Part shown: positions 1 through 64,000 of the stretch, one piece after another
Layout of the letters: every line of letters starts with the position of its first letter
Numbering within the stretch: the stretch's first letter is position 1
Virus record (IMG/VR): IMGVR_UViG_3300018412_000011
DNA: 64,000 nt
Strand: one strand, 5' to 3'
Source of the DNA: an uncultured virus (IMG/VR IMGVR_UViG_3300018412_000011)
Taxonomy: Duplodnaviria > Heunggongvirae > Uroviricota > Caudoviricetes
Notes under the pieces: model-generated
Told to the model about the DNA's origin: nothing
The model's database searches: none
The model's input: only the letters and a program-made list of their open reading frames with translations
Translations under genes and position numbers: made by a program

Positions 1-381
1 AACTCTGAATAATGAATCTACATCGACTCCTTGCATTTCAGCCCATTCTTCTTGGAAGGATTGTTCGGCATCAATCAAACAACAATTAATGCCTTGTTTT
101 TGAGCGCTTGCAATCAACTTCAAAGTTAAAAACGATTTTCCACTAGATTCAGGACCGAAAAGTTCAACGAGCTTCCCTCTAGGAATACCACCACAATTAC
201 TTACTGCATCAATGGATGGAGTGCCAAATGAAATTGGGGGCAACTTGGAATCAACAGATTTTTTCCCTTTAAAAATAATGGGATCGGGTCCCAATTTGCT
301 AGATAATTTTTTTGATAAAGATGTCTCTATGTTACCAATCGCAACATCTACTGCACTTCTTCCACTTTTTTTTGAAGCCAT
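1..381 (-). CDS. recA: RecA recombinase, N-terminal part (runs off the window start)
   Basis: Manual translation from ATG at 381: MASKKSG...GGIPRGKLVELFGPESSGKSFLTLKLIASAQKQGINCCLIDAEQ. Contains the RecA Walker A and the IDAE motif. Not in the ORF track because it is truncated. Confidence 0.95.
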   Translation of the reverse strand, partial: MASKKSGRSAVDVAIGNIETSLSKKLSSKLGPDPIIFKGKKSVDSKLPPISFGTPSIDAVSNCGGIPRGKLVELFGPESSGKSFLTLKLIASAQKQGINCCLIDAEQSFQEEWAEMQGVDVDSLFRV

Positions 382-410
382 AATTTTTCTCCTATATTTT
401 TTTAAAAAAT

Positions 411-445
411 GGAGGTTGGGGTTTTATAGTAAAACCCCAACCTCC
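411..445. terminator. Perfect inverted repeat, probable intrinsic terminator after the SSB-like gene
   Basis: GGAGGTTGGGGTTTT-atagt-AAAACCCCAACCTCC, followed on the minus strand by ATTTTT. Confidence 0.7.
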
Positions 446-463
446 TAGTATTAATAACGACTA

Positions 464-1177
464 TTAAAATACATCGTCTTCGTCTGCAACCTCTTCTATA
501 GCAGCGCTTTCTTCGGCTGCTGAAGTTGTTTCTGTGGAGATGCGTTCATTGGGAGAATTCTTCTCTTTGACTTTCTTCTCGTCAGGAAGGGAATTCCACA
601 ATTCTTCAATCTCATCAGCCGTCTTAGCTTTTTTCAGAACTTCAAGGGATGGCCAATTATCCTTAACCTCTCTAACCTTTTTAATTTCTTCCTTAGTTAA
701 AGGAGCAGGTTTTACGATAGGAGACACAGAATAATCTGCATTCAATGTTCCAGCATTTTTAACATTAATAACAAAATCAGGACCATCTTTTCCAGCAGGA
801 TTAATTTCGTTATTTACATAGTATTCGTGGAAACTCTTAAAAACAGAAGGACCTTTATCCAAAATCTTAGGTTTTGCCACTCCATTTTCATCAAGATCAT
901 TCTTGTCAAGAATAAGAATTGCGAAACGCGAGGAAGGATAAAAACCAGCTTTTGTAGGTGAAACTTTATTTCTATCCTCATCTGACACAATAACTCCTTG
1001 ACCGAAAGGTTCCCAAAATTGATGATATTTGACGTAATTGCCAACTAATCTAACTTTATATTTAGCAGACTTTTTGAACTTCATCCATTCTACTGGATTA
1101 TCGTTATTATTTGAATTTGTTTTTTTATCTTCGTCAAATTCATCGAAGTCTTTTACCCAATCATTCATCTCGCTCAT
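464..1177 (-). CDS. gp32-like single-stranded DNA-binding protein
   Basis: KYKVRLV / KILDKGPSVF / GPDFVI pattern, very acidic C-tail ending DEDDVF, adjacent to recA. Confidence 0.6.
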   Translation of the reverse strand: MSEMNDWVKDFDEFDEDKKTNSNNNDNPVEWMKFKKSAKYKVRLVGNYVKYHQFWEPFGQGVIVSDEDRNKVSPTKAGFYPSSRFAILILDKNDLDENGVAKPKILDKGPSVFKSFHEYYVNNEINPAGKDGPDFVINVKNAGTLNADYSVSPIVKPAPLTKEEIKKVREVKDNWPSLEVLKKAKTADEIEELWNSLPDEKKVKEKNSPNERISTETTSAAEESAAIEEVADEDDVF

Positions 1178-1312
1178 AGTATTTTCTCCTATTTTTGTAT
1201 TTACTTTATTTGCTCAGTCTAATTGATAGAATAATTATACAAAATTTTATCAATATTTTCACTTTTTTTGTCTTTTTTATTTTTGTCAAAAAGGTTCTTG
1301 ATCTTCTGTTAA

Positions 1313-2086
1313 TTATTCATAATCTTCTGACGTTTCTTTTTCAAGGGATGCAAAAATATCTGGATCATCTTCATCATTTGTGGAAAGATCGATGTCCCTT
1401 TCTTGGTTAAGACTACTTCCTAATTCTTCGTCGGTTAACGTTCTTTGGAAATTAATTTCGGGGATGTTGCTTCTTCCCCCAAAATCTCCTTGTTTAGACT
1501 GAATTTGGAATACTGTAATTCTTCTTGAATAAGAATGAAGAATGCTTTCTGCATTTTTTATGATTTGCAATAAAGCATTTTTTAAAGAATCACTTTCCGC
1601 ATAATCAACTTCGTACTCAACCAAAATTGAAGAAGCTTCTCCTTCCCGTTTATCTTTACTGCCTCCTGATGCATAATTCATCCAAGCAAGCCTTAATAAT
1701 TCGAGATACCGCTTTTTAACCCCACAGATAGGGACTAATTGAATATAAATTTCAGTTAACCTATCTTGTATTGCTTGAATTTTAGCTATCTCTTCGCTTA
1801 TTATATCTAAAGTTGGAGTCTTAGAAGAGCGAACTGCAAGAGTTTCTAATTCCTCATAAATTTCATCATAATCAACTTTAGGAAACTTTTTTAAACTCTC
1901 GTTGCATTTTTTAACAATTTGCTTAAATTCAGAAGGATAATTCCTTCCTGCAAGCAATTGAGGAACACTAGAAGAAGATTCATTTAAAGGGGTCTCTTCT
2001 TGAGTCTCTGAAGATTTTGAAGATTCTTCTTTAAAAGAGTTTTCTTCTCCAAAAATATCGTCTAGGTCGTTATCACTCATTAGCAA
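1313..2086 (-). CDS. Hypothetical helical protein in the replication/recombination cluster
   Basis: 257-aa ORF with acidic termini; no motif recognised. Confidence 0.6.
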   Translation of the reverse strand: MLMSDNDLDDIFGEENSFKEESSKSSETQEETPLNESSSSVPQLLAGRNYPSEFKQIVKKCNESLKKFPKVDYDEIYEELETLAVRSSKTPTLDIISEEIAKIQAIQDRLTEIYIQLVPICGVKKRYLELLRLAWMNYASGGSKDKREGEASSILVEYEVDYAESDSLKNALLQIIKNAESILHSYSRRITVFQIQSKQGDFGGRSNIPEINFQRTLTDEELGSSLNQERDIDLSTNDEDDPDIFASLEKETSEDYE

Positions 2087-2439
2087 CTTTTATATACAAT
2101 TAAGTAATCATTGGAATTAAGAATTGTACTATTCTCTTTATCAATCTGAAAAGTTAATTCTCCGAAATCTGCTCTTTGAACTCCAATTTCTTGAGTTTTG
2201 TCATGTTCAATATATTCTTCAAATGAAGGGCTACCCGCAAATCCGAAAATAGTTACGAACACCTCAAAGCAATTTTCCTCATTATTTCTTTGAGTGCTTA
2301 CTTCGAATTCATCAACTTGTAAAATTTGCCCCTTATTGTCTTCAATTAATTTTTCAATTGAAGCTTCAAGTAAATTCTCTAATTCTGAAGAACCTAATTT
2401 AATATCATTAATGTCTACTTTGTTTTTTCTTTCTAGCAT
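2080..2439 (-). CDS. Hypothetical protein
   Basis: 119-aa ORF in the operon. Confidence 0.6.
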   Translation of the reverse strand: MLERKNKVDINDIKLGSSELENLLEASIEKLIEDNKGQILQVDEFEVSTQRNNEENCFEVFVTIFGFAGSPSFEEYIEHDKTQEIGVQRADFGELTFQIDKENSTILNSNDYLIVYKSC

Positions 2440-2496
2440 ATTTGATCCTTTTTTATGTTATGTTAAAATACTACGCTTTTATGTTATGTTAAACGA

Positions 2497-2964
2497 CTAA
2501 CCAAAAATATCGTCGTCATCATCAAAAAACTCATTGTCATCTGTTTCTGAAGATTCTGAAGGTTCTGAAGGTTCAAATTCAGCCATTTCTTCTTCATTTT
2601 GCTTGCAAGTTTCCAAATCATCTTTTTGTTTTAACGCGATCTTTTCTTTCTTATCCAAAGCTGGGTTACTATCTTTTGCAATATTGGGGATATTTTTGTT
2701 ATTAAGCCATTCCGGAACTGTTTGGATAATAGCATCTTCAACTTCAACAACTTCCTTTCTTCCTTTGCCAACTCCATCAACAATAATTTGCATACTGTTT
2801 TGAAGAGACTCTACAAGATCTGTGGTTAAAGCTTTTTCTGCCTTTATTCTTTCTTCTTTTGAATTATATTCAATTTCTTCTTCGGCGTATTTAACCAACT
2901 CTATGTGTTGGAAATTTTTAAGATTAACCCTTAAATTAATTGATTCTGCTATTTTTCTTTTCAT
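2497..2964 (-). CDS. Hypothetical protein (ends in TAG)
   Basis: 155-aa ORF, AGGAG RBS, acidic tail. Confidence 0.65.
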   Translation of the reverse strand: MKRKIAESINLRVNLKNFQHIELVKYAEEEIEYNSKEERIKAEKALTTDLVESLQNSMQIIVDGVGKGRKEVVEVEDAIIQTVPEWLNNKNIPNIAKDSNPALDKKEKIALKQKDDLETCKQNEEEMAEFEPSEPSESSETDDNEFFDDDDDIFG

Positions 2965-2973
2965 TTTTTTCTC

Positions 2974-3684
2974 CTATAATTTTACATTTGAATTAGATAT
3001 TCTTGAAAACAAATTGCCTCCCCCAAAGCTTTCTACTTCCTCAACTTGTTTCTTTTTTTGTTTTCTTTCTTTATCTACAACTTTTTTAATGTCTTGATAT
3101 TTGTTTTTCAATTCATCTCTTTTCATGTCCCAAGCCGCATCCATGCATCCACAATCAACTAACGCCTCAAACACTCTTGATGTGACTCTTCTATTATCTA
3201 CTTTATGAATAAACTCTTTTAAAGAATTAAATGGTTGATTCTCAATAATACTTTCAACCGCTTTTTCTCCCACTCCCTTTAGAATAGTTAATGGACATCT
3301 GATAAATGTATAAGATTCGCCTTTTTTATTTATTCCTTCTTCTAGTAAAAAGTCTGAACCGCTTTTATTAATATTTGCTTTTTTAATAACAATTCCCATA
3401 TTTTGTGCCTCTTTTATATAAGAGTCTAATTTCACATTCTTGTCATTATTCGCAATTTCAGCAGTTAATAAATTACACATAAATTCTAATGGGTAGTGAA
3501 CTTTCAACCAAGCTGTTTGGTAAGATATCAATCCATACGAAACTGAATGGCTATTCATCGTTGGAATTTGGATATTGTTTTGGGGATCATATATAAAATA
3601 ATTATGTTGATCCGACTTCATAGTCAAACTATAACTTTTTTGTTTTCCTAATGACTTAATTGATTTGATTTTGCACTTTTTCAT
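2974..3684 (-). CDS. dnaE: DNA polymerase III alpha, piece 3: C-intein 2 plus C-terminal extein (HhH region)
   Basis: N-terminal MKKCKIKSIKSLGKQKSYSLTM...HNYF...PTMN is a C-intein. It is followed by SHSVSYGLISYQTAWLKVHYPLEF and IKGVGEKA-type DnaE motifs. Confidence 0.92.
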   Translation of the reverse strand: MKKCKIKSIKSLGKQKSYSLTMKSDQHNYFIYDPQNNIQIPTMNSHSVSYGLISYQTAWLKVHYPLEFMCNLLTAEIANNDKNVKLDSYIKEAQNMGIVIKKANINKSGSDFLLEEGINKKGESYTFIRCPLTILKGVGEKAVESIIENQPFNSLKEFIHKVDNRRVTSRVFEALVDCGCMDAAWDMKRDELKNKYQDIKKVVDKERKQKKKQVEEVESFGGGNLFSRISNSNVKL

Positions 3685-4807
3685 ATTTTCTTGTCAAGTA
3701 TAATTGAGATTTATCTTTGTCAAGATACAACCATTTAATGAAATCGTAAATCTTTTTTTTGCCTCCTCCAACTTTAACTACCCACATGTTATCAGTTGGG
3801 TGGTTTATCTTAAATTGAGGATGCAAGTCCTTAATTTGACAAGCAAACTTTTCAGATGCCGTAGTGCATATGTGACACCAAGGATATTGGGTTTGGCGAT
3901 TTATTCCCAAAGAACCATCGCCATCCATCAAACCTCTGAAAAATGAATTATGAAATTTTAAAGGAACGCAATTTGAATACTCCAAAATCTTTGACTTATT
4001 TCTCACAACCCCTAGATTTTTTAAATCATTGGCTATTTTTTTATTATTCACATTTAGTCTGACCATATCTTTTGCATTCATCCCCTTTTCTCTCCGATGA
4101 GATAAATCTATCTTTTGCAACCCATGAGTTTTGTCGGCTCCAATTAAAGAACTAATTTTTTCTAGAATATAGTAATCTTCTTTTGTTATTTGGATTTCAA
4201 AACCCAAATAATCCTTTTTAATATTGCCATCGGCCATTATAAAACCAAGAATATAAGCTTTTTCGGCAGAATCAATTTTTTCAAAAAAGTCTTCCTTGTA
4301 GTATGTTCGGACTTTGGGCAATCTTCTTTTAACTTCGTTCTTTCTTAAAATATCATAAATACTTTTACTAGTTTCATATCCATATTGCCTACTCAAAAAT
4401 TCTCCCGTTGCTCCACTTGTATATTCTTTAATAATTTTTTCTTCAATTTTATCATTATGTATTTTATTCCACGGCTCACCTCTAAAAGAATCTAAATCAT
4501 ATTTTCGTTTAATCCTAGTTAAAGTGGGATAGGGAACCTCAGTTAACTTCGAAATTTCTTTTAATTTAACTTTGTGAATTTTAGATTTTTGACAAAGAAG
4601 TCTCCAATATCTTTCCCTTTTATTTTGATAATTATTTTCGTTGATTACTCGTCGAACCACTCTCTCTGTTAAATTCGTTTCTTTTTCGATATTCTTCAAC
4701 AACTTCCTTTGGAAAAACATTTTTCGAATTATTTTTTTCTGATTTAGAGTTGTTATCTTTTTGTTGGGAGGTATTCTTTTGTTCATTTTCGGTTCCTTGC
4801 TGCACAT
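3656..4807 (-). CDS. Free-standing LAGLIDADG homing endonuclease between split-intein halves
   Basis: Two motifs, YILGFIMADG and FFRGLMDGDG, plus N-terminal helix-turn-helix-like repeats. Confidence 0.88.
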   Translation of the reverse strand: MCSKEPKMNKRIPPNKKITTLNQKKIIRKMFFQRKLLKNIEKETNLTERVVRRVINENNYQNKRERYWRLLCQKSKIHKVKLKEISKLTEVPYPTLTRIKRKYDLDSFRGEPWNKIHNDKIEEKIIKEYTSGATGEFLSRQYGYETSKSIYDILRKNEVKRRLPKVRTYYKEDFFEKIDSAEKAYILGFIMADGNIKKDYLGFEIQITKEDYYILEKISSLIGADKTHGLQKIDLSHRREKGMNAKDMVRLNVNNKKIANDLKNLGVVRNKSKILEYSNCVPLKFHNSFFRGLMDGDGSLGINRQTQYPWCHICTTASEKFACQIKDLHPQFKINHPTDNMWVVKVGGGKKKIYDFIKWLYLDKDKSQLYLTRKYEKVQNQIN

Positions 4808-4931
4808 TTTGTGTAATATGCACTTTTTCCGAATCCGACTTCAGATCTCCTTCTTTTTTGTTTGCTAAAAAATTGTAAAACAAAGGAGTAAGTCTGGAAA
4901 CAAGAATTCCAACCATACCAATAAATATTTG

Positions 4932-6608
4932 TTAAGGAGCTTTTTCATATAATATTTCTAAATCTTTTTCAATTATTTCTTCTAAAGTATGTGGCTTAAA
5001 GTCGGTACAAACAAACTTATGGTCAATTGTGCATTTAAAAAGAGCTCCATTATCTAATTCAACTTCAAAAAGTTCTTTTTCTCCTACCTCAAATACATCA
5101 ACAACTTCGTCTTCTACAACCACCCCATCTTTTATGGAATTTAAATAGATTTTTGGAAAATTACATTTTTCCCCTTGCTCAAAATTATTCCAACAATGAG
5201 CTTTAAAAAAATCTTTTTCTAGATTTTCTAAAGAATAGACTTTCCCATCAACTGACTTAACGCAAGTATCGCCCGACAAACATTTATTGAAACCATAACC
5301 TCCAAAGAATTTGATTTGTTCAAAAATTTCTTTAGCAATTTGAGGATTAACGTTATTGTGCTTCTTACAACCTTCAATAAAATCTTTTTCTTGCGCGTCT
5401 AAAAGATCTTGTTTCTTTTTACCAACTGCTTTCCTTAAAGTATCCGATTGACCCTTAGTAAATCCCGCAAGTTCTTGAGCAACTTTCATGAAATCTTCTT
5501 GATATACAATTAAAGAGTATGTTTTTTTCAACAACTCTCCCATTTTTGGATGTAAAGGCTTAATTGGTTTACGTCCATGTTTATAGTCAGCATAAAGTTC
5601 TGGAACCCCCGCGCCTAAAGGTCCTGGTCTAAACAAAGCGGTTGCTGCAACCATATCTCCAAAAGAATCGACCCTAATATCTCTTAACAATCGAGAAATA
5701 CCATATGATTCGAATTGAAACACCCCTTTGTTTTCTGCTCCTTTTATTTTACCATTAAGTAAATCAAAAACTAATTGATCTATTGGTTCTAAAGTGTTAA
5801 TATCTATCTCTTTTCCATGGCGACTTTTGATCATTTCAACTGTTCTTGAAATAACAGAAAGAGTTTTTAAAGCTAAACAATCAAACTTCAACAAACCTAA
5901 TTCTTCTACTTCTTCTTTGTCGAATTGAGTGCAAATCACATCTTTGCGACATCTTAAAGGAACATGTTTTACAATTGGATCTTTGCAAGCCACAATACCA
6001 GCTGCATGAGAACCCGCAGAAGATATAGTCCCTTCAATATGTTGAGCTGCTCGATATAAAGCAGGATATCTTTGCATAGATTGTTTAAATTCAAAAGAAT
6101 TTTCATATGCTTTTTCAATAGTCATGTCAGGATCTTCTGGAATTTGCTTTGATATTTCATCTGCAATGTTCAAAGAATTTTTGGTAATAAATTTTTTACC
6201 AGTTCTAACTCCTTTTTGGTAATTTTCCCAATCATTACCTAAATCCAAAGCTTTAGCGGCATAACGAATAACCGCTTTAGCTTTAAATGAATTATATGTG
6301 CCAATTTGGGCACAATGATCAGCCCCATATTTTCTCCTTATGTAATCAAATATTTCATCTCTACGGAAATAATCAAAATCAATATCAACGTCAGGTGGAG
6401 AAATACGTTCTGGATTCAAAAACCTCTCAAATAAAAGATCATATTTAATTGGATCGACATTTGTAATCCCCAAACAATACAAGGCAAGAGAACCCGCGCC
6501 TGAATTATGAACTGATAAACCTTCTATATTATAAGCATGTATTTTATCTACATGCAAATCATAAACTTTTCCTTTATATTCTCTTTTTGATATTTTTTTT
6601 ATTTTCAT
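4932..6608 (-). CDS. dnaE: DNA polymerase III alpha, piece 2: C-intein 1, catalytic core, N-intein 2
   Basis: Starts MKIKKISKREYKGKVYDLHV...VHN|SGAGS; catalytic PDVDIDF, HAAG and GLLKFD; ends GFNK|CLSGDT...CTIDHKF (N-intein). Confidence 0.95.
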   Translation of the reverse strand: MKIKKISKREYKGKVYDLHVDKIHAYNIEGLSVHNSGAGSLALYCLGITNVDPIKYDLLFERFLNPERISPPDVDIDFDYFRRDEIFDYIRRKYGADHCAQIGTYNSFKAKAVIRYAAKALDLGNDWENYQKGVRTGKKFITKNSLNIADEISKQIPEDPDMTIEKAYENSFEFKQSMQRYPALYRAAQHIEGTISSAGSHAAGIVACKDPIVKHVPLRCRKDVICTQFDKEEVEELGLLKFDCLALKTLSVISRTVEMIKSRHGKEIDINTLEPIDQLVFDLLNGKIKGAENKGVFQFESYGISRLLRDIRVDSFGDMVAATALFRPGPLGAGVPELYADYKHGRKPIKPLHPKMGELLKKTYSLIVYQEDFMKVAQELAGFTKGQSDTLRKAVGKKKQDLLDAQEKDFIEGCKKHNNVNPQIAKEIFEQIKFFGGYGFNKCLSGDTCVKSVDGKVYSLENLEKDFFKAHCWNNFEQGEKCNFPKIYLNSIKDGVVVEDEVVDVFEVGEKELFEVELDNGALFKCTIDHKFVCTDFKPHTLEEIIEKDLEILYEKAP

Positions 6609-7566
6609 TTTTTTGTTTTTTTGTTTTCAATCTAATGAAGAAATTTTGAACTGCTTTGTTGTCGATAAATCTTATGTCTTTAAGGTAAGGGGTTACTTGC
6701 CTCCGAACATAAACATCTGATCGGACTAGAATACCTCTATTTTTCAACTCTTTTAAGGAGAAAACGATGTATTTTTCTCCGAATATTTTTTTTGCTGCAT
6801 TAAGTTTTTCATTATAATTATGAAAAACTTTATTTCCCTTTATTTCCACAAGATACGAATTATTTTTAGTTTTAATTTCAAAATCTGGATAATAATTTCT
6901 AGTTTTATTTGCTTTGTCTTTGTATGGTATTTTCTTATCGCTTCGCTTTATTTCAAGAATTTTTGAATTTTTAAAACAATATATTATATATAATAATTCC
7001 CAACTACTATGAAAATGAATTCCTCTTATGCTACCCGAAACAAACTGTTTCGAATTTCTTTTTTCAAAATATAAAGGATCTTCTTTAACCAATCGTTCGT
7101 GGGCTTTTCGTTGTTTTTTAATTACATCTTCTCTATTCTGAGCAATAAGTTGAGCCTTTGAATTATTCTCTTTCCACTCGTCAGAACTAGTTGCATATTT
7201 TAAGGCGCATTTTGAACATATTGGTTTCACACCACATATACTTCTTCTTCTCATTTTATTAAATTCCATCAAATCTTCTTCATCACATTCTTGACATGTG
7301 AATTTTATCAACTTTTTTGTCTTGAGAATATCTAAATAAGGTAAAATATCTTTATATTCCCAATATTCATTATTCCATTTTCCTTGTAAAGATTCTGGAA
7401 CGTCTTTTTTCAAACCATACCTCCCCCCCTTACTATGATTTTTTTTATAGCATTCTTTACATATCGGAACTCCACTTTTTACCTTCCTTCTTTTAAGCCC
7501 TCCTGGTTGTAATTTGAATTCTTTGCCACACTCGATACACTTATATTTTTTTGTTTTTCCTCTCAT
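6574..7566 (-). CDS. Free-standing Zn-ribbon plus TnsA-like PD-(D/E)XK endonuclease between split-intein halves
   Basis: Several CxxC pairs; HSSWEL...YYPDF...LVEIKG nuclease motif. Confidence 0.78.
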   Translation of the reverse strand: MRGKTKKYKCIECGKEFKLQPGGLKRRKVKSGVPICKECYKKNHSKGGRYGLKKDVPESLQGKWNNEYWEYKDILPYLDILKTKKLIKFTCQECDEEDLMEFNKMRRRSICGVKPICSKCALKYATSSDEWKENNSKAQLIAQNREDVIKKQRKAHERLVKEDPLYFEKRNSKQFVSGSIRGIHFHSSWELLYIIYCFKNSKILEIKRSDKKIPYKDKANKTRNYYPDFEIKTKNNSYLVEIKGNKVFHNYNEKLNAAKKIFGEKYIVFSLKELKNRGILVRSDVYVRRQVTPYLKDIRFIDNKAVQNFFIRLKTKKQKNENKKNIKKRI

Positions 7567-7633
7567 GTTTTAGTCCTTTGTCTCGTTTATTCAACGACAG
7601 AACTAAAACTTCCTCTACTAGATCCTAAAAAAA

Positions 7634-9064
7634 TTAAATTTCTAATTCTTCTATCTCATAAATATCATCATTTTCGGAAAGATCTTGTGCTTCCACCCAA
7701 ACTAATTCTCCATCTCGAACTACATGAATTTTGTGATTGTTTGTGCAAGAAATCACCTTGCCATCTTCAAGTTCTATGTCAAAAATTTCTTCTTCAACTT
7801 CATATTCAAACTTATTTAGAACTTCATGATATTGCCCGTCATAAGACAAAACAAATTCCCCCTTTCTAATTAATTGTATTTTTTTCAATTCATTTTTTGT
7901 CTGCACCAAGCTTTCTGGAACAAAACAACCACGACCAGGCCCGACCGCTATGTTTTGTTCGTGAGCATAACGAATCATATCCCAAAGAATTAAAAAGTAC
8001 TTAATGTATCCACATTTCTCAATTGCTTTTAATTCAAATCTAATTCTTTCTTTGTATTCTTGCTTGCCTTTGAAACCCAATTTAACAAAACCATCTTTAA
8101 TTAAAGCAATAAGATAGTCCATTTCTGTCTCAAATCCTTCTGGTAATTCAAAAGACGGGAGTAAATCGGCAGATTCTTCCATCAATGGTTTTGACGAAAT
8201 CTTATCAACAATTTCTTTTGTATTTTCCAAAAGCTCAGGAACTTTCTTATATTTATTCGCAATTTCATCTTTGCTTTTGATATAAAACTCATCACTATCT
8301 AAAGTAAATCGTTTTGGATCTTTAATATGATTGTGGGTTTGCATTGCTAAAAGAATATCATGGTACTCTGCATCTTCTTTTTTTGCATAATGACAATCAT
8401 TAGTCGCAATTGCTTTAATATTATGTTTTTTAGAGAGTTTAAAAAGAACTTTTGCCACATCTTCTTCTCTTTTCTTTTGCTCTTCATTATTAAAATATTC
8501 ATGAGCCATAATTTCAATATAATAATCATCTTTAAAAAGATCTTTATATTTTAAAATAACTTGTTCCGCAACATCAACATGACCTTGATAAATGTTCATT
8601 GAAACTTCGCTTGAAATGCAACCAGAAGTACAAATCAATCCTTCATGATATTTTTGCAACAAACCAAAATCAATCCTAGGCTTTTTATATTTGCCTTCAA
8701 TCTCAGCAATAGAAGAAAGAGTAAACAAATTTTCTAACCCCTTTCTGTTTTTAGCAATGATAGTGATATGGTAAATAGGCATATTTTTATCCCTAGATGT
8801 ATGATCTTCAGAGATGTAAAATTCAGAACCCATAATGGGCTTAATGCCTTTTTTAAAACATTCTTTCTGGAAACGGAACAAGCCAGCACAAGTTCCATGG
8901 TCTGTTAATGCTAGAGCATCATATCCATTGTCAACAGCGCCTTGAACCATTTGTTCGATTGAACCAAGCCCATCTAATAAACTGTAGTGAGAGTGGTTAT
9001 GCAAATGGGCAAAATAAATTCCCTTTGATTCTTGTGATTTTTTTTCTTCGCAATTATTACACAT
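7634..9064 (-). CDS. dnaE: DNA polymerase III alpha, piece 1: PHP domain plus N-intein 1
   Basis: HLHNHSHYSLLDG, TDHG and TNDCHY PHP motifs; ends GPGRG|CFVPES...CTNNHKI (N-intein). Confidence 0.95.
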   Translation of the reverse strand: MCNNCEEKKSQESKGIYFAHLHNHSHYSLLDGLGSIEQMVQGAVDNGYDALALTDHGTCAGLFRFQKECFKKGIKPIMGSEFYISEDHTSRDKNMPIYHITIIAKNRKGLENLFTLSSIAEIEGKYKKPRIDFGLLQKYHEGLICTSGCISSEVSMNIYQGHVDVAEQVILKYKDLFKDDYYIEIMAHEYFNNEEQKKREEDVAKVLFKLSKKHNIKAIATNDCHYAKKEDAEYHDILLAMQTHNHIKDPKRFTLDSDEFYIKSKDEIANKYKKVPELLENTKEIVDKISSKPLMEESADLLPSFELPEGFETEMDYLIALIKDGFVKLGFKGKQEYKERIRFELKAIEKCGYIKYFLILWDMIRYAHEQNIAVGPGRGCFVPESLVQTKNELKKIQLIRKGEFVLSYDGQYHEVLNKFEYEVEEEIFDIELEDGKVISCTNNHKIHVVRDGELVWVEAQDLSENDDIYEIEELEI

Positions 9065-9073
9065 AAAAATAAC

Positions 9074-9568
9074 TTATAGAATATAGTCTAATGATTCTTT
9101 GGAATTATAGATTAAAGAATGAATAATGTTAAGAAGATTGTTAGAAAACTCTTCCCAATCAAAATCTTCTATATTTTCTTTCCCATGAGGAATTTGAAAA
9201 ATTTCTTTAATAGATGTTTCAATCCCTACAATAGAATAAAGACTTTGATCCGCAATGATTATTGAATCCAAAGCAATTACAATATGTACTCTTTTAGGCA
9301 TGTTATCCTTTTCCAGGATAAAATATTCAACACCATCTAATTCCATTCTTTCATAATCTGAAATAACTTTCTCTTCAATAAAAATTTTTAAGATAGATTC
9401 AAATTTAGCTTTTAATCTTGTAAGCTTTAATTGATTATTAACAGAGATTATGGATGGAGCATCCCCAAATTTAGTCAAAAATTCAGAATGTTTTTTCTTA
9501 ACATTTTTGTGAATATTTGGCAAAGTTTTATTTGCAAAATCAACTGATTTATTAGATATATTATTCAT
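9074..9568 (-). CDS. Hypothetical protein
   Basis: 164-aa ORF in the operon. Confidence 0.55.
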   Translation of the reverse strand: MNNISNKSVDFANKTLPNIHKNVKKKHSEFLTKFGDAPSIISVNNQLKLTRLKAKFESILKIFIEEKVISDYERMELDGVEYFILEKDNMPKRVHIVIALDSIIIADQSLYSIVGIETSIKEIFQIPHGKENIEDFDWEEFSNNLLNIIHSLIYNSKESLDYIL

Positions 9569-10208
9569 GTTTTTTCTTTTTTGAATTCTCTATGTCCTCA
9601 ACTTTTTTAAAAACAATATCTTGAACTTCTTGAGGACTTAATTTAGTAACATCAATCTCAATAACATTTATGCCTTTTCTTTTTAAATAGCATGGTAAAG
9701 AATTTTTATAAATACTGTTGATTTTTTTAATTGATTCTTCATCTTGAGTCCAAGCACATTTCCCATGTTGTGGGTTTGCTTTTCTCTCCTTATTAATCCT
9801 TTTTATCAACAAGTCAGGATTTCCATTAAGCAAAAAGATTCCATCTATTTTTTCTTCAGGATGAATCGTATATTCTAGGAAGGGCACGGGAATGTTGCCA
9901 TACATGCATTGGTAAACATATGTTGAAGTCCACCAACGATCTGCAAAACAAATTTCTTTTGAGTCTTTTGCGATTTTCACGTATTGGTCATATCTAACTG
10001 ACGAAAAAAGCATAAACTTAATTTTGGGGTCCAAATCTTCCCAAGGGGGCACCCCTCTACAAGCTGGACGAAGCATCTCACCTAAAGGAGTTTCTCCAGG
10101 ACTAGAAAATGCTTTGAAATTTTCCCCACGTTTCGTTTTTTCTTTTACGGCATTAATAAGGGTTGTTTTGCCAACTCCATTTGGACCTTCAACAATATAA
10201 AATGACAT
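9561..10208 (-). CDS. tmk: Thymidylate kinase
   Basis: EGPNGVGKTT P-loop and DRWWTSTYVYQ motif; likely start is MSFYIVEG (ATG at 10208, after GAAGGA). Confidence 0.85.
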   Translation of the reverse strand: MSFYIVEGPNGVGKTTLINAVKEKTKRGENFKAFSSPGETPLGEMLRPACRGVPPWEDLDPKIKFMLFSSVRYDQYVKIAKDSKEICFADRWWTSTYVYQCMYGNIPVPFLEYTIHPEEKIDGIFLLNGNPDLLIKRINKERKANPQHGKCAWTQDEESIKKINSIYKNSLPCYLKRKGINVIEIDVTKLSPQEVQDIVFKKVEDIENSKKKKHE

Positions 10209-10398
10209 TTTTATTCCTTCTAGTTTGTTTATGTAACGGTACGCAAAAAACAAAGAAAGTTAATTCTATTTTCTTAAAAACTATTTTTTGACAATATTTG
10301 ATAATTTATTGTCTCATTTTGCGTCCTTCTACAAGTTTTTGTATTTTAGGATCATTAAATTCTAGTGATAACAAACAAAATATTATTTTCAAAAAAAA

Positions 10399-10445
10399 TT
10401 GATTTTTTGCTAAATTTATGTATATTTAAATTGGTTCTTTAAAAA
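10399..10445 (+). promoter_or_regulatory. Promoter (TTGATT-N16-TATATT) and boxA-like site for tmRNA
   Basis: Same 16-nt-spacer consensus as the tRNA-operon promoters; GGTTCTTTAAAAA immediately before the tmRNA. Confidence 0.65.
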
Positions 10446-10448
10446 TTT

Positions 10449-10795
10449 GGGGATGATTGGAATCGATTCATATCGAAATAGCACTTTTGCATGGAGAATT
10501 CCATAACTTCTATAAAATATGGATAAAACTAAACGACAAAAGTTTAGAAATAGCTGCTTAAACAAAGCAGTTCGGGAAATAAGTAGATTATCTTAGTATC
10601 TTAAAATACCGTAAAATAACAAGATGGATTAAGAAAGTCCTTCTTTCTTTGACTTCTAGCAAAGACTAGATGCATTCTGATAGAAGAATCAGACAGAGTT
10701 TGTTTATGTCTCTGCTAACAAATAAACTAACCTTGTGAATGATAAAGTGTGGTTTCATAGAGAAGAAGGGAGTTCGAATCTCCCCATCTCCACCA
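10449..10795 (+). ncRNA. ssrA: tmRNA
   Basis: Acceptor stem GGGGATG/CATCTCC-ACCA with G3:U70, T-arm GGGAG-TTCGAAT-CTCCC, tag frame ...LNDKSLEIAA-stop at 10529-10561. Confidence 0.95.
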
Positions 10796-10800
10796 ATTTT

Positions 10801-10829
10801 AAAAGCGTAGCATTTGCTACGCTTTTTTT
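10801..10829. terminator. Bidirectional intrinsic terminator
   Basis: AAAAGCGTAGCA-TT-TGCTACGCTTTTTT between the convergent tmRNA and sigma genes. Confidence 0.85.
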
Positions 10830-10866
10830 ATTTAACTTGTTTATAATTAGAAAGACTCTGAAAATA

Positions 10867-11610
10867 TCATTCTGTCTTCCCATTAAAATAAAATTCTGTT
10901 GGGATGGTTCTTTTTAAATTATATTTTGTCTCATCACTTACAATTTTATTTCTAATCTTATTTAGAGCTTCTTGATTTATTTGACTTACTCTTACTTTAG
11001 AAACTTTATAATGTTTTCCAATAACATCTAATGTTTTTCTTTCTTCTCCAATCCCATAATACATCCTCAACACACCTTGTTCTCGTTTATCTAAAATTTT
11101 AATTAAATCTTTTAAATTTTCAATATCATTATTATAAGCCAAAACGTCAAAGGGGTTTTTCTCTTTCCCCACCAAACAATCAATCTCTTCTTCTCTACTA
11201 TTCTCATCAGAATTATTTATTGGCATATTGAGGGAATAAATTGTTAAATTATGATTTTTTGACTTATCTCTTACAGTTGCTTTATGTTGATTTAAATAAT
11301 CAATAATTCCATTTTTTATTGCCGTTGACAAATAACTTCGTAGCGTGGGCATCCGAGAAGGATTTAATTTCTTAACCGCTCTTGTTAAAGCTTGCATTCC
11401 TTCTGAAATCATATCTTCATAATCATCCGGATAAAAAGCATATTTCGAAACAATTTTAATAACTAATCTTATATTAGATAGAATCATTCTCTCTATTGCC
11501 TCGTCATCTCCCTTGGCGCATTTTGCTACTATTTCAGGTAATTCTTCTTTGGAAATAAAATCCTTTTGATTTTCTTCTTTAAATAATGGATGGTCTTTTA
11601 CAAATGCCAT
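10867..11610 (-). CDS. Sigma-70 family RNA polymerase sigma factor
   Basis: Region 2 SNIRLVIKIV...DMISEGMQAL; region 4 KTLDVIGKHYKVSKVRVSQI. Confidence 0.9.
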   Translation of the reverse strand: MAFVKDHPLFKEENQKDFISKEELPEIVAKCAKGDDEAIERMILSNIRLVIKIVSKYAFYPDDYEDMISEGMQALTRAVKKLNPSRMPTLRSYLSTAIKNGIIDYLNQHKATVRDKSKNHNLTIYSLNMPINNSDENSREEEIDCLVGKEKNPFDVLAYNNDIENLKDLIKILDKREQGVLRMYYGIGEERKTLDVIGKHYKVSKVRVSQINQEALNKIRNKIVSDETKYNLKRTIPTEFYFNGKTE

Positions 11611-11749
11611 ATATGCTCCGTTTAATTGTTGTTATTAATATAGATAAGAATAATAAAAAAACAAGAAAAGATTCGAAAAAATTGGAAACTTCATTTAAAA
11701 AATTCCAATTTTTTCGAATCTTGCAACTTTTTCGAATCTTACAACTTTT

Positions 11750-12259
11750 TCAAATATCGTCGCCTTCTTCTGTATCTAATCCAGGTCTTAAATCTAAATT
11801 AAATTCAACATCTTGTTGCAACAAATTAGGAATAAGAGCAGGATCTTTTCGATTCCAATTAATTCCAATTGCATCAAACAAAACATTAAACCCTATGCAA
11901 TCGGGAGAATTCTTTTTATCGGGATCAGGAGTAATTTCCAAAAGTTTTTCAGTTAAAACAATTAATCTGACACTTTCGCTCCAAAAATTCCAATCGCTTG
12001 CATATAATTCAATAATATATCTAGTTGGGATTTGGTGTTTTTGGAATGCAGCTTTTTCAACTCCTTTGATATTTCTTAGTTTAGCCCATGTGGGATCTTT
12101 TTCTACTGATTTGTCAGTTCTTTCAGAATTATTCACTCCATAAACTGCAATTTGCTCTGGACGAATTGCCCAAAATAAATCAGGATATTTCTCTACTAAC
12201 ATTTTAATTTTATTATTTGCTTCTTCAATTACTTCGTATGTTCTCGGTGTTCGTGCCAT
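11750..12259 (-). CDS. Hypothetical protein, possibly of phage metallopeptidase-like fold (no HExxH)
   Basis: Likely start MARTPRTY after AGGAG; YIIEL...W...LIVL pattern. Confidence 0.45.
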   Translation of the reverse strand: MARTPRTYEVIEEANNKIKMLVEKYPDLFWAIRPEQIAVYGVNNSERTDKSVEKDPTWAKLRNIKGVEKAAFQKHQIPTRYIIELYASDWNFWSESVRLIVLTEKLLEITPDPDKKNSPDCIGFNVLFDAIGINWNRKDPALIPNLLQQDVEFNLDLRPGLDTEEGDDI

Positions 12260-12626
12260 GTATTTCTCCTTTTGTTTTATATTGAGTTTTAACAAGTCTT
12301 TGAACTTGTAAATACGCATTACAAGCTTTTTGGCTTGTTATTTATTACTTTCTTCATTTTTTGTTCTAGAATAAGATACAAACTGTTTAACTTGTTGTTA
12401 AATAATTTTCTTCGTTCTTCGCGACAAACAACAACTCTTTCACAATACTTAATGTCTTTTACCAAATTAAACTTATTGTGTTTTAAAAGGCATTTTTCCG
12501 CCACAACCATATTCCCTCTCTTTGCCATATATAGAGTTACCAATATTCCTAACAGTACATCCAAAATTATTTAATTTCTTTCAACTATCTAATAACTTTG
12601 CCTATTTTGCACTATAATAACTCAAG

Positions 12627-13352
12627 TCAAACTTCAAAAATTGAAATTTTTCCATTTTCTAGTATGGCATAATGATTATTGCAAGTGTCAATACAATAGT
12701 TGCCATTTATTCTAACTCTATCTGCACTCGTATGACCCACAACTTGAGGTAAACCTTCAATGTATTCACAATTGTCCCAATCAAGCCATAATAAATGACC
12801 CAAAGGTTTCGATCCCCCTCTTTTTTCTCCTATGTCATAAAATTCAGATTTATAAAGAGCCATATGTGGCTTTAATTCATCCCATTTTTGGCTAATTTCA
12901 ACAAGTTGATCTTCAATAGAGACAAAAGGCTTTAATTTGTTTGGGTGAAGACCAGCATGAGAAAACAAAACACCTTCTTGAAAATGAAACAACTTTGTGT
13001 TGAAAAAAAAGTCTTTCATTTCCATCTTTTTAATTTGTTTGGCTCTGTTTCTAGAATAACCAGTGCAAGAATAGATTTTGGATTCTGATCTTCTACCCCA
13101 GTTACAAGAATGTTGTATTTCTTCAAAATAGGGAACATCATGATTCCCAATCAACCATATAGCCTTATCTCCTAATTGACTCTTCTTTGCCTTCAACCAA
13201 ATACATAATTCATTAGTCCCAACAGCATCAGGGTCTTTATAGAAATCAAAATAATCTCCTAAAAACACAACCTTGTCAAACGTTTCTTTATCAAGAATCG
13301 CTTGTGCTTTATGGATTCGATGATGAATATCTGATATTATTAAAGTTCTCAT
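12627..13352 (-). CDS. Calcineurin-like metallophosphoesterase
   Basis: DIH, GDYFD, GNHD, HAG and GHT motifs. Confidence 0.9.
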   Translation of the reverse strand: MRTLIISDIHHRIHKAQAILDKETFDKVVFLGDYFDFYKDPDAVGTNELCIWLKAKKSQLGDKAIWLIGNHDVPYFEEIQHSCNWGRRSESKIYSCTGYSRNRAKQIKKMEMKDFFFNTKLFHFQEGVLFSHAGLHPNKLKPFVSIEDQLVEISQKWDELKPHMALYKSEFYDIGEKRGGSKPLGHLLWLDWDNCEYIEGLPQVVGHTSADRVRINGNYCIDTCNNHYAILENGKISIFEV

Positions 13353-13935
13353 GTCTTTCTAAAACTTTATTTAAAGCATCTCTAACGCTTTCAAAAGAAG
13401 ATGTAGACCCATCATAATGAATTGCATTAGGATGGCTATAATCCTTGTTTCCTTCGTTTTTAGGCAATATTCCTAACCCTCTAGGTCTATATTCTAGCCA
13501 TTTTTCCATAAAAGGTTGATAATCGTCAAATAAAACTGCTCCATAAAATAAACTTTTGTCAGTCACAATATTCATTTTAACAGGAATGTCAAGATTTTTT
13601 TTGATATTTTCTGTTTTTTCCATCCAAGAAAAAGACTTAGAAAATGGAGCTTGAGTGCAAATATGAATTTCAAATTCCATTTCATGCATTAACCTTACAA
13701 CGTCAATATTTTCCTCTAAGGGTTTTAAATTCACCCACCAACCATATTGGCTTGTAATCATATGCCTACGTCTTTCAAAAAGAAAGTTTTCGGAACACAT
13801 TTTCCATATATTGCCCTTGTATGAATCAATAAGATCCCTTTCTTCTTTTTTGGAGATTCGCTTTAAATCACGCAAAAAAGCCCCGTCATAATCGACAAGA
13901 GTTCCGTCCATATCTATTAATGCTATTTTTTTCAT
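13309..13935 (-). CDS. HAD-family 5'(3')-deoxyribonucleotidase-like protein
   Basis: DMDGTLVD, EK and LFDD motifs. Confidence 0.85.
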   Translation of the reverse strand: MKKIALIDMDGTLVDYDGAFLRDLKRISKKEERDLIDSYKGNIWKMCSENFLFERRRHMITSQYGWWVNLKPLEENIDVVRLMHEMEFEIHICTQAPFSKSFSWMEKTENIKKNLDIPVKMNIVTDKSLFYGAVLFDDYQPFMEKWLEYRPRGLGILPKNEGNKDYSHPNAIHYDGSTSSFESVRDALNKVLERHENFNNIRYSSSNP

Positions 13936-13944
13936 TTTTTAAAT

Positions 13945-14020
13945 TGGTGCTTGTGGTGGGATTCGAACCCACACTCTCAGAAGGTTAGAATTTCTGGCTC
14001 TACCATTGAGCTATACAAGC
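13945..14020 (-). tRNA. tRNA with CUA anticodon (amber suppressor candidate)
   Basis: 76-nt cloverleaf GCTTGTATAGCTCAATGGTAGAGC-CAGAAA-TTCTAAC-CTTCTG...GTGGGTTCGAATCCCAC...ACCA. The stem pairs only with CTA at 34-36; there are A:C mismatches at 7:66 and 31:39. Confidence 0.75.
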
Positions 14021-14025
14021 ATTTG

Positions 14026-14544
14026 TTATAAATATTTTTTGTCTACAAAATCAGTTAACCATACTCCATTTTCTGACAAATAAAAATCAATATTATCAAG
14101 CATCATAGGCGTTGTATTAATTTCTACAATCCAAGGCTTTTCATTCCCCCTGCAATGTCGCTTGCCAACTTTAATCGCAGTTTCTTTATCGGCGCTTAAA
14201 TGTACATGTTGTCGATTCATCTTTAAAAGACCTTTTTTAAGAATTTGATCTTTAATTCTAGGGGTTGTTCCATGATAAAGAGTCTTTGGGGGAACTGTTT
14301 TTTTAAGTTGAACATTTACTTGAATTGAATGTCCTTGATTCGCCCTTATTTTTGTTTTCTCCTCGTTGAAAGAAAAACGTTTTTTGTTGTTGGTTGCGAC
14401 AATATTTTCCAATTGGACAAAGCTCACTCCAACTTTTTTCAAAACTTCATCGACAAAACACCATCCATTTTTATCCATATTTAAATCTTCTGGATTATGT
14501 CTTAAGAGATATGAGAGCTTTTTGCTTACTTTTATATTGTTCAT
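14026..14544 (-). CDS. kptA: RNA 2'-phosphotransferase (Tpt1/KptA)
   Basis: LSYLLRH, KKRF, IRANQGHS, LYHGT and RQHVHLS motifs. Confidence 0.95.
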   Translation of the reverse strand: MNNIKVSKKLSYLLRHNPEDLNMDKNGWCFVDEVLKKVGVSFVQLENIVATNNKKRFSFNEEKTKIRANQGHSIQVNVQLKKTVPPKTLYHGTTPRIKDQILKKGLLKMNRQHVHLSADKETAIKVGKRHCRGNEKPWIVEINTTPMMLDNIDFYLSENGVWLTDFVDKKYL

Positions 14545-14966
14545 AATTTGTAATTTTTTATTAAATTTCTTTTTTCTTCTTCTAATTGTTGAAGTTTTTC
14601 GCGAGCCAAATCTTTGTCGAGCTTAAGCTTGAGGGAAGGAATTACCTCTATAATTGCTTTTTCAGTAAATCTTGAAACTACATTCGGAGTTGGGTCTTTG
14701 AACATAAAAACATAAAACCATCCATCTCCATATTCAATTCTAACCGAATCTCCGTTTTCAATTCTATCAAGACAATCAGAATAAATAGCATAATTTTCTC
14801 CTCCTAGCAACTTGTGTGTTCCATACCTAATGTAAGCACCTGCCTCTTCTACGGAAGAAAACAAATCCAAGTCTATATCTTCTAAAATATAATTTACATT
14901 TAATAGGATTCCATTGGGGAGTTCTATATCCGGTTGGGGAGATTTTTGTTTCTTTTCTACTTTCAT
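14541..14966 (-). CDS. Hypothetical protein
   Basis: 141-aa ORF overlapping the kptA start. Confidence 0.55.
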   Translation of the reverse strand: MKVEKKQKSPQPDIELPNGILLNVNYILEDIDLDLFSSVEEAGAYIRYGTHKLLGGENYAIYSDCLDRIENGDSVRIEYGDGWFYVFMFKDPTPNVVSRFTEKAIIEVIPSLKLKLDKDLAREKLQQLEEEKRNLIKNYKL

Positions 14967-14987
14967 AATTTATTTATTACGAAATAC

Positions 14988-15030
14988 AGGGAACTAAGTC
15001 AAGCGAAAACTCAACTTAGTTCCCCTTTTT
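14988..15030. terminator. Stem-loop downstream of the Pth2-like gene
   Basis: GGGAACTAAGT...ACTTAGTTCCC; the T-run is on the plus strand. Confidence 0.55.
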
Positions 15031-15031
15031 C

Positions 15032-15352
15032 TTACAACAATTTCAGATGTTTAAACAAATCTCCATGTCCTAAACATGAAATTGCTGTCACTTCATTGTT
15101 TTTGTCGGGTTCTCGAAAGAAAGAACTCTCACAGTTATTTTTTATAAGATAATTATAAAAAATGAAAAGTTCTTTTTCCGATTTGACTTTGAGATAGACC
15201 AATGTTCCATTTGTCCACTCTATATCAGGATGGTCAATTAAATGTTGAGCAACACAATGACCTGCCTGAACTGCTTGTTGAGATTTCGAAAGATCTCCCC
15301 TTACAAGAATGTAAAGTTTGGCATCCTATGTATTTTCGTCTTTATTATTCAC
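15032..15352 (-). CDS. Peptidyl-tRNA hydrolase 2 (Pth2)-like protein with an in-frame amber codon at codon 9
   Basis: GGAGG-N9-GTG start. Manual translation: MNNKDENT*DAKLYILVRGDLSKSQQAVQAGHCVAQ...WTNGTLVYLKV...FREPDKNNEVTAISC...LKLL. TAG at 15326-15328. Absent from the ORF track. Confidence 0.8.
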
Positions 15353-15740
15353 TTATTGCTTCCTCCACAGAGTTTTCCACAATTTTTGAATAATATTCGA
15401 CATATTCTTTCGTCTTCTTTTGAAGAGCTAGATAAATATAGTCGCTTTCTTGCATCTTCCTTGCTTTAGGTTCTATGACCTCAAGAGGAATTCCTCTTAA
15501 CTCCGCATATGCTCTAAGCAAGGCTCGTGTTGTTATTCTTTGATTACTTAGTTTCCCTTGTTCTCTCCAAGCGGCACCAGAACCCTTTCCCTTTTGCTTT
15601 TCTTTAATCGCGCCTTTGAGAATACGATTATAATTAGCATTCTTTTTAATTTCTTCTTTTAAACCTTTTAACTCATTTTTTTTCATTTTATTCTCCTTTT
15701 GTTTAATGTTATTTAAACCTTTTAACTCATTTTTTTTCAT
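15345..15740 (-). CDS. Basic helical hypothetical protein, upstream partner of the Pth2-like gene
   Basis: AGGAG RBS plus ATG, present twice (15740 and 15686) because of a 54-bp duplication. Confidence 0.7.
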   Translation of the reverse strand: MKKNELKGLNNIKQKENKMKKNELKGLKEEIKKNANYNRILKGAIKEKQKGKGSGAAWREQGKLSNQRITTRALLRAYAELRGIPLEVIEPKARKMQESDYIYLALQKKTKEYVEYYSKIVENSVEEAISE

Positions 15741-15765
15741 TTTATTCTCCTTTTGTTTAATGTTA
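15658..15765. repeat. 54-bp tandem duplication covering an RBS and start codon
   Basis: AAACCTTTTAACTCATTTTTTTTCATTTTATTCTCCTTTTGTTTAATGTTA recurs at 15661 and 15715. Confidence 0.9.
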
Positions 15766-15803
15766 ATTGAGTTATACAATTCACTACGTTTGAGAATAAA
15801 ACG

Positions 15804-15839
15804 TTAAGGTGGTTTGAAGATTTTGTGTGTCTAGGTCAT
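15804..15839 (-). CDS. Putative leader peptide M-T-amber-T-H-K-I-F-K-P-P
   Basis: ATG ACC TAG ACA CAC AAA ATC TTC AAA CCA CCT TAA, first ATG after a consensus promoter. Confidence 0.55.
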
Positions 15840-15876
15840 GATATTTATTTTCTTTATATTTTCTTGATGTTATGGC

Positions 15877-15904
15877 ATTATACCTTCATTCAACTTAAAG
15901 TCAA
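15877..15904 (-). promoter_or_regulatory. Sigma-70-type promoter of the leader/Pth2 operon
   Basis: TTGACT-N16-TATAAT. Confidence 0.75.
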
Positions 15905-15912
15905 CAAAAAAA

Positions 15913-16155
15913 TCATTTTCTTTGTCCTTCTAAAAAAGCTTGCTTGGTTTTTTCTTTCATTTTAATCAAATCATCAATTTCAAGATTCCAGTTCGCAGCA
16001 TATGCTTCAATTGCCCCAATCAAATCGCACAATTCACAAATCTGTAAAATTTGATCATCTTGTTCCCAAGCATCTTCTAGTTCCAAAAATTCTTCTTTTA
16101 TTTTAGAAAATTCTCCTAAAACTCCTTTTTCTATTGTGTTTTTATGATAACCCAT
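15913..16155 (-). CDS. Small acidic helical protein, MazG/NTP-pyrophosphatase-like
   Basis: KIKEEFLELEDA...ELCDLIGA (EExxE...ExxD); in frame directly after the TAG of the upstream gene. Confidence 0.55.
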   Translation of the reverse strand: MGYHKNTIEKGVLGEFSKIKEEFLELEDAWEQDDQILQICELCDLIGAIEAYAANWNLEIDDLIKMKEKTKQAFLEGQRK

Positions 16156-16812
16156 CTATCTTCGCTCCCAAGCATTTATTGCACTAGAAAATCTAGGTTC
16201 CGCCAAACCTGTGCCAAAAATCCAGAAAAAACCCTCATATTCCCTGAATCCGTAAGAGCCAAGTTCCAATATATCTGAACCGATATCTACACTTAAATCA
16301 ATAACAGCATTATTAACCAAGTCTCTATAAGAATGTCGATTCAAAAAACTAAAAAGATCTTCGAGACTTTTAAATTGTTCTGTAGATTTTCCCCTTTTTT
16401 CATTTTTCATTTCAATAAAAAACAAGATGTCTGCATATCTTGAGAAAAAATTCCAAGCTGAATGAAGCATCCATAATAAATCCTCTTTGCTTTCAGACTG
16501 GTTATGAATTAATTCATTTTTAAGAAAATACTTGGCGTGGTCTTTATTAAAAGAATCTTGAAACCTAAAACATGGAGTAACAGTTTGGAATCTCCCTTTA
16601 GGCAAAAACCCCTTTACCATTAAATATAAAAAAGATTGTTCTCCTGATGCTACTAAAGTTTTTTTAGTTCCCTCTATTAAAGGAGAGGGGACTGGATGAG
16701 GATTAGTGATTTCAGAAACTTGAGAATTAACCGTCCAAGGAGACTCTATTCTTATGAATTCTTCTGACTCATAATGCAATATTGAATCTTGAATGTTCTG
16801 ATAATTAATCAT
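16156..16812 (-). CDS. Class II aminoacyl-tRNA synthetase-like catalytic domain (stand-alone)
   Basis: Motif 1-like FIRIESPW, motif 2-like TPCFR...HAKYF, ELGSYG and motif 3-like WIFGTGLAEPR; no anticodon-binding domain. Confidence 0.7.
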   Translation of the reverse strand: MINYQNIQDSILHYESEEFIRIESPWTVNSQVSEITNPHPVPSPLIEGTKKTLVASGEQSFLYLMVKGFLPKGRFQTVTPCFRFQDSFNKDHAKYFLKNELIHNQSESKEDLLWMLHSAWNFFSRYADILFFIEMKNEKRGKSTEQFKSLEDLFSFLNRHSYRDLVNNAVIDLSVDIGSDILELGSYGFREYEGFFWIFGTGLAEPRFSSAINAWERR

Positions 16813-16967
16813 AAACTTATTTTAACGATTTTCGTTTTTCTTTTCGTTTTTCTTTTTTTTGTTTAAGTGTTTTTTAACAATATCTCTATCATACTTTGTT
16901 CCTTCGCACTCTGGAAACAATTGAGTATCTAGCCGAGGCAATTTTTCTTTTTCTTTTTTATCTTTTT

Positions 16968-17855
16968 TCATAATACATTATATAACTTGTTATCGTATAT
17001 ATACTCCATTACTTCTTTTGTCAAGAAATTGTTTAGATTTTCAGTAGTTCCTCTTGCAAATGCATCTCTAACCAATGTGGAAGAAACTTGAGGAATATCG
17101 TTGTCGGGAGATAAAAAGATATGGGGGGCTTTTAAATACCAATTAATATTGTGATCTATTTTAATACCTTTCCTAGGAACAACCACAAAACGAATCATTC
17201 TTTCTAATAATTCATAATTAACCCATTTATCAAGTGTGTTCGCATTATCTAAACCAATAATCAAGGAAAAATCATATTCATTTTTGGCAAAATCTTCATC
17301 CAAAAGAGATTTTACAAATTTATAAGTTTCTCCACTCAAACCATTTTTGATTTCATAATCAAAAACCTTAATGCGACCATCAAATTGAGTAGCTAGTTTG
17401 CACATAGCCAAACGATGTTCGGCGCTTTCCATTTCTTTACCATACATGTGGTTTGCACATGGCATTAACCATACTTCATCAAATGTTTTACTGGAGTTCA
17501 AAACAAATTGAGCTAATTTTATGTGACCAATAGTAGGAGGATTAAATGCGCCTCCTAAAATGGCCACTTTTATTTTTCTTCCCAAGGTTTTGTATTGTAG
17601 TTTTCTTTTTTGAATTTTCTGCAAAGTGTTTAAAACAAGTTCTTCATAATTCCAATCGTTTTCATTGCAAAGTTGAATTGTAGAAGCAAGTAGATCTCCA
17701 ACTTCCTCTTTCATGTTTTTAAAATCGGTGAAACGATGAAGTTCCAAGGCTTCCCCCATAATATCATCAATTCTCTCTTTTAATGGAGTTCTTCCGAAAT
17801 TTTCTTCAAAAACCTCATTTACTTTTTCTTCAAGTTTTTTCATCGTTTTTCTCAA
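16968..17855 (-). CDS. MazG-like domain fused to nicotinate/nicotinamide mononucleotide adenylyltransferase (NadD-like)
   Basis: N-terminal GEALEL...EEVGDLL; C-terminal GGAFNPPTIGH, IIGLDN and VSSTLVR. Confidence 0.88.
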   Translation of the reverse strand: MRKTMKKLEEKVNEVFEENFGRTPLKERIDDIMGEALELHRFTDFKNMKEEVGDLLASTIQLCNENDWNYEELVLNTLQKIQKRKLQYKTLGRKIKVAILGGAFNPPTIGHIKLAQFVLNSSKTFDEVWLMPCANHMYGKEMESAEHRLAMCKLATQFDGRIKVFDYEIKNGLSGETYKFVKSLLDEDFAKNEYDFSLIIGLDNANTLDKWVNYELLERMIRFVVVPRKGIKIDHNINWYLKAPHIFLSPDNDIPQVSSTLVRDAFARGTTENLNNFLTKEVMEYIYDNKLYNVL

Positions 17856-18176
17856 TTAAAATTTTCTCGTCCTCTAAACTTCTATCTTCGGCATATATCA
17901 CGATTTCTTTTCTCACTCTGTTTCCCTTTGAGTAGAATATACATTGAAGTTCTTTCCCTGAATGGGTAATTTTGAAAGTGCTTTCTATATCTTGCTTTCC
18001 TAAACTTTCTCGAATACTTCTTATTATAGCTTCTTCAAAATATTCATCTGCAATTTCTGTATTCTCAAAATCTTCTTTGTAAAAGTAAAATTCTAATTGT
18101 TTCCCTTTCGACAAATGATAATATTCTTCATTTAACAAAGAGTATTCATTGTTTGGATTAATAGCTAAAAGAAATT

Positions 18177-18806
18177 CTACGCTTTGCATAACTCCATACC
18201 ATGTTCTTCTAAAATTTTATTTCTTATTGTCTTTTCCTCATCAGACATTTTTTTCTCTACTATTTTGTGCATATCTGTAAGCATGAGCTTTCTAGGCCAT
18301 GCTTCCCAATGTTCTGCAATAGCTACAGACTCATGTATCATAAGACTTGCAAACACGTTTGCATTTACATCTAAATCTGTAAAATCAAATAAATAATTTG
18401 CTATTTCTTTAAACAAAAATGGGAGGGAGTTAAGATCGTAATCTTTTACTTTTTTTGCCCAACCCTCATTATCATTTATTCTAAGACAATATGTTTCTTT
18501 TCCCCAAAAAATATTAAAATCATAATCAATGTTGAAAGTCAAATCCCAAACAAGAACAACGGAATTATTAAAATAACGAGAAAGAGTTCTTAAACTTGCT
18601 TTTGTCTCACATTCAAACATAACATAAGGAGGGCGTTTAACATATCCATTTTCTGTAAACTCTCCTTGGCAAGAATACATGGTTACAACTCCATCAATAG
18701 AATTCATCCACATAACTAAATCTTTTATGCCTTCGTCTACAAAAGTTCTTTGTCCCTTAATTGTTACGGGGACGATTTTATGTCCAGTGGTCTTATTTGC
18801 GCTCAT
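18177..18806 (-). CDS. Hypothetical phage protein
   Basis: VDEGIKDLV...TMYSCQG...PYVMF motif, weakly reminiscent of the Tyw3-like fold. Confidence 0.5.
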   Translation of the reverse strand: MSANKTTGHKIVPVTIKGQRTFVDEGIKDLVMWMNSIDGVVTMYSCQGEFTENGYVKRPPYVMFECETKASLRTLSRYFNNSVVLVWDLTFNIDYDFNIFWGKETYCLRINDNEGWAKKVKDYDLNSLPFLFKEIANYLFDFTDLDVNANVFASLMIHESVAIAEHWEAWPRKLMLTDMHKIVEKKMSDEEKTIRNKILEEHGMELCKA

Positions 18807-19313
18807 TAAATTTCTATATGGTTGCTAAATTCTTCTAGAACTTCAGTTGTTTTATTTTCCGCTTTAATATCTTCTTGTTTTGTTTTTAATTTTTTCTCAT
18901 ATTTGAATTCTAAAGAAGGAAAACTATTATGAATAGAAAGTTCTAATTTGTTCCCTTGGATTTCTTTCATATCTTTGATTGCATAATAAATAGGAATAGT
19001 TCTCAAAACTCCTAGGGCACTATTATGGTTCATTTTCTCCCTCATTTGAATGTCAGAAATTTTATCGCAAATCAATCTAACAACACAATCTGATTGATTG
19101 GCAACCCTAATAAAAGAAGAATTGAATTCAATTATCATACTACAATCTGCTAAACTTAGTTCAGAAAAGAACTAATTTGCTTTTGATCAAATAAAAGTTT
19201 TATTTCTCTTAAAAGTTCCATCATCAAATAATTAGGAGAAGTTGTTAAACTACTTTTTACTACTTTTTTTCTTTCATAAGATAAAGTTCGAATATGATTA
19301 GGTTTTTTCATAA

Positions 19314-20312
19314 TTATTTAAACTTATCAATGATGTTTACGAAATCTTCACGAATATTGACTTGAACAGCTTTAGAAAGTTCTTTTTTAACTTTTTTTGC
19401 TTCTTTTTCATCAATATCTTGTTCAATTTCTTCTTCGAACTCTCTGCGATATTCGTCAATAATATCTACAATGTATGTTCCCATTAGGGGGCCAAACTTC
19501 TTTTCATCAATATGGTCGAACTTAGACACAACAGCATTACGCCTATTCTCATTAACACAACCTAAAAGCCAATTCAATTTTTCTTTGGCTTTTTCAGAAA
19601 GCTTAATATCCTCTTTTAACTTTGCACTTTTGTTTTTCCCATTTTCTTTGAATTTTGCATTTTTATTTTTAAAAATAATTCTAGACCCAGTATTGAAAGT
19701 GCAATATTCAACTGGTTCAATAACAGTGCCTTCGGCAATATTTCCGTCAATATCAGGCAAGCCATAATACTTAGGAATGGTAGTTAGAAAATCATTAGGA
19801 TATTCAAGACATTCTTTCAAAGTACCTCTTTTTAGAATTTTTGCATAATGAAAATCAGTTTTTGAAAAATAAAATCCCCTATCATCAACATTTAAATGTT
19901 CACCATTTTTTACAATGTCAAATCCATAAAAATCATTATGAGGACAATATGAAACCTCTTTTTGAACTTTTTTGGTTCCTGGAGGAGAGACTATATCAGG
20001 ATAACCTCCTCCAAACCACTCCCCATAAACGGAAACAAATCCATCATTTCCCAAAAGGTCATAGAGTTTTAACATTCTTTCTTTAAGGGAATCAACATGA
20101 GAATTAATCCCATAGAAATTGCTTTCAATCCCAATAAACCCACTTCGGGATGCAAGGCGAAATTCGTTACCATCATAGTGCATGGATAGATTGCTGCCAT
20201 GAACTTTTTCGGTACAAACGAACTCTTGATTGGCTTTGCCTTCTTCGACAACTTTATCAAGATATTTTTGACGTTGTACATTTTCAATACTAGAGAATTT
20301 AGTGAAATTCAT
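19314..20312 (-). CDS. RNA ligase, Rnl2 family
   Basis: EKVHGSN (motif I), GEWFG, FDI, EGTV and FKNK motifs. Confidence 0.92.
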   Translation of the reverse strand: MNFTKFSSIENVQRQKYLDKVVEEGKANQEFVCTEKVHGSNLSMHYDGNEFRLASRSGFIGIESNFYGINSHVDSLKERMLKLYDLLGNDGFVSVYGEWFGGGYPDIVSPPGTKKVQKEVSYCPHNDFYGFDIVKNGEHLNVDDRGFYFSKTDFHYAKILKRGTLKECLEYPNDFLTTIPKYYGLPDIDGNIAEGTVIEPVEYCTFNTGSRIIFKNKNAKFKENGKNKSAKLKEDIKLSEKAKEKLNWLLGCVNENRRNAVVSKFDHIDEKKFGPLMGTYIVDIIDEYRREFEEEIEQDIDEKEAKKVKKELSKAVQVNIREDFVNIIDKFK

Positions 20313-20949
20313 ATTTATATCCTTTTAATTTTCAATATGATCAAACATTACCGAACATTTATGAAAAGTCAACCTCTTTTTTAGTTTTCTTTAAAAGGGA
20401 GGGTTGTTCTCATCATAATCAAACGAATGGTCATTTTGGAGAAATCCATTATCTTCAGTAGAGGCAAAGATATTTTCATGTTTTAAAGAATGCTTAAGTT
20501 CTGTTTCTAAAAAAATAATTTCATCTTGTTCTAATTCTACATAAAGATAAGATGGTAAAGCACTTATTAATTTATCTTGGGGAACGCCATCTAAAGAATT
20601 ATTATTAAAAAAATGAGTTGCTCGCTTCAAAGTTTCAGAGAGAATGAGCGAAGGATAATTTGACAAATCAATCTTTAATTCTCTATTATTTGAATGTCCA
20701 TTTGTAGGTTCAAATACTGTCTTTAACCCGGCTTTGTAATATAAATTTTTACACAAATTTTTAATCTCTTCTTGAAATTCATTTATATTGTCAACACTCC
20801 ACCCCTCAGTTTTAAAAACCATAAATGGACCATTTTCTTCAGACAATTGGTACTCAAAACTTATTTCTAAAGTTTCTATTTCATCGGTGGTTCCCAAAGT
20901 ATTTCCATTTTGGGTTAAACATATTTGTATATTTTCAATGTTACTTTTA

Positions 20950-21510
20950 TTATTTTTCTCTATACTCATGATATTTCTTTACAGAATCATTATAAAATTT
21001 ATCCATTTCATTGTCAGATAAATTTTGCCAATTTTCAAATTCTTTGGGATTGTTAAAATTGTCCAAACTCCAACGAATTCTGACATCTAGAATCACAGAT
21101 CCATCTTCATTAAATTTGGGTAATAGAGGTTTAACCATATATGCCCCATTATCTTCAAAACAAACTTTTCTCCAACGATCATCAAATTCAAATTGTTCAT
21201 CGTTCCATCTCCAAGTAGGTCTACGAGAAAGTTTTTCTCGATTATAAAAATCAACTCCCACATTACTCCACCAACAAGTTTCTCCATCTTCAAGATTTTC
21301 AAGTAAATATTCGGGATTGCCGTCATTATAATTATATTCAATAAGCCAAGATAAATACCACTTACTATCTGAAGCACAATTAATGGAAATAAGATCGCCA
21401 GGAATTACATGGACATCTGAAAAACGTGAAGAAGTCCAATCCTTTCCTCTTATTGTAGGAAAGGATAAAAGTTCACTTAAAATAGACAATCTCGCCCTAA
21501 TGTTTGACAT
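20950..21510 (-). CDS. Hypothetical protein
   Basis: 186-aa Trp-rich ORF among contiguous minus-strand hypothetical genes (20.4-26.8 kb). Confidence 0.55.
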   Translation of the reverse strand: MSNIRARLSILSELLSFPTIRGKDWTSSRFSDVHVIPGDLISINCASDSKWYLSWLIEYNYNDGNPEYLLENLEDGETCWWSNVGVDFYNREKLSRRPTWRWNDEQFEFDDRWRKVCFEDNGAYMVKPLLPKFNEDGSVILDVRIRWSLDNFNNPKEFENWQNLSDNEMDKFYNDSVKKYHEYREK

Positions 21511-22885
21511 ATAAATTAAGGATTAAAAGTTCCTACTTCTTCTAGAAAATATTCTTCACTTGATTCCGATTCCTCCATTTCCTCGTTACAATCATAATCA
21601 AAATCCATTTGAATTTTTTCAATCTGCTCTCTTAAAATTTCATTAACCAAATCATTTAAAGTGACATCTCTTTCATGAGCCATTTTTGCCAAATTCAAAA
21701 ATAAATCATCATCAATATCAAAAGCTTCTTTTCGATATGGGACCAAAAGAAAAGAACCATCTTCGTGTTGTTTTATAGAAAATTTTTGTCCCTCTTCATA
21801 ATACAAATCTTCAGGTAATTCAATATAAAGTTCTTCTCTAGATTTTACTTTACAAACATATTCATTTTTCATTTTTTTCTCCTCGCAAACTTTCATGGAT
21901 TCTTAAGCTTTCATTAGGGTGTAAGCAAATGAATTCTTCCTCAAGTTCTTCATCATACCAAACTTCTCTTTCGATATTAGGAACAATAATGTTTTCCCCA
22001 TCAGAATTTACAGTATAGTAATCGCCCCTAAATTTAGAAATTAATTCCATTTTTGAAGACTTCTTTGTTTTTGAAGAATTTTGGGGTTTATATTGACCTT
22101 CGTATTTTTCCAACTTTTGTGCTAGTTTGACATTAGCTCTAATCAACTTGCGATAATAATCTCCAATCTTTTTTGAATTCTCCAATATTTTTTTAAGTTC
22201 TTCATCTTCTGCTAATTCCCTCAACACCATTTCTCTGCAAGAATATGAACAATGACAAGATTTCAAATACTCAATCATTGCTTCCCCTGCATCAATTGGA
22301 TGAATGGTTTGCAAACAAACTAAAGCATCATACTTTAGCTCGTCCAAGTGAACTTGCAGTTCTTCACTTATTTTATCGTTCATTTTTTATTTCCATTTAT
22401 AACATCTATAATAGAATCTAAGCCCAAATAAGTTTCTGGCAAACTCATTTTAACAGAAGCTCTAATATTTTCAAACAAAGCGTGTCTTTTGATTTTTTCT
22501 TCTGGAACATATGGAAGTAAATTCATCATTTCCGTGCCAATTCTCCAGCAATGCCATTCTAAAGGATGAACCAAGATAATGTTCACATAAGGGCCAACAT
22601 CAACCACGTCTACATCAGATGGATATATTTTTTTAGATATATTGTAATCTCCACTTTTTACCCTGCAACCCTCTAACTCAAAATAGGCTAATTTTAGATC
22701 AAAATCAGAAACAACAAAAGGGCACAATACAATATCTATGTCTTGATAAACAGTGCCATCCGAAAAACAATAACTTCCAGTTATAAAACTAGAACGAAAG
22801 TTTTTAAGTATATAGTTTTTTATTTCTTCAATATTCATTTTTAAATCTCTTATTTAGTTTAAACTTCATTTTGAATTTGAATTGA

Positions 22886-23635
22886 TTACATTTCAAATTC
22901 TTTCTTTTTTGCTTCAACGTCCTTTCTGATATTTTTTGATGTTGCAAGCAATTCGATATTTTTTGCTATTGCAGTTAATTCATCAATATCCGACAAGCGA
23001 ATATAATCTTCCAACAAATATTTAATTTTTTTAATTGTTTTATTTTTTGATTCTTGCTTATGAGCTCGTTCGATAATATCTTGGCATTTCTTTTTTTCTT
23101 TTTCTTCGGTAATTTCTTCTAATTTTTCAGAATATATTGCAATAACTTCTTCAGGACTAGTTCCCCAAATCCATCCGTTATATGAAAAATTATCAAAATT
23201 GCCAGGCAAATCGTTTCCTGTTAATTCGCTAACCCTTTGCATTTCTTTTTCTACTTCAAATGAAAGATTGATTGTATAATCAGTAAGAATTTCTAAAATC
23301 TTTTTTTGCTTGCTGTCTTCTGCTGAGTTTAAAATTTCTGCAACTTCTTTTGTATAACAAGGATAAATGTAAAGCCTTGGAGCTCCAAATTTTTCTTTAA
23401 ATTGTTGAATAAAAACTCCGACTCCAAATTCCTCGTATATCTTTTCTACTTCTTCACAAAAAATTTCAAACAATTCCCACCATCCCTTATCACATTCAGG
23501 GCCGAACATATGCCAAGCCAAAACTTCTCTTTCTCTTTCGTCACTTCTCCCACAAGTATTAGGACATTTCTTAGACATATAGGTCTTAAAACTTTCCGAA
23601 TTCATATCCTTGTATTTTTCTATATTGTTTTTCAT
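22886..23635 (-). CDS. Conserved phage hypothetical protein
   Basis: ECDKGWWEL...QFKEKFGAPRLY motif, common in phage proteins of unknown function. Confidence 0.6.
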   Translation of the reverse strand: MKNNIEKYKDMNSESFKTYMSKKCPNTCGRSDEREREVLAWHMFGPECDKGWWELFEIFCEEVEKIYEEFGVGVFIQQFKEKFGAPRLYIYPCYTKEVAEILNSAEDSKQKKILEILTDYTINLSFEVEKEMQRVSELTGNDLPGNFDNFSYNGWIWGTSPEEVIAIYSEKLEEITEEKEKKKCQDIIERAHKQESKNKTIKKIKYLLEDYIRLSDIDELTAIAKNIELLATSKNIRKDVEAKKKEFEM

Positions 23636-23700
23636 TTAATATCCTTTCTATTTGTCTCGATAATAGAGGATTAACAACCAATTGTAAAGAATAAAATTTA

Positions 23701-24186
23701 ATGAAAATTCTCAAAATATCACATATTAACTCTCAACATAAGCAAGAAGAATTTTTAAATAAAATTTTTTCAACCGAAACTAAAAGCAAAATACAATCTC
23801 TTATTCAAAAAATAGACTCGAAATATGAAAGCCAAGAACTAGATTCAGAACTAGATTTTCTAGAAATGGAACTAGAAAACATTTTAGAACTTGAAGATGA
23901 TTACGATGCTGACTTAGAAAGGGAAATAATTGAAGAGGATTATATGGATTCTGATTCCAGTCAAGGAGGCATGTTAGATGATATTATTTATAGATTTACA
24001 CATTACGTAAATAGGAATCAAGAATGGTCGCTATATCATGATAGAGAAAATTCATTTCAAGAATTCATTAAGGCAATAAGAGATATTTTATTAATGGCGG
24101 GGGCCAAAAATGTTCAGAATTATTCGGATAAATATATTTATGAATTAGCCGAAGATATATATAACAATCAACCCAAACACATTTAA
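23701..24186 (+). CDS. Acidic hypothetical protein (one of few plus-strand genes)
   Basis: 161-aa ORF filling a gap in minus-strand coding. Confidence 0.65.
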   Translation: MKILKISHINSQHKQEEFLNKIFSTETKSKIQSLIQKIDSKYESQELDSELDFLEMELENILELEDDYDADLEREIIEEDYMDSDSSQGGMLDDIIYRFTHYVNRNQEWSLYHDRENSFQEFIKAIRDILLMAGAKNVQNYSDKYIYELAEDIYNNQPKHI

Positions 24187-27099
24187 AGTTCCCCTTCGAC
24201 AAGAATAAATCCAATTAAATACAAAACTTCTAACTCGGGAACAAAATCTTCATGTTATTTGTCAAGAAGAGTGCATCCATAATAACCATCGGTTCCATTT
24301 TTATATTTGAACTCAATCCTTATTTGGCCATTAACCTTGAACATGACAGTTAATCATTTTTACAAAGTTAATCATTTTTTACAAAAAACAAACTTTTTGT
24401 ATTCCATATTTTTTCATCTGTATTGTTTTAAACCTTCTCGAATGCAATTAACGTGAAAAAACAAATTTACTATTTTGGGAGAAACATGAACTCTCTCTAA
24501 AACAAGTGCATTTCTGCCTTTCTCAATAATTTCTTCGCATGCCTTACATTTAGCATCTCTTTCAACTGTTCTAAATTTCCATTCTGGCACTATACTTCTC
24601 CTTTGACCTTAATATTTTCTTTAAATTCTTCTAGAGATGCAAGTTGTCTAACAAGTTCTTCATGTTGTTTGTCTGTTATTGCATACAAATGACTAAACCA
24701 ACGCCCCGTTTCTTCAAGTGGGCAGTAAAAAATCTCTGTGTGCCCACGATTTCGTTGAATAGTTTTTAACCCCATAGGATTTTCCCCATAAAAAATAGCA
24801 AAAGAACCTATTCTGTCAGAAACAGGGTTTATAGGGGGTTCTTTCTCATTTTCTTCTTTAATGAATCTTAATATTTTAGATAATTTATTCATTGTTGTTC
24901 CCTAAAGTTCTGTGTTTGTAATATCTTCATATTCTTCTAAAATAAAAATTTTTTCAAAATTAACAATTAAATTTTACCAAGTGTTTATTCTAGGACTCAT
25001 CATAGAAAAATTATAGTCTTCAACTAAGTTCTTTCCGGTCAGTTATCGATAACAATTTTCTCGTTTTATCTGCTTGGTTCTAACAACAAAACTTTTTCCT
25101 TTAAGGGATTTAATTCGGTCTTTCCAAGAAGATTCCAAAAGAATGGGATTTTCATCTTCACAACCTGTGATCAAACAATCAATATCATATTCTTTTAAAG
25201 CGTTTTTAATCGCATAAGCAATACAAGACTTACCTGTTCCAGGTCCTCCTGCAACTTCAATAATAGGCATTTTAACTTCAATTTCTTTCATTTTTCATTC
25301 CTTATTGTTATAAAATTTTTACCAAGCACTCCAAATAAGATAATCGTTCTCCCAATCAAATGTACGATAAATATATGTAATGTTAAAGATGGAATATTCC
25401 ATTTTCCAAGAACGAACAATTTCCCCATCTGTTTTCCCTCTCTTTAAGTGATATGGATAAACTTCCCAATTTTTAGGTTTCCATTCATTAACTTTATTTA
25501 TAAAATATGCTTCTCTGTCTTTTTCATTTGCAAGTAATTTTTCAAAATATTCGAAGATTTGACTATGAAAATCATCAATAATTATCCTCAAATGTTTTTC
25601 TTGCATAATGTGGAATTCTGATTCCATTTTTTTATAAATATCAAAATTTTTATAAAAAGGTTCCAAGGGATCTTCAGAAGGAAAAGAATAATATTTTCCT
25701 ATTTCATATAATTGAGTGTGAAGAGAAGGATAACTCATCCCCCCATTGTTATGATCATTAAAATACTCTTCTGCTTCTTCCCAAGAAAAATTCCTTAAAA
25801 ATTCAGATCCTTTTTTATTGATTTTGCCAAGTCTGCTTCGATATCCCATAATTAATCACCATTCATTTTTTGAAATAAATTCTATCTCTAAATTTCCTTT
25901 TTGCTCCCAAAAGTCAGTCCAATTAATAGACTTTATTCGTCTTTCTTTAATAGAGCGCAAAGCCTCTTTTTCAAAATTATTTTCGGGCTTTAAAACCACT
26001 TTATCATTCTCTCTAACTACTTTCATAACGGACACCATTTATCGGGGAAATTTGTTTCTGTCTCTTCTTCTTTCGTTTTTTTGTTGTAATAGATATCTCC
26101 AGGTTTCAACCATGATCTCGAAAACCAAATTCGAACACAACCAACCACAAAAATAAAACTAGCGATAAAAAACACTACAAATGCAGCTAAATATTTCAAT
26201 GCTAATACAATATCAATCATTCGTTGTTAATCTCCAATCAGAAGTAAAATTGATAACTTTGTGACCTTTAGCTAAACTCTATATGGAACAATTTAATTCT
26301 TCTGGAGTTAAATCTGTCTGTCTTGTTACTTGAGCAAGAGTGCAAGGACTATCTTTTGATAATTCTTCGATGATTTCTAGTGTTTTGTAATCTATTTCAT
26401 TCATCTTTGATGACTCCTTTCAATTAAGTTGAGTTCATCAAAGGAAAGTGTATTTTCTCCTTTTCGCAAAGAATGTTCCATTTTTCTTTTAATATCCTCA
26501 ATCTTATATAAAATCAAAGCTTCTTCTGGTGTTAAGTAATCTTCTATATTGGTTTTCTTTTTGTGAAATTCTTCATAAGCTTTTTTGCAAAAATCACAAC
26601 TTGTTCCATTACAAGAAGAACTTTTACATTTAGGACATGATATAGCAAAAGTCCCGCAAAGATCACACCATCTAACATCTCGTTCCCAAGGTAAATCCTC
26701 ATAAAATATTTTGTCGAACAATTCTTTTTCATTTTCGCTCATTATTTTGGACCTGTATAATTAATTATATTTTCCTTTCTAAACAATTCTTACCAAAAGA
26801 AACTTCTTCCTTTAAACAAGTTTGACAGCCACACTCACTACAAGATAGACAAATATTCAATCGGATTTTCGTTAAGCTGATTCGGGTTCATGCATCCATC
26901 CTAAAGCTTGCTGCTCAGTGATATGCCCTATACAGTCGCAGTCGCCTAAATATTCCCATGCCCCACAATTTGAATATATTCTGTAAGGCTTAACCCATTT
27001 ACATAACCTATACCTATTAACACCATCTTCTCTTTGTTTAACTATGATGGAACTTCCATCTCTTGGCGCTTCATCCATAGGTATTAAGCGAATATTATT

Positions 27100-28750
27100 G
27101 TCGTCCATTTAGTGTCTCCATATCTAAGGGTTATTTGCATTCAAGGCATATAGGTAAGTCCGTGCCATACTTCCCGTGAGTTTATCTCCAACAAGTGGAT
27201 TGGCTAGATTCGATTCGTTCCCTTAATCATCCTTCGCGTTATATCCCTTAAAACGAAGCCTTAAAAAGGGATGTAGTACATACACAGCAATCTCCATGTC
27301 ATCAGGCGTCGGCCCATAAACCGGAATGTTCACTGACTCGCCCCACCAGTAAGGGCCACCAACATCCTTGCTGTTTATTCTCTCGCCCTCTATTGGCCCA
27401 TCTTCGCACAAGTACATCATTACAACGATTCCTCCTGCCCAATCTCCTTCGTTGATTCGGCAAAGTCAGCGTTGAAGAAATCACGCGCACTTTGGAGATG
27501 GCCAATCAACACGTCCAAGGATTCAGGGCAAGTGGAGGTTATCTGTAAAAAAACGTGGCGTTTCTCGTTTTCCGTCCTCCCCCCTTGTCCAGTTGTCGCT
27601 CCTATTTCGACACCCGGATCATGCATAAACAAAACACCATGATTGCCGTCATCAGCTTTTACAGCGCAGATTGACACATCTCCATGACCTAGCTCAAGTT
27701 TTGTCGTCGTCATATTATTCTCCATCGGGGTTTTAGTTTCAACAAATCGCTTTTTGGCGGGAGAATCCCCGACAACTTCGACGTGGTAAATTATTCTTCC
27801 ATCGACCGTGCGCCTGCCGTAGTCAATTTTAAGATATGCCCCACACCGTTTACAAACCAAATCTATCCGACCGTCAGCCCACTCTAAGTCTGCAGGTTTG
27901 CAATCAATTCCACATTTACAACCATTCGTTTCGCCGACTAAAGTAAGATCGACTTCTGCGTTAGGATCTTTCATCCCTGCCTTGTCGAAAATCTCAGCAC
28001 GAAAAACGTCACACTGATCCGACAGGGTTTGCGCGTCTACCTCGCTTACATGCCACTTTGGGGCGTTATCAGAGTTAAACCCGTTTTGATGTTTTCCCGT
28101 TGGCATTTCGCCAATCAAGAAATTTGGAGTGTTCCAAGGTTTAATTTTTACTTCCATCGTTATTCTCCATTTAAGATTTCTGTTTTAACAATCCGTTGAT
28201 CGGGAGAACCCCCGACAGCTTCGGCGTTGAATTCTTCATCATCCGGCCAACACTCGGGGTCCATCGCTTCTTCAAGATCGCACAGGCGAGAAGCCACTTC
28301 TGATAATTCAGGGGCACATTTAACATCGTTCGGGAGGCTTTCCCAAGCGTCAAGCAGAGGGCCAGCCACAGCCGCGGCTTTCTCACCCTGCTTGCGTCGG
28401 TAGTAGTCCCTTTCTTTTTCAACTAGACACTTGGCCGAATTGCCGACATCGTTTCTCTCATTCATGCGTCACCTCCGTCGTCGTTGGACAGAATACACAC
28501 AATATCCGTAGCTTTCATGTGTTCGCAATAACAACTAGATTTTGATTCAATGTGGTCTGCAATAGCACAGTTTAAATCATTCGCAGATTTGGCATCGAAA
28601 AGCACAAATCCGTCTTTCCACTCCCCCCGTCCCCCTTGAGGCTTTGATTGATACCATTCAAAAGACACTTTAAAAACTCCAAGAATGTTGTCAATCGAAT
28701 TGCCCGAACTGTTTCGATCACTCATAGTTTTTCCTAAGTTTGAACTCATA
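27100..28750 (-). other. GC-richer mosaic of short hypothetical ORFs with attC-like palindromic junctions
   Basis: Visibly higher GC than the flanks; related palindromes at 27736-27785 and 28182-28231. Confidence 0.5.
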
Positions 28751-29158
28751 ATTATAACTCTATTGAATTTGCTACATCGTACATAAAAACATCTCCAACT
28801 TCTCCAACCATTCCTTCCTCTTTATAACGGACCTTTGTTGCCAAACTTTCAAGGACAGTATAAGATTTCCTATGCCCTTCCACTTCCCCTTTTGCATTTT
28901 GAATTATAAAAGCCTCTTCAACTCGAATAACTTTTACCTCTTCCCTTTGAGGTTCTTCCTTTTTGCACCCCAAAGAAACAAAAATTAAAAAAACTGCGAT
29001 AATAAACGATTTGACTTTCATAGTAGTATATTTACAGAATATTGTTTAAAAGTAAAGAGAAATTATCTGCTAATATCATATTTATCCATTAAAGCCCCAA
29101 CTACATTGCCTTCTGCCCTTTTTAAGGCACTTCCCATATTCTGTTTCGTAATAGGACC

Positions 29159-29194
29159 GTCAATTACCCCTAGACTAAAGATTTAGGGGTTTCC
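29159..29194 (+). mobile_element. Isolated IS200/IS605-type end hairpin
   Basis: GTCAATTACCCCTAGACTAAAGATTTAGGGGTTTCC resembles the GTCAAnnACCCC...CTAAAG...GGGG ends of IS200/IS605 (IscB/TnpB) elements; no transposase nearby. Confidence 0.5.
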
Positions 29195-29224
29195 ACTCAC
29201 ATATCATGAAATAAACAATAAAAA

Positions 29225-29275
29225 TGGAACCCAAGATCGGGATCGAACCGATGACCTTTTTCTTACCCAAAAAGC
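29225..29275 (-). pseudogene. 3' fragment of tRNA-Thr(GGT)
   Basis: GGTAAGAAAAAGGTCATCGGTTCGATCCCGATCTTGGGTTCCA: T-arm, 3' acceptor strand and CCA present; D-arm and 5' acceptor strand absent. Confidence 0.65.
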
Positions 29276-29277
29276 GA

Positions 29278-30039
29278 CTATAAAGAACTTAATTTGTAAT
29301 CTCTTACTTTGTCGCCTTCTTTTGGGTGCTTATAAATTTTTTGCCTTTGATATTTATTGATACGCCTTTCATCTTTACCCAAATTATTGCCTTTACTAAA
29401 TTTGAAACCAAAATTAGTATTTTCAGAATTTTTAACTTTTAATATTGAAAGATTTTTGATTGTTTTTTTAATTTCAAACCCAAAAAACAAACTGCATTTA
29501 AATTTAAGAATTAAATCAACTTTACCTTTATTATCAAATAAAAAAGAATTGCCTTGTTTCCCATCTCTATTGGGAACAACTTCAATGCAATTATTAGAAT
29601 ATTTAATATTGCCTATCCCTAATTTTTTATGTTCCCCACACTCAATCCCGATCTGAACAGACGAATCGTGAATTATTAATGAATTTTCATTCGTTGAGGT
29701 TCTACTTTCTATATAGCTCCCTTGATATTCTATAGGCAAAAATGAAAAAATGCCTACATAAGTATTAAAATTATTTTCTTTTTCTCTAGTTACGTTTAAA
29801 TCCACCCAAATGAACTTCGAGAGAATAAAGGGAGACAATATCAACATAAAAAAAACGATGAAAAAATTTATAACTGGACTGATAATTTCCAAGAATTCAA
29901 TTGTCCATATACAAGGCCCTAAAAGTAAATTAAGTAAGAAAAGAAAAATTAACACATTGGCCAAAAAACTTATTCTACTTAAATAAAACATGAATAAAGC
30001 ATACATGAACTGTTCATGCTTGTTAAAAAAAATTAACAA
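29278..30039 (-). CDS. Membrane protein inside the tRNA array
   Basis: Two hydrophobic N-terminal segments; start uncertain. Confidence 0.55.
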   Translation of the reverse strand: MLIFFNKHEQFMYALFMFYLSRISFLANVLIFLFLLNLLLGPCIWTIEFLEIISPVINFFIVFFMLILSPFILSKFIWVDLNVTREKENNFNTYVGIFSFLPIEYQGSYIESRTSTNENSLIIHDSSVQIGIECGEHKKLGIGNIKYSNNCIEVVPNRDGKQGNSFLFDNKGKVDLILKFKCSLFFGFEIKKTIKNLSILKVKNSENTNFGFKFSKGNNLGKDERRINKYQRQKIYKHPKEGDKVRDYKLSSL

Positions 30040-30080
30040 TAAAAGCGCTTGTTGAAAAATTGTTTATGAAAAACGATTTG

Positions 30081-30151
30081 TGTCAAAAGTATGACTCGAA
30101 CTTACATCTTCCCCATACTAAGGGAAACTTCTGCCATTGAAATATTTGGGC
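30081..30151 (-). pseudogene. Degenerate tRNA-Thr(AGT)
   Basis: Anticodon arm TTCCC-TTAGTAT-GGGGA and TTCGAG loop; acceptor and T stems mismatched, no CCA. Confidence 0.55.
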
Positions 30152-30201
30152 CTATTTGTGAAATTTCGTGCAAGATATTTTGGGCATTATTTATAGTAAA
30201 A

Positions 30202-30276
30202 TGGTACTCGGTGAGAGAATCGAACTCCCATCATCGGTATGTAACACCGAGGTCTTAGCCGTTGGACAAACCGAGC
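30202..30276 (-). tRNA. tRNA-Val(TAC)
   Basis: Cloverleaf; anticodon arm TCGGT-GTTACAT-ACCGA; CCA end. Confidence 0.8.
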
Positions 30277-30323
30277 ATAATTAACCAAAACTTACTTTAT
30301 GCTTTTACGCCCACCAAATAAAA

Positions 30324-30400
30324 TGGTGGTCGATACTGGACTTGAACCAGTTACCCCTTCAATGTCAATGAAGTGCTCTAGCCAAATGAGCTAATCGACC
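30324..30400 (-). tRNA. tRNA-Val(GAC)
   Basis: Canonical cloverleaf; CTTCA-TTGACAT-TGAAG; ACCA. Confidence 0.92.
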
Positions 30401-30406
30401 ATAAAA

Positions 30407-30509
30407 TGGAACATGAGGTGGGCTATTTACCCTACTTCTCCGCCTTAACCTGGGAACCAAACGTGTTTCAACGCTCATTTCGAGCTTCAAAAATAAAAGC
30501 TTCTCATGC
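30407..30509 (-). ncRNA. tRNA-like RNA with enlarged centre, anticodon undetermined
   Basis: Acceptor GCATGAG/CTCATGT-TCCA, D-like GCTT/AAGC hairpin, atypical T-arm. Confidence 0.45.
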
Positions 30510-30642
30510 ATAAAATGTGCAAGCGGTAACTGTAAACTATCTCAACTCTTAAACCGACAGACTGTTATCTTTGTTCCAGACAAAGTTGCAGTAATTCAGA
30601 AAGCATCAATGATTTAATACTCAATCCCTTACTTGCGGAAAT

Positions 30643-30746
30643 TGGCGGGCCTGCTCTCACCCGAGTCAAACCACTTAAGTCTCTGTAATGGTGGAAGAGG
30701 GTCACATCCCCTATACACAAAACTTCAATGACAGGCAGGTTTCGCC
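30643..30746 (-). ncRNA. Structured small RNA candidate in the tRNA array
   Basis: Ends pair (GGCG..CCTGC / GCAGG..CGCC) and the sequence finishes in CCA. Confidence 0.4.
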
Positions 30747-30751
30747 TAAAT

Positions 30752-30859
30752 TGGTGAATGGGGCAAGATTCGAACTTGCGGCGACTTCTTAAACTCGTTT
30801 TTCGGACCTTTCCATCCATCATAGTTTAAGTACGGCTCTACCAACTGAGCTACACATTC
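30752..30859 (-). tRNA. tRNA-like gene with a greatly extended anticodon arm (identity undetermined)
   Basis: Normal acceptor, D (GCTCAGTTGGTAGAGC) and T arms with ACCA; about 32 extra nt around a CTTAAAC/GTTTAAG stem. Confidence 0.65.
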
Positions 30860-30866
30860 AAAAAAT

Positions 30867-30964
30867 TGGTGGATCGACTGGGGTTCGAACCCAGGACTCC
30901 AAGATTAATCATTTGCGCTATCTTACGCTGAAGTCTCGTACTCTACCAACTGAGTTACCGATCC
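30867..30964 (-). tRNA. tRNA-Lys(TTT)-like gene with a 22-nt insertion in the anticodon loop
   Basis: Removing 30909-30930 gives a 76-nt cloverleaf with CGAGA-CTTTTAA-TCTTG. Confidence 0.75.
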
Positions 30965-30967
30965 ATT

Positions 30968-31390
30968 TTAAATTTCGTAATCTTTTGCCCATCTAACCCC
31001 TATAGCTTGATTATTTTTAGAAGCCTCGACTCTTAATGTGGCTTGCTTAAAACCAACTTTGTCAACAGGAACAATATAGCATTTATTTAAGTCGGGACTA
31101 TATATTCCAAAAAGGTCAATTTGTCCTCTATAACTTTGTTTTTCATGCTTTGTAGAAGATCCTTCCGGAACATGATAAGTGGAACTACAACAAGGAAAAA
31201 CAAGAACTCCTTTTATAAGATTAGCTGTTTTTATTTGAACTCTTTCAAGACCATTGCCTCTGTCAATAACACAATCATATCTTTCACAATCTCCTAATAC
31301 ATCAGCTACAACCCATTCATTTTCTAGGCATTTCGCCATAAAATAAATTTCGCTAATTGTTCCCTTTCTTTTGGGTGCTTTCTTTTTCAT
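30968..31390 (-). CDS. PD-(D/E)XK endonuclease of the group I intron-associated (I-Ssp6803I-like) type
   Basis: GTISE, RYDCVID...RVQIKT and YRGQIDLFGIY motifs; lies between two tRNA-Lys genes. Confidence 0.8.
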   Translation of the reverse strand: MKKKAPKRKGTISEIYFMAKCLENEWVVADVLGDCERYDCVIDRGNGLERVQIKTANLIKGVLVFPCCSSTYHVPEGSSTKHEKQSYRGQIDLFGIYSPDLNKCYIVPVDKVGFKQATLRVEASKNNQAIGVRWAKDYEI

Positions 31391-31470
31391 TTAGTTCTCC
31401 TTGTTAAACCATGAGAATGGTTCTCTTTTGGTTTAAGGAATTCTTTCAAAAAATACAAAAAATTACAAAA

Positions 31471-31557
31471 TGGTGGGCGCAGAGGGAGTCGAACCCCCGT
31501 TGAGATTTTATTCTCGCGGCTTAAAAGGCCGATGCATAACCATTCTGCCATACACCC
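31471..31557 (-). tRNA. tRNA-Lys(TTT) with a long variable arm
   Basis: 87-nt cloverleaf; CGGC-CTTTTAA-GCCG; variable stem GAGA..TCTC; ACCA. Confidence 0.8.
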
Positions 31558-31615
31558 AATTTTAAAAAATTTCAAATTTCAAAGAACAATCAATTTTTGA
31601 GAAAAATTGTAAAGC

Positions 31616-31646
31616 AAAAAACCCGACCTTTCCAAGTCGGGTTTTG
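31616..31646 (-). terminator. Attenuator terminator of the Lys/Val/Thr tRNA operon
   Basis: AAAACCCGACTT-GGAA-AGGTCGGGTTTTTT; competing segment AGTTGGGTTTTG at 31666-31677. Confidence 0.85.
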
Positions 31647-31677
31647 AAAAACTATGTTGTTTAGACAAAACCCAACT

Positions 31678-31734
31678 TTAAGTAGTTTTAACTACCTTGA
31701 AAGTTTTTATGGTTTTGACTTTAACTAAGCTCAT
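31678..31734 (-). CDS. Leader peptide MSLVKVKTIKTFKVVKTT (Val/Lys/Thr sensor)
   Basis: 13 of 17 post-Met codons are Val, Lys or Thr; starts 9 nt after the -10 box. Confidence 0.85.
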   Translation of the reverse strand: MSLVKVKTIKTFKVVKTT

Positions 31735-31743
31735 GATGTAAAC

Positions 31744-31771
31744 AATATACTCTTTTTTCGAATTTATGCAA
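31744..31771 (-). promoter_or_regulatory. Promoter of the Lys/Val/Thr tRNA operon
   Basis: TTGCAT-N16-TATATT. Confidence 0.75.
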
Positions 31772-32846
31772 GACAAAAGTTCAATTATTTTTGTCCTCTA
31801 TCCAGAAGGAATCATTTTTTAAATGAGATGTAGGGACATTAAGACTAGTTGAAAAAACTTTTTCTTTTCCACATTTAAAACACTTTTCTTTTATTCTATG
31901 GACTCTTATTCCAGAACCTAGACCATAAGCCAACACAGAAAGACCTTCTGAAGTTTTATGAAATTTACATTTACATCTTTTGAATGGATTTTTCATTTTG
32001 TATCTAAAAAAATTTTCAAATTTATAAAAAGCTCCAAAAAACAACATGTTCCCAAATTTTAGGCTTTTCTGCCTTATTCCATTTGTCTGCCTCTACGTCT
32101 AAAATATACCAATTGACTTCTTCTATAACCCCTTCTCCAACCCTAACCTACTCCATAAAAATATCTCTAGCTTCTTCTAAAGAGGGGAACCAAGATCTTA
32201 CTCGACAACTATCTATCTTCCCCTCTCGTTTTTCGCTTTTCAGGATCAGAAGCAATAGTTGTTATAACATAAATTTCTTCTTTCATAACAAATTTAAAAT
32301 TCTTTGAGTTTCTCGATCATAATCTTCTATACTTTTTATGTTATCATTTTTGCGATGATTGTCAAACAGTTTTTTAAAATCTTTTTCTGATTCTCGGATA
32401 TGATCAAGTAATTCGGGTTTTTCTGAAACCTCATCTAAAGAAACGCCATACCAATCTTTAAAAATTTCATCAAGTTTTTTGTTAAATGCCATTGGAATCT
32501 CCTACAATTTTAATCTCGCAATCTACTTTGTCAATACGCATTTGACAATAACAAACCCATACATTTCTTTCTTCACATATTTTTAAAAGATATGCATTGC
32601 ATTCTGTTGTTGCCACTCCTGTTTTTTCTTCATAATTTAAGTTTTCAATTTTTGCTTTGCAATATCCAAAAAAATGAGAAACGAGAATTTCGTCACCTTT
32701 TTGTAAATCATTTAATCCACAAGAATGACTTTCAGAAAATGGCTTTAAATCGTAGTCTTTGTCCTCAAGAAGATTTAACAATTCTTGACTCAATGGCCAA
32801 ACGGGAGTGCCATAATGTTCCTTTATTGTCCAATTTAATTTACTCA

Positions 32847-33248
32847 TTATTTTAAAGAAAGTAAATATCTCAACTTTTCAAGTTGAGTAAGAATGTCATC
32901 TCTAATATTGATAATCCCCTTAGAACTATTCAATGCTGTTAATCCTTCAAATTTATAAATAGTTGCTTCCACAAAACTCACAATATCTTTCTCATTAATG
33001 TCTAAAAGAGAATCAATTTTACAATTCTTTTCCCCAAATGTAATCCTATGTGATCCTTGTAAATTTTCAATTAATTCATCAAAAAGGTCATCTAATCCCC
33101 CATAAATTTCTTCAAAAGCTTTGTGCTGGCTATATGATGTCGTTTGCCAATGCCATAATTTTAACTGACTTTGAACCCAAAGAATTAATTGTATATATTC
33201 TTGAATCAATAACATATGCTTTTTTGTAAAATTTGAATTGCAATCCAT
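32847..33248 (-). CDS. Ferritin/Dps-like four-helix protein
   Basis: HWQT.SYSQHKAF...D.LIE and LRYLLSLK motifs. Confidence 0.7.
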   Translation of the reverse strand: MDCNSNFTKKHMLLIQEYIQLILWVQSQLKLWHWQTTSYSQHKAFEEIYGGLDDLFDELIENLQGSHRITFGEKNCKIDSLLDINEKDIVSFVEATIYKFEGLTALNSSKGIINIRDDILTQLEKLRYLLSLK

Positions 33249-33913
33249 TTTTCTTTCCTTTTTATATTTTATAAATTGTATTAAAGATTATTCCTCAAGT
33301 CAAGAATTATTTTTGATAACTTTGAGTTTCTCCTCCAAACGTTTCAATCTCAACTTCATCATCAAATTCAACACTTTTTCCTCCAATTTGCTTCCATCGA
33401 TTTTGTTCTAACGAATGGTCATACCCCTTCATTTGAGGATGAACCTCTGGAGTGTCATCTAATTGAGGGTTTTGAGTAGGTGCATTTATAGCTTTTGAAG
33501 CAGAAGGGGTTTTACTCTTTTCTTCCCAAGCTCGATATACATTGGACATAGAATATTCTTCTATTGTTTTGTCTCTTGCATCAGCTTCTTCATCTGTGAA
33601 CTTTTGTTGATCAAAAAAAGCTTTTTGCAAATTACTTATCCCATTGGGTTCTGTCATTATGGTATCCTCTTTAATTCATTTTTCTCTTCCTCATCCCAAC
33701 AGATGCCCTCTAAAGCATCCAAAATTTCATCGGCATCTGCACCTGTTTCTTCTTCTAAATGATTCACAAGTCCTTTTAATGCTTTTTTAAAGGCTAAGTC
33801 TTGATTAGAGATATATTCAGTATGAAATTCCCTTGTGGTTTTTGGAATATATGAAGATTTTTGAGTTCTAATATGCTTTGTCAAAGGAGCGTCGGGATTT
33901 AATTTTAGATTAT

Positions 33914-34726
33914 TCATAATAGTTCCTTATTTATATGTTTTAATGAATTATCAAAATTAGCATAAAAACGAAAAGGGTCAATCAAAGACAATCCACTCAT
34001 TTCTCCACTATTAAGTTCAATGACTATCCACTCTCCATTTTCTTTTTCCCCAACATCAACAACAAAAAAATTGGTTTTCTCTTTTACAATATTAGAAATT
34101 TTATTGACCAAATCAAAACATTCCACAGGAGGTTGTTCGTAAGGTTGACAATCAGGTTCGTCTGCCCAATAATAACCATAATCAATGATTTGATCTTTTA
34201 AGAGAAAAAACCTCCATTCATTCGTCACAGGCAAACCATTCATTCCATCCATAAATTTTCTTAATTTAACAAATTCTCTTACAACCACTCCTTGATCTCT
34301 GACTAAAGAATCATCCATTAATCTTGATACAATTCGAGTGACATCATTTTTGCTAGGAGCATACATTTGATGTTTCCATTGAAATTTTCTAGAATTCGTT
34401 CTTCCTTTCACTATATATTCACCCTCTGGAAGATTTGCCCATTGAAACCATGTTTGAGGAGTAAATTCTTTAATGTCCTCATAATAATCAAAATTAGCAA
34501 TATACTGATGTTGCCTATAACTATTAACTAACCTTGAATTATTTAAAGCCAACTCTTCTCCCAATTCTTTTCTGAATGGAAGAACTGAATATCTCCCAAA
34601 AACAAGATGGTTCGAAGGAATTTCACTTCTAAATCTATAAACAGGAAACGACAAAGTTTCTTTGGCAATTTCATATTCTTCTTCAAAATCTTCAGAAGCT
34701 CTAAATAAAAAACAAATGTTTTGCAT
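33914..34726 (-). CDS. ATP-grasp domain protein
   Basis: VVVREFV, NEWRFF and FFVVDVG...WIVIELN motifs. Confidence 0.8.
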   Translation of the reverse strand: MQNICFLFRASEDFEEEYEIAKETLSFPVYRFRSEIPSNHLVFGRYSVLPFRKELGEELALNNSRLVNSYRQHQYIANFDYYEDIKEFTPQTWFQWANLPEGEYIVKGRTNSRKFQWKHQMYAPSKNDVTRIVSRLMDDSLVRDQGVVVREFVKLRKFMDGMNGLPVTNEWRFFLLKDQIIDYGYYWADEPDCQPYEQPPVECFDLVNKISNIVKEKTNFFVVDVGEKENGEWIVIELNSGEMSGLSLIDPFRFYANFDNSLKHINKELL

Positions 34727-34748
34727 AAACCATTATACGACAAAGACA

Positions 34749-35520
34749 AAAAAAATGAAGCAATATTTTTCAGTATTGCTTCAGGTATAGGATGAGATTA
34801 CTCCGTTAACAAGGGTCCATTTGCAAACTTATTTTTTATTTGCGTATCCACTGTTTTACCAGTTGACCCTCACATTCGCCTTTTTAAATTGGAGGCTGTT
34901 CCAATCATTATAGATTCTTCTGCAAAACTTTCGACTTCCGAAACTAGCTAGGTTCCAAAAATCTAGTTATTCTACAAACTCTTAAGCCTTGCGAGCTTAA
35001 AAGCCCCTGGAGATCCAGGCGTTGAATGCTTACCTCTACGATGGGACGGGATTATTGCTTTTGAAGTTTATTTGGATTTAAACCAAGTCTTCATGACTTA
35101 TATTACTCAATTGTGAAATCCGCACCCGCCCATCTGTTTCGCTTCTTTCGAAACAAAATGCAGAACGAATCTCTATCCTCGTCTTGCGTGACGTTTGGAC
35201 GCTTTTCTAGGATTCCCCCTGACCTTTTAACGTCAGTAATCTTCCTATCAAGTTGCATGCAGCCATTAAAACGCAAATAATTTTGACCGTATGCTTACCC
35301 TTTGACCAACTCTTCTTTCTCTATCTAGATTACCATTCGGCATTTCCAGAGGAACTTTCGTTCTTTCGATACTCGAAAAGAATCTCCCCTTGTGGAAAGA
35401 ATTCTAGTCTCGGCTTGCATCAGTGACCTTTTCCAAGGCGATCTACGTCTTGAGTGCGTAGACCTTTTTTATATGTTGCCATATATCTATCTTCCCCGAA
35501 GGAGGATGTGATACCACCCT
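34749..35520 (-). ncRNA. Large (~770 nt) structured ncRNA, GOLLD/ROOL-like candidate
   Basis: ORF-free, GC-richer, many GNRA-capped hairpins; own promoter (35583-35610), boxB/boxA-like leader (35535-35565) and terminator (34749-34782). Confidence 0.7.
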
Positions 35521-35582
35521 TAAATCTATTTTTTTAGAGAACAATGTTGGGTTTTTATGTCCAACTTAAAATTTGTACGAAC

Positions 35583-35610
35583 AATATACCTGGTTTTTCA
35601 ATTTATGCAA
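35583..35610 (-). promoter_or_regulatory. Promoter of the large ncRNA
   Basis: TTGCAT-N16-TATATT, identical boxes to two tRNA-operon promoters. Confidence 0.75.
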
Positions 35611-36464
35611 GAACTTTTTCATTTTCTTTCGACTCAAAATTTTCATTCGAAAATTAGACCATCCAACTTTTCAAAAGCAATGTGGTTTTTCTTGAAGCTT
35701 TAATACTAATTTGTATGAAGGGATATTCTATCATAATTAATTTTCAACTAGATCAGCATATATCTTTTCTAAAGCACAATCCACTTTCTCAAGTTGATTA
35801 TAATATTGAGTTTTATCTTCCCCTGATTGCAAATTAGCATAAGCAATATTGTCTACAATTTTATTCCTGTGCTCTTCTAAAACCTTTAATTCTTCTATGC
35901 AATTTTTATTCTTTTCTCTTTTTGAATGTTCAATTTTGCTTTTCAAAAGAGGCACAGATTTTACATCCCCTTTTTCCGAAACTATAGTTAACAAAATGTC
36001 TCCCCATTCAGTTTCCAAAATAGCAATTGCCTCACCCTTAATCTATTCTAGGGGTTCGCAACCATATCTTATTACTTCTTCATCGTTTTTGAAGCTAACA
36101 ATTTTACCCATAAGATATTCTTCATTTATTATATTTTTAACAATCATTTTGTTTTCCTTCCTTAATACTCCGAACAAGCCAAATAGCGAGGTTTAAAATC
36201 ATAAATATATAACCATTCCTCACATGTATGGGTAATCTTTTTGCCTTCAAAATCTATGGTTAAATTGTCTTTATCATTCAAGGTTGTAAGAAAAAGATCT
36301 ACTTCTTCTTCCCGTTCTTTAATTTCTTCTTCCCGTTCTTTAATGACGAGATCCCTTGCCGTTTCTGCATTAAGGGCTATTACCCAATGATTTACTAAAT
36401 GTTGTTCTGTCGCTCTAAACACTTTCATAATTTGAATACTACCATAAATGCAGTTCATGTAAAG

Positions 36465-36491
36465 AAAAAACCCCAACAAAAAATGTTGGGG
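36465..36491 (-). terminator. Intrinsic terminator after hsp20
   Basis: CCCCAACA-TTTTT-TGTTGGGG-TTTTTT. Confidence 0.75.
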
Positions 36492-36522
36492 AAAATGTCA
36501 AAACTAAGATGCTTTATTTAGT

Positions 36523-36993
36523 TTATTTAATCTCAATTAACCTTTTTGTTTCTTCCTTTTCTTTATAGGGAATCACAATGGTTAACAATCCATCTTTCAT
36601 TTCGGCTTTGATATCAACCTCATTAAGATTAGGATCTGTCAATTGATACGAATGAGAGAAGGATCTTTGGGTAATCCCCCTATACATCTCTGTTTTGTGA
36701 GAAGTATCTTCTTTAGCTTGAACTGCGGAAACCGTTAAAATCCCATCATCAAACTCAACTTTCACATCATCTTTGGTATAACCTGACAATGCGAATTTGA
36801 ATTCTAGGGCCAAAGGATTTCCTTCATCATCTTCGATTTTATTTAAATCGAAAGGTACGCCTCTCTCTTGAGAAGCGTATATCTTTGGCGACCAATGATC
36901 TCCTTTGAAAAAAGTTTCAAAGAAAGGATCATCAAAAGCGTCTGAATTAAAGACGCTAGGCATTCTTCTTCTGTATTTAGTTAATGTTGTCAT
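36523..36993 (-). CDS. Small heat-shock protein (Hsp20/IbpA-like)
   Basis: FALSGYTKDDV, RGITQRSF and AEMKDGLLTI motifs. Confidence 0.92.
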   Translation of the reverse strand: MTTLTKYRRRMPSVFNSDAFDDPFFETFFKGDHWSPKIYASQERGVPFDLNKIEDDEGNPLALEFKFALSGYTKDDVKVEFDDGILTVSAVQAKEDTSHKTEMYRGITQRSFSHSYQLTDPNLNEVDIKAEMKDGLLTIVIPYKEKEETKRLIEIK

Positions 36994-37350
36994 GTTTATC
37001 TCCTTTTCAGCTAGATGTTAAGTTTATATTCCTTCATAAGATTTCATTTGAAAAATCAAATGATGTTCAGACATATGAACTTAATTTTGACATATTTTTT
37101 ATGTTTTTCTGGAACACTCTTTCGACATGTTCCTAGAATGTATCGAATCAATCGACATATTCTTACCAATATTATACTTTAAAATGTTAAAAATGCAAAA
37201 AAATTTTTACAAAAATATAAACAGAACAACGTACCTGTCTTCCACCTCAAACTCTATTTGAAATATTCTTTCTTGCTTCTTAATTAATAAAAAAATATAG
37301 TTTTATTTGAATATATTTTACATCACATCTAACGTGTCGTAAAATATAAA

Positions 37351-37590
37351 ATGAAAACATATGTCAAAGAAAAAATAGAAGTAAGAAACTTAAACAAAGT
37401 CCAATGTGATGTTTGCAAAAAAGAAGCCAATATTGAAGATGTTGATGAAATGAGTTTTATTCAAGAGATGACTCATATTTCCTATACAGGAGGGTATGGA
37501 AGTATTTTTGGAGACATGAATAAAATTGAGCTAGATATTTGCGATAAATGCCTAAATGAACAGTTGGGGAATTTCATTAGAGTTAATTAA
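37351..37590 (+). CDS. Small Zn-ribbon protein
   Basis: CDVC...GGYGSIFGD...CDKC. Confidence 0.7.
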   Translation: MKTYVKEKIEVRNLNKVQCDVCKKEANIEDVDEMSFIQEMTHISYTGGYGSIFGDMNKIELDICDKCLNEQLGNFIRVN

Positions 37591-37591
37591 A

Positions 37592-37683
37592 TGGTAGGCA
37601 GAGTGGGACTCGAACCCACACTTCGTACACGATTAGTCAGAGTTTATAAGACTCCCGGCTTCACCAAATTTGCCTATCTGCCT
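37592..37683 (-). tRNA. tRNA-Ile(TAT) with a long variable arm
   Basis: Acceptor AGGCAGA/TCTGCCT-ACCA; GGAGT-CTTATAA-ACTCT; 19-nt variable region. Confidence 0.8.
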
Positions 37684-37694
37684 ATTTTAAAAAC

Positions 37695-37720
37695 AAAAAA
37701 CCAACCCTTTCGAGTTGGCT
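37695..37720 (-). terminator. Attenuator terminator of the tRNA-Ile gene
   Basis: GCCAACTC-GAAA-GGGTTGGTTTTTT; competing GGGTTGG at 37762-37768 inside the leader. Confidence 0.85.
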
Positions 37721-37747
37721 TTTAATGCATGGAAAAAAGAAAAACAG

Positions 37748-37816
37748 TTAACACATGGAATCCAACCCAAATAAAATTGAGTTAGCTATTCGTATGATGT
37801 TAATGATTTGCTTCAT
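37748..37816 (-). CDS. Leader peptide MKQIINIIRIANSILFGLDSMC (Ile sensor)
   Basis: Six Ile codons (ATC ATT ATC ATA ATA ATT); ATG 6 nt after TTGACT-N16-TATATT (37823-37850). Confidence 0.82.
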   Translation of the reverse strand: MKQIINIIRIANSILFGLDSMC

Positions 37817-37846
37817 GTCTACAATATACGCTTAAAAAGAAATAAG

Positions 37847-38347
37847 TCAATGATTTTCTCGTTCAATTTTTAATGTTTCTTTTATTTTGGGAATATCGAC
37901 CTCTTGTAATCCATGTTCTTCATTGATTAAGATATGATGCTTTTTCAATTTCTCATCTGAAGCATCTGGATCATCATCCAAAATCACAAAATTGGTTACT
38001 TCAGGATGTTCATCGAACCATGAATGAATTTCATAATATCTTGGAATATACTCTGAAAAATGAAAATATCTCCCTTTATATCCTTTAACCCGAATACAAG
38101 GAGTTTTGTCCCAAATATCAAAAACAGTTTTAACTGCCTTATATCCATCTTCTAAGTTTCTCCAAGTTGATGACAAAACAATTTTTGCATCAAATTCTTT
38201 TTGAATGTCTTTGACTATTTTTATACTTCCAGGATCAAAACCACTAATGGATCTATACACGGAATGATCTTTGGTTTTATCAAACAAATTGTCTAAATAA
38301 ATCCAATTATTAATTACTCCATCAATATCTAGAAATATAACTTTCAT
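37847..38347 (-). CDS. HAD-family phosphatase (RNA-repair-associated type)
   Basis: MKVIFLDIDGV, IVLSSTWR and FVILDDD motifs. Confidence 0.85.
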   Translation of the reverse strand: MKVIFLDIDGVINNWIYLDNLFDKTKDHSVYRSISGFDPGSIKIVKDIQKEFDAKIVLSSTWRNLEDGYKAVKTVFDIWDKTPCIRVKGYKGRYFHFSEYIPRYYEIHSWFDEHPEVTNFVILDDDPDASDEKLKKHHILINEEHGLQEVDIPKIKETLKIERENH

Positions 38348-39473
38348 ATTTTCGTCACTTAATCGCCCCAATAAGAAACCTTGTACCACCCATGACCCTG
38401 ATGTTCAATTAACCCATCATCTGCAAGTTCACTTATCCCTTGGTGAATTTGGGCTCTTGTCCATGTATCATTTGATTCAAGCAAATCATCACAAATATTT
38501 GACCGTTGGTTCCCTTTGTCAATATGATAGCGTATTCGCTTTTTTAGTTCACTTTGATCATACATATAAAAAGTCCAATTGCATATAAAATAATTTCTAT
38601 CATTATTTTCCTCTACAAAAGATTGCATTATTTAAAACCTTTTGTCAACTAAAATCTTAAATTATTTAAAGCACTCTAAGGTTTTAATCTCATTTCTTAC
38701 GATTGCACAAACAATTTCATCAAATGTTTCTTTAGAATATTTCCCATCTGGTAAATCACTTCCTCTTGTCCAAGTTTCTCCAACCAAAGGAGTTCTGCAA
38801 CTACTGATGCAACCTAAATATCCTTTATCTTTTCCATTCGGCAAAGTTGCAGAAATTCCATATTCGTATTCATTAGAATAGAATTTACACTTCACCCTCA
38901 ACCCTGATTCTCTTCCACATTCAAGAAAAAAACAAGATTTTTCAAAATTGCCATAAGGAATGATAGAAGACAACCATTCAATAAATTCTCCAAAACCTAG
39001 TTTGACCAAATCTTCTTTAGAAATTAGTTTGCCTTCATAACGTTTTTCAATCATTTCAATGGTGTGGCTTTTTCTTGTTTTTTCGTCACAAAGTTGAGGT
39101 ACTTTTGTTTCTAATGAACTTTCATTTTTCATTTTAATATCCTTGGTTTTCTTAATTGATTATACAAGATTTTACATTTATCACATTTAATTTTCATTTT
39201 ATTCTTTGAACGTCAAAAGTATAATCGGGACATTTATTCGCAACCGTATCTCCCCACTTTTCTTTTTCCTCATCGCCTGTTTGAGGAGAAAAAATATGTT
39301 TCTTTTTATGTAAAGAACAAATTCTTCCCATTCCATGTCCCACTGTCAAAAACTTACAATCCCAACATGATTTGTTTTCTTCTGTCCCAAATTTTTTAGA
39401 TGTGAAGGGCTTGTGCCATCCATATCCGTCTTCATCTACCCATATTGTCTTTTGCATAATGTTCTCCTTAAAT

Positions 39474-39553
39474 TGGAGTGCTAGACAGGAATCGAACCTG
39501 CTTTTACGTCTAGATTGGAAATCTAGGGACTCACCTTTCGCCTCAACTAGCAC
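39474..39553 (-). tRNA. tRNA-Gly(TCC)
   Basis: Acceptor GTGCTAG/CTAGCAC, U73, CTAGA-TTTCCAA-TCTAG; atypical D-arm. Confidence 0.8.
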
Positions 39554-39574
39554 ATGTTTTATTATACAGTAAAA

Positions 39575-39666
39575 TGGTGGGGCCAGACGGGATCGAACCG
39601 ACGACCTTCTGAATGCATCATTGTCTTTCGACGAATCAGACGCTCTCCCAGCTGAGCTAATCCCCC
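39575..39666 (-). tRNA. tRNA-Ala-like gene with a 16-nt anticodon-loop insertion; acceptor stem partly mismatched
   Basis: GGGGGATTAGCTCAGCTGGGAGAGCG start; removing 39618-39633 gives TCTGA-TTTGCAT-TCAGA; lacks G3:U70. Confidence 0.65.
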
Positions 39667-39700
39667 ATTAGGATTGGTATTTACATTATACAATAAAAAT

Positions 39701-39779
39701 TGGTGGAAGTGACGGGTCTCGAACCCGCAAAACTCCGCATTGCAAGTGCGGTGCTTTACCGTACATAAGCTTCACCCCC
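39701..39779 (-). tRNA. tRNA-Ala(TGC)
   Basis: G3:U70, CCGCA-CTTGCAA-TGCGG, ACCA. Confidence 0.88.
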
Positions 39780-39836
39780 ATTATAATATTTCAAATTTTT
39801 TAAAGAACAATTAATTTTTGAGAAAAATCATAAAAC

Positions 39837-39867
39837 AAAAAACCCAATCTTTAGCGAGATTGGGTTT
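39837..39867 (-). terminator. Attenuator terminator of the Ala/Gly tRNA operon
   Basis: AAACCCAATCT-CGCTAA-AGATTGGGTTTTTT; competing GATTGGGTTT at 39886-39895 overlaps the leader stop codon. Confidence 0.88.
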
Positions 39868-39893
39868 CGGAAAAATCGACAATACAAACCCAA

Positions 39894-39971
39894 TCAGAAG
39901 GAGATACCTCCTGCCGCTGCGGCCCCGCCGTTTCCAATGTTTGTATAAATTTTTTTCAAGTTTTTAATCAT
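39894..39971 (-). CDS. Leader peptide MIKNLKKIYTNIGNGGAAAAGGISF (Gly/Ala sensor)
   Basis: GGA AAC GGC GGG GCC GCA GCG GCA GGA GGT; ATG 6 nt after TTGCAT-N16-TATATT (39978-40005). Confidence 0.88.
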   Translation of the reverse strand: MIKNLKKIYTNIGNGGAAAAGGISF

Positions 39972-40014
39972 GGAATCAATATAACGCATCTTTAACATTA
40001 TGCAAGAAAAATTT

Positions 40015-40551
40015 TCATCTTTTTTCGTAAAGCTTATCAAAATATTTAATCTCTTTTTCATAACACTTTTTGAAAAAAATATTATATAAGTATAGAACCT
40101 CACAAAAATCATCCGTAAGAGTGGTTGATTCAAGGTTTTTCTCTCGAAAGTCTTTAATGAGCTCTTTCATTTGTTGTATGTGAGAATACTTTTCAATATC
40201 AATGTAAGATTCTTCATCTAAATGTTTTAAGGATAAATAAAGAGTCTCGACAGAATCCCATAGAGGCCACATGAAATTACGATGCAAAACAGTAGAACTC
40301 CCATATCTTCCAAGATACATAGGGGAAGAAATCAAATCTATAAGTCTCTTAACCGCTTTTTTATTTGACATATTTTTCCTAGATAAAATGAAAAATGCTT
40401 TTTTCTCTTTATATCGTCCAATGGCTTTAGACAATTCTAAAACCGCTTTAATTTCTTGAAGTTCTTTAAACTGTTCCAACACAAAACCTACATCAAGTTT
40501 TAATGTGCTGAGTTGGTCTTTTGATAACTTAATATATCCCATGTTTTCCAT
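40015..40551 (-). CDS. Hypothetical protein, paralog family MENxGYxK
   Basis: Similar to 40567-41139 and 43627-43845. Confidence 0.65.
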   Translation of the reverse strand: MENMGYIKLSKDQLSTLKLDVGFVLEQFKELQEIKAVLELSKAIGRYKEKKAFFILSRKNMSNKKAVKRLIDLISSPMYLGRYGSSTVLHRNFMWPLWDSVETLYLSLKHLDEESYIDIEKYSHIQQMKELIKDFREKNLESTTLTDDFCEVLYLYNIFFKKCYEKEIKYFDKLYEKR

Positions 40552-40566
40552 AATTTTTCCTTGTTT

Positions 40567-41103
40567 TTAAAGATTTATTTGAATCATTTCTACATTAAAA
40601 TTTGGCTTATAATGTTCGTTATACAAATTCTCCCAATAACGAAGTTTAACTTTGTTATCTGATATTGTCCAAGCTGCTTCATATTTTTCCAAAGAAGTTT
40701 TGGCAATATCCATTGAGATTTTATAAGTTTCAATGTCTAGGTACGATTCCCTTGTCAAGTTACGAATTAAGTCTAGGAACTCTATTGCTTTATCTAAAAC
40801 TTTATCTCCATACCCTTGAGTTAAAATCCTAAAATCTCCGTATTTAAAATCAATAAACAATCCATATCTTGATTCCACAGATTCTACTAACTCTTTAATA
40901 ATTTCAGAATTTCCCATTTCATCCACTTTTTTTTGTTTAAACTTGAATCTTTTTTGAGTTCTATAATTTAAGACAGAACGTTCTAATTCTTCAACTGCTT
41001 TGATTTGCTGAATTGTTTTAAATTTCTGAATTCCTTTTTCTACTTTTTCAACAATGTCATTGACATCATCGGGATCAATTTTCACATAGCCTAAATTTTC
41101 CAT
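40567..41103 (-). CDS. Hypothetical protein, paralog family MENxGYxK
   Basis: MENLGYVKI...QQIKAVEELE...ESYLDIE. Confidence 0.65.
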   Translation of the reverse strand: MENLGYVKIDPDDVNDIVEKVEKGIQKFKTIQQIKAVEELERSVLNYRTQKRFKFKQKKVDEMGNSEIIKELVESVESRYGLFIDFKYGDFRILTQGYGDKVLDKAIEFLDLIRNLTRESYLDIETYKISMDIAKTSLEKYEAAWTISDNKVKLRYWENLYNEHYKPNFNVEMIQINL

Positions 41104-43626
41104 AATGTTATCCTTAAGTTCTATTTTTGTCGGAATCAATCAAAGGGGGTGATCCCTGTTATTGTGGGAGGATGTTTTCTATATCCTCCCGTTATCTGAG
41201 GCACAGTACTTGAGCATTTTTCAGTTATTTCTGAGTTTAATTGATCATATTTTTCATGAGTAAGGGGGCCATTCCCACACATCTTCTGTTAAATTGATTA
41301 TGAATTCCTGATATGGTCTCAAGATGTACTAGGAGATTAACTTTCATTCGTTCTCCTTTTCTTCTGAATTGAATACCCATGAACATGCCCCATTCTCTAA
41401 TTCATCAAAAATTTCATCTCGTATAGATTCGATTTTATCTGTTGTTAAGATTTCTCCACAATGTCCAACTAGGGAGTTGAAAATAGCGAATTTTATTGTT
41501 TCTTTTGCGTCTTCTGTCATTTTTTGTCCTTTGTTTTCGTCATAGTTTTCGTAGTGAGGCTTCCATCCTATAATCCCATTTTCAATAATAAAATATTCTT
41601 CATGCTTCTCTCCGAAAGTTATAATCCCATCTCCCCAAAGATATTGAATTAAATCAGGGAGATTTTCTGGCATAGGATCTTTTTGCTTATGTCTTTGAAA
41701 TCCCCCTTTGTTATAGAATGAAGCCAAATCATTTTCAAGATTAAATTCATTCCAATGCTTAAGCTCTCCTGAACCATCATCAATGACCCAATCATTCATC
41801 TTCTCACTAAAAATCCACTTCCACGCTTCTGGCAAAAGTTGGTTTTCTTCTATTCGAGTCTCTTCTTGGTTTTGTAAATGGGGATTAAGAATTTCTGGCA
41901 TATGTCCAATCCACAAAGCCAATGACTCTAATTTTTTATAATCCTCTTTGGAAATGGTTTCATAAGTGTTTCCCAATATAATATTCGCCATTTCTCTAAT
42001 GTTTTCAAAATCTTCTTTGTCCATCATGATTCTCCATAGTCTTTTCCTTTATTTTCAACCATTGGATCAACGGAACTCGCTTCGCTTTGTCCGTTATATT
42101 GTGAGTTGTCCTTGTACGGATTAAAGTCCGAAGCCTTGGTCAAGACCTCCTCATACTCACCGATTTGCCAAACAGTACCCTTCATCCACCCACCTTCCAT
42201 CTTTGACTTCTCAATGATTTCGGCCACACCTTTCTTAAAGGCATCTATGTCTGTTGATTGATACTGGGTTCTAAAGATTCCATACTCGCCTTCGCTTTCA
42301 TCAAACCACTGTAATTTGTATATAGTCATAATTTACCCCCCGTCTGATCACAACAAGACTCTTGGTCAAACCTCGCAAGACCGATCCTGCCAGCTTCGGC
42401 GTTGTCATAAGGCTTCCAATCTAACCAAACGCCACAACACATCGGACGATCAACCCCTTTTTCAATATAAAGCATATCACAGTCCATCAACCTTAATTTT
42501 CGTCCTGAATCTTCAACGCCATCTCTCCATGCTCTTAGGTAAAGGAGGTTTAAGGTGTGATCCCACTCAGTAATGGAGTTGTTGACATTTTCGACAAGTT
42601 TTATGTGTTTATTGTGCAAAGTATCAAAGCTCATTTCGGAAGATCCATATCTAAGGGTGATTTACAATCAGGGCAAAGAGGCAGGTCCTCGCTGTACTCC
42701 TTGTGAGTGTGGCAGAACTTAGTTTCAACAATCAGCTGGACCGAGTTCGCTTCGCTCATTCGGTCAGTGGTGGCGTTGATGCAATCACCAGAACAGCACC
42801 CTTCAACAAAGCATTTAGAAAAATGCTTACAATTATCTGCCAGATTATTTTCAACCATCCTCTCGGCGGAATCGCCTTTCACTGTCTCGTGGTTCATACG
42901 TCCTCCATTTCATATTCTAGAGTTAAATTGCCTGTTTCTTTAAATTTTTCAACCGCTTTAGAAACATCCCCATGTCTAGGACAAGTTTTCCCATCTTCCA
43001 AGTAAAACCAACATCTTCCAACTAGAGTTCCATCACCTGTTTGTTCATTGATTGGGCAATTGCAAACAGATATTCTGCTTGTAGTTTCGTGAACATTATT
43101 AAGTGCATCTGAAACTGTTTTTAAGGCGTCACTAGCAAATCGCACTTTATTCCCATCGAAATCTTTCAAGGTTTTGGTTTTTTTGAAAATATTTTTCATT
43201 AATCAATGCCTCCTTTTGACGACAAGAACTTTCTTGCCTTTAGTCATTAATGGCAATAGCGTTTCCTTTTATGTCGTCATCAAAACATTCCAGATATGAT
43301 ATCTCTCCAATCTCGCTATCAAACAACACTTCCTCAACTTTTGTTATTTTTCTGTGAGTATAGTGTTTGTCAATCCTTGTAACAATTTCTAATTCGGGAT
43401 CTAAATCTTGCAATAGTTTCATTAATTCTTTGTTTTTCATTATTAACTCCATTTTGTCCATAGTTTAAAAAATTTGCTTTTTGAAAATGTTTTTCATTTT
43501 AATTATTAGGAGGGCATTTGAATTTACGACCCGCATAAAATGCTTCTTGAGCAATTTCATTCAACAGTTCATTGAAATTAGTTTCCATTAGGGCGTTTCT
43601 TCCTTTGGGATTCTCAACTTCATTAA

Positions 43627-43845
43627 TCAATGCCTCCTTTTCTTCATCTGATTTCTCATTAACCTTTCTTTGAAAAAATCTAAAACGTTTGTTCTGTTTG
43701 TTCTATACCTTTCAACTGCACATTCTAATTCTTGAGCTGCTTCAATTTGTTGAATAATTTTGAGTTTATCTAATCCTTCTTTAACTTCTTCAAGGAGAAA
43801 ATCAACATCAGTGGGTATAATTTTAACATATCCTAAATTTTTCAT
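43627..43845 (-). pseudogene. Truncated third paralog of the MENxGYxK family
   Basis: MKNLGYVKI...QQIEAAQELE; ends after 72 aa at a direct repeat. Confidence 0.5.
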
Positions 43846-44920
43846 ATTCTTTCTTAAATAGATTTTATATTTCCATTTATATATCTTAGTTCTTCTGTTG
43901 TCAACTTTTTTCTAATAGAATCTTTCAATTCATCCTCTTTTCTTTTTTTATCATCAATGTAATAAACGTTTCTTATAACTAATTTTTTATTAGATTTATT
44001 AGTCAACAAAAAACATTCCCTCCTTTAACCACTTCTTCATTTTTGTAGATTTGACAAACACAATATGCGGGAAAATACCTTAACACATCTTTTTCAATTG
44101 CCTCATCTTCACATAGAGGCTCTTCAATGTTATCTGCCACAACAATGTCAACAGATTCATAATTATCGGTTGAAAAATTAGTTTCGGTAAAAATAACATG
44201 GCATCCCCTTATTTTGAATTTATTTTCAAATTGACATTCTTTTAGAATAAAATTCGTTTTTCATTTTCTTGAGCTGAATAGAGTTCCACCAATCCTTGTT
44301 CTTTAATTGCCATTCTTTCTTCAGGGATTCTAATTTCATCACATACACTCATAGTGTTATCTTTTTTACATAATAGTTTCCATTCAAATACTTTGTCCCA
44401 AACTCCAAATTCCCCAAACAGCCAAAAAGGCAATAGGAATGGTAATCCACTCCCATCCAGCAGGAATTTCAGCTCCTGGAGGATAATATGTCGGTTGTTT
44501 ATATTGTTTGGGCTTTTTTATCCATACCCAACGTACTTTCAAGCTATTTTCATTTTGTTCTAAAACGTCAGTCACTTTAACTAAACCATATGATTTTTCC
44601 TCTCCTACTGCAATTAGATCTCCAACGGTAACATTCTTAACGAACACGCTATTGGTCCAATAAACATTAGGCAATCTATCTGCTTTTAAAAATTTCATTA
44701 CGCGATTCCCATCTGGAGGAGCATAAGGGTCGAATCCATTATTATCGCGATGATAACCAACACATTTTGGAATACTTTTTAATTCATTTACCCACTCAGA
44801 ATGAGACTTGTCCAGTTGTGGAGCTTTTAAATCATAGATGCTAGTTTTCATGTCTCGCCATATCCCTTTTAAAAGTAAAATTATCTGTTTCTTTAAAATA
44901 TTTAGTTGCCTCTTCCGCTT

Positions 44921-45865
44921 TCATATTTTTTCCTTAAAAAAATCAAATAAAGTTTGTTTTTTAGGTCTTTCGCACGGATGTTTAAGGTTCTTGAAAATAT
45001 GAACAATAACATCCACTGTCCATCCGTTTCCTAACATTTCAATTCTTTGATTATTTGTTACATCAGGATGTTCTGTATATCGATCAGGAACCGTTTGACA
45101 TCTTTCTGCTTCTATTGGATGCATTCTGCGATAAATATCTTTATCATAATCCATAACAATATTCAACTTATTACTTGGATTAGCTTTAGGAAGACAGCAC
45201 ATTTTTTTATGTTTAAAATATGCCCTATCTTGTTGAGACCAATATTTTTTCCCACTTATATCCCATTTCACATAATTACCATTTCGAGTAAGCCTTTTCG
45301 TTTTGGTAATTCTTTCATCGGTAAAAATTTTATAAGAATCATCATAAATGATATCTCCAATTGTAATTCCCTTATCTTCAGGTACGGTTACATTGGGAAT
45401 GTTTGTCCAATATAATCTGACTCTATTTTGTGCCGAAACAAGATTGCTATTTATTTCAATGGGATCGACACCCAAGGTTTCGGTAATAATGCGTTCAGAA
45501 GCCTTGTTCATGGCTACATTTTCCAAAAGGAAGTATTTAGGCTTAACTTTCTTTAGAACATCAACGTAGACCCAAAATAAGCCGCTTCTTTCGCCTTCTA
45601 AGCCCTTCCCATGAGGATTGCCCTTGCTAAGGTCTTGGCAAGGACTACCCCCTATTAAAAGGTCTATGGGAGGCAACTGACTTAAATCAATCTTTGTTAC
45701 ATCACCCAACTGTATTGTGTTTGGATAGTTTTTTTGAGCGACAAGGATAGATTTGTGGTCAATTTCTGACGCAAAGTATTTATTCACAGGAATTTGGGCT
45801 TTATCAAGGGCAATTTGCCCACAAGACATTCCATCAAACAAGCTAAGAACATTGATTGGTTTCAT
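44921..45865 (-). CDS. DNA (cytosine-5) methyltransferase
   Basis: LSLFDG, GGSPCQ, LLENV, QNRVRLYW and GNGW motifs; likely start MKPINV. Confidence 0.93.
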   Translation of the reverse strand: MKPINVLSLFDGMSCGQIALDKAQIPVNKYFASEIDHKSILVAQKNYPNTIQLGDVTKIDLSQLPPIDLLIGGSPCQDLSKGNPHGKGLEGERSGLFWVYVDVLKKVKPKYFLLENVAMNKASERIITETLGVDPIEINSNLVSAQNRVRLYWTNIPNVTVPEDKGITIGDIIYDDSYKIFTDERITKTKRLTRNGNYVKWDISGKKYWSQQDRAYFKHKKMCCLPKANPSNKLNIVMDYDKDIYRRMHPIEAERCQTVPDRYTEHPDVTNNQRIEMLGNGWTVDVIVHIFKNLKHPCERPKKQTLFDFFKEKI

Positions 45866-47901
45866 CTTCGTTTTCGTTTTCGTTTTTTTTGATGTGTTCG
45901 ACTTCAACAATGCCCTTTTCAGCCAAATTTTTCAACATTGACAATCCTCCCCCTCCCATTGTGGATTCATATTCTGGATCTAGTTCTTCGAACCAATCTT
46001 CTCCATTATATTTGAAGTCGTAATGAAGATCGCCATATTTATTTTCAGTCTCAATAACTGTAATTTTGGGTTTAATGTTTCTCATGGGAACATATTACAT
46101 GATACATATATAATGTCAACAAAAATTTAATCTTTTTTATTCCTTCAAATTGAAACCTTTGCCATTTTGTTGAACATGAAGAAGCCATAATTATTGTTCC
46201 TCTAGCCACTTTAAAGCGTCATATTTACCCGAGAACACTCCACAAGCCTCTTCAAAACGTTCTTTCAAAATTCTCAACTGATAATTTATGGGTCGAGCAG
46301 GAACTCACTTCCCATTGATTTCAACATTATTTTTATTTTCATAAATGTCTTTCAAATGTATCATATATAGAATGCATTAATAGATATTGTCTCTTAATGC
46401 ATTCTCGGCATATTTTATCTCACCTTTCAAATCATTTAATTTATCTGGTAAAATTCTCCATAAAGAAACAAGATTGCTAGAATCTTTTTCGACAACCCTT
46501 CCTTTTTCAGTGTCGCAAGTATTAGACAAACCATCTACAAAATGTTTTAAAATAAAAACTTTCGTAGTTAACATTTCAAGTCCTTCTTCATTAAGTTCTT
46601 TTAAAGGACTAGAAGAATCAAAGGGTTCCCCACTCAAGTCCTTGGAATGCATCGGTTCTGAAACACTTGTTCCATTAAAAATGGACATCAAATCTCTTGT
46701 AGCATCTTCGAGTCTCTCACTCATATCCGAACAATAGGAATAAAAGTTGCTCCAACAACTACTAAAACTGTCATTCATTTGGGGTACTGAGGATGGGCTT
46801 TCTTCCGCTTTAACGCCAACGCCCTTTAAAATGTCTATAAAATTTTCAAGAGAACATACACTTTCTTCGAAAGAGTCTTTGCTAGTTAAAAATTCTTCTA
46901 TTTTTGAAAGGTCTTTTTCTTCAAGTTCTTTTTCTTCAAGTTCTAAATCATGTGGTAATTCAACATGTTCTTTTCTACTTAAATCATTCATACTTTAATC
47001 CTTTTTTGCTTTTTCATTTAATTTTTTAAAAAATTCGTTAATCCAACATGTCATCCAATTGTCGTCCTTTCTTTTCCATTTTTATTAATATTCGGGTTTA
47101 TATTCAGGGGATAATTCCAAAAACCCCATTATGAGTCTATTTATCAATTGTTCTGTTATTTCATGATCTCTCTCTGTGACATAACCTAAAGGGAAATTGC
47201 TTAGATAGCTAATAATTTGTTCTTTTGACAACATATCATTATAAAAACGAAAATAATATTCGATGGGTTTGTCTACGCCACTAGCACTTATTTTAGGGAT
47301 AACAACTTCTTCAAGACCCACATATTCTTCTCCGTCATATTTAGTCCAATAGCAATTTCCCGATTGCCACCAGAAGCGGTCTCCTTCTGTTATTTCATTC
47401 GAATTGTAATTTTTCTCGCAATAGACGGCGCATTCCTCATGACCATCAAAAGTATTTACCCATACTTTATCTTCCAAAAATACAACTTCTGTAACTTTGC
47501 CTCCAACACTCATTTATTCATCATCCAAGGTTATGTTTTCGCTGTCGTCAATTTCTTCTGCATCCTCAACATCTTCATTTTTAGGAAATTGAATTGGCTT
47601 TTTAGTAGAGACTGTTTCAATTTTTTGTTTATCTGGAGGCAACGTAGAACGCTTAATCATTCTGTTCCCACTTGCATTTGCAGTTGTTTTCCGTTCATCA
47701 TTTACAATTTCATAAAACCATTGTAAATTACTCATCAAATATTTATGATTCCCATGCCACTCATGAAATTCAGATTGATTCCCTTCTTCATCTTCTCTGT
47801 TTCCAAAAAAAAGATATTCGTTAACTCCTTGGATTTCTCTTTCCTCTCCATTGAGTCTAGCTTCTTCAGCTTCATTTTCTGCAATTAATTTAATTAACAT
47901 A

Positions 47902-48816
47902 TCATACTCCTAGTTTTTCTTTTGTAATTTGCTTAAATACTTTGGGCAAAGCTTCTTTAGTTGCGTTGGCTAAATACCATTGGTATCCATTTTCTGCTAT
48001 TGTTTTTAGATCATATTTTTTCTCTAAATCTTTAACTTTTGTCTTGCCATCATAAAATATATAATGATGTCCAGGTATCAAATCATTGTAATAATACGGC
48101 CTATAAGTAAGAAGTAAAGGTTTTTTTAAAATCATGTAATCAATTTCTCTTCTATTTTTGCTATCTGTTATTGCAACACTTCTTCCTTGTATTGCCAAAC
48201 CATATTTAGATCTTAACATTTTTTCTAAGAAAATATCATCTGTAATTTCTTTTTGGACATCTTGCTCACTAACAATATATTCTATGCCTTGCCTCTTAAA
48301 ATCTTTTTTAAAGTTTTTCCTGCATCTCCAACCCTTACCGCAGAAAAAAGCATCTTGGGTAATTTTAAAAGAGGGCAACTTTGCCTTTCCTTCATAAGGG
48401 AACATTAATTTGCTTGGAAAAAAAGAATAAGGGACAATTTTGTTATAAAAACTTTCAAGTTCTTCGTCGGTTTTGCTTGAGAATATATTCTTTCTTCTAA
48501 GAAAATTAAGATAGTGATCCACAGTCATTTTACGATGTTGCAATTTAATAATGAGATCAAAATCACCATCGATTACATTATTAGAATATGTAGGGGTTGG
48601 ATATTCCCAAAAATCTAAATAAATTTTCTTTTTGTTGTAATACAAAATAGTTGCTCTATTCCCCCTAGATGAACGAATAAATTCATTGTGGTAAGTGATA
48701 TTAAATTCTCCACTATCAATATAGGCTCTCAAATATCTTGACATGCCTAAAGTGCCATTATTGCAAGTGACTTGGGCTTTATTTATACACAAATTAGGCT
48801 TACTTTCCGTCATCAT
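47902..48816 (-). CDS. Putative glycosyltransferase (GT-B-like C-terminal pattern)
   Basis: RREIDYMI...LIPGHHYI...IAENGYQW pattern; cluster context. Confidence 0.55.
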   Translation of the reverse strand: MMTESKPNLCINKAQVTCNNGTLGMSRYLRAYIDSGEFNITYHNEFIRSSRGNRATILYYNKKKIYLDFWEYPTPTYSNNVIDGDFDLIIKLQHRKMTVDHYLNFLRRKNIFSSKTDEELESFYNKIVPYSFFPSKLMFPYEGKAKLPSFKITQDAFFCGKGWRCRKNFKKDFKRQGIEYIVSEQDVQKEITDDIFLEKMLRSKYGLAIQGRSVAITDSKNRREIDYMILKKPLLLTYRPYYYNDLIPGHHYIFYDGKTKVKDLEKKYDLKTIAENGYQWYLANATKEALPKVFKQITKEKLGV

Positions 48817-50482
48817 TAATTGTTACATTCTGAAATCCTAAATCAACTTTTTCAGTCATTTTTCTTGCAGGTTGGACTCCATTTTTTACATCAGATAACA
48901 TAGGGAACGGTTTCACTATCTTGTCTCCAACCTTTTCTAATTTTACTTTTGCAACTTTTGTATCTTTTGTATCTTTTTTTCTAACTTGAGGAGTCAAATC
49001 GTCATCCAAAATAGTCAACTCTTCTGTTTCCTTAAATATATCACTTATCTTTTCTATTTTTGGCAAAGATTGAGAACTAGTATTGTGAGATTTAGTGGTT
49101 GTTCTCGAAATGATATCCGTTGGAGAAATACTTATGCCTGATTTTTCGGGTTCATTATTGACTTCGACATAATTGATATTGCCAATTTTTTTGTTAATTC
49201 CTCCGTTTTCAACGTTCTTGTCTAAAATGTGTTCAACCATTGATTTAGCTTGATTGAAATCTAAAAGATTAGTGCCATAGGGCCAATCATTATGACTTGT
49301 TGGAGGTTGAAACTTAATACCTCCATCAGGAGAGAAATCTTCTGGAAGTTTCCATCTCAAAAAACGTTCAGTCACTTCGTTTACTGGAATATCCGAAATA
49401 TTCACAACATTCGAGGGCTGTTCATAAGAATTGTTCAAAATTTGAGTGTATTTTGGAGCTTGAGCAACTTCTTTAGAAATGTTTTTCAAATGGACTTTGT
49501 TTTGAGTTTTAGGTTCATTTTTGTGTTTCAACCGCTCATCAGGTTTCCCATAAAGCCCCCAAGTCCTAGAATTAACATCTCCAAGTTTCCCAGTAGCCTC
49601 TTCAATTGCATCTTCATATTTCACAAAAGGAAAAACATCCAGTTGAGATCCTTCAGTGCAGTTGTACACCTTGAATCCCGCTTGATCAAAATGAGGTTTT
49701 AGTTGGGGAAAATATTCTGACTTAAGACGATCATAAGTAAACATATTTCCTTTAACTGCTCCTGGAGCTCGTTGTTCGTCAAAATGATAAGTGTAATCTT
49801 CCGACATTTTAAAGTCTGCCCCAAGCATGTAAACTTTTCTGAATCCCAATAAAAATAAAATTCTAAGAGCTGGCAGCATTACAGATCTTCCACCCCCATA
49901 ATCTTTATGATTTCCCCAATTGAATGAATCCTCCCATAAAAACCTATCAGCCATGAATTTTGAATTTCTATGGAAATAAACAACATTAGGACAATTACCA
50001 ACAAGCATGTCCTTCATTTTACCATTATCATTGTAACGCAAATTTTCCCATTTCTCGTTATCAAATAATGGTTTTTCAGAATGAGCGTGAGGAACAAATT
50101 TTGTAATTGTTGGATCTAACCATATCGATTTCAAAAAACGCTTAGGGTCATCTACACATGTCCAAAAATTAGGTCTTACAGTTCTTGCTCCATTGTTCAT
50201 TCCATAGGTTATAACCCCTGGCCTTTTCAAAAGAGACAAATCATATCTTCCACTTGCTAGAGAAGGACCATTACAAATTAAAAAAGCAGAAGCTCCCCTG
50301 TAATTCCCCACCATATTTAATTGATTCATCTCTCTAGTAAAGAAAAAAGGAATGTTTTGATGATATTCTGTTGAAACAGTATGACCAATCAATCTATTTC
50401 TATGATGTCTGAATTGAGTAAGATCATCTTTTTCTTTTTTGAGAGATCTAACTCGTTTTAATTCTTTATGGTGGTCTGTCAT
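48800..50482 (-). CDS. DUF115/Maf/sialyltransferase-like protein with a long low-complexity tail
   Basis: FLICNGPSL, YGMNN, LGFRKVYMLGADF and VYNCT motifs. Confidence 0.7.
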   Translation of the reverse strand: MTDHHKELKRVRSLKKEKDDLTQFRHHRNRLIGHTVSTEYHQNIPFFFTREMNQLNMVGNYRGASAFLICNGPSLASGRYDLSLLKRPGVITYGMNNGARTVRPNFWTCVDDPKRFLKSIWLDPTITKFVPHAHSEKPLFDNEKWENLRYNDNGKMKDMLVGNCPNVVYFHRNSKFMADRFLWEDSFNWGNHKDYGGGRSVMLPALRILFLLGFRKVYMLGADFKMSEDYTYHFDEQRAPGAVKGNMFTYDRLKSEYFPQLKPHFDQAGFKVYNCTEGSQLDVFPFVKYEDAIEEATGKLGDVNSRTWGLYGKPDERLKHKNEPKTQNKVHLKNISKEVAQAPKYTQILNNSYEQPSNVVNISDIPVNEVTERFLRWKLPEDFSPDGGIKFQPPTSHNDWPYGTNLLDFNQAKSMVEHILDKNVENGGINKKIGNINYVEVNNEPEKSGISISPTDIISRTTTKSHNTSSQSLPKIEKISDIFKETEELTILDDDLTPQVRKKDTKDTKVAKVKLEKVGDKIVKPFPMLSDVKNGVQPARKMTEKVDLGFQNVTINDDGK

Positions 50483-51297
50483 ATTGGATACCTTCTCCTT
50501 TTGTAATCTACATTGGAAACCATTTCCCCTATCATTTTTGAAACTGATTTTTCGATAGATAAATTTTTGTTTCCTAAATAAGTTGAGATTGAATAACTAA
50601 AATCCCCTTCACAATTGTAGCTTTCCGTTCCTTTCCCAGGAACAGGAATGCCCTCCTTACATTTAATTTCCCCTCTATAATAGTTTTTTCTAAACCATCT
50701 TGGTCTTTTATGTGATACATTATATATTATACAATTTGCCTCATATTCTTTTTCAGGCAAAGGGACTAAAACTTTTTCTTGACGCAACATTTGTTTAGAA
50801 ACTTTAATTTTACCTAATAAAAAACTTACCCAATCAAAAGATATTTCTTGCCATTTTTTGTTTTTAGAAGAACTACCCCCATATTCTTCTAAAGCGAACA
50901 AACTTATACCAATATACTCTTGAAAAATTCTTATCTCAAATTTTCTATTTTGAGCAAATGAATTTATTCCCTTCCCCCAAAACGCCTCAACTTCAGTTTT
51001 ATCTTCTCCCACCCAACGAGAATACCATTCTTTGTTTTCAAGCCAAGGAATATGCCAAGAAAAAGAAAACCAAATTAAGAACGGAAGAGTAAAAGAAAAA
51101 TGAATAGTATATTCTTCCGAATAAAATTTTGAAAATTCCAAAGACCATAAAAAATAATGATTTTTAGTAGAAAAAAACCTTAATTCAATTCCCCCACCAC
51201 TACATCCGTTTTTTTCATCACCATGGAAAAACCAACGCCTGTTAAACAGACTGTCTCTTCCGTTTTCATTTTCATTAATGCAATATACTCTTTTCAT
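50479..51297 (-). CDS. Hypothetical protein
   Basis: 272-aa aromatic-rich ORF. Confidence 0.55.
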   Translation of the reverse strand: MKRVYCINENENGRDSLFNRRWFFHGDEKNGCSGGGIELRFFSTKNHYFLWSLEFSKFYSEEYTIHFSFTLPFLIWFSFSWHIPWLENKEWYSRWVGEDKTEVEAFWGKGINSFAQNRKFEIRIFQEYIGISLFALEEYGGSSSKNKKWQEISFDWVSFLLGKIKVSKQMLRQEKVLVPLPEKEYEANCIIYNVSHKRPRWFRKNYYRGEIKCKEGIPVPGKGTESYNCEGDFSYSISTYLGNKNLSIEKSVSKMIGEMVSNVDYKRRRYPI

Positions 51298-51458
51298 TGT
51301 TATTCTCTTATTTTTGGGCCTTCTCGATCATGGCTCAAGTTTTTTGATTTATATGAAAGAAACTTTGATGAAAGAAACTTTGATGTTTTTATTTAGGAAC
51401 ATTATACATGAAGCCTCTAAAAATGACGAAGGCTAATAGTTAATTAGTCTTTATTTAG

Positions 51459-52172
51459 TTAACGCTGAAGGTGAGGTCCCTGTCTGTCGTGATTCAAATG
51501 GTATTGTGGTAAAACTTCCATAGGTCTTCTGCCCCCCATATGTACCCTGAATTGTCTGTCCGATTTTGTTCTTCTCCATAAATCTCTTTTTCTTCCTGAA
51601 TAGATTCCCCCTTTGTCCTTAATAGCTTGAACCCTTGCTAATTGGAAAAATCCTGGTGCTATATCTTTCCCTCTCACCCATTTAACAGGAAATTTAGAAG
51701 CAACTTCCGCAACATTTGGTATCTCACATGGATATTCCTTTTTGTCTTCTTCAAAAAAATCGATACAAAATTGATCACTTAAAGAATGACGATCTGCCCC
51801 GAGAACTTTAGTTTCATCCTTATAGTCATTTGATTCCAACTTCTTTTTAATGTCTTCAAAAAAATAAGGATCATAAACAAGATCTGAATCCGCAAACAAA
51901 ATCCAATCAGCCATAGTTTCTTTAGCTCGAATATTTCTAGGAATAGCTCTGTTGCAAGCTTGTTGTTCAGTCAAAACAACATCGACAATATTCAACCCTT
52001 TTTGCCTGAAAAAATCAACAACCTTTTCAGTTGTTGGATTCCCATTATTAGGAGCATAAGACAAACTTATTTCAATTTCTGGAATATCTCCTTGTTGCTG
52101 AAGGATAGAATTTAACATCCAAGTTAAACGCCTTTGGTAGTTATAACAATGTATGCAAATCTCTAGTTTCAC
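51459..52172 (-). CDS. GT-A (family 2-like) glycosyltransferase
   Basis: CIHCYN, PRN, WILFADSD (DxD) and YHLNH motifs. Confidence 0.8.
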   Translation of the reverse strand: MKLEICIHCYNYQRRLTWMLNSILQQQGDIPEIEISLSYAPNNGNPTTEKVVDFFRQKGLNIVDVVLTEQQACNRAIPRNIRAKETMADWILFADSDLVYDPYFFEDIKKKLESNDYKDETKVLGADRHSLSDQFCIDFFEEDKKEYPCEIPNVAEVASKFPVKWVRGKDIAPGFFQLARVQAIKDKGGIYSGRKRDLWRRTKSDRQFRVHMGGRRPMEVLPQYHLNHDRQGPHLQR

Positions 52173-52771
52173 GATAATTTTTCCTTTATTAACTTGAGAA
52201 CCTTTTTGTTTTCATAATAGCTCTCATGTATCCCAACAAAATCTTTTGAGTGAACAAAGCGATTCGTAGAAAACATAAAATTTTCTACTTGAGTACTTGG
52301 TAATTGAAATGGATAAGCTGCAATATCCATCTTATTTACTATGTTTAAAATAGGATTGTTTGTTTCCGAAATTTTATTTAAAAATTCAAATTCTTCTGAT
52401 TTCCAAAACATATCCAAAACCGAAGCTGGATTCCCCATTGTTATGCAAGGCTTTTCACAAAGCATTGTTAATAAGCTGCCCGCAGAATGTCCTATATAAA
52501 TATCAGCTTTAGGAACTATAATTTTATCAAAATTAGTAACTACATATTGAATATCAAAACATAATTCAGAAATAAACCTTCTTTCTTTTTTGTTCCGAAT
52601 TTTTAATTCGCCTTCCCCATTTAAACCTTGATTTTCCTTATACTGGTCTTTTGTGAACCATAAAACATCTATTTGGCAATCTATATTTTTTTCTAGATTG
52701 TCAACAAAACTTATTATTTTAGACCTTCTCTCTCTTGAGAAACATATACCAGGTATTAAAACTATATCCAT
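52169..52771 (-). CDS. Alpha/beta hydrolase
   Basis: GHSAG nucleophile elbow; NKMD and HESY. Confidence 0.7.
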   Translation of the reverse strand: MDIVLIPGICFSRERRSKIISFVDNLEKNIDCQIDVLWFTKDQYKENQGLNGEGELKIRNKKERRFISELCFDIQYVVTNFDKIIVPKADIYIGHSAGSLLTMLCEKPCITMGNPASVLDMFWKSEEFEFLNKISETNNPILNIVNKMDIAAYPFQLPSTQVENFMFSTNRFVHSKDFVGIHESYYENKKVLKLIKEKLS

Positions 52772-52778
52772 ATTCTCC

Positions 52779-53447
52779 TCATACTTTTACGAAGTACCAA
52801 CTCAATATTCTACCACCAACTGTGTGTAATTTAAAACCATATCTTACACAAAAATCATCTACAACTGTTTTAACATTATAATCTAATTGACTCCCATCAA
52901 AAGCTTTCATTCCTGAATTAGGACCATTTTTGTAGTCATGGCCACTAACAATTCCTCCTATTCTTACCTTGGGAGTCCAACTGTAAATATCTTCAAATAT
53001 TCCCTTTAGACTATGATCTCCATCTATATATAGATAATCTAGAGAGTCATCATCAAACAATTTGGAAGCTTCAAGCCCTGTAGATTGAATAATAGAAACT
53101 CGATCTCCAAATTCTTTTAAATTATTAACAGCTTCTAATTTTCTATTTTTTCCTTTTTTATCAAAAAATTCTGGCCTATAATCTGAACCAAAATCATCAA
53201 TCCAAGGATCAATGCAATATAGTTCTTTTAAATTGGATTTGCTCAATAAGTGTCTAGAAAATTCTCCTTTATCTACTCCAATTTCAGCGCCAACTTTCAA
53301 ATTCATTTTATCAATCATCATAGGAAAAAACTTATCTCTATGATGATTGGATCTTTTTTCAGAACAAATTTCTTTATGAAATTGTTTCACTTGTTCAAGT
53401 GTTTGATTTTTTTCTAAACTGTTCATAAACATTATCAGCATTAGCAA
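52779..53447 (-). CDS. Class I SAM-dependent methyltransferase
   Basis: AEIGVDKG, IDPW, YIDGDH and GGIVSGHDY motifs. Confidence 0.88.
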   Translation of the reverse strand: MLMLIMFMNSLEKNQTLEQVKQFHKEICSEKRSNHHRDKFFPMMIDKMNLKVGAEIGVDKGEFSRHLLSKSNLKELYCIDPWIDDFGSDYRPEFFDKKGKNRKLEAVNNLKEFGDRVSIIQSTGLEASKLFDDDSLDYLYIDGDHSLKGIFEDIYSWTPKVRIGGIVSGHDYKNGPNSGMKAFDGSQLDYNVKTVVDDFCVRYGFKLHTVGGRILSWYFVKV

Positions 53448-53985
53448 ATTGATTCGCTTCTTTTTTAAATGACTTATATATTTTAATATATTTAGGTCTA
53501 AGCCATTTTGTACTAGCGATAAATTTCTTTTTCAACTTTTTTTGTTTAAATTTATAATAATTATTTTTATAAAAATACTTACTTAAATATATAAATAATG
53601 CTTGATTAGAAATTTTATCAGAAAAATTATCTGACCCTGTAGCAATTAAATCCTCATCAATAGAATCCTTTAGTTCTTTGACTTTTTTTTCAAGAGCCAA
53701 ATTCTTTTGAGAATCTAATAAAGCTTCTCTTAAATTGAATTCTTCTTTTTTTAAATTTTTTCTATGATTAATTTCTCTCGGAGCAATTCTAGTTGTGAAT
53801 CGTTTTCCGCATTCGTCTTCAAAAACCTCGGCATCAATAATTTTCATTTCCAAACCTTTTTTATTATTTCGTAAATTAATTCTTTTTGTTCATCGCTAAT
53901 TTTCGTTTGTCTCGACATATCAAAATTCTCTAACATACTCCCCATAACTAAAGTAAGGGTGTTCTGCTTCACATTGTGTAAATCA

Positions 53986-55395
53986 TTATACATCAAAGCG
54001 TCTTACAAAATCTGCTATTCTTGTTTTTTTAGAAGTTTTTTCTTCCTTCAACCACACAATAGCATGAGAAAATGGCAAATAACTTTCGGGAGTTGAATCA
54101 TTTTTATTATAATCCCAGAAAGTTTTTATTTCTGGGAACCTTTTTAACAAATTATTTTCTTTAGAAACTTTTTTACCCGAACAATAAGGACACTTTGAAC
54201 CAGAACATCTTGTCTTAACGCTTGTTTCCCACTCATGTCCCTTTTTACATTTCCACCAAACTTTTCTCCCTGACCCATAAGTTATATTATTTGGATTTAT
54301 AGCATTATTTTTTTGATCATTCCATTCTTTTATTAGTTCAGGGTGGGTTTCGGACAAAGGAGTAGAACAACCAAGATGTGAACTTCTATATTTTAAATAT
54401 TCTTTTTCATTCCAAAAAAAATTTTCTTTCATATATTTTTCCAACTTATTATTTTTACAATCTATTGTTTTTAAAACATAGCAAATCTTATTAATAATCT
54501 CTTTATGGTGGGTGAAATTATTGCATTTAATATCCCAATTGTTAATTTTATCCAAAGGAAACTCTCTAATTCTTAAAACTTCAATTCCTTTATTTTTAAA
54601 ATAAATATTTTTGTTTTTATCATTTTTTATCCTATTCTTGTGCCAATACCCACCATCTATTTCGATTCCAATTTTTATCGAAGGTATAAAAACATCTAGT
54701 TCTTTTCTGCCTTCCTTGTAGTGCCAAATAGAATCTAGATATATTGCTTTAATCTCTGAAAATACCCTTATTTCCATATCAGAATATTTGTTTTTACAAA
54801 AAGGGCAACTAGTCCCTCTGACTCTAGCTGCAATGGTTGCTTTCCATTCATGTCCAAATTTACATTTCCAATGAACCTTTAAACCCTTACCTTGAGTCAT
54901 ATTTTTAGGATCTATACTATTTTTTTCGTAATCCCATTCTTTCATAATGGGTAAATCTAAAATGCTATTTTTTTCTGAGGGCAAAAAACCTTTACAATAA
55001 GGACATCCTATTTTAGTTTTAATATTTCCCAGTTGATGAGGAGAAGCTTTCCATTCATGTCCATCATTGCAAACCCACCAAACCTTTTTGGTTGAAGCTG
55101 GCAATATATCTCTAGGAGATATATTGTTTTTTTTATAATTCCATGTTTTGAGCAAATCAGGTCGTTTAATCTCAAGGTTGTTTTCTTGACAAACCTTGCC
55201 TCCTTTACAGTAAGGACATCCTCTTTTTAAATACAATCTATTAGCTATTTTAGCTTCCCACTCATGTCCTTTTTCACAAACCCATAAAGCTTTTTCATTA
55301 AGATTGTATATTTCTTTCTTTTCAAAATTGCTTAAATCCCATTCTTTTATCAAATTTTCTTCATTCAATCTAATTAACAAATCTTCTTTTTTCAT
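53986..55395 (-). CDS. Zn-ribbon repeat protein with a Vsr/DUF559-like endonuclease domain (probable homing endonuclease)
   Basis: Four WxCxxGHEW...CPYC repeats; ELDVFIP...IEIDGGYWH...VLRIRE. Confidence 0.8.
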   Translation of the reverse strand: MKKEDLLIRLNEENLIKEWDLSNFEKKEIYNLNEKALWVCEKGHEWEAKIANRLYLKRGCPYCKGGKVCQENNLEIKRPDLLKTWNYKKNNISPRDILPASTKKVWWVCNDGHEWKASPHQLGNIKTKIGCPYCKGFLPSEKNSILDLPIMKEWDYEKNSIDPKNMTQGKGLKVHWKCKFGHEWKATIAARVRGTSCPFCKNKYSDMEIRVFSEIKAIYLDSIWHYKEGRKELDVFIPSIKIGIEIDGGYWHKNRIKNDKNKNIYFKNKGIEVLRIREFPLDKINNWDIKCNNFTHHKEIINKICYVLKTIDCKNNKLEKYMKENFFWNEKEYLKYRSSHLGCSTPLSETHPELIKEWNDQKNNAINPNNITYGSGRKVWWKCKKGHEWETSVKTRCSGSKCPYCSGKKVSKENNLLKRFPEIKTFWDYNKNDSTPESYLPFSHAIVWLKEEKTSKKTRIADFVRRFDV

Positions 55396-55443
55396 AAATA
55401 TTATTACAACAAAAATAAATAAATTCCCTATGATGAATATTTA

Positions 55444-56238
55444 TTATTTTGATTTATTGTTGAATGAATAAATTTCTAAATTTGTTTTCCCTCCCCATCC
55501 GTTGGGATTAACTTCATGTAACTCCCTATTAGAATAAAGAATTTTTTTATTTTTTTCTTGGCATTTCAGATCATGCTTAATATTCATTTTTTCATGAGGT
55601 TGATGAAATAATTGAATAATATCTCTCCCCTCTCCAATCCACCGAACAGGAATTCCAATTTTTTTAACCCTATTTAATAAATCATAATCTTCACTTCCCC
55701 AACCAACAAATTTTTCATCAAACCCTCTTACTTTTTTCCAATTATCAATAGAAGTGCATTGACAGCCTCCAGCGCTTGTCCGTTTTTTAATTCTACCATG
55801 ATCTCTTAATTTATTTAAATTTTTAATATCTATTTCTCCCTTATACAAGGGTTCTGATGTACATTTTTTCCAATAAAGAGTTCTTGATTCAACAAAACAG
55901 TCTTCATTGTTCAATTCCTTCATTACATTAAAAATAAAATCAGGACCGAAAAACATATCTACATCCGTTGTAAGAACATATTCAGTATTCGCATTTAAAA
56001 TCCCAACATTATTTAATTTTGCTCTTTCAAATTCCTCCCCTATATTATGTTGAATAACATCCATAAAAGGAATAGAATCCATTTGTTTCAATAACTTTGC
56101 ATAATTGGTTGATCCTCCATCAACCAAAAGAACTTTGAAGTCTTTAAAAGATTGGTTATTCAAACTCTTAATAAAAAATTTAGAGGAATTTGTGTCCAGA
56201 TCAAATCTGTCTCTATTAGATACCACTAAAGTAATCAT
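55444..56238 (-). CDS. GT-A glycosyltransferase (galactosyltransferase-like C-terminus)
   Basis: VDGGST, TDVD and GFDEKFVGWGSED motifs. Confidence 0.85.
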   Translation of the reverse strand: MITLVVSNRDRFDLDTNSSKFFIKSLNNQSFKDFKVLLVDGGSTNYAKLLKQMDSIPFMDVIQHNIGEEFERAKLNNVGILNANTEYVLTTDVDMFFGPDFIFNVMKELNNEDCFVESRTLYWKKCTSEPLYKGEIDIKNLNKLRDHGRIKKRTSAGGCQCTSIDNWKKVRGFDEKFVGWGSEDYDLLNRVKKIGIPVRWIGEGRDIIQLFHQPHEKMNIKHDLKCQEKNKKILYSNRELHEVNPNGWGGKTNLEIYSFNNKSK

Positions 56239-56241
56239 GTA

Positions 56242-56885
56242 TCAAAAAGAATGCCCTAAATCTAGAATTTTTAAATTCATTTCATTGTCCCAACCAACAT
56301 TTCTATAGTGAATATCTTTTGCTTTTCCCCAAAACCCTTGTTTGACTAAATCATAAAAAAATTGTTTAATTTTTTGAATCATGCCCTTAATATTTTCATA
56401 AGGAATATTAACTTTAATATATTTATAAATATTATCTATTGACTCTTTAACAAATTTATCTATATCACAATGAAAAACAGAAATAATGCATTTAAAAATT
56501 TTATTAAAAACCAACTTTTCTTTTTGATTTAAGGGTTTTAATTTTTCTAACAGAATATACTTTAATTTTTGATTAACTTCATAAACTTTTGCATGAACAG
56601 AAGATTCGTTATTCATTAAATTTAAAGCACTTTCAAATTCACTTTCGTTAGAAGTCAATTTAAGAACTTTATCTCCTAAATCATATGCTATTCCTTGAGT
56701 ACCTGAACCAATTGGATTGGCATTAGGATGTTGTTTTTCTATTAAAGAAACTATTTCTTTTGGATATATCTCATCGACATTGTATATCCCTTCGTATAAG
56801 AAATTCTCATTATCAAAGTCTTGAAGTTTTTTTCGTAAACCTCCCCTTCAAAAGGAACGGCCATATTAATTTTGTAAATTCTCAT
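56242..56885 (-). CDS. Protein-kinase-like gene split by a -1 frameshift near its 5' end
   Basis: The kinase frame has IGSGTQGIAY, VLK, DIHYRN and ILDLG but no start upstream of the Gly loop. ATG at 56885 (MRIYKI...) joins it by a -1 shift at A-AAA-AAC (56826-56832). Confidence 0.65.
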
Positions 56886-56924
56886 AACAATTATTTTTCT
56901 ACAAAAATCAACAAAATCCTTTAT

Positions 56925-57623
56925 TTAGCCTTGAAAATGTATGAAATTCACATTCTTTTTTTCCAACATTTTTGAATCAAAAGAAGATGCTTTATGTAAG
57001 TTAACAAACATAGGTTCAAAATTATTCCAATAATGCCCTATCCCTTTCCAAGACCCCCCACTTAATTGTTCAACTATTTTTGCCCAAGCTGGTTCATCAT
57101 TGTCTTGTTTGTTTCCCTCCCAATGCTTAATGCAATCATAAATTAAATCGGGATTTCGCAAATATATAAAACCTCCATTCGGAACTTTTCTCAAATCATA
57201 TTTTCTCCAAGGACATTTTCTTCTATGATATAATTGAAGATTGGCTTGAAATTCTCGTTTATTTCTTAATCCTTTCCAAAAATCATTAGAAAGTTTTTTT
57301 TGCAAAAAGCAATCCCAATCCAAATAAACAAACTCTTGCAAGCTATCATTTTCTATCGCCCATTTAATAATTTCTAACTTATTTCTATATTGATACTTTT
57401 TTAAATCAAACTTATACGGTTCCTCACAAATTAATTGGCAATTAATTCCTTTTTTTAAACATTTTTCGTAATTATCAATGCCCATAACATAAGTTTTAAA
57501 ATCAACTTGATACGGACTTTGTATAACTTTTTCAATATCCTTATCAATTTGCGATCTTCGTTTGGTTATTCGATGAGAATTATCGTAAATACCCCATATT
57601 CCTCTAATAAAAATCTCTTTCAT
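56925..57623 (-). CDS. Nucleotide-diphospho-sugar transferase-like protein (paralog of 58366-59091)
   Basis: VYLDWDC (DxD) and NGGFIY motifs. Confidence 0.7.
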   Translation of the reverse strand: MKEIFIRGIWGIYDNSHRITKRRSQIDKDIEKVIQSPYQVDFKTYVMGIDNYEKCLKKGINCQLICEEPYKFDLKKYQYRNKLEIIKWAIENDSLQEFVYLDWDCFLQKKLSNDFWKGLRNKREFQANLQLYHRRKCPWRKYDLRKVPNGGFIYLRNPDLIYDCIKHWEGNKQDNDEPAWAKIVEQLSGGSWKGIGHYWNNFEPMFVNLHKASSFDSKMLEKKNVNFIHFQG

Positions 57624-58366
57624 CCTTGAGCCTTTACGTTTTCTAGAATCTTCAAATAATAATTGTTTATTCTATCATTGTCTTTTAATAAAATCATACT
57701 TGGATTGTTAACATTTTGATGGCGTTTTAAGAAATTGTCGTTAGAAAAACTACTTCCTCCCCCTCCAGAACTTTTTTGTTCCTTATACTTATCATTAAAA
57801 AATGTATCAGCCATTGCAGAAATCTTTCTTCTATATTCCTTATTTAAAACCCATTCATCATAATATAAAGAAACTTTATTTGGGATATAAGATGTTTCTC
57901 CTAAAAATTCTTGAGCATAGCTAATCCAAGAATTAATAAACAAATCAACATTATTTTTGAAAGGGCTTTTGTATTTCCATTGTATCAAACTTGCATAGAC
58001 ATTATAAGGGTTGCGTAATAACAAAATATTTTTATTATTCTCCGAACCTAACTTTTCAAAGTCATTTCTTAGAAAAGACCATTCCTCTTTATAAAAGTTT
58101 TTTATATTAGAGGTTAATGCTTTTTGTTCGGCCTTTAATACTAACCCATTTACATTTAACTGTTTAATATCTTTAAAAATATCATTTTTATTACCTACTC
58201 TTTTCTCTATTGTTTTTTCGCTAGTATAATAGGGAGATTTTTTTCTGTAAAATATTTCGCTATAGCTAGCAAACAAAGAAGAATCGAATTGTCCTGCAAA
58301 CCATGAACTAACTGCATGAGTGCCAGATCTTCCAATCCCAATCACTTCTATCTTTTGGAAACCCAT
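57620..58366 (-). CDS. Sulfotransferase-like protein (paralog of 59081-59869)
   Basis: GIGRSGTHA and LLRNPYNVYAS, matching the 5'-PSB and 3'-PB motifs. Confidence 0.7.
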   Translation of the reverse strand: MGFQKIEVIGIGRSGTHAVSSWFAGQFDSSLFASYSEIFYRKKSPYYTSEKTIEKRVGNKNDIFKDIKQLNVNGLVLKAEQKALTSNIKNFYKEEWSFLRNDFEKLGSENNKNILLLRNPYNVYASLIQWKYKSPFKNNVDLFINSWISYAQEFLGETSYIPNKVSLYYDEWVLNKEYRRKISAMADTFFNDKYKEQKSSGGGGSSFSNDNFLKRHQNVNNPSMILLKDNDRINNYYLKILENVKAQG

Positions 58367-59091
58367 TATCCTTCTAGTTTCCTTTTAACCTGTCGTGCAT
58401 TATAATGTTTAAAAGTTAAATCTTTCGTTTGCAACAAAGATTTTTCATAAACATATCCTTCATCCAAAACAAAAAAATTTGGTTCAAAATTATCCCAATA
58501 ATAGTCTATCCCTTTCCAAGACCCCCCACTTAATTGTTCCATATATTTCATGATTACAATTTCTTCAGACCAAGGTTTCCCCATATTTTCCCATAAATCA
58601 ACTAAATCTTGTCCTACTTTAACGTCATTGATGTAAACAAAACTAGCACAAGGTATTTTGCGTTGATCTTTCTTTCTCCAATAAGCCTTTCTTCTTTTGT
58701 ACATTCTAAGGACAGCTTGTATCTTCTCTAATTCTCTTAATTTTTCCCAAAAAAGACAAGGAAGGGGCTTAATCGCTTGACAATCCCAATCAAGGAACAC
58801 AATTTCATCAAACTCTTCAATTCCTCTTTTAAATGCTTCTATTTTGTGTCGAAATTGTTGAGTTGCCATATCCCAAACGATAGGTTTTGTATCAATTAAT
58901 TCGCAGTCTTCAATGCCATGATCTTGTAAAAAACTAAAATTGTCTTTACCGAAAACATAAGTTTTAAACTCAACTTTGTATGGATTTTGCAACAAAAGCT
59001 TAATGTCAACTTCCATTTTTTTTCTTCGATGTTTGTTTTTATCAGAAGCATCATATTCTCCCCATAATGTTCTGATAAATTTACTTTTCAT
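58366..59091 (-). CDS. Nucleotide-diphospho-sugar transferase-like protein
   Basis: VFLDWDC; shares EQLSGGSWKGI with 56925-57623. Confidence 0.7.
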   Translation of the reverse strand: MKSKFIRTLWGEYDASDKNKHRRKKMEVDIKLLLQNPYKVEFKTYVFGKDNFSFLQDHGIEDCELIDTKPIVWDMATQQFRHKIEAFKRGIEEFDEIVFLDWDCQAIKPLPCLFWEKLRELEKIQAVLRMYKRRKAYWRKKDQRKIPCASFVYINDVKVGQDLVDLWENMGKPWSEEIVIMKYMEQLSGGSWKGIDYYWDNFEPNFFVLDEGYVYEKSLLQTKDLTFKHYNARQVKRKLEG

Positions 59092-59869
59092 TTATTCTGC
59101 CCCATAATTTTTTAACTTCTTTGTTTTTACATAATTCCTTGTAATAACTCTTCTTGTCTTTAGGAATATCTTTACTTCTATCTAAGACTTTCATTTTTTG
59201 AGCCTCTTCTTTTAATTTCATAGAATCAAAACTGCTCCCCCAACTTTTCCTATAACCAATTTTCATAACAATATTTAATCTTTCATCTGAAAAATCTAAA
59301 CCTAATTTTTCAGAAATGTTTTTGCGATAATCTTCGTTTTTAAACCAATGGTCAAAAACTACGGGAACTTTGTCAACGGGCAAACAACTTGGTTCTCCCA
59401 AAAAAGCCTTAGCATATCGAATCCAAATGCTAGAAAAATTTTTAGGATGTTTTAATCTAGACGCAAACTTCCAATTTAATACACTAGCATAATGGTTATA
59501 AGGATCTCTAATTACCATAATATTATGTCTTTTTTTTGAGAATTGATTCTCTTTAAAATTAGACAATATTCGAAACTTATTTTTATTTAAATTTGGATTT
59601 AATGCCAGAGTTCCTTTAGAAAACTCTGTTCCCAAAATAAAATTTTTAACTTTACGAAAATCTTGAGTTTCTACCCAATCAAATTTGCCTCTTTGAAAAT
59701 ACCAAAAAGGAGGTTCTATGCCAACTAGATTTTTCTCATCTACAGAAGTCATGCAATTTTTAAAACCCACTTCATCAAAATGTCCAATAAGCCATGAGAT
59801 GATAGCATGCTGTCCTGTTCTTTGGATACCATAGACATGTATCTCATTATCTAAAAGAAAGTCTGTCAT
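59081..59869 (-). CDS. Sulfotransferase-like protein
   Basis: GIQRTGQHA and VIRDPYNHYAS motifs. Confidence 0.7.
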   Translation of the reverse strand: MTDFLLDNEIHVYGIQRTGQHAIISWLIGHFDEVGFKNCMTSVDEKNLVGIEPPFWYFQRGKFDWVETQDFRKVKNFILGTEFSKGTLALNPNLNKNKFRILSNFKENQFSKKRHNIMVIRDPYNHYASVLNWKFASRLKHPKNFSSIWIRYAKAFLGEPSCLPVDKVPVVFDHWFKNEDYRKNISEKLGLDFSDERLNIVMKIGYRKSWGSSFDSMKLKEEAQKMKVLDRSKDIPKDKKSYYKELCKNKEVKKLWGRINEK

Positions 59870-61587
59870 TTAATTTCCCTTATTTCAACCTCGCATTCTT
59901 CTAAATCAACAGAGGTATCAGATGTAGGATTGACAATAGAAAAATTGCTTTTCTTCATCTGTTCTTTAAAAAATTGATTTTGGTTTCTGTAATCTTCATC
60001 AACTCTACCGTTTTGTTCATCTACTTCTTTTAGCTTTTTTCTAATCGCCTCAACTCCATGTCTTCCGTTCCCTTGAGTAAACCCATGATGTTTTTTAAAA
60101 TTTGCATGTCCCCCCAAATGAGGATCAAACCTATCGCAAACAAAAAACATGAATGTATCTTGGGTTGGAGCGGGCAACTTTCTTTTTCTGCATAATTTTA
60201 CACAAAACTTCGTGAATTTTGTTTTGTGTAATTGAATAAATGAAATAGTTCTTTTCTTATTGTGGTAGAACCGTCTACCTTCTATTCTGCCTTCTTCAAT
60301 CATAGGAGAAGCCTTCTTAAGCTTTCTTCGCCAATGCCCTTTAGCCCATTCATCTAATGCTCGAATATGGTTAGGGCGACTATAGCCCCATTTATGTCCA
60401 CAATAAGCATATTCTTTCATGTCGTCTGAGTAAAGAGGTTTATCATTTGTAGCAAAAGAATCTGCATCCAACTTCAACCAATAATCGGTTTTAACATATT
60501 CTGCTGTTCCAAAAACAAAAGCAGAGAGCATTAATTCTCTATGATCAGTTACTCCATCAAGTTTTGATTCATCCCAAGGAATTAAAGTTATATTTTTTTG
60601 TTTAAGAAAATTGAGTCTTTCATCCTCAAGATCTATTCCATTAACAAATACAATTATTGGATGTTTATCAACTCTCTTATATTTAACCCAATTAGGGAAA
60701 GTTTCTCGTAAAATTTCAACATATTTTTCATCGCAAGCAGTTACAATTGTCACATCTTGTTCAGGGTCTAGATATTTTCTTAATCTCTTATCTGCATACT
60801 GTAAATATGAATTTATGTTAGCAGTATCTTTTTTTCTCATCTCTTCAAAAAGATTTTTCCATATATAACAATTTTTATGGCTCAAGACATGCTTTTTCCC
60901 ATGAAAATGCCAAACTCTAATGTCGTCAGATTTATTATGATCATGAAGAACTGAAACATTAAATTTAGAAGGAGCTATATATACACTTAAGCCCCAATTC
61001 TGAGCCGAAGGATATAAAACTTGAAAAGCTTTTTCGTCGGAAATAAAAAATCGACCTTTATCAGCTAATTTAACCCAATCAGTGGCAAAAAGGTTCCATT
61101 TTTCAGATTTTTTCCAAGACAATACTCCAGTATTTATTGCTGGGTGATGCCTTAATGCTTCATCAACAAATTTATCTTCCGCTATGCCTTTAAAATCTAA
61201 AATCCTTTTTGAAATTTTTGGACCATCTGACCACCAATTAGCAAAATGAGGTATTACAACATCTGCTTTATCAAGAGAATCAAACATTTCATCTAGCTTG
61301 CCAACTACAATTGTATCAGAATCTAACCAAAGAGTTCTATCATATGGTGATTTAGTAAACATATCAGTTTTTCTTGTTAATGTTTTGTATTCTTTTTTAA
61401 AATCATTGTGAACAATATCAACATCAAAATATCGGCAAACATCATCAAATTCCGAAGGAGTGTCTTCTAAATAAAAAGTTATTGGCCCCTTCCAATGTTT
61501 ACGAAGACTATATAGACAAACTATAGCTCTTACAATGCAAGATGTCCCTCTATTAAACATAATTATTCCCTTACTATTATCGACCAT
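59866..61587 (-). CDS. Two-domain GT-A glycosyltransferase (family 8-like)
   Basis: WLDSD, NTGV and HFHG in domain 1; VTACD and KLDAD in domain 2. Confidence 0.8.
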   Translation of the reverse strand: MVDNSKGIIMFNRGTSCIVRAIVCLYSLRKHWKGPITFYLEDTPSEFDDVCRYFDVDIVHNDFKKEYKTLTRKTDMFTKSPYDRTLWLDSDTIVVGKLDEMFDSLDKADVVIPHFANWWSDGPKISKRILDFKGIAEDKFVDEALRHHPAINTGVLSWKKSEKWNLFATDWVKLADKGRFFISDEKAFQVLYPSAQNWGLSVYIAPSKFNVSVLHDHNKSDDIRVWHFHGKKHVLSHKNCYIWKNLFEEMRKKDTANINSYLQYADKRLRKYLDPEQDVTIVTACDEKYVEILRETFPNWVKYKRVDKHPIIVFVNGIDLEDERLNFLKQKNITLIPWDESKLDGVTDHRELMLSAFVFGTAEYVKTDYWLKLDADSFATNDKPLYSDDMKEYAYCGHKWGYSRPNHIRALDEWAKGHWRRKLKKASPMIEEGRIEGRRFYHNKKRTISFIQLHKTKFTKFCVKLCRKRKLPAPTQDTFMFFVCDRFDPHLGGHANFKKHHGFTQGNGRHGVEAIRKKLKEVDEQNGRVDEDYRNQNQFFKEQMKKSNFSIVNPTSDTSVDLEECEVEIREIK

Positions 61588-61630
61588 TGAATTTCACCTT
61601 AATATTTAAGATATTATACATCAAAAAACC

Positions 61631-62380
61631 TTAAGAATAAAAGGTTTTGATCTCAAATATTAAGTTCATCGGATTTATTTCTATGCTTTTACTATCTTTA
61701 GGATAATAAACCTCTCGTCGTTCATCATATTCGAAATCAGAAGACATATCTAACCTAATGTCCCCTTGAGTTTCTCGAATATCTTTCCCTAAAGTTTGTA
61801 GCATATTATATTGTTGAGGCGTAGGTTTCCTATAAATATCTATTCCACAAAATGTCATGCTTTTGTCACAAACAATTCTTATTGCCCCTCTCATCATAAA
61901 TTCTTGCATACCCTTTGTAGATCCATCATAAATAGTTCTATGATCTTTTCTATCTCCATTCCCAGCATGGAAATCCATTCCTTCTCCATTGGGGAGAATG
62001 TAACCTACATGAGGCCAAAAAGTACTTCTAGGGGTTTCTTCTATCTTCTTTTCAAAATTTTCTTCCATTGTTAATTCTTTATAGGGTTCATAATATTCAT
62101 CATGACCCGATTCAACAATATCAAGAATTAAATCGCTTGCTTCTTCTAAAGAAGAACATATTTCATATTGTTTCCCTAAAACATTTGGGATAAAAACATT
62201 GTCATCTTCTTGCCATATGCTAACTAAATTTGCGTCTACTCCTCTTAAAATATACTCGCTGCCATTAACTTGCCAATCTGAATGATGAATAATAGATTGG
62301 CTAGAGTTTTCTCTGTTCATCGCTTCTTCCACACGAGAATATAAATTTTCAAATTTATTGGCTATTTTGTAAATTTTCAT
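61631..62380 (-). CDS. Hypothetical protein
   Basis: 249-aa ORF; GYILPNG...DHR...GAIR motif. Confidence 0.55.
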   Translation of the reverse strand: MKIYKIANKFENLYSRVEEAMNRENSSQSIIHHSDWQVNGSEYILRGVDANLVSIWQEDDNVFIPNVLGKQYEICSSLEEASDLILDIVESGHDEYYEPYKELTMEENFEKKIEETPRSTFWPHVGYILPNGEGMDFHAGNGDRKDHRTIYDGSTKGMQEFMMRGAIRIVCDKSMTFCGIDIYRKPTPQQYNMLQTLGKDIRETQGDIRLDMSSDFEYDERREVYYPKDSKSIEINPMNLIFEIKTFYS

Positions 62381-63408
62381 ATTGGGGATTCCATTATTTT
62401 TCTTGCATCAACAAAACAATCAAATTTCCTCTTTAATCTTAAATCTGGATTATTCATATATAAATGTTCTGCCAGAAGAATAGAATTAAATGCATTCAAC
62501 TTTAACGAACATTGATTGTTGATTGTTCCATATATCCCTCTAATCTCTAACTCATGCTTGAGAGAATTTAAAAAATGAGGACTTGCACTCGTAAAGTAAG
62601 TCATGTATTTCTTTGAATTTTTGTCAAAAGTTATGCAACCATCGCCATCAAAATGACCCCTCACAAAATCAAAAAAATACTCATCAGGAATCTCTGGAAA
62701 TTGCATAATTAACGATTTTTTCTTACATCCCCCCAAACGCATTATATCTTTGCATATTCGGTTTGAATGAATTTCAATATTATGGTTGGCGCTTCTTTTA
62801 TCTTTATAAATAATATGATCGGAATCCATTTTTTCCAAAATGCTTTTTAAAATATATTTCTCATTTTGACTAATAGAAAATACGTTTTTATTTCTTATAC
62901 ATCCATCCGCAAACCAAAATCCTAAAACGTATGCCATATTGCTAGACCACTTACTAAAAAATAATTCATTTATTCTATACTTTCTTTGCCCTCCCGTTGG
63001 GTTTTTAACCCCCAACCAATCGGCCCAAGAAGTCCAACCCCTATTCTTGTATGTTCTACTAGGAAACGAAGGTATAAATTCAGGTCTATCACTTGATTTT
63101 GCATATTTCTTCCAATCGCAAAGAGATTGTAGTTTCACTTTGTTTTCGACATACTTTCGAGCTTCACTGTAAGGCAAAAAATTAGAATTTTTTTGCTTAT
63201 TCGAAATATTAAAAGTTCCTAACCAATGTCCCCAAGAAACCCAACCCTTATCTTTGTATGTTATTTGAGGTTGTCTTGCCACCCCAAGAGGAAAATTCTT
63301 GCTTTTGACATATTTTTTTTGCCAATCATTGTAGCTTTTAATATTTTTATCTTTAATATCTTTTAAGACAATCTCATGAGCTTTTGAAAATGAATAAATT
63401 TCTTTCAT
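62377..63408 (-). CDS. LAGLIDADG homing endonuclease with N-terminal GWxSWxxWLG repeats
   Basis: YVLGFWFADG and FVRGHFDGDG motifs. Confidence 0.85.
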   Translation of the reverse strand: MKEIYSFSKAHEIVLKDIKDKNIKSYNDWQKKYVKSKNFPLGVARQPQITYKDKGWVSWGHWLGTFNISNKQKNSNFLPYSEARKYVENKVKLQSLCDWKKYAKSSDRPEFIPSFPSRTYKNRGWTSWADWLGVKNPTGGQRKYRINELFFSKWSSNMAYVLGFWFADGCIRNKNVFSISQNEKYILKSILEKMDSDHIIYKDKRSANHNIEIHSNRICKDIMRLGGCKKKSLIMQFPEIPDEYFFDFVRGHFDGDGCITFDKNSKKYMTYFTSASPHFLNSLKHELEIRGIYGTINNQCSLKLNAFNSILLAEHLYMNNPDLRLKRKFDCFVDARKIMESPI

Positions 63409-63763
63409 AATTGCTTATTCAAAAATATTAACTAGATTCCTTTAAGCCAACTAAAATAACATCTTGCCAAATCCACTTATTGTCTGGTTTACCCCAGGTT
63501 TTAATGCTGCAAAACGATAACGATTCTTCAAAGTTTCTAACTCTTCTTCTGTTAAGTCTTCAAAGTCTTTTCCTTCAGGCAAAAATTCTTTCTCTGCCTG
63601 ATAAAAAATTTCAAGTTCTTTGGGAATTTCATCATTTAATTCCACTGGTTCTCTTGGTTTAAGATTCGGGTTGAAGGGTAAAAAATCCATGCCCCTTTAT
63701 TCTTATTTTTAATCTATTTTCCCTTGAATTTAAACGCATATTAAAATAACTTCAAATATTGTT

Positions 63764-64000
63764 CTACATCATAATCGCTAAAACAAAATAAATATGTTCG
63801 ATATTTGTTTTTGGAACTATTTTCTCAACTGTTTCGTAAGCAACAACAGAAGCTAATTCAATAGGAAAAGCATGACCTCCCGTTCCTAAAGAAGGGAAAG
63901 CAATGCTTTTTATATTATGTTGATCTGCAAGACGCAAACAAAATTCATAACATTTTGCCAAATCTTCATCCAAACCTTCTTCGGCTGGTTTATAAATATC
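63764..64000 (-). CDS. Macro-domain protein, C-terminal part (starts beyond the window)
   Basis: LAKCY..CL.LA...IKSIAFPSLGTG motif. Confidence 0.8.
   Translation of the reverse strand, partial: DIYKPAEEGLDEDLAKCYEFCLRLADQHNIKSIAFPSLGTGGHAFPIELASVVAYETVEKIVPKTNIEHIYFVLAIMM

What the first reader, a model, noticed from the sequence alone, without database searches (positions are those of the whole stretch)
15032..15904. Amber-dependent operon: Met-Thr-UAG...Pro-Pro leader and a Pth2-like gene needing UAG read-through
Seen: a consensus promoter, a mini-ORF M-T-TAG-T-H-K-I-F-K-P-P-TAA, a basic protein, then a Pth2-like ORF with a GGAGG RBS, GTG start and TAG at codon 9. No in-frame ATG/GTG/TTG lies between the TAG and the conserved KLYILVRGDL motif. 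Two early TAGs in one operon argue against a chance nonsense mutation. Inference: a peptidyl-tRNA hydrolase made only when UAG termination (RF1) is impaired or suppressed, analogous to prfB autoregulation. This would be the stop-codon member of the leader-sensor set.
Basis: partly seen in the sequence, partly recalled or inferred. Interest (0 to 1): 0.88.

Follow-up and report, generated by a model that had tools for sequence, protein, structure and literature searches.

The report
Amber-codon-gated leader in phage operon
A phage operon for a small basic protein and a peptidyl-tRNA-hydrolase-like enzyme appears to be switched on only when the phage's own amber-suppressor tRNA reads through UAG codons placed in a short stalling leader peptide and at the start of the enzyme gene.

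Summary
The window is phage DNA with all genes on the minus strand. It holds a promoter-like site, then a 12-codon leader M-T-UAG-T-H-K-I-F-K-P-P-UAA. Next come a basic-protein gene and a PTH2-fold gene (GGAGG, GTG, UAG at codon 9).

Among relatives, a tRNA(CUA) follows the PTH2-like gene in 57 of 77 unique loci. The basic protein sits upstream in most loci and is fused to the PTH2-like domain in some. In 47 of 57 upstream regions, UAG is followed in frame by Pro-Pro (TAA 0, TGA 1; 2.6% in control windows). That Pro-Pro mostly ends R-G/S/D/A-P-P, a known ribosome-arrest motif. In 46 of 47 leaders the stall site overlaps the sequence that pairs with the basic gene's Shine-Dalgarno site.

Twelve of 100 homologues carry a UAG within their first codons, and none carries UAA or UGA there. 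These phages are not recoded genome-wide. Three metagenome runs show the same sequence.

My reading is that the leader senses amber suppression. Read-through lets ribosomes reach the stall site, which frees the ribosome-binding site. What the enzyme then does is inferred, not shown.

The parts
15877..15904 (-). Promoter-like site TTGACT-16 nt-TATAAT upstream of the leader
   Evidence: 11 of 12 consensus matches. This is a pattern match only, and the region has no more such sites than shuffles do.
15804..15839 (-). Leader ORF M-T-UAG-T-H-K-I-F-K-P-P-UAA. The amber codon is at 15833-15831, Pro-Pro at 15812-15807 and the stop at 15806-15804.
   Evidence: for the sequence. Homologous amber...Pro-Pro leaders occur in 47 of 57 unique upstream regions and in 5 of 6 fused-form loci. 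It is the only start-x-TAG...PP instance on the coding strand of the whole 64-kb window.
15792..15803 (-). Anti-SD arm CGUUUUAUUCUC, immediately 3' of the leader's stop codon
   Evidence: in both the MFE and the centroid structure it pairs with GAGAAUAAAAUG (-15.8 kcal/mol, z -1.88); it lies at +9..+20 from the first Pro codon, so 10 of its 12 nt fall inside the -3..+18 window taken as the footprint of a ribosome stalled there.
15738..15749 (-). 3' arm of the helix: most of the Shine-Dalgarno GGAG (all but its first G), the spacer, and the first AUG of the basic-protein gene (GAGAAUAAAAUG)
   Evidence: Duplex with the leader's 3' end is -9.0 kcal/mol, against -4.2 +/- 2.2 for control windows.
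15345..15740 (-). Gene for a basic helical protein of no known family. The first ATG is at 15740 and a duplicate SD+ATG at 15686; the stop is TAA 15347-15345.
   Evidence: A family HMM matches 93 ORFs lying upstream of, or fused to, the PTH2-like domain in the 115 loci. Pfam, PHROGs, NCBIfam and PADLOC give no match. The AF2 model is a helical hairpin with pLDDT 81 and no PDB match at E<=0.001.
15658..15765 (-). Perfect 54-bp tandem duplication that doubles the SD, the ATG and the first 18 codons of the basic-protein gene
   Evidence: period 54, 2.0 copies, 100% identical. Contigs from the runs break here, and the junction piece has a lower depth than the flanks.
15032..15366 (-). PTH2-fold gene: SD GGAGG 15366-15362, GTG 15352-15350 (overlapping the end of the basic gene), in-frame UAG 15328-15326 at codon 9, stop TAA 15034-15032
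   Evidence: PF01981 scores 17.7 bits, below the cut-off of 23. The AF2 model has pLDDT 90.5; Foldseek's best hits are archaeal Pth2 2zv3 (TM 0.74, E 2e-7), then 1wn2, 3erj, 1xty and human Bit1 1q7s. 91 homologues were found.
14988..15025 (-). Terminator-like 17-bp hairpin directly after the PTH2-like stop codon
13945..14020 (-). tRNA with anticodon CUA (amber suppressor type): 7-nt loop UUCUAAC, encoded CCA end
   Evidence: ARAGORN; Rfam tRNA, 53.2 bits, E 1.3e-9; sequence.

Best explanation
This is a phage translation module with three conserved parts: a basic helical protein, a PTH2-fold hydrolase and an amber-suppressor tRNA(CUA). A leader peptide that measures amber suppression controls it.

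Inferred mechanism. Ribosomes start on the short leader and meet UAG at codon 3. If release factor wins, they leave after two residues. The 3' end of the leader then stays paired with the Shine-Dalgarno site and AUG of the basic-protein gene, and the operon is not translated. If charged tRNA(CUA) decodes the UAG, the ribosome continues to a Pro-Pro-stop. In most relatives this is R-G/A/S/D-P-P, the RAPP class of arrest sequences. The ribosome stalls there. Its footprint covers the anti-SD sequence, the ribosome-binding site opens, and the basic protein is made.

The PTH2-like gene overlaps the end of the basic gene, which suggests that its translation is coupled to it. In this window it carries a second UAG at codon 9, so the enzyme needs suppression twice.

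Shown here: the sequence anatomy, its conservation, the peptide-level selection downstream of UAG, the predicted pairing, the PTH2 fold, and the tRNA linkage.

Inferred: that the tRNA is charged and suppresses, that the ribosome stalls, that stalling switches the operon on, and what the enzyme does. My best guess for the enzyme is that, together with the basic partner, it hydrolyses peptidyl- or N-blocked aminoacyl-tRNA by-products that arise when UAG is read through, or acts on the suppressor tRNA itself.
For: **Module**
- tRNA(CUA) lies in the window.
- It lies on the same strand downstream of the PTH2-like gene in 27 of 35 viral loci. Across all loci it does so in 57 of 77 unique loci that have at least 700 bp downstream: 22 within 60 nt and 53 within 1 kb.
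- 89 of the 263 tRNAs in these loci have anticodon CTA. The next most common anticodon has 12.
- All 8 complete genomes with a homologue that I checked have at least one: Myrna, pT24, G009, XacN1, RAS14, Xoo-sp13, Lak-A1 and Lak-B4.
- The basic-protein HMM matches 93 ORFs lying upstream of, or fused to, the PTH2-like domain.

**Leader**
- TAG followed within 12 codons by in-frame Pro-Pro occurs in 47 of 57 unique upstream regions. The figures are 0 for TAA, 1 for TGA, and 2.6% for 937 control windows.
- The four residues ending at that Pro-Pro (the last Pro-Pro where a leader has several) are RGPP 21, RSPP 6, RDPP 4, RPPP 2 and RAPP 2.
- Arg is encoded by AGR 17 times and by CGN 18 times, so selection acts on the peptide and not on the nucleotides.
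- A stop follows Pro-Pro directly in 21 of 47 leaders.
- 5 of 6 fused-form loci have M-x-UAG-[VI]-x-[KR]-P-P-UAA.
- RAPP and RGPP are experimentally shown arrest cores, and RDPP and RSPP are partly permissive (PMC12992588, passages; PMC10951233, abstract).

**SD masking**
- The MFE structure pairs the SD with the leader's 3' end in 32 of 33 leaders.
- This duplex beats 95% of control windows in 29 of 33.
- At least 3 nt of the SD/AUG partner lie within -3..+18 of the first Pro codon in 46 of 47.
- Window fold.

**Gate inside the gene**
- 12 gated loci plus 1 TAG locus with no start, out of 100, and none with TAA or TGA.
- An SD precedes the leader ATG in most of them.
- The base after the gate UAG is a purine in 14 of 15, against 50% in controls.
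- On the tree the trait needs 8 changes, at least 3 of them forced by well-supported branches.

**Not wholesale recoding**.

**The TAG is not an assembly error**.

**PTH2 fold**.
Against: - There is no expression, proteomic or biochemical evidence of any kind.
- The window's own leader ends F-K-P-P-stop (no Arg) and has no clear SD.
- The window's fold is only modestly better than shuffles (z -1.88; 9 of 200 shuffles fold as well).
- The 54-bp duplication supplies a second SD+ATG outside the helix, which could bypass the control.
- RNAalifold on a MAFFT alignment of nine leaders found no consensus helix. So the pairing evidence is per sequence, not formal covariation.
- 87 of 100 homologues start normally, so the in-gene gate is a minority state.
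- 10 of 57 upstream regions lack UAG...PP as I defined it. Several of these have R-S-P-stop or R-D-S-P-W variants.
- 20 of 77 loci show no tRNA(CUA) in the flank I fetched.
- Three fragmentary contigs with gated genes show no tRNA(CUA).
- In the window, a terminator-like hairpin and two genes separate the operon from the tRNA.
- The window protein scores below Pfam's PTH2 cut-off.
- The loci are unique sequences, not independent lineages. At 70% identity, 30 of 35 clusters carry the leader.
- The amino acid carried by the tRNA is unknown.
Confidence: 0.72

Rival explanations
1. The sensor reports the state of host termination (RF1 shortage or damage) or suppression from any source, and not the phage's own tRNA.
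For: The leader would respond to any rise in UAG read-through. In the window the tRNA is not adjacent and may be transcribed separately. In L034, pT24, XacN1, RAS14, Xoo-sp13 and the Lak phages the tRNA lies far from the gene.
Against: The tight and widespread linkage of the operon to a tRNA(CUA) (57 of 77 loci, 22 of them within 60 nt; 8 of 8 complete genomes) is hard to explain if the phage tRNA is irrelevant to the signal.
Confidence: 0.1
2. These phages always read UAG as an amino acid (a code-15-like genome). On this view the UAGs in the leader and the gene are ordinary codons with no regulatory role.
For: A suppressor tRNA is present. Homologues occur in Lak phages, which are reported to reassign UAG (PMC7162821, passage).
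Against: No long ORF in the window has an internal TAG, and TAG closes 9 ORFs of at least 100 codons. Coding density in the window and in 8 related contigs is 0.83-0.95 under the standard code. Reading TAG as sense changes it no more than reading TGA or TAA as sense does. UAG is concentrated in the leaders (one to three per leader) and at codons 2-9 of the gated genes.
Confidence: 0.07
3. The conserved TAG...CCNCC pattern is an RNA or DNA element (anti-SD, promoter) that is never translated past the TAG. The M-x-TAG is just a two-codon minigene.
For: In many loci CCUCC is itself the anti-SD. In L176, L175 and L016 the short ATG-x-TAG is out of frame with the Pro-Pro. ATGACGTAG...TAGATT loosely resembles promoter hexamers (my own reading of the output).
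Against: The spacing between UAG and Pro-Pro varies from 2 to 9 codons but is always in frame. Arg before Pro-Pro uses both the AGR and CGN codon families. The Pro codons vary at their third positions. A stop follows Pro-Pro directly in 21 of 47 leaders. In the window, L011, L017 and L026 the Pro-Pro codons are kept even though the anti-SD lies elsewhere. Many leaders have strong SDs of their own.
Confidence: 0.06
4. The UAG in the window's PTH2-like gene is a nonsense or frameshift lesion (pseudogene), or translation starts after it. For example, the out-of-frame ATG in TAG-G-ATG-CC could be a remnant of ATG-GCC.
For: Most homologues start M-x(1-3)-KLY at about this position. An ATG sits one base after the TAG in another frame.
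Against: The same layout recurs in 12 unique loci and in pT24, always with TAG. A strong SD sits 9 nt before the upstream GTG, and none precedes the out-of-frame ATG. The sequence is identical in three runs. The three closest protein relatives were called from starts inside the first beta strand, which suggests their 5' ends are also blocked. I could not read their DNA.
Confidence: 0.05

Closest known systems
RAPP/RGPP-class ribosome arrest peptides (ApdA, ApdP; related to SecM, MifM) encoded upstream of the genes they regulate
   Same: A short upstream ORF ends in R-A/G-P-P or Pro-Pro. The stall site overlaps an RNA helix that hides the downstream ribosome-binding site. 35 of 47 leaders end R-x-P-P and 21 end RGPP. 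RGPP is reported as the strongest arrest core (PMC12992588, passages).
   Different: The input differs. Known members sense protein export or membrane insertion through a pulling force on the nascent chain. Here the arrest motif is reached only if an in-frame UAG, usually 3-5 codons before it, is suppressed. The leaders are far shorter (8-25 codons). The regulated genes are a PTH2-like enzyme and its partner, in phages. The window's own leader ends FKPP-stop, without Arg.
prfB (RF2) autoregulation through an early in-frame UGA
   Same: An early in-frame stop codon serves as a meter of how that stop is being decoded, and it sets the output of a translation-factor gene.
   Different: prfB needs a +1 frameshift and makes the factor that terminates at that same codon. 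Here reading stays in frame, needs a suppressor tRNA, and the product is a hydrolase-fold protein whose link to UAG decoding is inferred. The comparison is drawn from my own knowledge of prfB.
Stop-codon-recoded phages (Lak, crAss-like and others) that carry suppressor tRNAs and switch code late in infection
   Same: They have a phage-encoded tRNA(CUA), and in-frame UAG delays a gene until the suppressor works (Borges et al. preprint 10.1101/2021.08.26.457843, passages). Lak phages carry a homologue of the PTH2-like gene.
   Different: The window and 8 related contigs are not recoded genome-wide. Here UAG sits in a dedicated leader and at the 5' end of one gene. A term search of that preprint found no occurrence of peptidyl, hydrolase or Pth.
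Engineered UAG-gated leader-peptide switches (amber codon placed in the trp/tna leaders to control downstream genes)
   Same: The downstream gene depends on translating a leader past an inserted UAG (review PMC6412442, section 6 and the Fig. 8 legend).
   Different: Those are synthetic, act on transcription termination, and respond to an unnatural amino acid. This one is natural, appears to act on translation initiation, and sits next to its own tRNA.
PTH2 of jumbo phages (Iyer et al. 2021, PMC7824862)
   Same: Archaeo-eukaryotic-type peptidyl-tRNA hydrolase genes are noted across jumbo phages and are proposed to help ribosome rescue (passages).
   Different: A term search of that paper found no occurrence of 'suppressor'. 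The passages it returned mention no partner protein and no in-frame amber codon.

Membership tests
PTH2 peptidyl-tRNA hydrolase (PF01981) | Sequence match to the family profile above the curated cut-off | tested here: not met
   Window protein: 17.7 bits, E 0.0042, cut-off 23. The XacN1 homologue reaches 25.3 bits, and some homologues carry a precomputed PF01981 label. Profile A1 against solved Pth2 sequences gives E 3e-4.
PTH2 peptidyl-tRNA hydrolase (PF01981) | PTH2 alpha/beta fold | tested here: met
   AF2 pLDDT 90.5. Foldseek's top 11 rows are all Pth2 or Bit1 structures, with TM 0.69-0.75 and E 2e-7 to 5.5e-5.
PTH2 peptidyl-tRNA hydrolase (PF01981) | Catalytic residues (Lys, Asp and Thr as reported for archaeal Pth2; recalled, not from a call) | tested here: inconclusive
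   D83 and T89 are invariant in 29 sequences, in E-P-D-x5-T-A. The G-K-G-K stretch of Pth2 is replaced by S-K-S-Q-Q (alignment). I did not superpose the residues.
PTH2 peptidyl-tRNA hydrolase (PF01981) | Hydrolysis of peptidyl-tRNA | not testable with these tools
   Needs an enzyme assay.
RAPP-class arrest peptide leaders | C-terminal R-A/G-P-P core | tested here: not met
   The window leader ends F-K-P-P-stop. Among relatives, 35 of 47 leaders end R-x-P-P (RGPP 21, RAPP 2, RSPP 6, RDPP 4, RPPP 2).
RAPP-class arrest peptide leaders | Encoded just upstream of the regulated gene, with the stall site overlapping a structure that masks its ribosome-binding site | tested here: met
   Window: anti-SD at 15803-15792 pairs with SD/AUG at 15749-15738. 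Relatives: 46 of 47, and 29 of 33 beat 95% of controls.
RAPP-class arrest peptide leaders | Demonstrated translation arrest | not testable with these tools
   Needs toeprinting or reporter assays.
Stop-codon-recoded (code 15-like) phage | Suppressor tRNA for the recoded stop | tested here: met
   tRNA(CUA) at 13945..14020.
Stop-codon-recoded (code 15-like) phage | In-frame TAG in a large share of genes, with coding density rising when TAG is read as sense | tested here: not met
   No internal TAG in the window's long ORFs. Density is 0.828 under the standard code, 0.843 with TAG as sense, 0.844 with TGA and 0.882 with TAA. Only 64 kb of this genome is held.
prfB-type autoregulatory recoding | Programmed +1 frameshift at the in-frame stop | tested here: not met
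   The conserved core is in the same frame as the GTG and the TAG.

The most novel reading that the evidence does not exclude
The module is a self-measuring homeostat for amber suppression. The leader reads the current efficiency of the phage's tRNA(CUA). Its output, a basic tRNA- or ribosome-binding protein plus a PTH2-fold hydrolase, acts back on the suppressor pathway. It might strip or recycle (peptidyl-)aminoacyl-tRNA(CUA), or clear the products of read-through. Where the two proteins are joined through a UAG, their ratio would be set directly by suppression efficiency.

This would give a function, and a first target, to the 'orphan' amber-suppressor tRNAs of standard-code jumbo phages such as XacN1, whose authors found no target genes. 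It would also be the first natural leader peptide that senses stop-codon read-through.
Probability: 0.3. Interest if true: 0.93.

Novelty: new variant of a known kind. Interest (0 to 1): 0.9.

Why it matters
Three points matter if this is true.

1. It would be a natural regulatory leader whose input is the decoding of a stop codon. That adds a new signal to the arrest-peptide class. It would also be a natural counterpart of engineered UAG switches.

2. It ties a previously unlinked trio together across many phages: an unknown basic protein, a phage PTH2-like enzyme and a tRNA(CUA). It also gives a concrete target for suppressor tRNAs in phages that do not recode their genomes. The XacN1 authors stated that they could not find such targets (PMC5852040), and XacN1's own homologue shows SD-ATG-AAG-TAG in frame before its annotated start.

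3. It corrects annotation. Gene callers truncate these genes or start them inside the fold (pT24 gp293; P0002-P0004).

My searches and term searches within papers found no description of the leader, the gene-tRNA linkage or the gate. The library lacks most subscription journals, so this is not proof of absence.

Tried and rejected
**Rejected**
- Wholesale TAG recoding.
- An assembly error at the TAG: three runs agree. Contigs drop rare variants.
- An initiator-type tRNA starting translation at UAG. The anticodon stem lacks the three G-C pairs, and the SD spacing fits the upstream ATG or GTG.

**Led nowhere**
- The window's whole genome is not held, so late genes could not be checked.
- No RNA holder is listed among the sequencing runs.
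- RNAalifold on nine MAFFT-aligned leaders gave no helix, because the variable spacers misalign. I used per-sequence duplex tests instead.
- The crude genome-wide scan for other amber-gated genes was too noisy in GC-rich contigs. A few candidates are listed under Noticed in passing.
- Foldseek on the basic-protein model found no match at E<=0.001.
- Pfam, PHROGs, NCBIfam and PADLOC gave nothing for the basic protein.
- Rfam found only the tRNA in 12000-18000.
- Three look-ups of earlier findings returned nothing.
- A complex prediction for the basic protein with the PTH2-like protein could not be run. Whether the two proteins bind therefore rests only on the fused forms.
- The amino-acid identity of tRNA(CUA) could not be inferred. 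The acceptor stems and discriminator bases vary among the 77 unique tRNAs.
- The DNA of the three closest protein relatives (P0002-P0004) could not be fetched, so conservation of the window's codon-9 TAG in near kin is untested.
- My first ATG-x(1-4)-TAG definition under-counted leaders (39 of 59). The relaxed in-frame TAG...PP definition replaced it.
- The tree was built with XacN1 and RAS14 labelled as not gated, before one search showed their upstream M-K-TAG. L034 and L121 were dropped from it by my length filter.
Full report
**What is in the window**

All long ORFs lie on the minus strand. GC content is 32% and eight tRNA genes are present. The DNA has only weak matches to large Clostridioides phages and to a 634-kb uncultured phage. 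Near-identical sequence occurs in three freshwater metagenome runs. I read the window as part of a large phage genome.

Read on the minus strand, the finding's region holds the following:
- A promoter-like TTGACT-16-TATAAT at 15904..15877.
- The mini-ORF ATG ACC TAG ACA CAC AAA ATC TTC AAA CCA CCT TAA at 15839..15804.
- An ORF for a basic protein ending at 15345.
- The PTH2-like ORF: GGAGG, nine bases, GTG at 15352, TAG at 15328-15326 (codon 9), then DAKLYILVRGDL and onward to TAA at 15034-15032.
- A 17-bp terminator-like hairpin at 15025..14988.

No ATG, GTG or TTG lies between the TAG and the conserved core. Contigs of three runs match the stretch without a single differing letter, at depths of 32-92. 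An assembly error is therefore unlikely, though one run may be the window's own source.

ARAGORN and Rfam find a tRNA with anticodon CUA at 13945..14020 on the same strand. It scores 53.2 bits, has a normal 7-nt loop UUCUAAC and an encoded CCA end. Two genes separate it from the operon: an unknown ORF and a Tpt1/KptA RNA 2'-phosphotransferase.

**The enzyme**

- The part after the TAG matches Pfam PTH2 only weakly (17.7 bits; cut-off 23).
- It has 91 homologues of 58-186 residues.
- An AlphaFold model built on 29 of them has pLDDT 90.5.
- Foldseek's best matches are all Pth2 or Bit1 structures: 2zv3 at TM 0.74 and E 2e-7, then 1wn2, 1q7s, 3erj and 1xty.
- A profile of the family finds solved Pth2 sequences at E 3e-4.
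- The family has its own invariant signature L-S-x-S-Q-Q-A-V-Q-x-x-H ... E-x-D ... T.

I therefore call it PTH2-fold. Hydrolase activity is untested.

**The gene-tRNA linkage**

I fetched 35 viral and 80 metagenome loci using the protein alone as the query. What lies beside the gene was therefore not selected for.
- A tRNA(CUA) lies downstream on the same strand in 27 of the 35 viral loci.
- It does so in 57 of 77 unique loci with at least 700 bp of downstream sequence: 22 within 60 nt and 53 within 1 kb.
- Of 263 tRNAs in these loci, 89 have anticodon CTA (77 unique sequences). The next most common anticodon has 12.
- Homologues also occur in 28 phage records.
- All eight complete genomes I checked hold at least one tRNA(CUA): Myrna (130 nt downstream of gp84), pT24, the 343-kb IMG/VR genome G009, XacN1, RAS14, Xoo-sp13, Lak-A1 and Lak-B4.

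**Not a recoded genome**

- In the window no long ORF has an internal TAG, and TAG closes 9 ORFs of at least 100 codons.
- A greedy ORF tiling gives coding densities of 0.83-0.95 under the standard code for the window and eight related contigs. Reading TAG as sense adds no more than the TGA or TAA controls do.

So these are standard-code phages that carry an amber suppressor. The XacN1 authors described exactly that situation and could not find target genes (PMC5852040, passages).

**The gate inside the gene**

I classified the 5' ends of 115 loci, which give 102 unique contexts:
- 87 have an ordinary start 1-7 codons before the core.
- 2 are cut off by the contig end.
- 12 have start-x(1-5)-TAG-x(1-6)-core.
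- 1 has TAG with no start nearby.

None is interrupted by TAA or TGA. Yet in the normal loci the nearest upstream in-frame stop is TAA in 34, TGA in 28 and TAG in 21. That gives P about 1.7e-8 for 13 of 13.

Further details:
- Good Shine-Dalgarno sequences precede the leader ATG in most gated loci, for example GGAGG-7-ATG ACC TAG in L018.
- The base after the gate TAG is A in 11 and a purine in 14 of 15, against 26% and 50% after other TAGs. From memory, a purine in that position favours amber suppression.
- In three loci (L121, L133, L165) the upstream ORF runs straight into the TAG and then the core, so read-through would fuse the two proteins.
- Cultured phage pT24 has ATG AAA TAG and then 19 codons before the core. 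Its annotated CDS starts inside the fold.
- XacN1, RAS14 and Xoo-sp13 have SD-ATG-AAG-(AAG)-TAG in frame before their annotated starts. In XacN1 and Xoo-sp13 an ATG follows a few codons later.
- On a maximum-likelihood tree the trait needs 8 changes, at least 3 of them forced by well-supported branches. That tree was built before I knew of the XacN1-type gates.

**The basic protein is part of the unit**

- The upstream ORF of L121, L133 and L165 is homologous to the window's basic protein.
- An HMM iterated from it matches 93 ORFs in the 115 loci. They lie directly upstream of the PTH2-like gene or form the N-terminal half of fused proteins (L020, L022-L024, L027, L028, L030).
- The family has about 100 residues, with a conserved R-H-x-H-I-A-Y-C-x-L-R-G-R-x-x-E-Q-I-E. 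The window's copy is divergent.
- It has no Pfam, PHROGs, NCBIfam or PADLOC match.
- It folds as a helical hairpin plus a C-terminal helix (pLDDT 81), with no PDB match at E<=0.001.

**The leader is conserved**

This result changed my reading. In the 120 nt upstream of the basic gene, ATG-x(1-4)-TAG occurs 37 times in 58 loci. The counts for TAA and TGA are 8 and 5.

Reading through the TAG gives peptides such as these (TAG shown as *):
- MT*TGFT*IRGPP
- MT*IQIPP*IRGPP
- MW*VKTSPP*GNSRSPP
- MT*GLDKQRAPP
- MK*IKIPP
- ML*VRPP
- MH*VHKPP
- MT*THKIFKPP (the window)

With a frame-aware definition (TAG, at most 12 codons with no other stop, then Pro-Pro):
- 47 of 57 unique 170-nt upstream regions qualify.
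- TAA gives 0 and TGA gives 1.
- 2.6% of 937 random windows from the same loci qualify.
- 5 of 6 fused-form loci have M-x-TAG-[VI]-x-[KR]-P-P-TAA.

The four residues ending at the leader's last Pro-Pro are RGPP 21, RSPP 6, RDPP 4, RPPP 2 and RAPP 2, with K/R/I/N-PP in the rest. Arg is encoded 17 times by AGR and 18 times by CGN. The Pro codons vary at their third positions. The spacing from the last TAG to Pro-Pro is 2-9 codons, always in frame. A stop follows Pro-Pro directly in 21 of 47. The base after the TAG is a purine in 45 of 47.

Selection therefore acts on the peptide encoded after the amber codon. That is the strongest evidence here that ribosomes read through it.

RAPP and RGPP are experimentally established arrest cores, RGPP is the strongest, and RDPP and RSPP are partly permissive (PMC12992588, passages; PMC10951233 and PMC7897499, abstracts). 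At 70% identity of the PTH2-like core, 30 of 35 clusters with a tested upstream region carry the leader.

**How the leader could act**

- In MFE folds, the Shine-Dalgarno site of the basic gene pairs with the leader's 3' end in 32 of 33 leaders. Often the Pro codons CCUCC themselves pair with GGAGG. The helix continues with different sequences in different loci.
- The duplex between the 37-nt window around Pro-Pro and the SD segment is better than 95% of control windows from the same locus in 29 of 33, and better than 99% in 22 of 33.
- In 46 of 47 leaders, at least 3 nt of the SD/AUG partner lie between -3 and +18 of the first Pro codon. I take that span as the expected footprint of a ribosome stalled there.
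- In the window, the anti-SD CGUUUUAUUCUC (15803-15792) starts right after the leader's UAA and pairs with GAGAAUAAAAUG (15749-15738). The energy is -15.8 kcal/mol and z is -1.88.
- No run of U follows the helix, so I read it as control of translation, not of transcription.

A ribosome released at codon 3 would never reach the helix. One that reads through and stalls at Pro-Pro-stop would open it.

The PTH2-like GTG overlaps the basic gene's stop (GTGAATAA), which suggests translational coupling. In the window its own UAG adds a second requirement for suppression.

**What the products do**

This is inference. Iyer et al. noted PTH2 in jumbo phages and proposed ribosome rescue (PMC7824862, passages).

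Because the operon is tied to a suppressor tRNA and is made only when suppression works, I think the pair deals with a consequence of read-through. One option is recycling peptidyl-tRNA or clearing N-blocked aminoacyl-tRNA. The other is acting on the suppressor itself as feedback. The presence of homologues in UAG-recoded Lak phages argues for a supporting role rather than a purely limiting one.

**Weak points**

- There are no expression data.
- The window's leader lacks Arg and a clear SD.
- The 54-bp perfect duplication (15658-15765) provides a second, unmasked SD+ATG.
- Formal covariation could not be computed.
- The loci are unique sequences, not independent lineages.
- Only 64 kb of this phage is held.
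- The DNA of the closest protein relatives (P0002-P0004, 60-72% identical) could not be read. Their calls start inside the first beta strand, which hints at the same block.

**Novelty**

Searches for suppressor tRNA with peptidyl-tRNA hydrolase, for Pth2 with phage and suppressor, and for leader peptide with amber codon found no description. Term searches in the main recoding and jumbo-phage papers found none either. The nearest things in print are RAPP-class arrest leaders, prfB, recoded phages and synthetic UAG-gated leaders (review PMC6412442).

I rate this a new variant of a known kind of regulator, joined to a previously unlinked three-part phage module.

Noticed in passing
window 15658-15765 (-): A perfect 54-bp tandem duplication doubles the SD, the ATG and the first 18 codons of the basic-protein gene. 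Contigs from all three runs break here. The junction piece has a lower depth than the flanks (36 against 57-60; 35 against 75-92; 16 against 32). The duplication may therefore be polymorphic in the population, and it could bypass the leader's control.
   Followed up: partly
window 15913-16812 (-): The class-II aaRS-like ORF (16156..16812; weak PF00152 hit) ends in TAG. The ATG of a MazG/PRA-PH-like ORF (15913..16155) follows immediately in the same frame, so amber read-through would fuse the two.
   Followed up: no
window 2479-3693 (-): ORF 2974..3684 ends in TAG and is in frame with ORF 2497..2964, which also ends in TAG with a TAA six codons later. This is another possible read-through pair. 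Several other TAG-terminated ORFs have a back-up TAA or TGA 3-15 codons later.
   Followed up: no
L036 (XacN1), L038 (RAS14), L039 (Xoo-sp13), L040 (pT24): The annotated starts of the PTH2-like genes in these cultured phages look wrong. SD-ATG-AAG-(AAG)-TAG lies in frame upstream in the three Xanthomonas/Stenotrophomonas phages. pT24 gp293 is annotated from inside the fold. XacN1's N-terminal domain is phrog_14850, not the basic-protein family.
   Followed up: partly
L176, L175, L016 (about 110 nt upstream of the basic gene): Here the arrest leader has no start of its own. It is the read-through extension of an upstream ORF ending ...C-E-(D/E)-W-x-D-E-TAG, followed by (I/V)-A-R-P-P ... TAG ... 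R-G-P-P.
   Followed up: no
L140:1740-2500: A 237-codon ORF rich in K-K-H/S-E-E-H-K-K repeats (it looks like a homing endonuclease to me; I did not test this) sits between the basic-protein gene and the amber-gated PTH2-like gene.
   Followed up: no
G001 (L031 contig) 11472 (+); G002 (L034 contig) 7326 (-): Other candidate amber-gated genes in relatives: MK*IIEKLKETKQAE... (190 codons, 1.5 kb upstream of the PTH2-like gene) and MY*DSKVGRS... (361 codons). They come from a noisy scan.
   Followed up: no
Alignment A2 (basic-protein family): Many members end ...(T/A)-(L/I/V)-C-x-S-A at the very C terminus and also have the Cys of A-Y-C. The window's copy lacks both. The meaning is unknown.
   Followed up: no
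L041, L042 (Lak-A1, Lak-B4): A tRNA with anticodon TTA lies about 700 nt upstream of the Lak PTH2-like gene. Their tRNA(CUA) genes lie elsewhere. RAS14 also has a tRNA(TTA).
   Followed up: no
window 31471-31557, 37592-37683 (-): tRNA-Lys(TTT) and tRNA-Ile(TAT) are called at 87 and 92 nt, unusually long for these types. They may contain introns or be miscalled.
   Followed up: no

Follow-up and report, generated by a model that had tools for sequence, protein, structure and literature searches.

Short insertions with common ends in the anticodon loops of two phage tRNA genes

Two interrupted tRNA genes and their surroundings

The window, that is, the whole 64,000-nucleotide stretch of DNA analyzed here, from an uncultured large phage of fresh water, contains two tRNA genes whose anticodon loops are interrupted by short insertions. 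Gene A (30867-30964, minus strand), of tRNA-Lys(UUU) type with an encoded CCA, carries a 22-nt insert at 34/35 (30909-30930, minus strand), and without it forms 21 of 21 cloverleaf pairs. Gene B (39575-39666, minus strand), of tRNA-Ala(UGC) type, carries a 16-nt insert at 33/34 (39618-39633, minus strand), and its acceptor stem has 4 of 7 pairs and G3-C70. Both inserts lie where a sequence-only reading of the window had placed them; each starts with C and ends in AATGA, and without them both genes are 76-nt frames with 7-nt anticodon loops. We take 33/34 and 34/35 to be positions at which group I introns are found. Rfam tRNA calls reached 52.5, 37.8 and 38.8 bits across A, B and a neighboring gene C, all three of which ARAGORN missed by default and found with its intron option.

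The inserts are not an assembly artefact, since the contigs of four sequencing runs agree and no joint skips an insert. Specifically, contigs of runs X1, X2 and X3, which may themselves be the source of the window, span A and B with identical letters, no gaps and no insert-skipping joint, and B is unchanged in a low-depth contig of run X4, from a separate study. Further, the inserts are precise and their common ends are non-random: in 2 million trials, two random inserts of these lengths had at least 6 end letters in common in 0.13% (uniform composition) to 0.28% (genome composition) of cases. The sequence-only reading had proposed a longer boundary, TT|C...AATGA|T, of which only the C...AATGA ends exceed chance; the flanking TT and T are uninformative because these exon letters are demanded by the tRNA. 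A look-alike of insert B, matching at 14 of 16 positions, lies in non-tRNA DNA at 35619-35634.

Each insert had also been described as a small hairpin followed by AATGA. In A, this is the best fold when the cloverleaf is held, and the insert ends pair with U34 and with the insert's first letters, giving a short helix at the junctions. In B, a GAAA-capped 3-bp stem is possible but unfavored, the A-like fold reaching -1.4 kcal/mol versus -6.8 for one in which the insert's pairing extends over its own 3′ end and the anticodon. Of random cores, 5-8% also form a 3-bp hairpin at the ends of the insert.

Both genes have intact counterparts. An uninterrupted tRNA-Lys(UUU) gene with a long variable arm (31471-31557, minus strand) lies upstream of A in the same operon, and an uninterrupted tRNA-Ala(UGC) gene with G3-U70 (39701-39779, minus strand) lies directly upstream of B, making A and B redundant. 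Another long-arm tRNA-Lys(UUU) was seen at G001:C1:222437. The leaders of the two operons were as previously claimed, and each leader ORF with its terminator is predicted to function as an attenuator. For A and C (31618-31734, minus strand), the Lys/Val/Thr-rich ORF (31734-31678) has 18 codons (5 Lys, 4 Val, 4 Thr) and is followed by a terminator at 31645-31618; for B (39839-39971, minus strand), the Gly/Ala-rich ORF (39971-39894) has 25 codons (5 Gly, 4 Ala) and is followed by a terminator at 39868-39839.

Gene C (30752-30859, minus strand) encodes a 108-nt RNA in a tRNA frame that has D and T arms and CCA, but whose anticodon arm is replaced by a stem of 7-8 bp enclosing an inner hairpin. 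The sequence-only reading had grouped it with A and B as having a larger extension; it is indeed enlarged, but by replacement of the anticodon arm rather than by an insert of the same type, and it has no AATGA end and, by eye, no block whose removal gives a canonical frame. Other decayed tRNA remnants in the cluster lie at 30077-30151 and, as a lone 3′ half, at about 29225-29260.

Between A and the intact lysine gene is a free-standing PD-(D/E)XK endonuclease gene (30968-31390, minus strand; PF11645, I-Ssp6803I family, Pfam E 3.8e-26), its stop codon 3 nt before A. The protein weakly matched PDB 2OST (E 0.013), which we take to be I-Ssp6803I. At 35 of 41 loci of its relatives, a tRNA frame lay within 300 nt.

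Register, identity and occurrence elsewhere

The sequence-only reading allowed a one-base shift of the junctions that would give TCT or CGC anticodons, a question that uninterrupted viral relatives largely settle in favor of UUU and UGC. The closest uninterrupted matches of A are tRNA-Lys(UUU), the nearest (L526) agreeing at 61 of 76 letters with an identical 17-nt anticodon arm, while A20, present in 10 of 10 Arg(UCU) sequences, is absent from A. The Ala UGC loop occurs in 70 of the 120 viral tRNAs sharing B's stem and CGC in none of them, and B's anticodon arm is present, uninterrupted, in a relative (G004:C1:47204). These comparisons disfavor reading the genes as Arg(UCU), Ala(CGC) or UCA, and there was no indication of an alternative genetic code.

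Removal of the inserts had been said to restore 76-nt tRNAs, which is correct for length in both genes and yields a sound tRNA-Lys in A, but not a working tRNA in B. U33, a purine at 37, a UUU anticodon and A73 mark tRNA-Lys, and A without its insert has all of these together with the full cloverleaf, CCA and a Lys-type D loop and discriminator; its acceptor-stem differences from relatives are paired changes. B without its insert departs from tRNA-Ala(UGC) by mismatches at 5:68, 6:67 and 7:66 and by G-C at 3:70, where G3-U70 is found in 70 of 70 uninterrupted Ala(UGC) relatives. Among 491 CCA-bearing frames with 7-nt loops, counted from parsed loci by a parser that may under-count poor frames, 460 had 7 acceptor pairs, 28 had 6, 2 had 5 and 1 had 4. 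B retains its D, anticodon and T arms but has no alanine identity pair and, judging from its sequence, could not yield a working alanine tRNA with or without the insert.

Conservation of the boundary motif in relatives was not borne out, no other carrier being detected in viral, metagenome or GTDB scans. Complete scans with type I variable-loop patterns, which do not capture tRNAs with other variable loops or long arms, nor near-identical genomes, returned 59 viral, 64 metagenome and 16 GTDB matches, none of this type. A search of viral contigs for AATGAT followed by a T arm, which covered 120 of about 230 stretches and 35 of 64 parts, gave 121 matches, with no carrier among the 54 listed after a pairing filter. 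None of the 120 matches sharing B's stem (from 55 of 64 parts) was a filled allele, nor was any of the 37 sharing A's stem. A survey of enlarged loops in 12 of 64 parts gave 121 matches, mostly giant-virus-type 37/38 introns and motif-less replaced arms. In 96 of 100 large phage records, 85 pattern matches were found, none with these ends; in one of them (G088), U33 and a purine 37 flank a hairpin, but CCA and the C...AATGA ends are missing. Archaeal introns bearing TTC...AATGAT proved to be ordinary 37/38 introns picked up by the search pattern itself.

The motif was likewise absent from tRNA frames parsed from four relatives, and when each arm was compared with isolated phages by blastn, A gave no match and B chance matches only. 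Searches for close relatives by Hsp20 found none, by RecA nothing above 60%, and by tail tube protein two distant homologs, so that the relatives reached were distant SpoVS-clade phages only (5 of 6 records searched). In a literature search that covered subscription journals thinly, we found no account of phage tRNA genes with anticodons interrupted by inserts of 16-22 nt.

Candidate routes of removal

At 16 and 22 nt and with no catalytic core, which in group I introns spans some hundreds of bases, the inserts are too short for this class, as had been proposed, and none of the 16 Rfam matches (E up to 1) belonged to a group I family. The U that precedes a group I intron is present, but the last base at the true register is A rather than G, and a U...G register would turn A's anticodon into AUU and leave B with A33. 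For an archaeal-type bulge-helix-bulge, with its 4-bp helix set between two 3-nt bulges, the true register offers A and B alike 1 of 4 helix pairs, and the best of eight registers in each gene offers 2 of 4 in A and 3 of 4 in B. Excision at 37/38, as in eukaryotes and giant viruses, would leave C37 in B and turn A into a UCA reader; none of the 37 matches sharing A's stem has that loop. RNase III cuts about one helix turn with a 2-nt stagger; by this geometry each gene forms 4 of 11 pairs in the true register, and two bases on, A forms 7 of 11 (giving UCA) and B 8 of 11 (giving CGC). The inserts also differ from Lak-type phage tRNA introns in having no T-loop motif and only 16-22 nt.

Of the enzymes that could act on such RNAs, Pfam scans identified Rnl1-like (G000 11689-12915), Rnl2 (19314-20312), KptA and HAD phosphatase genes, and a metallophosphoesterase is also encoded. 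The sequence-only reading had invoked Rnl2, KptA and phosphatases in support of splicing, an argument weakened by the presence of KptA in two of the three relatives searched, whose tRNAs are without such inserts, and by the description of RNA-repair enzymes in PMC7824862 as general jumbo-phage gear; being common in phages and relatives without such inserts, they are no evidence of splicing. A splicing endonuclease and RtcB, which that reading had named as targets to look for, were both absent from the recovered 53% of the genome (G000), as were RNase III and an AAA_33 kinase, and PF01974 was matched in 0 of 5 records. The absent enzymes prove little because only 53% of the genome was recovered. 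No transposase family was present in Pfam scans of 173 ORFs, a set that leaves out two ORFs spanning the locus borders.

Known systems resemble the inserts in part. According to PMC1995217 and PMC4090602, bacterial tRNA group I introns also insert in the anticodon region after U, and include the Synechocystis tRNA-fMet intron with I-Ssp6803I, a PD-(D/E)XK enzyme of the Pfam family of A's neighbor; A and B differ in lacking a catalytic core and ending in A rather than G, and the endonuclease near A is free-standing, outside the insert. According to PMC4090602, short archaeal and eukaryotic-type tRNA introns need proteins for removal, and the lengths in A and B fall within the 12-25 nt archaeal range, but the inserts form no bulge-helix-bulge in any register, are not at 37/38, and have no PF01974 alongside in the recovered 53% of the genome. 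The 'enigmatic' introns of Lak megaphages (Devoto et al. 2019, PMC6784885) are likewise non-group-I inserts in anticodon loops of large-phage tRNA genes, occur in alleles with and without insert, and are also without demonstrated splicing; those compared here, at about 80-115 nt, 3′ of the anticodon and tRNA-like inside, are unlike the 16 and 22 nt at 33/34 and 34/35 with C...AATGA ends. The free-standing homing endonuclease SegB of T4 (PMC2330249) is likewise encoded among tRNA genes and can spread the T4 cluster by cutting tRNA-gene DNA, but is GIY-YIG rather than PD-(D/E)XK and reads the T loop.

Possible readings: disabled spare genes, splicing or decoys

We favor, at a probability of roughly 40%, the reading that A and B are disabled spare tRNA genes hit by one small intron-like element, and it is likely that neither now yields a working tRNA and that the unsplit copies alongside decode. 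Both inserts would derive from this element, whose ends would once have been constrained, and the spare copy of each target would explain why it was tolerated. The transcripts of A and B would be made when the leaders' amino acids run short, trimmed like tRNA, and, not being re-joined, could not decode. A single later event would have cost B its acceptor pairing: its four changes all fall within positions 66-70, a clustering suggestive of recombination with another alanine-type gene. Inactivation of A would be recent, as A shows no decay. This reading is preferred over splicing because B is broken, both anticodons are already served and no known route fits the true register, and the decayed tRNA remnants in the cluster also count for it. 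Against it stand the flawless A with its paired acceptor changes, the common ends beyond chance that pair at A's junctions, and the retention of all exon letters while insert length and stem differ, as would be expected from selection for re-joining.

A putative driver of the element is the neighboring PD-(D/E)XK endonuclease, which might spare insert-filled alleles. The family founder, I-Ssp6803I, cuts a tRNA gene in its anticodon region. Such self-protection found no comparative support, no filled tRNA adjoining any of the 41 endonuclease-relative loci.

The foremost alternative, still tentative, is that A is an active, protein-spliced mini-intron gene and B a recently broken copy. A nuclease of the host or the phage would recognize the paired ends and cleave on the 3′ side of U34 (or U33) and of the final A. 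End healing by a phosphatase and a kinase, sealing by the phage Rnl1 or Rnl2 and removal of a residual 2′-phosphate by KptA would then yield extra tRNA-Lys(UUU) when lysine is short. It draws on the restoration of the exact anticodon arms of uninterrupted phage tRNAs, the flawless body of A and non-random insert ends, the two ligases, KptA and HAD phosphatase, and the precedent of unexplained Lak-phage tRNA introns (PMC6784885). It is weakened by the misfit of every nuclease geometry tested, by the lack of a splicing endonuclease, RtcB or kinase in the recovered 53% of the genome, by the redundancy of both products and the predicted inability of B to be charged, by the disfavored A-like fold in B, by absence of the motif from the viral, metagenome and GTDB scans, and by repair genes being frequent in jumbo phages without such inserts (PMC7824862). 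A specific form of it is slightly less probable, namely a geometry new to the bacterial world in which a nuclease of an unfamiliar family would read C...AAUGA ends of attenuator-switched, 16-22 nt wobble-region introns that Rnl1/Rnl2 and KptA then seal.

Unlikely, in our view, is that A and B are retained unspliced as non-decoding mimics, made under amino-acid shortage, that would engage host anticodon nucleases or other tRNA sensors as a distraction while remaining uncut at the anticodon. Gene C beside A is a tRNA frame with a replaced arm, entire groups of tRNA-framed RNAs with enlarged arms occur in relatives (six in G001 and two in G004), and B has kept three arms while losing the alanine identity pair; further, tRNA-Lys anticodon arms are defense targets, and phage variants resist cleavage (PMC11464382). 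However, decoys would not need both anticodon halves kept exactly, the CAGCAA module that marks the relatives' RNAs is missing from A and B, and the inserts are conserved in no second genome. Two independent chance insertions, repair scars with meaninglessly common ends, would fit the want of further motif carriers and the non-tRNA look-alike of insert B, but are highly improbable given the 0.13-0.28% chance of such ends and the rarity of precise inserts (0 of 85 pattern matches with these ends in 96 large phage records).

If A is spliced, protein-driven tRNA splicing would exist in bacteria or phages, outside all geometries tested. A 98-nt synthetic RNA and five phage proteins would allow the question of Lak-type introns to be addressed directly. 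Should A and B instead prove to be relics or decoys, the case would still place such inserts in genes that are redundant and partly broken, a caution against taking phage RNA-repair genes as proof of splicing. Standard tRNA finders run without an intron option overlook A, B and C.

Inserts in the anticodon loops of two tRNA genes

Two minus-strand tRNA genes, one of Lys(UUU) type (gene A, 30867-30964) and one of Ala(UGC) type (gene B, 39575-39666), had enlarged anticodon loops of 29 and 23 nt, respectively. As the sequence-only reading had proposed, both loops held small inserts (30909-30930 and 39618-39633), the omission of which restored 76-nt frames, and which shared a boundary, namely a C at the start and five letters at the end (chance probability 0.13-0.28%). 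The inserts were unaltered in three assemblies, which may be the window's own source, and that of gene B was also unaltered in one low-depth contig from a different study. The small hairpin described for both was the best constrained fold in A and was disfavoured in B. The feature is real, non-random, and so far unique to this genome. Conservation of the boundary in relatives, proposed as a check, was not found: it was absent from complete scans of viral (59 hits), metagenome (64), and GTDB (16) contigs, from the tRNA frames parsed in four relatives (94 Rfam matches, part of them recovered by the parser), and from 85 matches in 96 large phage records, tests that covered some tRNA body types only and left out near-identical genomes.

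A one-base shift of the junction to TCT or CGC had also been considered, and was disfavoured by stem matches and leader codons. Viral tRNA matches with B's stem (n = 120) all had a 7-nt loop and read UGC in 70 cases and CGC in none, and B's 17-nt arm occurs uninterrupted in the relative G004; we therefore read B as Ala(UGC), with the insert between positions 33 and 34, and disfavoured CGC. All 37 matches with A's stem had a 7-nt loop. The two genes most similar to A, both Lys(UUU), agreed in 61 and 60 of 76 letters, by an ungapped count that under-rates genes having longer D loops. Moreover, an A follows the D-loop GG in 10/10 Arg(UCU) rows, where gene A has U, and the leader of its operon contains five Lys codons and no Arg codons, so that A is of Lys(UUU) identity, interrupted between positions 34 and 35, and the Arg(UCU) reading is disfavoured.

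Removal routes and the adjoining endonuclease

All eight registers were tried for each gene. The only register compatible with the group I intron rule ruins B, the bulge-helix-bulge structure (as defined in an excerpt of PMC4090602) formed in neither gene, and a 2-nt staggered helix gave 4/11 pairs at the true register of both; two bases beyond, it reached 7/11 and 8/11 pairs, giving UCA and CGC. In the proposed search for a splicing endonuclease or RtcB, neither PF01974 nor RtcB was matched in the 53%-complete genome record, and RNase III and AAA_33-type kinases were likewise not found there, while RtcB was found in 2/4 relatives and a kinase above cut-off in 2/3. The record encodes Rnl2, an Rnl1-like ligase, KptA, a HAD phosphatase, and metallophosphoesterases. 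The sequence-only reading had linked Rnl2, KptA, and phosphatases to splicing, but such enzymes are general anti-defence repair equipment of jumbo phages, according to the available sections of PMC7824862, and KptA occurs in 2/3 relatives, which lack such inserts. None of the known removal routes fits.

Only 3 nt separate A from the end of an endonuclease ORF of family PF11645 (30968-31390), which weakly matches PDB 2OST. The founder of this family, I-Ssp6803I, is encoded inside a tRNA-fMet group I intron (PMC1995217, in part), and its target is the anticodon region according to the title of a reference therein. Among 41 loci of endonuclease relatives, 35 had a tRNA frame within 300 nt and none had an anticodon insert in the adjoining tRNAs; the position beside A is thus typical of the family, is comparable to that of SegB in T4 (excerpt of PMC2330249), and by itself explains nothing.

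State of the split genes

Without its insert, A formed 21/21 pairs and carried CCA, and it looks like a true pre-tRNA. The acceptor stem of B had three mismatches and G3-C70, where uninterrupted Ala(UGC) relatives had G3-U70, the alanine identity pair, in 70/70; acceptor pairs as few as B's occurred in only 1/491 comparable frames in the loci examined. Because the changes were concentrated at positions 66-70, and the 5′ part matched a relative in 32/33 letters, they point to one recombination-like event rather than slow decay. B cannot be expected to yield a working tRNA. An unsplit gene with the same anticodon lies upstream in each operon (a long-arm Lys(UUU) for A; an Ala(UGC) with G3-U70 for B), which makes both A and B redundant.

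We tentatively favour, at a probability of about 0.40, the reading that A and B are inactivated leftovers of a single small intron-like element. Possibly, A is instead actively spliced by an unknown nuclease, as its likeness to a pre-tRNA would allow, although B's inability to yield a working tRNA, the redundancy of both genes, and the lack of a fitting removal route speak against splicing. That the two are purposeful decoys is doubtful, and coincidence is very improbable, given how rarely common insert ends are expected. The inserts are not members of the group I, bulge-helix-bulge, or 37/38 intron families; at most, they work like the unexplained tRNA introns of Lak-type phages (PMC6784885, in part).

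Leaders, further RNAs, and genome setting

Each of three tRNA operons opened with a minus-strand leader peptide enriched in the amino acids of its downstream tRNAs (31678-31734, Lys/Val/Thr; 37748-37816, Ile; 39894-39971, Gly/Ala) and with a terminator, and ribosome-mediated attenuation is predicted for them. An equal-depth contig has parts of two leaders in common with the window, which suggests an additional leader-type tRNA operon in the missing part of the genome. Long variable arms were present in tRNA-Lys(UUU) (31471-31557) and tRNA-Ile(UAU) (37592-37683), and in Lys, Asn, Gly, Met, Glu, and Ile genes of the relative G001. TAG is the stop of 13/169 long ORFs despite an amber suppressor-like CUA-anticodon tRNA (13945-14020) directly after the KptA gene. 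Further, we noted a Thr(AGU)-like tRNA in decay, which lacks CCA and in which several pairs are broken (30077-30151), a solitary tRNA 3′ half with CCA (~29225-29260), and a tRNA-Gly(UCC) (39474-39553) with perfect acceptor and anticodon arms and an atypical D arm.

Near A, gene C (30752-30859) encodes a 108-nt RNA with D arm, T arm, 6/7 acceptor pairs, and CCA; in place of a usual anticodon arm it has a stem of 7-8 bp containing an inner hairpin, and the insert ends of A and B are absent. Relatives carry enlarged tRNA-framed RNAs of similar plan but dissimilar sequence; G001 has six (120-137 nt), four with a hairpin plus CAGCAA, and G004 two. The hairpin and CAGCAA-like module follows the D arm in tRNA-framed RNAs of 117-137 nt (G001:C1 195772, 198200, 282138, 282626, 315915, and 316051; G004:C1 54059 and 54283; locus L581), several of which then have an anticodon-like hairpin. 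Rfam gives generic tRNA matches only, one lies directly upstream of an RtcB gene, and a literature search found no relevant description. An unannotated minus-strand RNA of ~103 nt (30407-30509) had no Rfam match; it ends in CCA and combines an acceptor-like stem of 7 bp with a T-arm-like hairpin and two further hairpins. The ~250 nt separating gene C from the previous RNA (30500-30750, minus) may be one more structured RNA; an 85-codon ORF that matches no family overlaps this stretch.

The window spans positions 62001-126000 of a linear virus record of 135,411 bases (estimated completeness 53%), whose genes include an intein-bearing DNA polymerase III alpha, several sigma-70 factors, a tmRNA, and a GOLLD-like RNA; all 11 tRNA-like genes of the record lie within the window, and its genetic code is standard. 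The sequence is present in freshwater DNA runs, with one base missing at 35465 in all four runs and T at 33741 in three; in the window these two sites are likely minor assembly errors or reflect strain differences. The closest reachable relatives are large phages with a tandem SpoVS protein (54-57% identity); this protein (L123:18051-18713, equal to G000:C1 58051-58713 of the virus record) has 267 database relatives and is a handy marker for the clade. DNA polymerase III alpha (2974-9064) is split among five ORFs, in which intein, LAGLIDADG, and TnsA-like endonuclease domains also occur. The GOLLD-like RNA (34789-35173; 137 bits, below the gathering score) and the tmRNA (10449-10795) lie on the plus strand, opposite to the gene run, and a 218-aa protein (16156-16812) matches a histidyl-tRNA synthetase phage family.

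Follow-up and report, generated by a model that had tools for sequence, protein, structure and literature searches.

Putative leader-peptide attenuators precede tRNA operons in an uncultured lake phage and its relatives

Results

Three tRNA loci with a common layout

The DNA analysed (the window) is one strand of 64,000 nt from an uncultured lake phage (IMG/VR record IMGVR_UViG_3300018412_000011, Caudoviricetes). On its minus strand, three tRNA loci, L1, L2 and L3, present the same order of elements: a promoter, an ATG located 6-9 nt past the -10 box, an ORF of 18-25 codons, a segment that can pair with the 5' arm of a terminator, the intrinsic terminator itself and the tRNA genes. This layout had been described in an earlier note on the same DNA, and every element listed there was found. 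When both strands of the 64 kb window were searched for TTGNNN-N15-18-TATATT-N4-12-ATG, four matches were obtained, three of them being L1, L2 and L3. None of the three leader ORFs has a Shine-Dalgarno sequence and, with their start so close to the -10 box, they are of the leaderless type; their translation would depend on leaderless initiation in the host. The earlier list of tRNA loci was right for L1-L3 but missed a fourth locus, a suppressor tRNA(CUA) at 13945-14020, which has no leader. RNA-repair-type enzymes (Rnl2, Tpt1 and HAD_SAK_2) are also encoded in the window.

At L1, the promoter (31744..31771, minus strand; -35 TTGCAT 31771-31766, 16-nt spacer, -10 TATATT 31749-31744) is followed after 9 nt by the ATG (31734) of the leader ORF MSLVKVKTIKTFKVVKTT (31678..31734, minus strand), with 18 codons and a TAA stop. 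Given this distance and the lack of a Shine-Dalgarno sequence, the L1 mRNA would be leaderless or nearly so. Lys, Val or Thr codons make up 13 of the 17 positions after the ATG. The putative antiterminator segment (segment 2; 31666..31679, minus strand) begins at the leader stop codon and can pair with the 5' arm of the terminator (31618..31645, minus strand; 12-bp stem, GGAA-type loop and T-run), with a duplex energy of -15.3 kcal/mol that was matched by 0 of 500 shuffles. A spacer (31558..31617, minus strand) containing a ATTGTTCTTT..AAATTT motif separates this terminator from tRNA-Lys(UUU) (31471..31557, minus strand), which is 87 nt long and has a long variable arm.

The L1 locus had been correctly recognised, with its Lys, Val and Thr tRNAs, but its operon continues beyond the limit first given, down to 30080, as no terminator-like site was found on the minus strand between 31618 and 30000. 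Two components had been omitted, all on the minus strand like the rest of the operon: a PD-(D/E)XK endonuclease gene (PDDEXK_5; 30968..31390) and two insert-bearing tRNAs (30752..30964), which match the Rfam tRNA family and carry anticodon-loop inserts of 13-22 nt. With its intron option, ARAGORN called these two as Arg(UCU) (30867-30964) and a doubtful Ser(GGA) (30752-30859). The absence of Arg codons from the L1 leader, despite the Arg(UCU) call, counts against concordance. The distal members of the operon are tRNA-Val(GAC) (30324..30400), tRNA-Val(UAC) (30202..30276) and tRNA-Thr(AGU) (30080..30151), also on the minus strand.

L2, also on the minus strand, contains tRNA-Ile(UAU) (37592..37683), of 92 nt and with a long variable arm. 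Its promoter (37823..37850; TTGACT 37850-37845, 16-nt spacer, TATATT 37828-37823) lies 6 nt from the ATG (37816) of the leader ORF MKQIINIIRIANSILFGLDSMC (37748..37816), which has 22 codons and a TAA stop. Six of 21 codons are for Ile, two of them ATA. As tRNA-Ile(UAU) reads ATA, slow decoding at the four other Ile codons could not be relieved by this tRNA. Segment 2 (37761..37769) is inside the 3' part of the ORF, and its duplex (-9.3 kcal/mol; reached by 31 of 500 shuffles) is the weakest among the 13 modules scored. The terminator occupies 37696..37723, with the hairpin core at 37718-37701 (hand-converted coordinates) and 17 nt between this core and the tRNA.

The L3 promoter (39978..40005, minus strand; TTGCAT 40005-40000, 16-nt spacer, TATATT 39983-39978) is likewise 6 nt from the ATG (39971) of its leader ORF MIKNLKKIYTNIGNGGAAAAGGISF (39894..39971, minus strand), with 25 codons and a TGA stop. 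Gly or Ala accounts for 9 of 24 codons, within the run GNGGAAAAGG, part of which is included in a GC-rich hairpin. Segment 2 (39885..39896) overlaps the TGA stop, with a duplex of -14.9 kcal/mol reached by 1 of 500 shuffles, and the terminator (39839..39868) consists of a hairpin and a T-run. On the same strand follow tRNA-Ala(UGC) (39701..39779), a tRNA with a 16-nt anticodon-loop insert (39575..39665; Ala CGC or UGC by ARAGORN, without G3:U70) and, last, tRNA-Gly(UCC) (39474..39553). L1 and L3 share a conserved spacer of 63-64 nt between terminator and tRNA, and the ATTGTTCTTT..AAATTT motif appears after both terminators and directly 5' of the tmRNA.

Related phages carry the same design with other leaders

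Tracking of each tRNA set by its own leader was also found when the tRNA clusters of related uncultured phages were scanned, as the earlier note had proposed. The relatives were G002, an IMG/VR contig of 161 kb (PolIII 64% identical), and G005, of 296 kb (a 573-aa protein 66% identical); G004 is a larger copy of the G005 phage. Across the window, G002 and G004/G005, 23 tRNA loci could be examined, and 14 of them have a codon-matched leader module, whereas the other nine have no leader. In all 14 modules, the composition of the leader mirrors the tRNA set.

Four modules were found in G002. A leader rich in NQQNNQQNQN precedes Asn, Gln and Asn tRNAs, IFSFFSF precedes a Phe tRNA, IKTKTVEKATVFKKTV precedes Lys, Val, Thr, Thr and Lys tRNAs, and IHIPEHIEIPEPI precedes His, Ile, Glu and Pro tRNAs. 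The six modules of G005 have the leaders TTKTTKTTKTTKK (Thr x3, Lys x3), VEIAIAVVAVAVVA (Val, Ala, Ala, Val, Ile), IFRFF (Phe x2), REPEREEPP (Glu x3, Pro x3), VVRDMHIIRRDWSHR (Arg x4, Trp, Ile x2, Val, Asp x2, Met, His) and SLSLSLCSSYLSL (Cys, Tyr, Leu, Ser), and an extra module of G004 has the leader QVQQNNQNNQ (Gln, Asn x2, Gln x2). No leader module was found at the tRNA loci of the distant phage G001.

The same tRNAs have different partners in different genomes. Val tRNAs share an operon with Lys and Thr tRNAs in both the window and G002, whereas their partners in G005 are Ala and Ile tRNAs. His and Ile tRNAs are accompanied by Glu and Pro in G002 but by Arg, Trp and Asp in G005, and the leaders differ accordingly. 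Leaders thus track operon content through rearrangement. The peptides differ in sequence but keep their composition, a hallmark of codon sensing.

Leader codons correspond to the downstream tRNA set

Statistical, terminator and folding analyses were applied to 13 modules (three from the window, four from G002 and six from G005). Read in the frame of the ORF, 143 of the 306 codons in these leaders specify amino acids of the downstream tRNAs (cognate codons), whereas the alternative frames give 46 and 29 of 306. Binomial p values for the individual modules ranged from 6e-6 to 0.026, taking as background for all three genomes the proteome composition of the window alone. The earlier claim that the biased codons of each window leader match its own tRNAs holds for Lys/Val/Thr, Ile and Gly/Ala alike, although the three window leaders by themselves permit just six pairings. 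With the relatives included, the comparison against shuffled pairings that had been suggested favoured the true leader-to-cluster pairing, which scored above the other 103,679 of the 103,680 within-genome permutations and was reached by none of 200,000 13-way shuffles.

At the level of the anticodon, matching is weak. Under strict wobble rules, the downstream anticodons read 128 of the 143 cognate-amino-acid codons, against 118.5 expected from codon usage. Two leaders of G005 follow their isoacceptors, as one with ATA and mostly GTA precedes Ile(UAU) and Val(UAC), and another with ATT and GTT precedes Ile(GAU) and Val(GAC).

Terminators, matched antiterminators and predicted folding

All 13 modules have an ATG-initiated leader ORF (14-30 codons), a GC-rich hairpin (-8.8 to -19.5 kcal/mol) with a T-run between leader and tRNA, and, 5' of the hairpin, a segment able to pair with the terminator 5' arm (-9.3 to -21.6 kcal/mol). 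Shine-Dalgarno-like AGGA or GGAG sequences are located 7-12 nt 5' of the ATG in eight of the 10 scored modules from the relatives. The energy of the antiterminator duplex was reached by 0-31 of 500 dinucleotide shuffles per module, and for 10 of 13 modules the best partner for the terminator 5' arm, among all 13 upstream regions, was its own. Segment 2 lies between -50 and +12 nt from the end of the leader stop codon in every module. In four modules, the hairpin is 15-17 nt from the first tRNA; there is therefore no room for a separate promoter, and those tRNAs would have to be made by read-through. The earlier note had named promoters downstream of the terminators as evidence against attenuation, and at these four loci the space for them is missing.

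The modules were then folded with and without a ribosome footprint, in an equilibrium model without kinetics. With the A site on a cognate codon, the terminator 5' arm was sequestered (P >= 0.7) at 108 of 143 positions, versus 88 of 176 other positions, and the probability of the antiterminator dropped to 0.01-0.47 at its lowest once the ribosome moved onto segment 2. With the ribosome on the stop codon, segment 2 was left uncovered and this probability rose again in seven of 13 modules, so that termination there would depend on timing.

When no ribosome was present, 10 of 13 modules were predicted to form the antiterminator, and trp-like behaviour was confined to W_L2 (0.09), G5_C (0.01) and, in part, G5_B (0.48). 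Most modules therefore appear to have no 1:2 "protector" hairpin as known from trp, which is a feature of that subtype and not a requirement for attenuation as such. In the model, the cognate codons mostly lie where a stalled ribosome would leave the antiterminator free. The earlier statement that tRNAs are transcribed "only when ribosomes stall" is too strong, as the model gives read-through without any translation in those 10 modules.

Discussion

The DNA itself shows how the modules are built, that leaders agree with their tRNAs, that each module has matched alternative pairings and that these features are conserved in diverged relatives. The reading of the leaders as attenuators, already put forward for the window, gains support from the relatives, the pairing permutations and the matched antiterminators, and we consider it likely that most tRNA operons of this phage and its relatives are preceded by ribosome-mediated (leader-peptide) transcription attenuators.

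In the mechanism that we propose, transcription would start at a sigma-70-like promoter and the short ORF would be translated at once, from a leaderless start in the window and from a Shine-Dalgarno sequence in most modules of the relatives. Its first two thirds are rich in codons for exactly the amino acids of the downstream tRNAs. A ribosome lagging on these codons would leave segment 2, at the 3' end of the ORF, free to pair with the terminator 5' arm, so that no terminator hairpin would form and RNA polymerase would continue into the tRNA genes. With fast decoding, the ribosome would be on segment 2 while the terminator is being synthesised, and the hairpin would form and end transcription. 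A leader mixing several amino acids would act as an OR gate for the whole operon. From the sequence features we infer translation of the ORFs, working terminators and a dependence of read-through on ribosome position.

The same hardware could respond naturally to amino-acid starvation or to a general slowing of translation, and not to the loss of particular tRNAs; the attenuators would then match tRNA production to conditions in the infected cell, with no rescue of decoding after tRNA damage. We regard this as possible, if on balance unlikely. It fits a concordance that resides in the amino acid, with anticodon matching near expectation, and the four of six Ile codons of L2 that the controlled tRNA cannot read; classical attenuators (trp, his, leu) also sense charged-tRNA supply whatever its cause. 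However, extra tRNA would be useless if the amino acid itself were missing, so that this signal alone has no obvious benefit, two Ile/Val leaders of G005 use the codons of their own isoacceptors, and Rnl2, Tpt1 and HAD_SAK_2 hint at tRNA damage as a theme in the window. Candidate causes of tRNA-pool depletion would include codon-usage mismatch with the host, host shut-off, host tRNA loss during infection, tRNA-cleaving defence enzymes and starvation; a trigger by anticodon nucleases, proposed earlier, is speculation.

It is improbable that the switch is real but read by a protein, by a tRNA as in T-boxes or by another factor, with the ORFs incidental. Translation of the leaders is a prediction, the three window ORFs lack Shine-Dalgarno sequences and the modelled antiterminator forms without a ribosome in most modules, all of which would suit such a reader. 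It would leave unaccounted for the frame-specific enrichment of cognate residues, the ATG starts and the in-frame stops abutting segment 2 in 13 of 13 modules, the Shine-Dalgarno-like sites of the relatives and the conservation of peptide composition over sequence, and no T-box or other Rfam leader matched 29500-41000 at E <= 1.

More doubtful still is that the cassettes are separate small units, for instance for small RNAs or micro-proteins, with the tRNAs transcribed from their own promoters or from upstream genes. A weak promoter-like sequence (TTGGAA-18-TACAAT, 31635-31606) overlaps the L1 terminator, and the conserved pre-tRNA spacer of L1 and L3 could be read in this way, but the hairpin-to-tRNA distance in four modules is too short, a -10-like box adjoining the L2 tRNA would place the transcription start within the tRNA, and both antiterminators and concordance would be left unexplained. 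That leaders match their tRNAs by chance, or through the base composition of RNA hairpins, is very unlikely in spite of the Gly/Ala run lying partly in a GC-rich hairpin and the few pairings possible in the window, given the unique permutation maximum, the frame control and the independent recurrence in two diverged relatives.

Attenuators of amino-acid biosynthesis are known from E. coli and Salmonella (trpL, hisL, leuL, thrL, ilvL, ivbL and pheL). The phage modules have in common with them a promoter-proximal short ORF, a block of regulatory codons and a terminator that excludes, and is excluded by, an antiterminator; the position of the leader stop codon may likewise let a finishing ribosome block the antiterminator. 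The multivalent thr (Thr, Ile) and ilv (Ile, Leu, Val) leaders are a precedent for mixed codon blocks. Such biosynthetic attenuators are treated in two papers (PMC1183508, PMC3082878). Unlike them, the phage modules would regulate tRNAs, a product acting directly on the signal, mix up to seven amino acids in a leader, mostly lack the 1:2 protector hairpin, with predicted read-through when untranslated, and have leaderless mRNAs in the window. The Rfam Trp, His, Leu and Thr leader families and the T-box gave no match in 29500-41000 (E <= 1) or in the whole window (gathering score).

The pheM leader peptide, which attenuates the pheST synthetase operon, is similar in controlling a component of the decoding apparatus and not a biosynthetic enzyme. 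It is bacterial, acts on a protein gene (an aminoacyl-tRNA synthetase) and senses one amino acid, whereas the phage modules govern tRNA genes with many differently composed leaders per genome. T-boxes also gate transcription by the charging state of a specific tRNA through a terminator/antiterminator choice, but need no ribosomes, since their specifier codon and T-box sequence bind the uncharged tRNA directly, and they control synthetase or amino-acid genes; the frame-specific ORFs of the phage modules point to ribosomes. According to one report (bioRxiv 10.1101/834739), mycobacterial leaderless short ORFs encoding polycysteine attenuate operons. These ORFs, which are leaderless and dominated by one type of codon, act as sensors for downstream expression and are a precedent for the leaders of the window, although the genes controlled are cysteine-related protein genes and not, as in the phage modules, tRNA genes.

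A full-text literature search returned no paper on a leader-peptide sensor gating tRNA-gene transcription. Phage tRNAs, such as the sets of T4 and T5, replace host tRNAs that are degraded or cut by anticodon nucleases, and the modules resemble them in that the phage secures its own decoding capacity. To our knowledge, work on the T4 and T5 sets concerns which tRNAs are carried and why, and not a sensor gating their transcription. In the attenuation mechanism proposed here, the product (tRNA) would relieve the signal (slow decoding), and each operon would therefore be a negative-feedback loop on its own aminoacyl-tRNA supply, through which slow decoding of the cognate codons probably leads the phage to make more of that tRNA set.

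Leader modules of the window

The layout claimed in the earlier note for the three minus-strand tRNA loci (L1-L3) was found exactly as described when the sequence was re-read. The promoters read TTG(C/A)(A/C)T, a 16-nt spacer and TATATT, and the -10 box is followed after 9 (L1), 6 (L2) or 6 (L3) nt by the ATG of a leader ORF of 18, 22 and 25 codons, respectively. The intrinsic terminators, which an independent scan listed too, come next and lead into the tRNA genes. On both strands of the 64 kb window, the pattern TTGNNN-N15-18-TATATT-N4-12-ATG occurs four times, three of these being L1-L3. The L1 leader, MSLVKVKTIKTFKVVKTT, precedes tRNA Lys(UUU) and, at a greater distance, Val(GAC), Val(UAC) and Thr(AGU); the L2 leader, MKQIINIIRIANSILFGLDSMC, precedes Ile(UAU); and that of L3, MIKNLKKIYTNIGNGGAAAAGGISF, stands before Ala(UGC), an insert-bearing tRNA and Gly(UCC).

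The L1 operon extends to 30080, beyond the earlier description, and includes a PD-(D/E)XK gene and a pair of tRNAs whose anticodon loops carry small inserts. Between its tRNAs lies a 351-nt stretch, 30401-30751 (-), with neither a convincing ORF nor an Rfam match at E <= 1. The fourth tRNA locus of the window, a CUA suppressor immediately behind the Tpt1 gene, lacks a leader. One contig, with the same read depth as this phage, connects 31584-31625 with 39960-40011 through 112 other letters, and its connected ends are an L3-like promoter and start and an L1-like terminator. Therefore, at least one further module lies outside the window, and assemblies break at 31584-31613 because of the repeat common to that module.

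The window appears to be a section of the genome of a large uncultured phage. It is AT-rich (32% G+C), carries nearly all its genes on the minus strand and is covered almost completely by three freshwater metagenome runs. Its genes include RNA ligase 2, Tpt1/KptA, a HAD 'Swiss Army Knife' RNA-repair domain, R2K ATP-grasp, Hsp20 and a DnaE-type polymerase broken up by intein-like segments. DNA polymerase III alpha is split at 4932-9064 (-) into ORFs with intein/Hint fragments, between which sits a TnsA-like endonuclease ORF, and LAGLIDADG ORFs are present at 3656-4807 and 62377-63408. Rfam matches comprised a tmRNA and 11 tRNAs, and there was no match in the window to the Rfam leader families or the T-box. 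Between the L1 and L2 tRNA loci, a GOLLD RNA (RF02032) match at 34789-35173 (-), followed by a terminator at 34783-34756, reached 137.3 bits (E 6e-37), just below the gathering score of 150.

Modules in related phages

Relatives were found by protein-guided scans of IMG/VR. The first, G002 (161 kb, 87% complete as estimated by CheckV), has a PolIII 64% identical to that of the window and is syntenic with window positions 47-61 kb. The second, G005 (296 kb), encodes a 573-aa protein with 66% identity; G004 represents the same element at greater length (coordinate offset 212,353), and both were counted as one phage.

Every cluster was read, and upstream of the relatives' tRNA clusters the same architecture was found with differing sequences. 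In G002, the leader MFFINQQNNQQNQNSESNLGMVVQIILLAV precedes Asn, Gln and Asn; MNTKQNIFSFFSFRHPSWTLKVGYVMF precedes Phe; MYIKTKTVEKATVFKKTVMGLFCFV precedes Lys, Val, Thr, Thr and Lys; and MKMNINTIHIPEHIEIPEPIGKGYGCVMS precedes His, Ile, Glu and a fourth tRNA, Pro(UGG) as judged by eye from its anticodon loop. The six modules of G005 include MYATTKTTKTTKTTKKRVASGGLLS ahead of six tRNAs (three Thr, three Lys), MNVVRDMHIIRRDWSHRASDLRYRMF ahead of Arg (four), Trp, Ile (two), Val, Asp (two), Met and His, and MKSLSLSLCSSYLSLRWTGLCVQRT ahead of Cys, Tyr, Leu and Ser. In the extra region of G004, the leader MSVQVQQNNQNNQALEGFGRLFSA stands before Gln and Asn tRNAs.

The match between leaders and tRNAs was not confined to the three loci from which it had been proposed: the module was present at 14/23 tRNA loci with readable upstream DNA in the window, G002 and G004/G005, a count that leaves out the first G002 cluster, cut by the contig end. 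The nine loci without it are two CUA suppressors, the Ala/Gly cluster and the cluster at 54059 of G002, and five G004 loci (single Leu, Met, Arg and Pro tRNAs and a Met plus Gly cluster).

Other searches gave little. No matches to window positions 37400-40100 were obtained by blastn against GenBank phages, and tblastn with HAD_SAK_2 and PolIII returned distant GenBank phages only, below 42% identity. Scans of viral contigs with HAD_SAK_2 and PDDEXK_5 yielded no relatives, and none was found among the 51 stretches matching the G005 promoter motif. The PolIII scan of metagenomes gave 30 relatives at 30-71% identity, seen with 500-nt flanks, which added nothing on modules. Metagenome contigs covering the leaders, from reads of this phage, held no useful leader variation. 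Contig G001 (57.7 kb), reached through its R2K ATP-grasp (45% identity), has 16 tRNA matches and no leader/terminator modules by eye, and is too distant to weigh for or against them; the 59.7 kb fragment G003 (PolIII 59%) lacks tRNAs.

Two further features of the relatives were recorded. The promoter motif of the G005 leader modules also precedes a non-coding stretch of ~490 nt (about 96.0-96.5 kb, minus strand; L091), which ends in a terminator ahead of a protein gene and may be an unknown structured RNA. In G002, three tandem pieces resembling tRNA 3' halves (T arm plus acceptor 3' strand, with CCA end) lie at 63192-63400 (L023), between Thr and Lys(CUU) tRNAs.

Concordance between leaders and tRNAs

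Leaders were defined as ATG ORFs starting after the -10 box and ending at the terminator, and the statistics were run on 13 modules, the G004 module, found later, being excluded. Cognate codons made up 143/306 of the total, and every module was above the expectation from the window's proteome (p 6e-6 to 0.026). When the match was checked against shuffled pairings with the relatives' clusters included, the leader-to-cluster assignment actually observed scored highest among all 103,680 within-genome permutations, with no tie, and none of 200,000 cross-genome shuffles reached its score. The other two frames of the same DNA contained 46/306 and 29/306 cognate codons. As the excess is confined to the true frame, the signal is one of reading frame and not of base composition. 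Leader composition also tracks operon content across rearrangements between the phages, in effect a swap experiment done by nature.

For individual anticodons the signal was weak, 128 of the 143 cognate codons being readable compared to 118.5 expected. In G005, Ile(UAU) and Val(UAC) are preceded by leader codons ATA and GTA, and Ile(GAU) and Val(GAC) by ATT and GTT, whereas L2 is a counter-example to anticodon matching, with ATA in 2/6 of its Ile codons.

The predicted terminator/antiterminator switch

With at least four GC pairs required for picking a terminator, all 13 modules showed a GC-rich hairpin and a T-run. In each of them, the best upstream partner of the terminator 5' arm paired at -9.3 to -21.6 kcal/mol, an energy reached by 0 to 31 of 500 dinucleotide shuffles of the upstream region, and this antiterminator segment was located -50 to +12 nt from the end of the leader stop codon. 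Tested against the regions of all 13 modules, the terminator preferred its own upstream region in 10/13.

For folding, the transcript was taken as far as the terminator loop, and a 28-nt ribosome footprint was placed at each codon. In this model, the 5' arm was sequestered (P >= 0.7) at 108/143 cognate A-site positions versus 88/176 others, and P fell to a minimum of 0.01-0.47 with the ribosome over the antiterminator segment. The trp-type logic put forward in the earlier note, with transcription only upon stalling, stood in part: the arm is predicted to be sequestered more often at cognate codons than elsewhere, but the antiterminator is predicted to form without any ribosome in 10/13 modules, and to re-form with a ribosome on the stop codon in 7/13, both departures from the trp model. 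Consequently, the translating ribosome itself would be the anti-antiterminator. Termination would need a ribosome crossing the antiterminator segment while the polymerase makes the hairpin.

Origin of the tRNA transcripts

In 4/13 modules the hairpin ends 15-17 nt ahead of the tRNA. A -10-like box beside the L2 tRNA would place the start inside the tRNA, and a weak promoter-like match overlaps the L1 terminator. The terminator-tRNA spacers of L1 and L3 (63-64 nt) hold a motif common to the upstream region of the tmRNA, and this motif is interpreted as belonging to the precursor rather than to a promoter. The tmRNA, at 10449-10795 (+) (68 bits), has the promoter TTGATT-17-TATATT, downstream of which the motif, ATTG(G)TTCTTTAAAAATTT, precedes the tmRNA as it follows the L1 and L3 terminators; it may be a shared precursor-processing signal. 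The post-terminator motif had no matches among viral or metagenome contigs.

Unusual tRNAs and RNA-repair genes

Anticodon-loop inserts of 13-59 nt, below the size of group I introns, were found at 30752-30964 and 39575-39665 (-), at 54059-54192 of G002, and several times in stretches L060-L062. These tRNAs are Rfam tRNA matches that ARAGORN detects with the intron option only. Long variable arms occur on tRNAs with class I anticodons, Lys(UUU) (87 nt, 31471-31557 (-)) and Ile(UAU) (92 nt, 37592-37683 (-)), and in G005 on Lys, Ile, Glu and Cys tRNAs of 88-91 nt. The suppressor-type CUA tRNA at 13945-14020 (-) has a G005 counterpart with a plain promoter, and TAG is the stop in only 6/87 long ORFs of the window. 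Repair-type genes are located at 14026-14544 (Tpt1/KptA), 19314-20312 (Rnl2) and 37847-38389 (HAD_SAK_2), and the PD-(D/E)XK endonuclease gene of the L1 operon at 30968-31390. It is conceivable that the phage runs a tRNA splicing or repair pathway.

Discussion

Leader-peptide attenuation is a well-established mechanism at genes of amino-acid synthesis and tRNA charging. The phage modules would work like these classical attenuators and show most of their structural hallmarks, but their target is tRNA genes, and so the loop would close on the signal itself. They also differ in that single leaders combine as many as seven amino acids, a protector hairpin is absent from most modules, and the window leaders use predicted leaderless initiation. 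Attenuation of this kind at tRNA genes, phage or bacterial, was not described in the full-text literature searched, which left subscription journals largely outside, and it is unmentioned in the available parts of PMC2965389 and PMC3082878. An attenuator at E. coli pheV or pheU was considered as a possible precedent; for pheV it was rejected, as the upstream sequence has a plain promoter without a terminator.

The observation of codon-matched leaders is confirmed, and the putative attenuator function is supported, agreeing with every sequence-based test run. We tentatively suggest, as a possibility rather than a probability, that large freshwater phages have a genome-wide modular circuit of decoding capacity, in which a codon-matched sensor ORF at nearly every tRNA operon detects shortages of particular aminoacyl-tRNAs at the ribosome, and exactly the tRNA sets in short supply are transcribed. 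Such a circuit might counter the loss of host tRNAs, including cleavage by anticodon nucleases, jointly with the phage RNA-repair enzymes and the tRNAs with long variable arms or anticodon-loop inserts.

As the modules are short, self-contained and differ only in codon content, reporter tests should be easy, and the modules could act as natural decoding-speed sensors for chosen codons. With the regulated tRNA feeding straight back on the signal, this would be the most direct matching of tRNA supply to codon demand known. It would show that phages regulate tRNAs set by set, beyond merely carrying them, and it is relevant both to the old problem of why phages have tRNA genes and to their conflict with host defences that attack tRNA.

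Follow-up and report, generated by a model that had tools for sequence, protein, structure and literature searches.

Candidate leader-peptide attenuators ahead of tRNA arrays in a freshwater phage and its relatives

tRNA arrays and the cassettes that precede them

The window analysed here, i.e., the whole stretch of 64,000 nucleotides (64 kb) from the uncultured virus IMGVR_UViG_3300018412_000011, is AT-rich (~31% G+C) and is read almost entirely from the minus strand in the standard code. Its protein-coding genes are those of a phage and include ones for an HNH endonuclease, an Hsp20, an R2K ATP-grasp protein, an RNA-repair-type HAD domain and a DnaE-type DNA polymerase that is split; the RNA genes comprise a tmRNA, 11 tRNA matches and a GOLLD RNA. 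DNA of this phage is contained in three freshwater metagenome runs, and the nearest cultured phage by DnaE is just 41% identical. The DnaE-type polymerase (4932..9064, minus strand) comes in two pieces, ORF 7634..9064 and ORF 4932..6608, and a further ORF (6574..7566) separates them. An alternative genetic code was considered and rejected, as under translation table 11 the minus-strand ORFs that reach 100 aa already total ~17,100 aa and TAG read-through adds little. A tRNA of amber suppressor type (anticodon CTA; 13945..14020, minus strand) comes immediately behind an ORF and has no cassette of the kind described below, in a window that table 11 reads well; the tmRNA gene (10449..10795) is on the plus strand, opposite to the CTA tRNA.

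Three tRNA genes or arrays in the window are each preceded by a cassette of ~200 nt, which we call A, B and C (Table 1). In cassette A, a promoter-like site downstream of an 88-aa ORF is followed by a leader ORF of 18 codons, a segment directly after its stop codon that we call region 2, an intrinsic terminator formed by regions 3 and 4, and a spacer that reaches to the first tRNA. The promoter-like site belongs to one pattern, TTGCAT/TTGACT-16-TATATTG, which occurs at four sites in the window (also at 40005, 37850 and 35610). Since the putative -10 element stands only 9 nt from the leader ATG in cassette A and 6 nt in cassettes B and C, we predict an mRNA with little or no sequence ahead of the start codon, i.e., a leaderless or almost leaderless one, and infer such a transcript start for all three window cassettes from the sequence. 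No Shine-Dalgarno sequence was found ahead of any of the three window leaders, which weighs little against an attenuator because the 4-mer core of this sequence appears before only 25 of the 62 long ORFs in the window.

Table 1. Positions of the cassettes, their parts and the tRNA genes downstream of them (window numbering)
Feature	Position	Strand	Remarks
88-aa ORF upstream of cassette A	ends at 31781	-	
Promoter-like site, cassette A	TTGCAT 31771..31766, 16 nt, TATATT 31749..31744	-	regex scan
Leader ORF A	31734..31678	-	18 codons, MSLVKVKTIKTFKVVKTT + TAA; ATG 31734..31732, TAA 31680..31678
Region 1, cassette A	31711..31719	-	GTCAAAACC, leader codons 6-8; pairs with region 2 in full-length MFE
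Region 2, cassette A	31666..31677	-	AGTTGGGTTTTG, directly after leader stop; pairs with region 1 or region 3
Intrinsic terminator A (regions 3 + 4)	31618..31645	-	12-bp stem, 4-nt loop, then T-run
Spacer, terminator A to first tRNA	31560..31612	-	conserved with cassette C (TTTTTCTCAAAAATTRATTGTTCTTT)
Array A	30080..31557	-	putatively gated by cassette A
tRNA-Lys(UUU), array A	31557..31471	-	ARAGORN + Rfam
PD-(D/E)XK ORF, array A	31390..30968	-	
Insert-bearing tRNA, array A	30964..30870	-	Lys UUU or Arg UCU
Insert-bearing tRNA, array A	30859..30755	-	unassigned; ARAGORN: Ser GGA with intron
ORF-free stretch, array A	30754..30401	-	354 nt
tRNA-Val(GAC), array A	30400..30324	-	ARAGORN + Rfam
tRNA-Val(UAC), array A	30276..30202	-	ARAGORN + Rfam
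tRNA-Thr(AGU), array A	30151..30080	-	ARAGORN + Rfam
Cassette B	37696..37850	-	
Promoter-like site, cassette B	37850..37823	-	TTGACT-16-TATATT
Leader ORF B	37816..37748	-	MKQIINIIRIANSILFGLDSMC, 6 Ile
Region 2, cassette B	about 37769..37761	-	
Terminator, cassette B	37723..37696	-	
tRNA-Ile(UAU)	37592..37683	-	putatively gated by cassette B
Cassette C	39780..40005	-	
Promoter-like site, cassette C	40005..39978	-	TTGCAT-16-TATATT
Leader ORF C	39971..39894	-	MIKNLKKIYTNIGNGGAAAAGGISF, Gly/Ala-rich
Region 2, cassette C	39896..39885	-	begins within stop codon
Terminator, cassette C	39868..39839	-	
Array C	39474..39779	-	
tRNA-Ala(UGC), array C	39779..39701	-	
tRNA-Ala, array C	39666..39578	-	16-nt anticodon-loop insert
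tRNA-Gly(UCC), array C	39553..39474	-	

Leader A is dominated by three amino acids, with 13 of the 17 residues after Met being Lys, Val or Thr (0.199 in the window proteome; binomial P 8e-7), and it ranks first for the V+K+T fraction among the window's 661 ORFs that begin with ATG and span 10-40 codons (0.76; runners-up 0.62 and 0.50). The codons GTT, GTC, GTA, AAA, AAG, ACC and ACT, which an earlier, sequence-only reading of this DNA had listed for the leader, are all present in the ORF. The same reading had named TTT (twice), GAC, TAC, AGT and GGT as the downstream anticodons; ARAGORN and Rfam agree on TTT in the first tRNA and on GAC, TAC and AGT, but the second TTT is ambiguous, ARAGORN giving Arg TCT for a tRNA (30964..30870) with an insert of 22-25 nt in its anticodon loop, and GGT was found by no tool. 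TTT is plausible for this tRNA by analogy with the insert-bearing tRNA of array C, which alignment to a tRNA-Ala of the relative G001 identifies as tRNA-Ala(UGC). The proposed match down to the codon level holds under strict wobble (13/13), yet it is uninformative: Lys, Val and Thr have 10 codons between them, and 9 of these can be decoded by the four tRNAs.

Several of the tRNA genes are unusual in build. In the three insert-bearing genes of arrays A and C, the anticodon loop or its vicinity is enlarged by 16 to ~34 nt, and two of these inserts consist of a small hairpin followed by AATGA. Both tRNA-Lys(UUU) (87 nt) and tRNA-Ile(UAU) (92 nt) have long stem-loop variable arms that are not usual for these isotypes. 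Between tRNA-Lys and the next tRNA of array A lies the ORF of a PD-(D/E)XK endonuclease (140 aa; PF11645, E 4e-26) with a strong Shine-Dalgarno sequence, which may be a mobile or homing element. The ORF-free stretch inside the same array is G+C-richer, and it gave no Rfam match and no look-alike among the fetched loci.

Cassettes B and C are paralogous to cassette A, with a common build and promoter type and with other leaders ahead of other tRNAs: an Ile-rich leader precedes tRNA-Ile and a Gly/Ala-rich leader precedes tRNAs for Ala, Ala and Gly. Cassette B is statistically weak, both in its leader (P = 0.004) and in its antiterminator pairing (see below). The spacer between terminator and first tRNA is common to cassettes A (31560..31612) and C (39780..39838), where TTTTTCTCAAAAATTRATTGTTCTTT occurs exactly at these two places only, and a similar sequence, AAAATTAATTGTTCTTTGA, stands ahead of the array in the metagenome locus L020 (~5010..5040). 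This conserved spacer may serve RNA processing, bind a protein or act as a second promoter. A contig from the runs X1-X3, equal in depth to the phage itself, links 31584..31625 to 39960..40011 around 112 other letters, combining A-like spacer and terminator letters with C-like promoter and ATG letters; it is probably a fourth paralogous cassette that lies outside the window.

Alternative folds of the cassette transcripts

The sequence-only reading had noticed that region 2 of cassette A (AGTTGGGTTTTG) can pair with the terminator's 5' arm (CAAAACCCGACT, 31646..31635). The pairing spans 12 positions, one of them G-U, and when the upstream region was shuffled 500 times with its dinucleotides preserved, no shuffle paired as well with the terminator arm. 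Among the other cassettes, such shuffles numbered 1/500 for cassette C, 2/500, 5/500 and, for cassette B, 44/500. Beyond what had been noticed earlier, region 1 (GTCAAAACC) inside the ORF offers a third pairing, with region 2, so that the transcript faces the classical three-way choice at near-equal energies (-16.7 kcal/mol for 1:2, -18.7 kcal/mol for 2:3 and -17.2 kcal/mol for 3:4, the terminator). The earlier proposal had been made to depend on an antiterminator that is competitive in folding, and by these energies the antiterminator is competitive. The 2:3 antiterminator is the MFE structure of a cassette A transcript that lacks the 3' arm of the terminator, and the MFE structure of the full-length transcript combines 1:2 with the terminator; the region folds better than 200 of 200 shuffles (z = -4.30). 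A 1:2 hairpin is part of the predicted MFE fold in all three window cassettes.

As controls for the terminators of the cassettes we took every further hairpin resembling a terminator that the coding strands of the window and of G001 (1 to 80 kb) contain. The antiterminator potential of the six cassette terminators of the window and G001 ranged from z -4.37 to -1.68 and that of the 12 control hairpins from -1.64 to +1.26, a complete separation in which each cassette terminator shows the greater potential.

The effect that a translating ribosome would have on these pairings was modelled by blocking a 28-nt footprint at each codon in turn and folding the transcript as it would be before region 4 is made. 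In cassette A, upstream sequence captured the terminator arm with a probability of 0.99 while the ribosome was at codons 2-15; once it had reached the last codon or the stop, the value was down to 0.26-0.38. This modelled behaviour fits the earlier suggestion that a ribosome reaching the stop would mask region 2 and permit termination, while one stalled before it would leave region 2 free. The same pattern was predicted in all eight cassettes, in which the terminator arm is paired upstream with the ribosome on early or middle cognate codons and this pairing drops when region 2 is covered. Two features qualify the classical picture. (i) In the ribosome-free truncated transcript at equilibrium, the antiterminator is already preferred (0.99 in cassette A), so that the default-off state of a classical attenuator would have to be kinetic. 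(ii) In three cassettes of relatives (G_NQ, G_F and L020), the leader ORF extends beyond region 2; a ribosome at the stop would therefore provide no mask there, and only a ribosome in transit would do so. No variants inside the cassettes were found in four DNA runs, which were of the same strain or covered the cassettes poorly.

Leader composition follows tRNA identity

Relatives of the phage were located via DnaE and via a 560-aa protein, and they share ~45-66% protein identity with it, which is too distant for base-pair covariation; DNA similarity to the cassette was not detectable (best E 0.025). Other routes gave fewer returns: INPHARED phages showed no match except to the tRNAs themselves; IMG/VR searches with the PD-(D/E)XK ORF, the 88-aa ORF or a DUF5856 ORF as query returned no locus; the terminator used as a pattern had no match in IMG/VR; and the conserved spacer used as a pattern had no exact match in IMG/VR or the JGI metagenomes. 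The R2K ATP-grasp neighbour is missing from five IMG/VR relatives.

We inspected 22 starts of tRNA arrays, four in the window, nine in G001 and nine in metagenome loci, leaving out locus L027, whose tRNA list repeats that of L024 at shifted positions; the Asp-Trp-Arg array of G001 runs into the end of the contig. Leader ORFs were chosen by eye as the ORF ending beside the terminator. Cassettes of leader plus terminator stand at 9 of the 22 starts, eight of them independent, and the composition of the leader matches the array in 9/9; the remaining 13 starts have no cassette, including the Ala-Gly array of G001 and locus L022, which has a promoter only. In G001, a K/T/V-rich leader (MYIKTKTVEKATVFKKTV...) in a position syntenic with cassette A precedes tRNAs for Lys, Val, Thr and Thr, the leader of G_NQ (MFFINQQNNQQNQN..., with NQQNNQQNQN) precedes Asn, Gln and Asn, and the Phe-rich leader of G_F (...IFSFFSF...) precedes Phe. 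Among the metagenome loci, L025 and its orthologue L026 have an A/G/T/V-rich leader (MKIAVTGKGTTVATVGAAASG...) ahead of Ala, Gly, Thr, Gly and Val, and L020 has a leader of K, I, T, G, A and V (MLKITGKAIKAKTTVAGVGTV...) ahead of Ala, Ile, Gly, Gly, Thr, Thr, Thr, Val, Lys and Lys.

We examined this tracking by permuting the array sets among the eight leaders: just 2 of 40,320 arrangements reached the observed match, these being the true order and a swap of two identical K/V/T sets, and all eight independent cassettes are enriched in cognate amino acids, with binomial P from 1e-8 to 1e-2 per cassette. It is also specific to the reading frame, as codons for cognate amino acids number 97 in frame and 29 and 20 in the other two frames. 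At the level of single codons the correspondence is looser: under strict wobble, 77 of the 97 cognate codons are readable by anticodons of the array and 20 are not, the latter including four of the six Ile codons ahead of tRNA-Ile(UAU).

These results bear on the possibility that the terminators simply end the upstream genes, that similar hairpins lie in tandem, and that the short ORFs are incidental, their V/K/T bias stemming from palindromic GT...AAA...AC sequence. The sequence that encodes V-V-K-T-T in cassette A does form a hairpin of its own (GGTAGTT AAAA CTACT), two similar tandem hairpins yield 2:3 complementarity automatically, and the leader has no Shine-Dalgarno sequence, all of which speak for such a view; it gives no account, however, of leaders that turn Ile-, Gly/Ala-, Asn/Gln-, Phe- or A/G/T/V-rich exactly as the arrays change (2/40,320), and it leaves both the frame specificity (97/29/20) and the separation from the 12 control terminators unexplained. 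We regard it as very unlikely and already disfavoured. A still fainter prospect is that the short ORFs encode functional micropeptides to which the terminator is unrelated. Several leaders do end in hydrophobic tails (…GLFCFV, …VVQIILLAV, …SGFSFVIV), but these coincide with region 2 and are accounted for by RNA pairing; moreover, the composition follows the tRNAs, and the orthologous K/V/T leaders showed no sequence conservation beyond composition.

Proposed attenuation of tRNA operons and its relation to known systems

We propose that the cassettes act as attenuators of transcription, ribosome-mediated and of the leader-peptide type, with every cassette gating one tRNA operon of the phage, a reading that we consider likely on the sequence evidence and for which the decisive support comes from the paralogous cassettes and the relatives, where leader composition follows tRNA identity. 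The putative sigma-70-type promoter would start the transcript at the leader ATG or within a few bases of it, and a ribosome would then translate an ORF spelled mostly in the amino acids of the downstream tRNAs. The nascent RNA could take up either of two mutually exclusive folds, 1:2 plus the 3:4 hairpin, i.e., the intrinsic terminator, at which transcription would stop, or the 2:3 antiterminator, with which RNA polymerase would read into the tRNA genes. If decoding is quick, and movement of ribosome and polymerase is kinetically coupled, the ribosome at the stop would cover region 2 and the terminator would form; if it stalls on the Lys, Val or Thr codons of leader A, it would cover region 1, leaving region 2 free for the antiterminator, and the array would be transcribed. 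The expected outcome is negative feedback, in which the phage probably produces a given tRNA set only while ribosomes are slow on the codons of that set.

What such an attenuator would sense may be the abundance of tRNAs or their charging. A variant of the proposal holds that the signal is amino-acid supply in a starving host, acting through tRNA charging, with tRNA output rising under amino-acid limitation. As in trp and his attenuation, a stalled ribosome cannot distinguish a missing from an uncharged tRNA, which makes it blind to the difference, and the tracking is stronger by amino acid (97 cognate codons) than by codon (77 readable under strict wobble), as charging would lead one to expect. 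The regulated products, however, are the exact decoders of the test codons, and because extra tRNA cannot relieve a lack of amino acid, feedback driven by charging would be without evident purpose. For these reasons we hold a charging signal to be unlikely, and think that the abundance of the tRNAs is the more natural candidate for the sensed quantity.

Multivalent attenuators are known from enterobacteria, where thrL contains Thr and Ile codons and the ilvGMEDA leader Leu, Val and Ile codons. The phage cassettes resemble both in the short ORF rich in several regulatory amino acids, the mutually exclusive 1:2, 2:3 and 3:4 hairpins, the intrinsic terminator before the regulated genes and the stop codon that adjoins region 2. 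They differ in that their targets are tRNAs instead of biosynthetic enzymes, so that the product is the very molecule that the ribosome tests, and in being phage-encoded and modular, with one cassette per array, window leaders that are apparently leaderless, and no match to an Rfam leader family. All the described leader-peptide attenuators known to us act on genes for amino-acid biosynthesis or aminoacyl-tRNA synthetases; downstream of cassette A lie tRNAs and the one PD-(D/E)XK ORF, and neither biosynthesis nor synthetase genes. Among attenuated synthetase genes, pheST is controlled by attenuation at the pheM leader. One report describes His-codon leaders ahead of hisS paralogues in Bacillus, and not ahead of tRNA genes (PMC2965389). 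These systems are like the phage cassettes in that a leader peptide attenuates a gene of the translation apparatus for the same amino acid, but there the target is a synthetase and the leader names a single amino acid, whereas here the targets are tRNA genes and a leader may name up to six.

A search of the full-text literature found no account of leader peptides or attenuation ahead of any tRNA gene, and Rfam leader families and T-box models gave no match at gathering score in the whole window or at E up to 1 in 30000..36000. T-boxes work without an ORF: uncharged tRNA is bound directly, the contacts being made by the specifier codon and by the T-box sequence. With the phage cassettes as proposed here they share a terminator/antiterminator switch that senses the state of specific tRNAs, and one might suppose that the leader RNA likewise senses tRNAs without a ribosome, its codon-like triplets pairing with anticodons; the regulated genes do belong to the translation apparatus, and the triplets of the leaders are cognate to their tRNAs. 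Against such direct sensing stand the lack of a T-box or riboswitch model match, the confinement of the cognate triplets to one frame between ATG and stop inside an ORF, and their number and dispersal, in place of one specifier, and we give it very little credence. The tRNA-gene targets, together with the absence of a match to Rfam leader or T-box models, set the phage cassettes apart from described attenuators. In all structural features that we tested, the modelled cassettes look like attenuators, which suggests a known mechanism with tRNA genes as a new kind of target.

In the usual view, phage tRNA genes are a constitutively expressed cargo, whose role is to adjust codon usage or to make good the tRNAs that the host's defences cleave. 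If ribosome-mediated attenuation is true of the cassettes, the expression of arrays would be regulated set by set via the decoding speed of the codons they serve, in a direct product-feedback loop, and a textbook mechanism would extend to a new target class and to viruses. It would also supply a sequence rule that can be searched for genome-wide, namely that leader composition equals array identities, and the cassettes would offer compact, programmable sensors of individual tRNA pools. Going further, we tentatively raise the possibility of a modular tRNA-on-demand system in a clade of large freshwater phages, in which every tRNA operon would control itself through a test strip for ribosomes, spelling out its own tRNAs; such a system might sense, per codon family, both mismatch with the host tRNA pool and attack by anticodon-nuclease defences on the tRNAs of the host, and transcribe the exact replacement set, with the version in the window coupling leaderless initiation to attenuation. 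This broader picture is a good deal less certain than attenuation itself.

Simpler arrangements of promoter and RNA gene also occur. In the Bacillus phage vB_BauM_KLEB27-3 (OM634661.1), a sigma-70-type promoter stands directly upstream of a tRNA pair, as it does in L022 and at one array of G001; unlike the cassettes, this arrangement has neither a leader ORF nor a terminator between promoter and tRNA. Within the window, the fourth TTGCAT-16-TATATT promoter (35610..35583, minus strand) lies ahead of an ORF-free stretch of ~800 nt (34756..35610), the 3' half of which (35173..34789) matches the GOLLD RNA (RF02032, 137 bits, E 3e-37, just below the gathering score of 150). A GOLLD RNA thus stands in the company of the tRNA cassettes, headed by a promoter of their kind, and a terminator-like hairpin (34783..34756) follows the GOLLD match.
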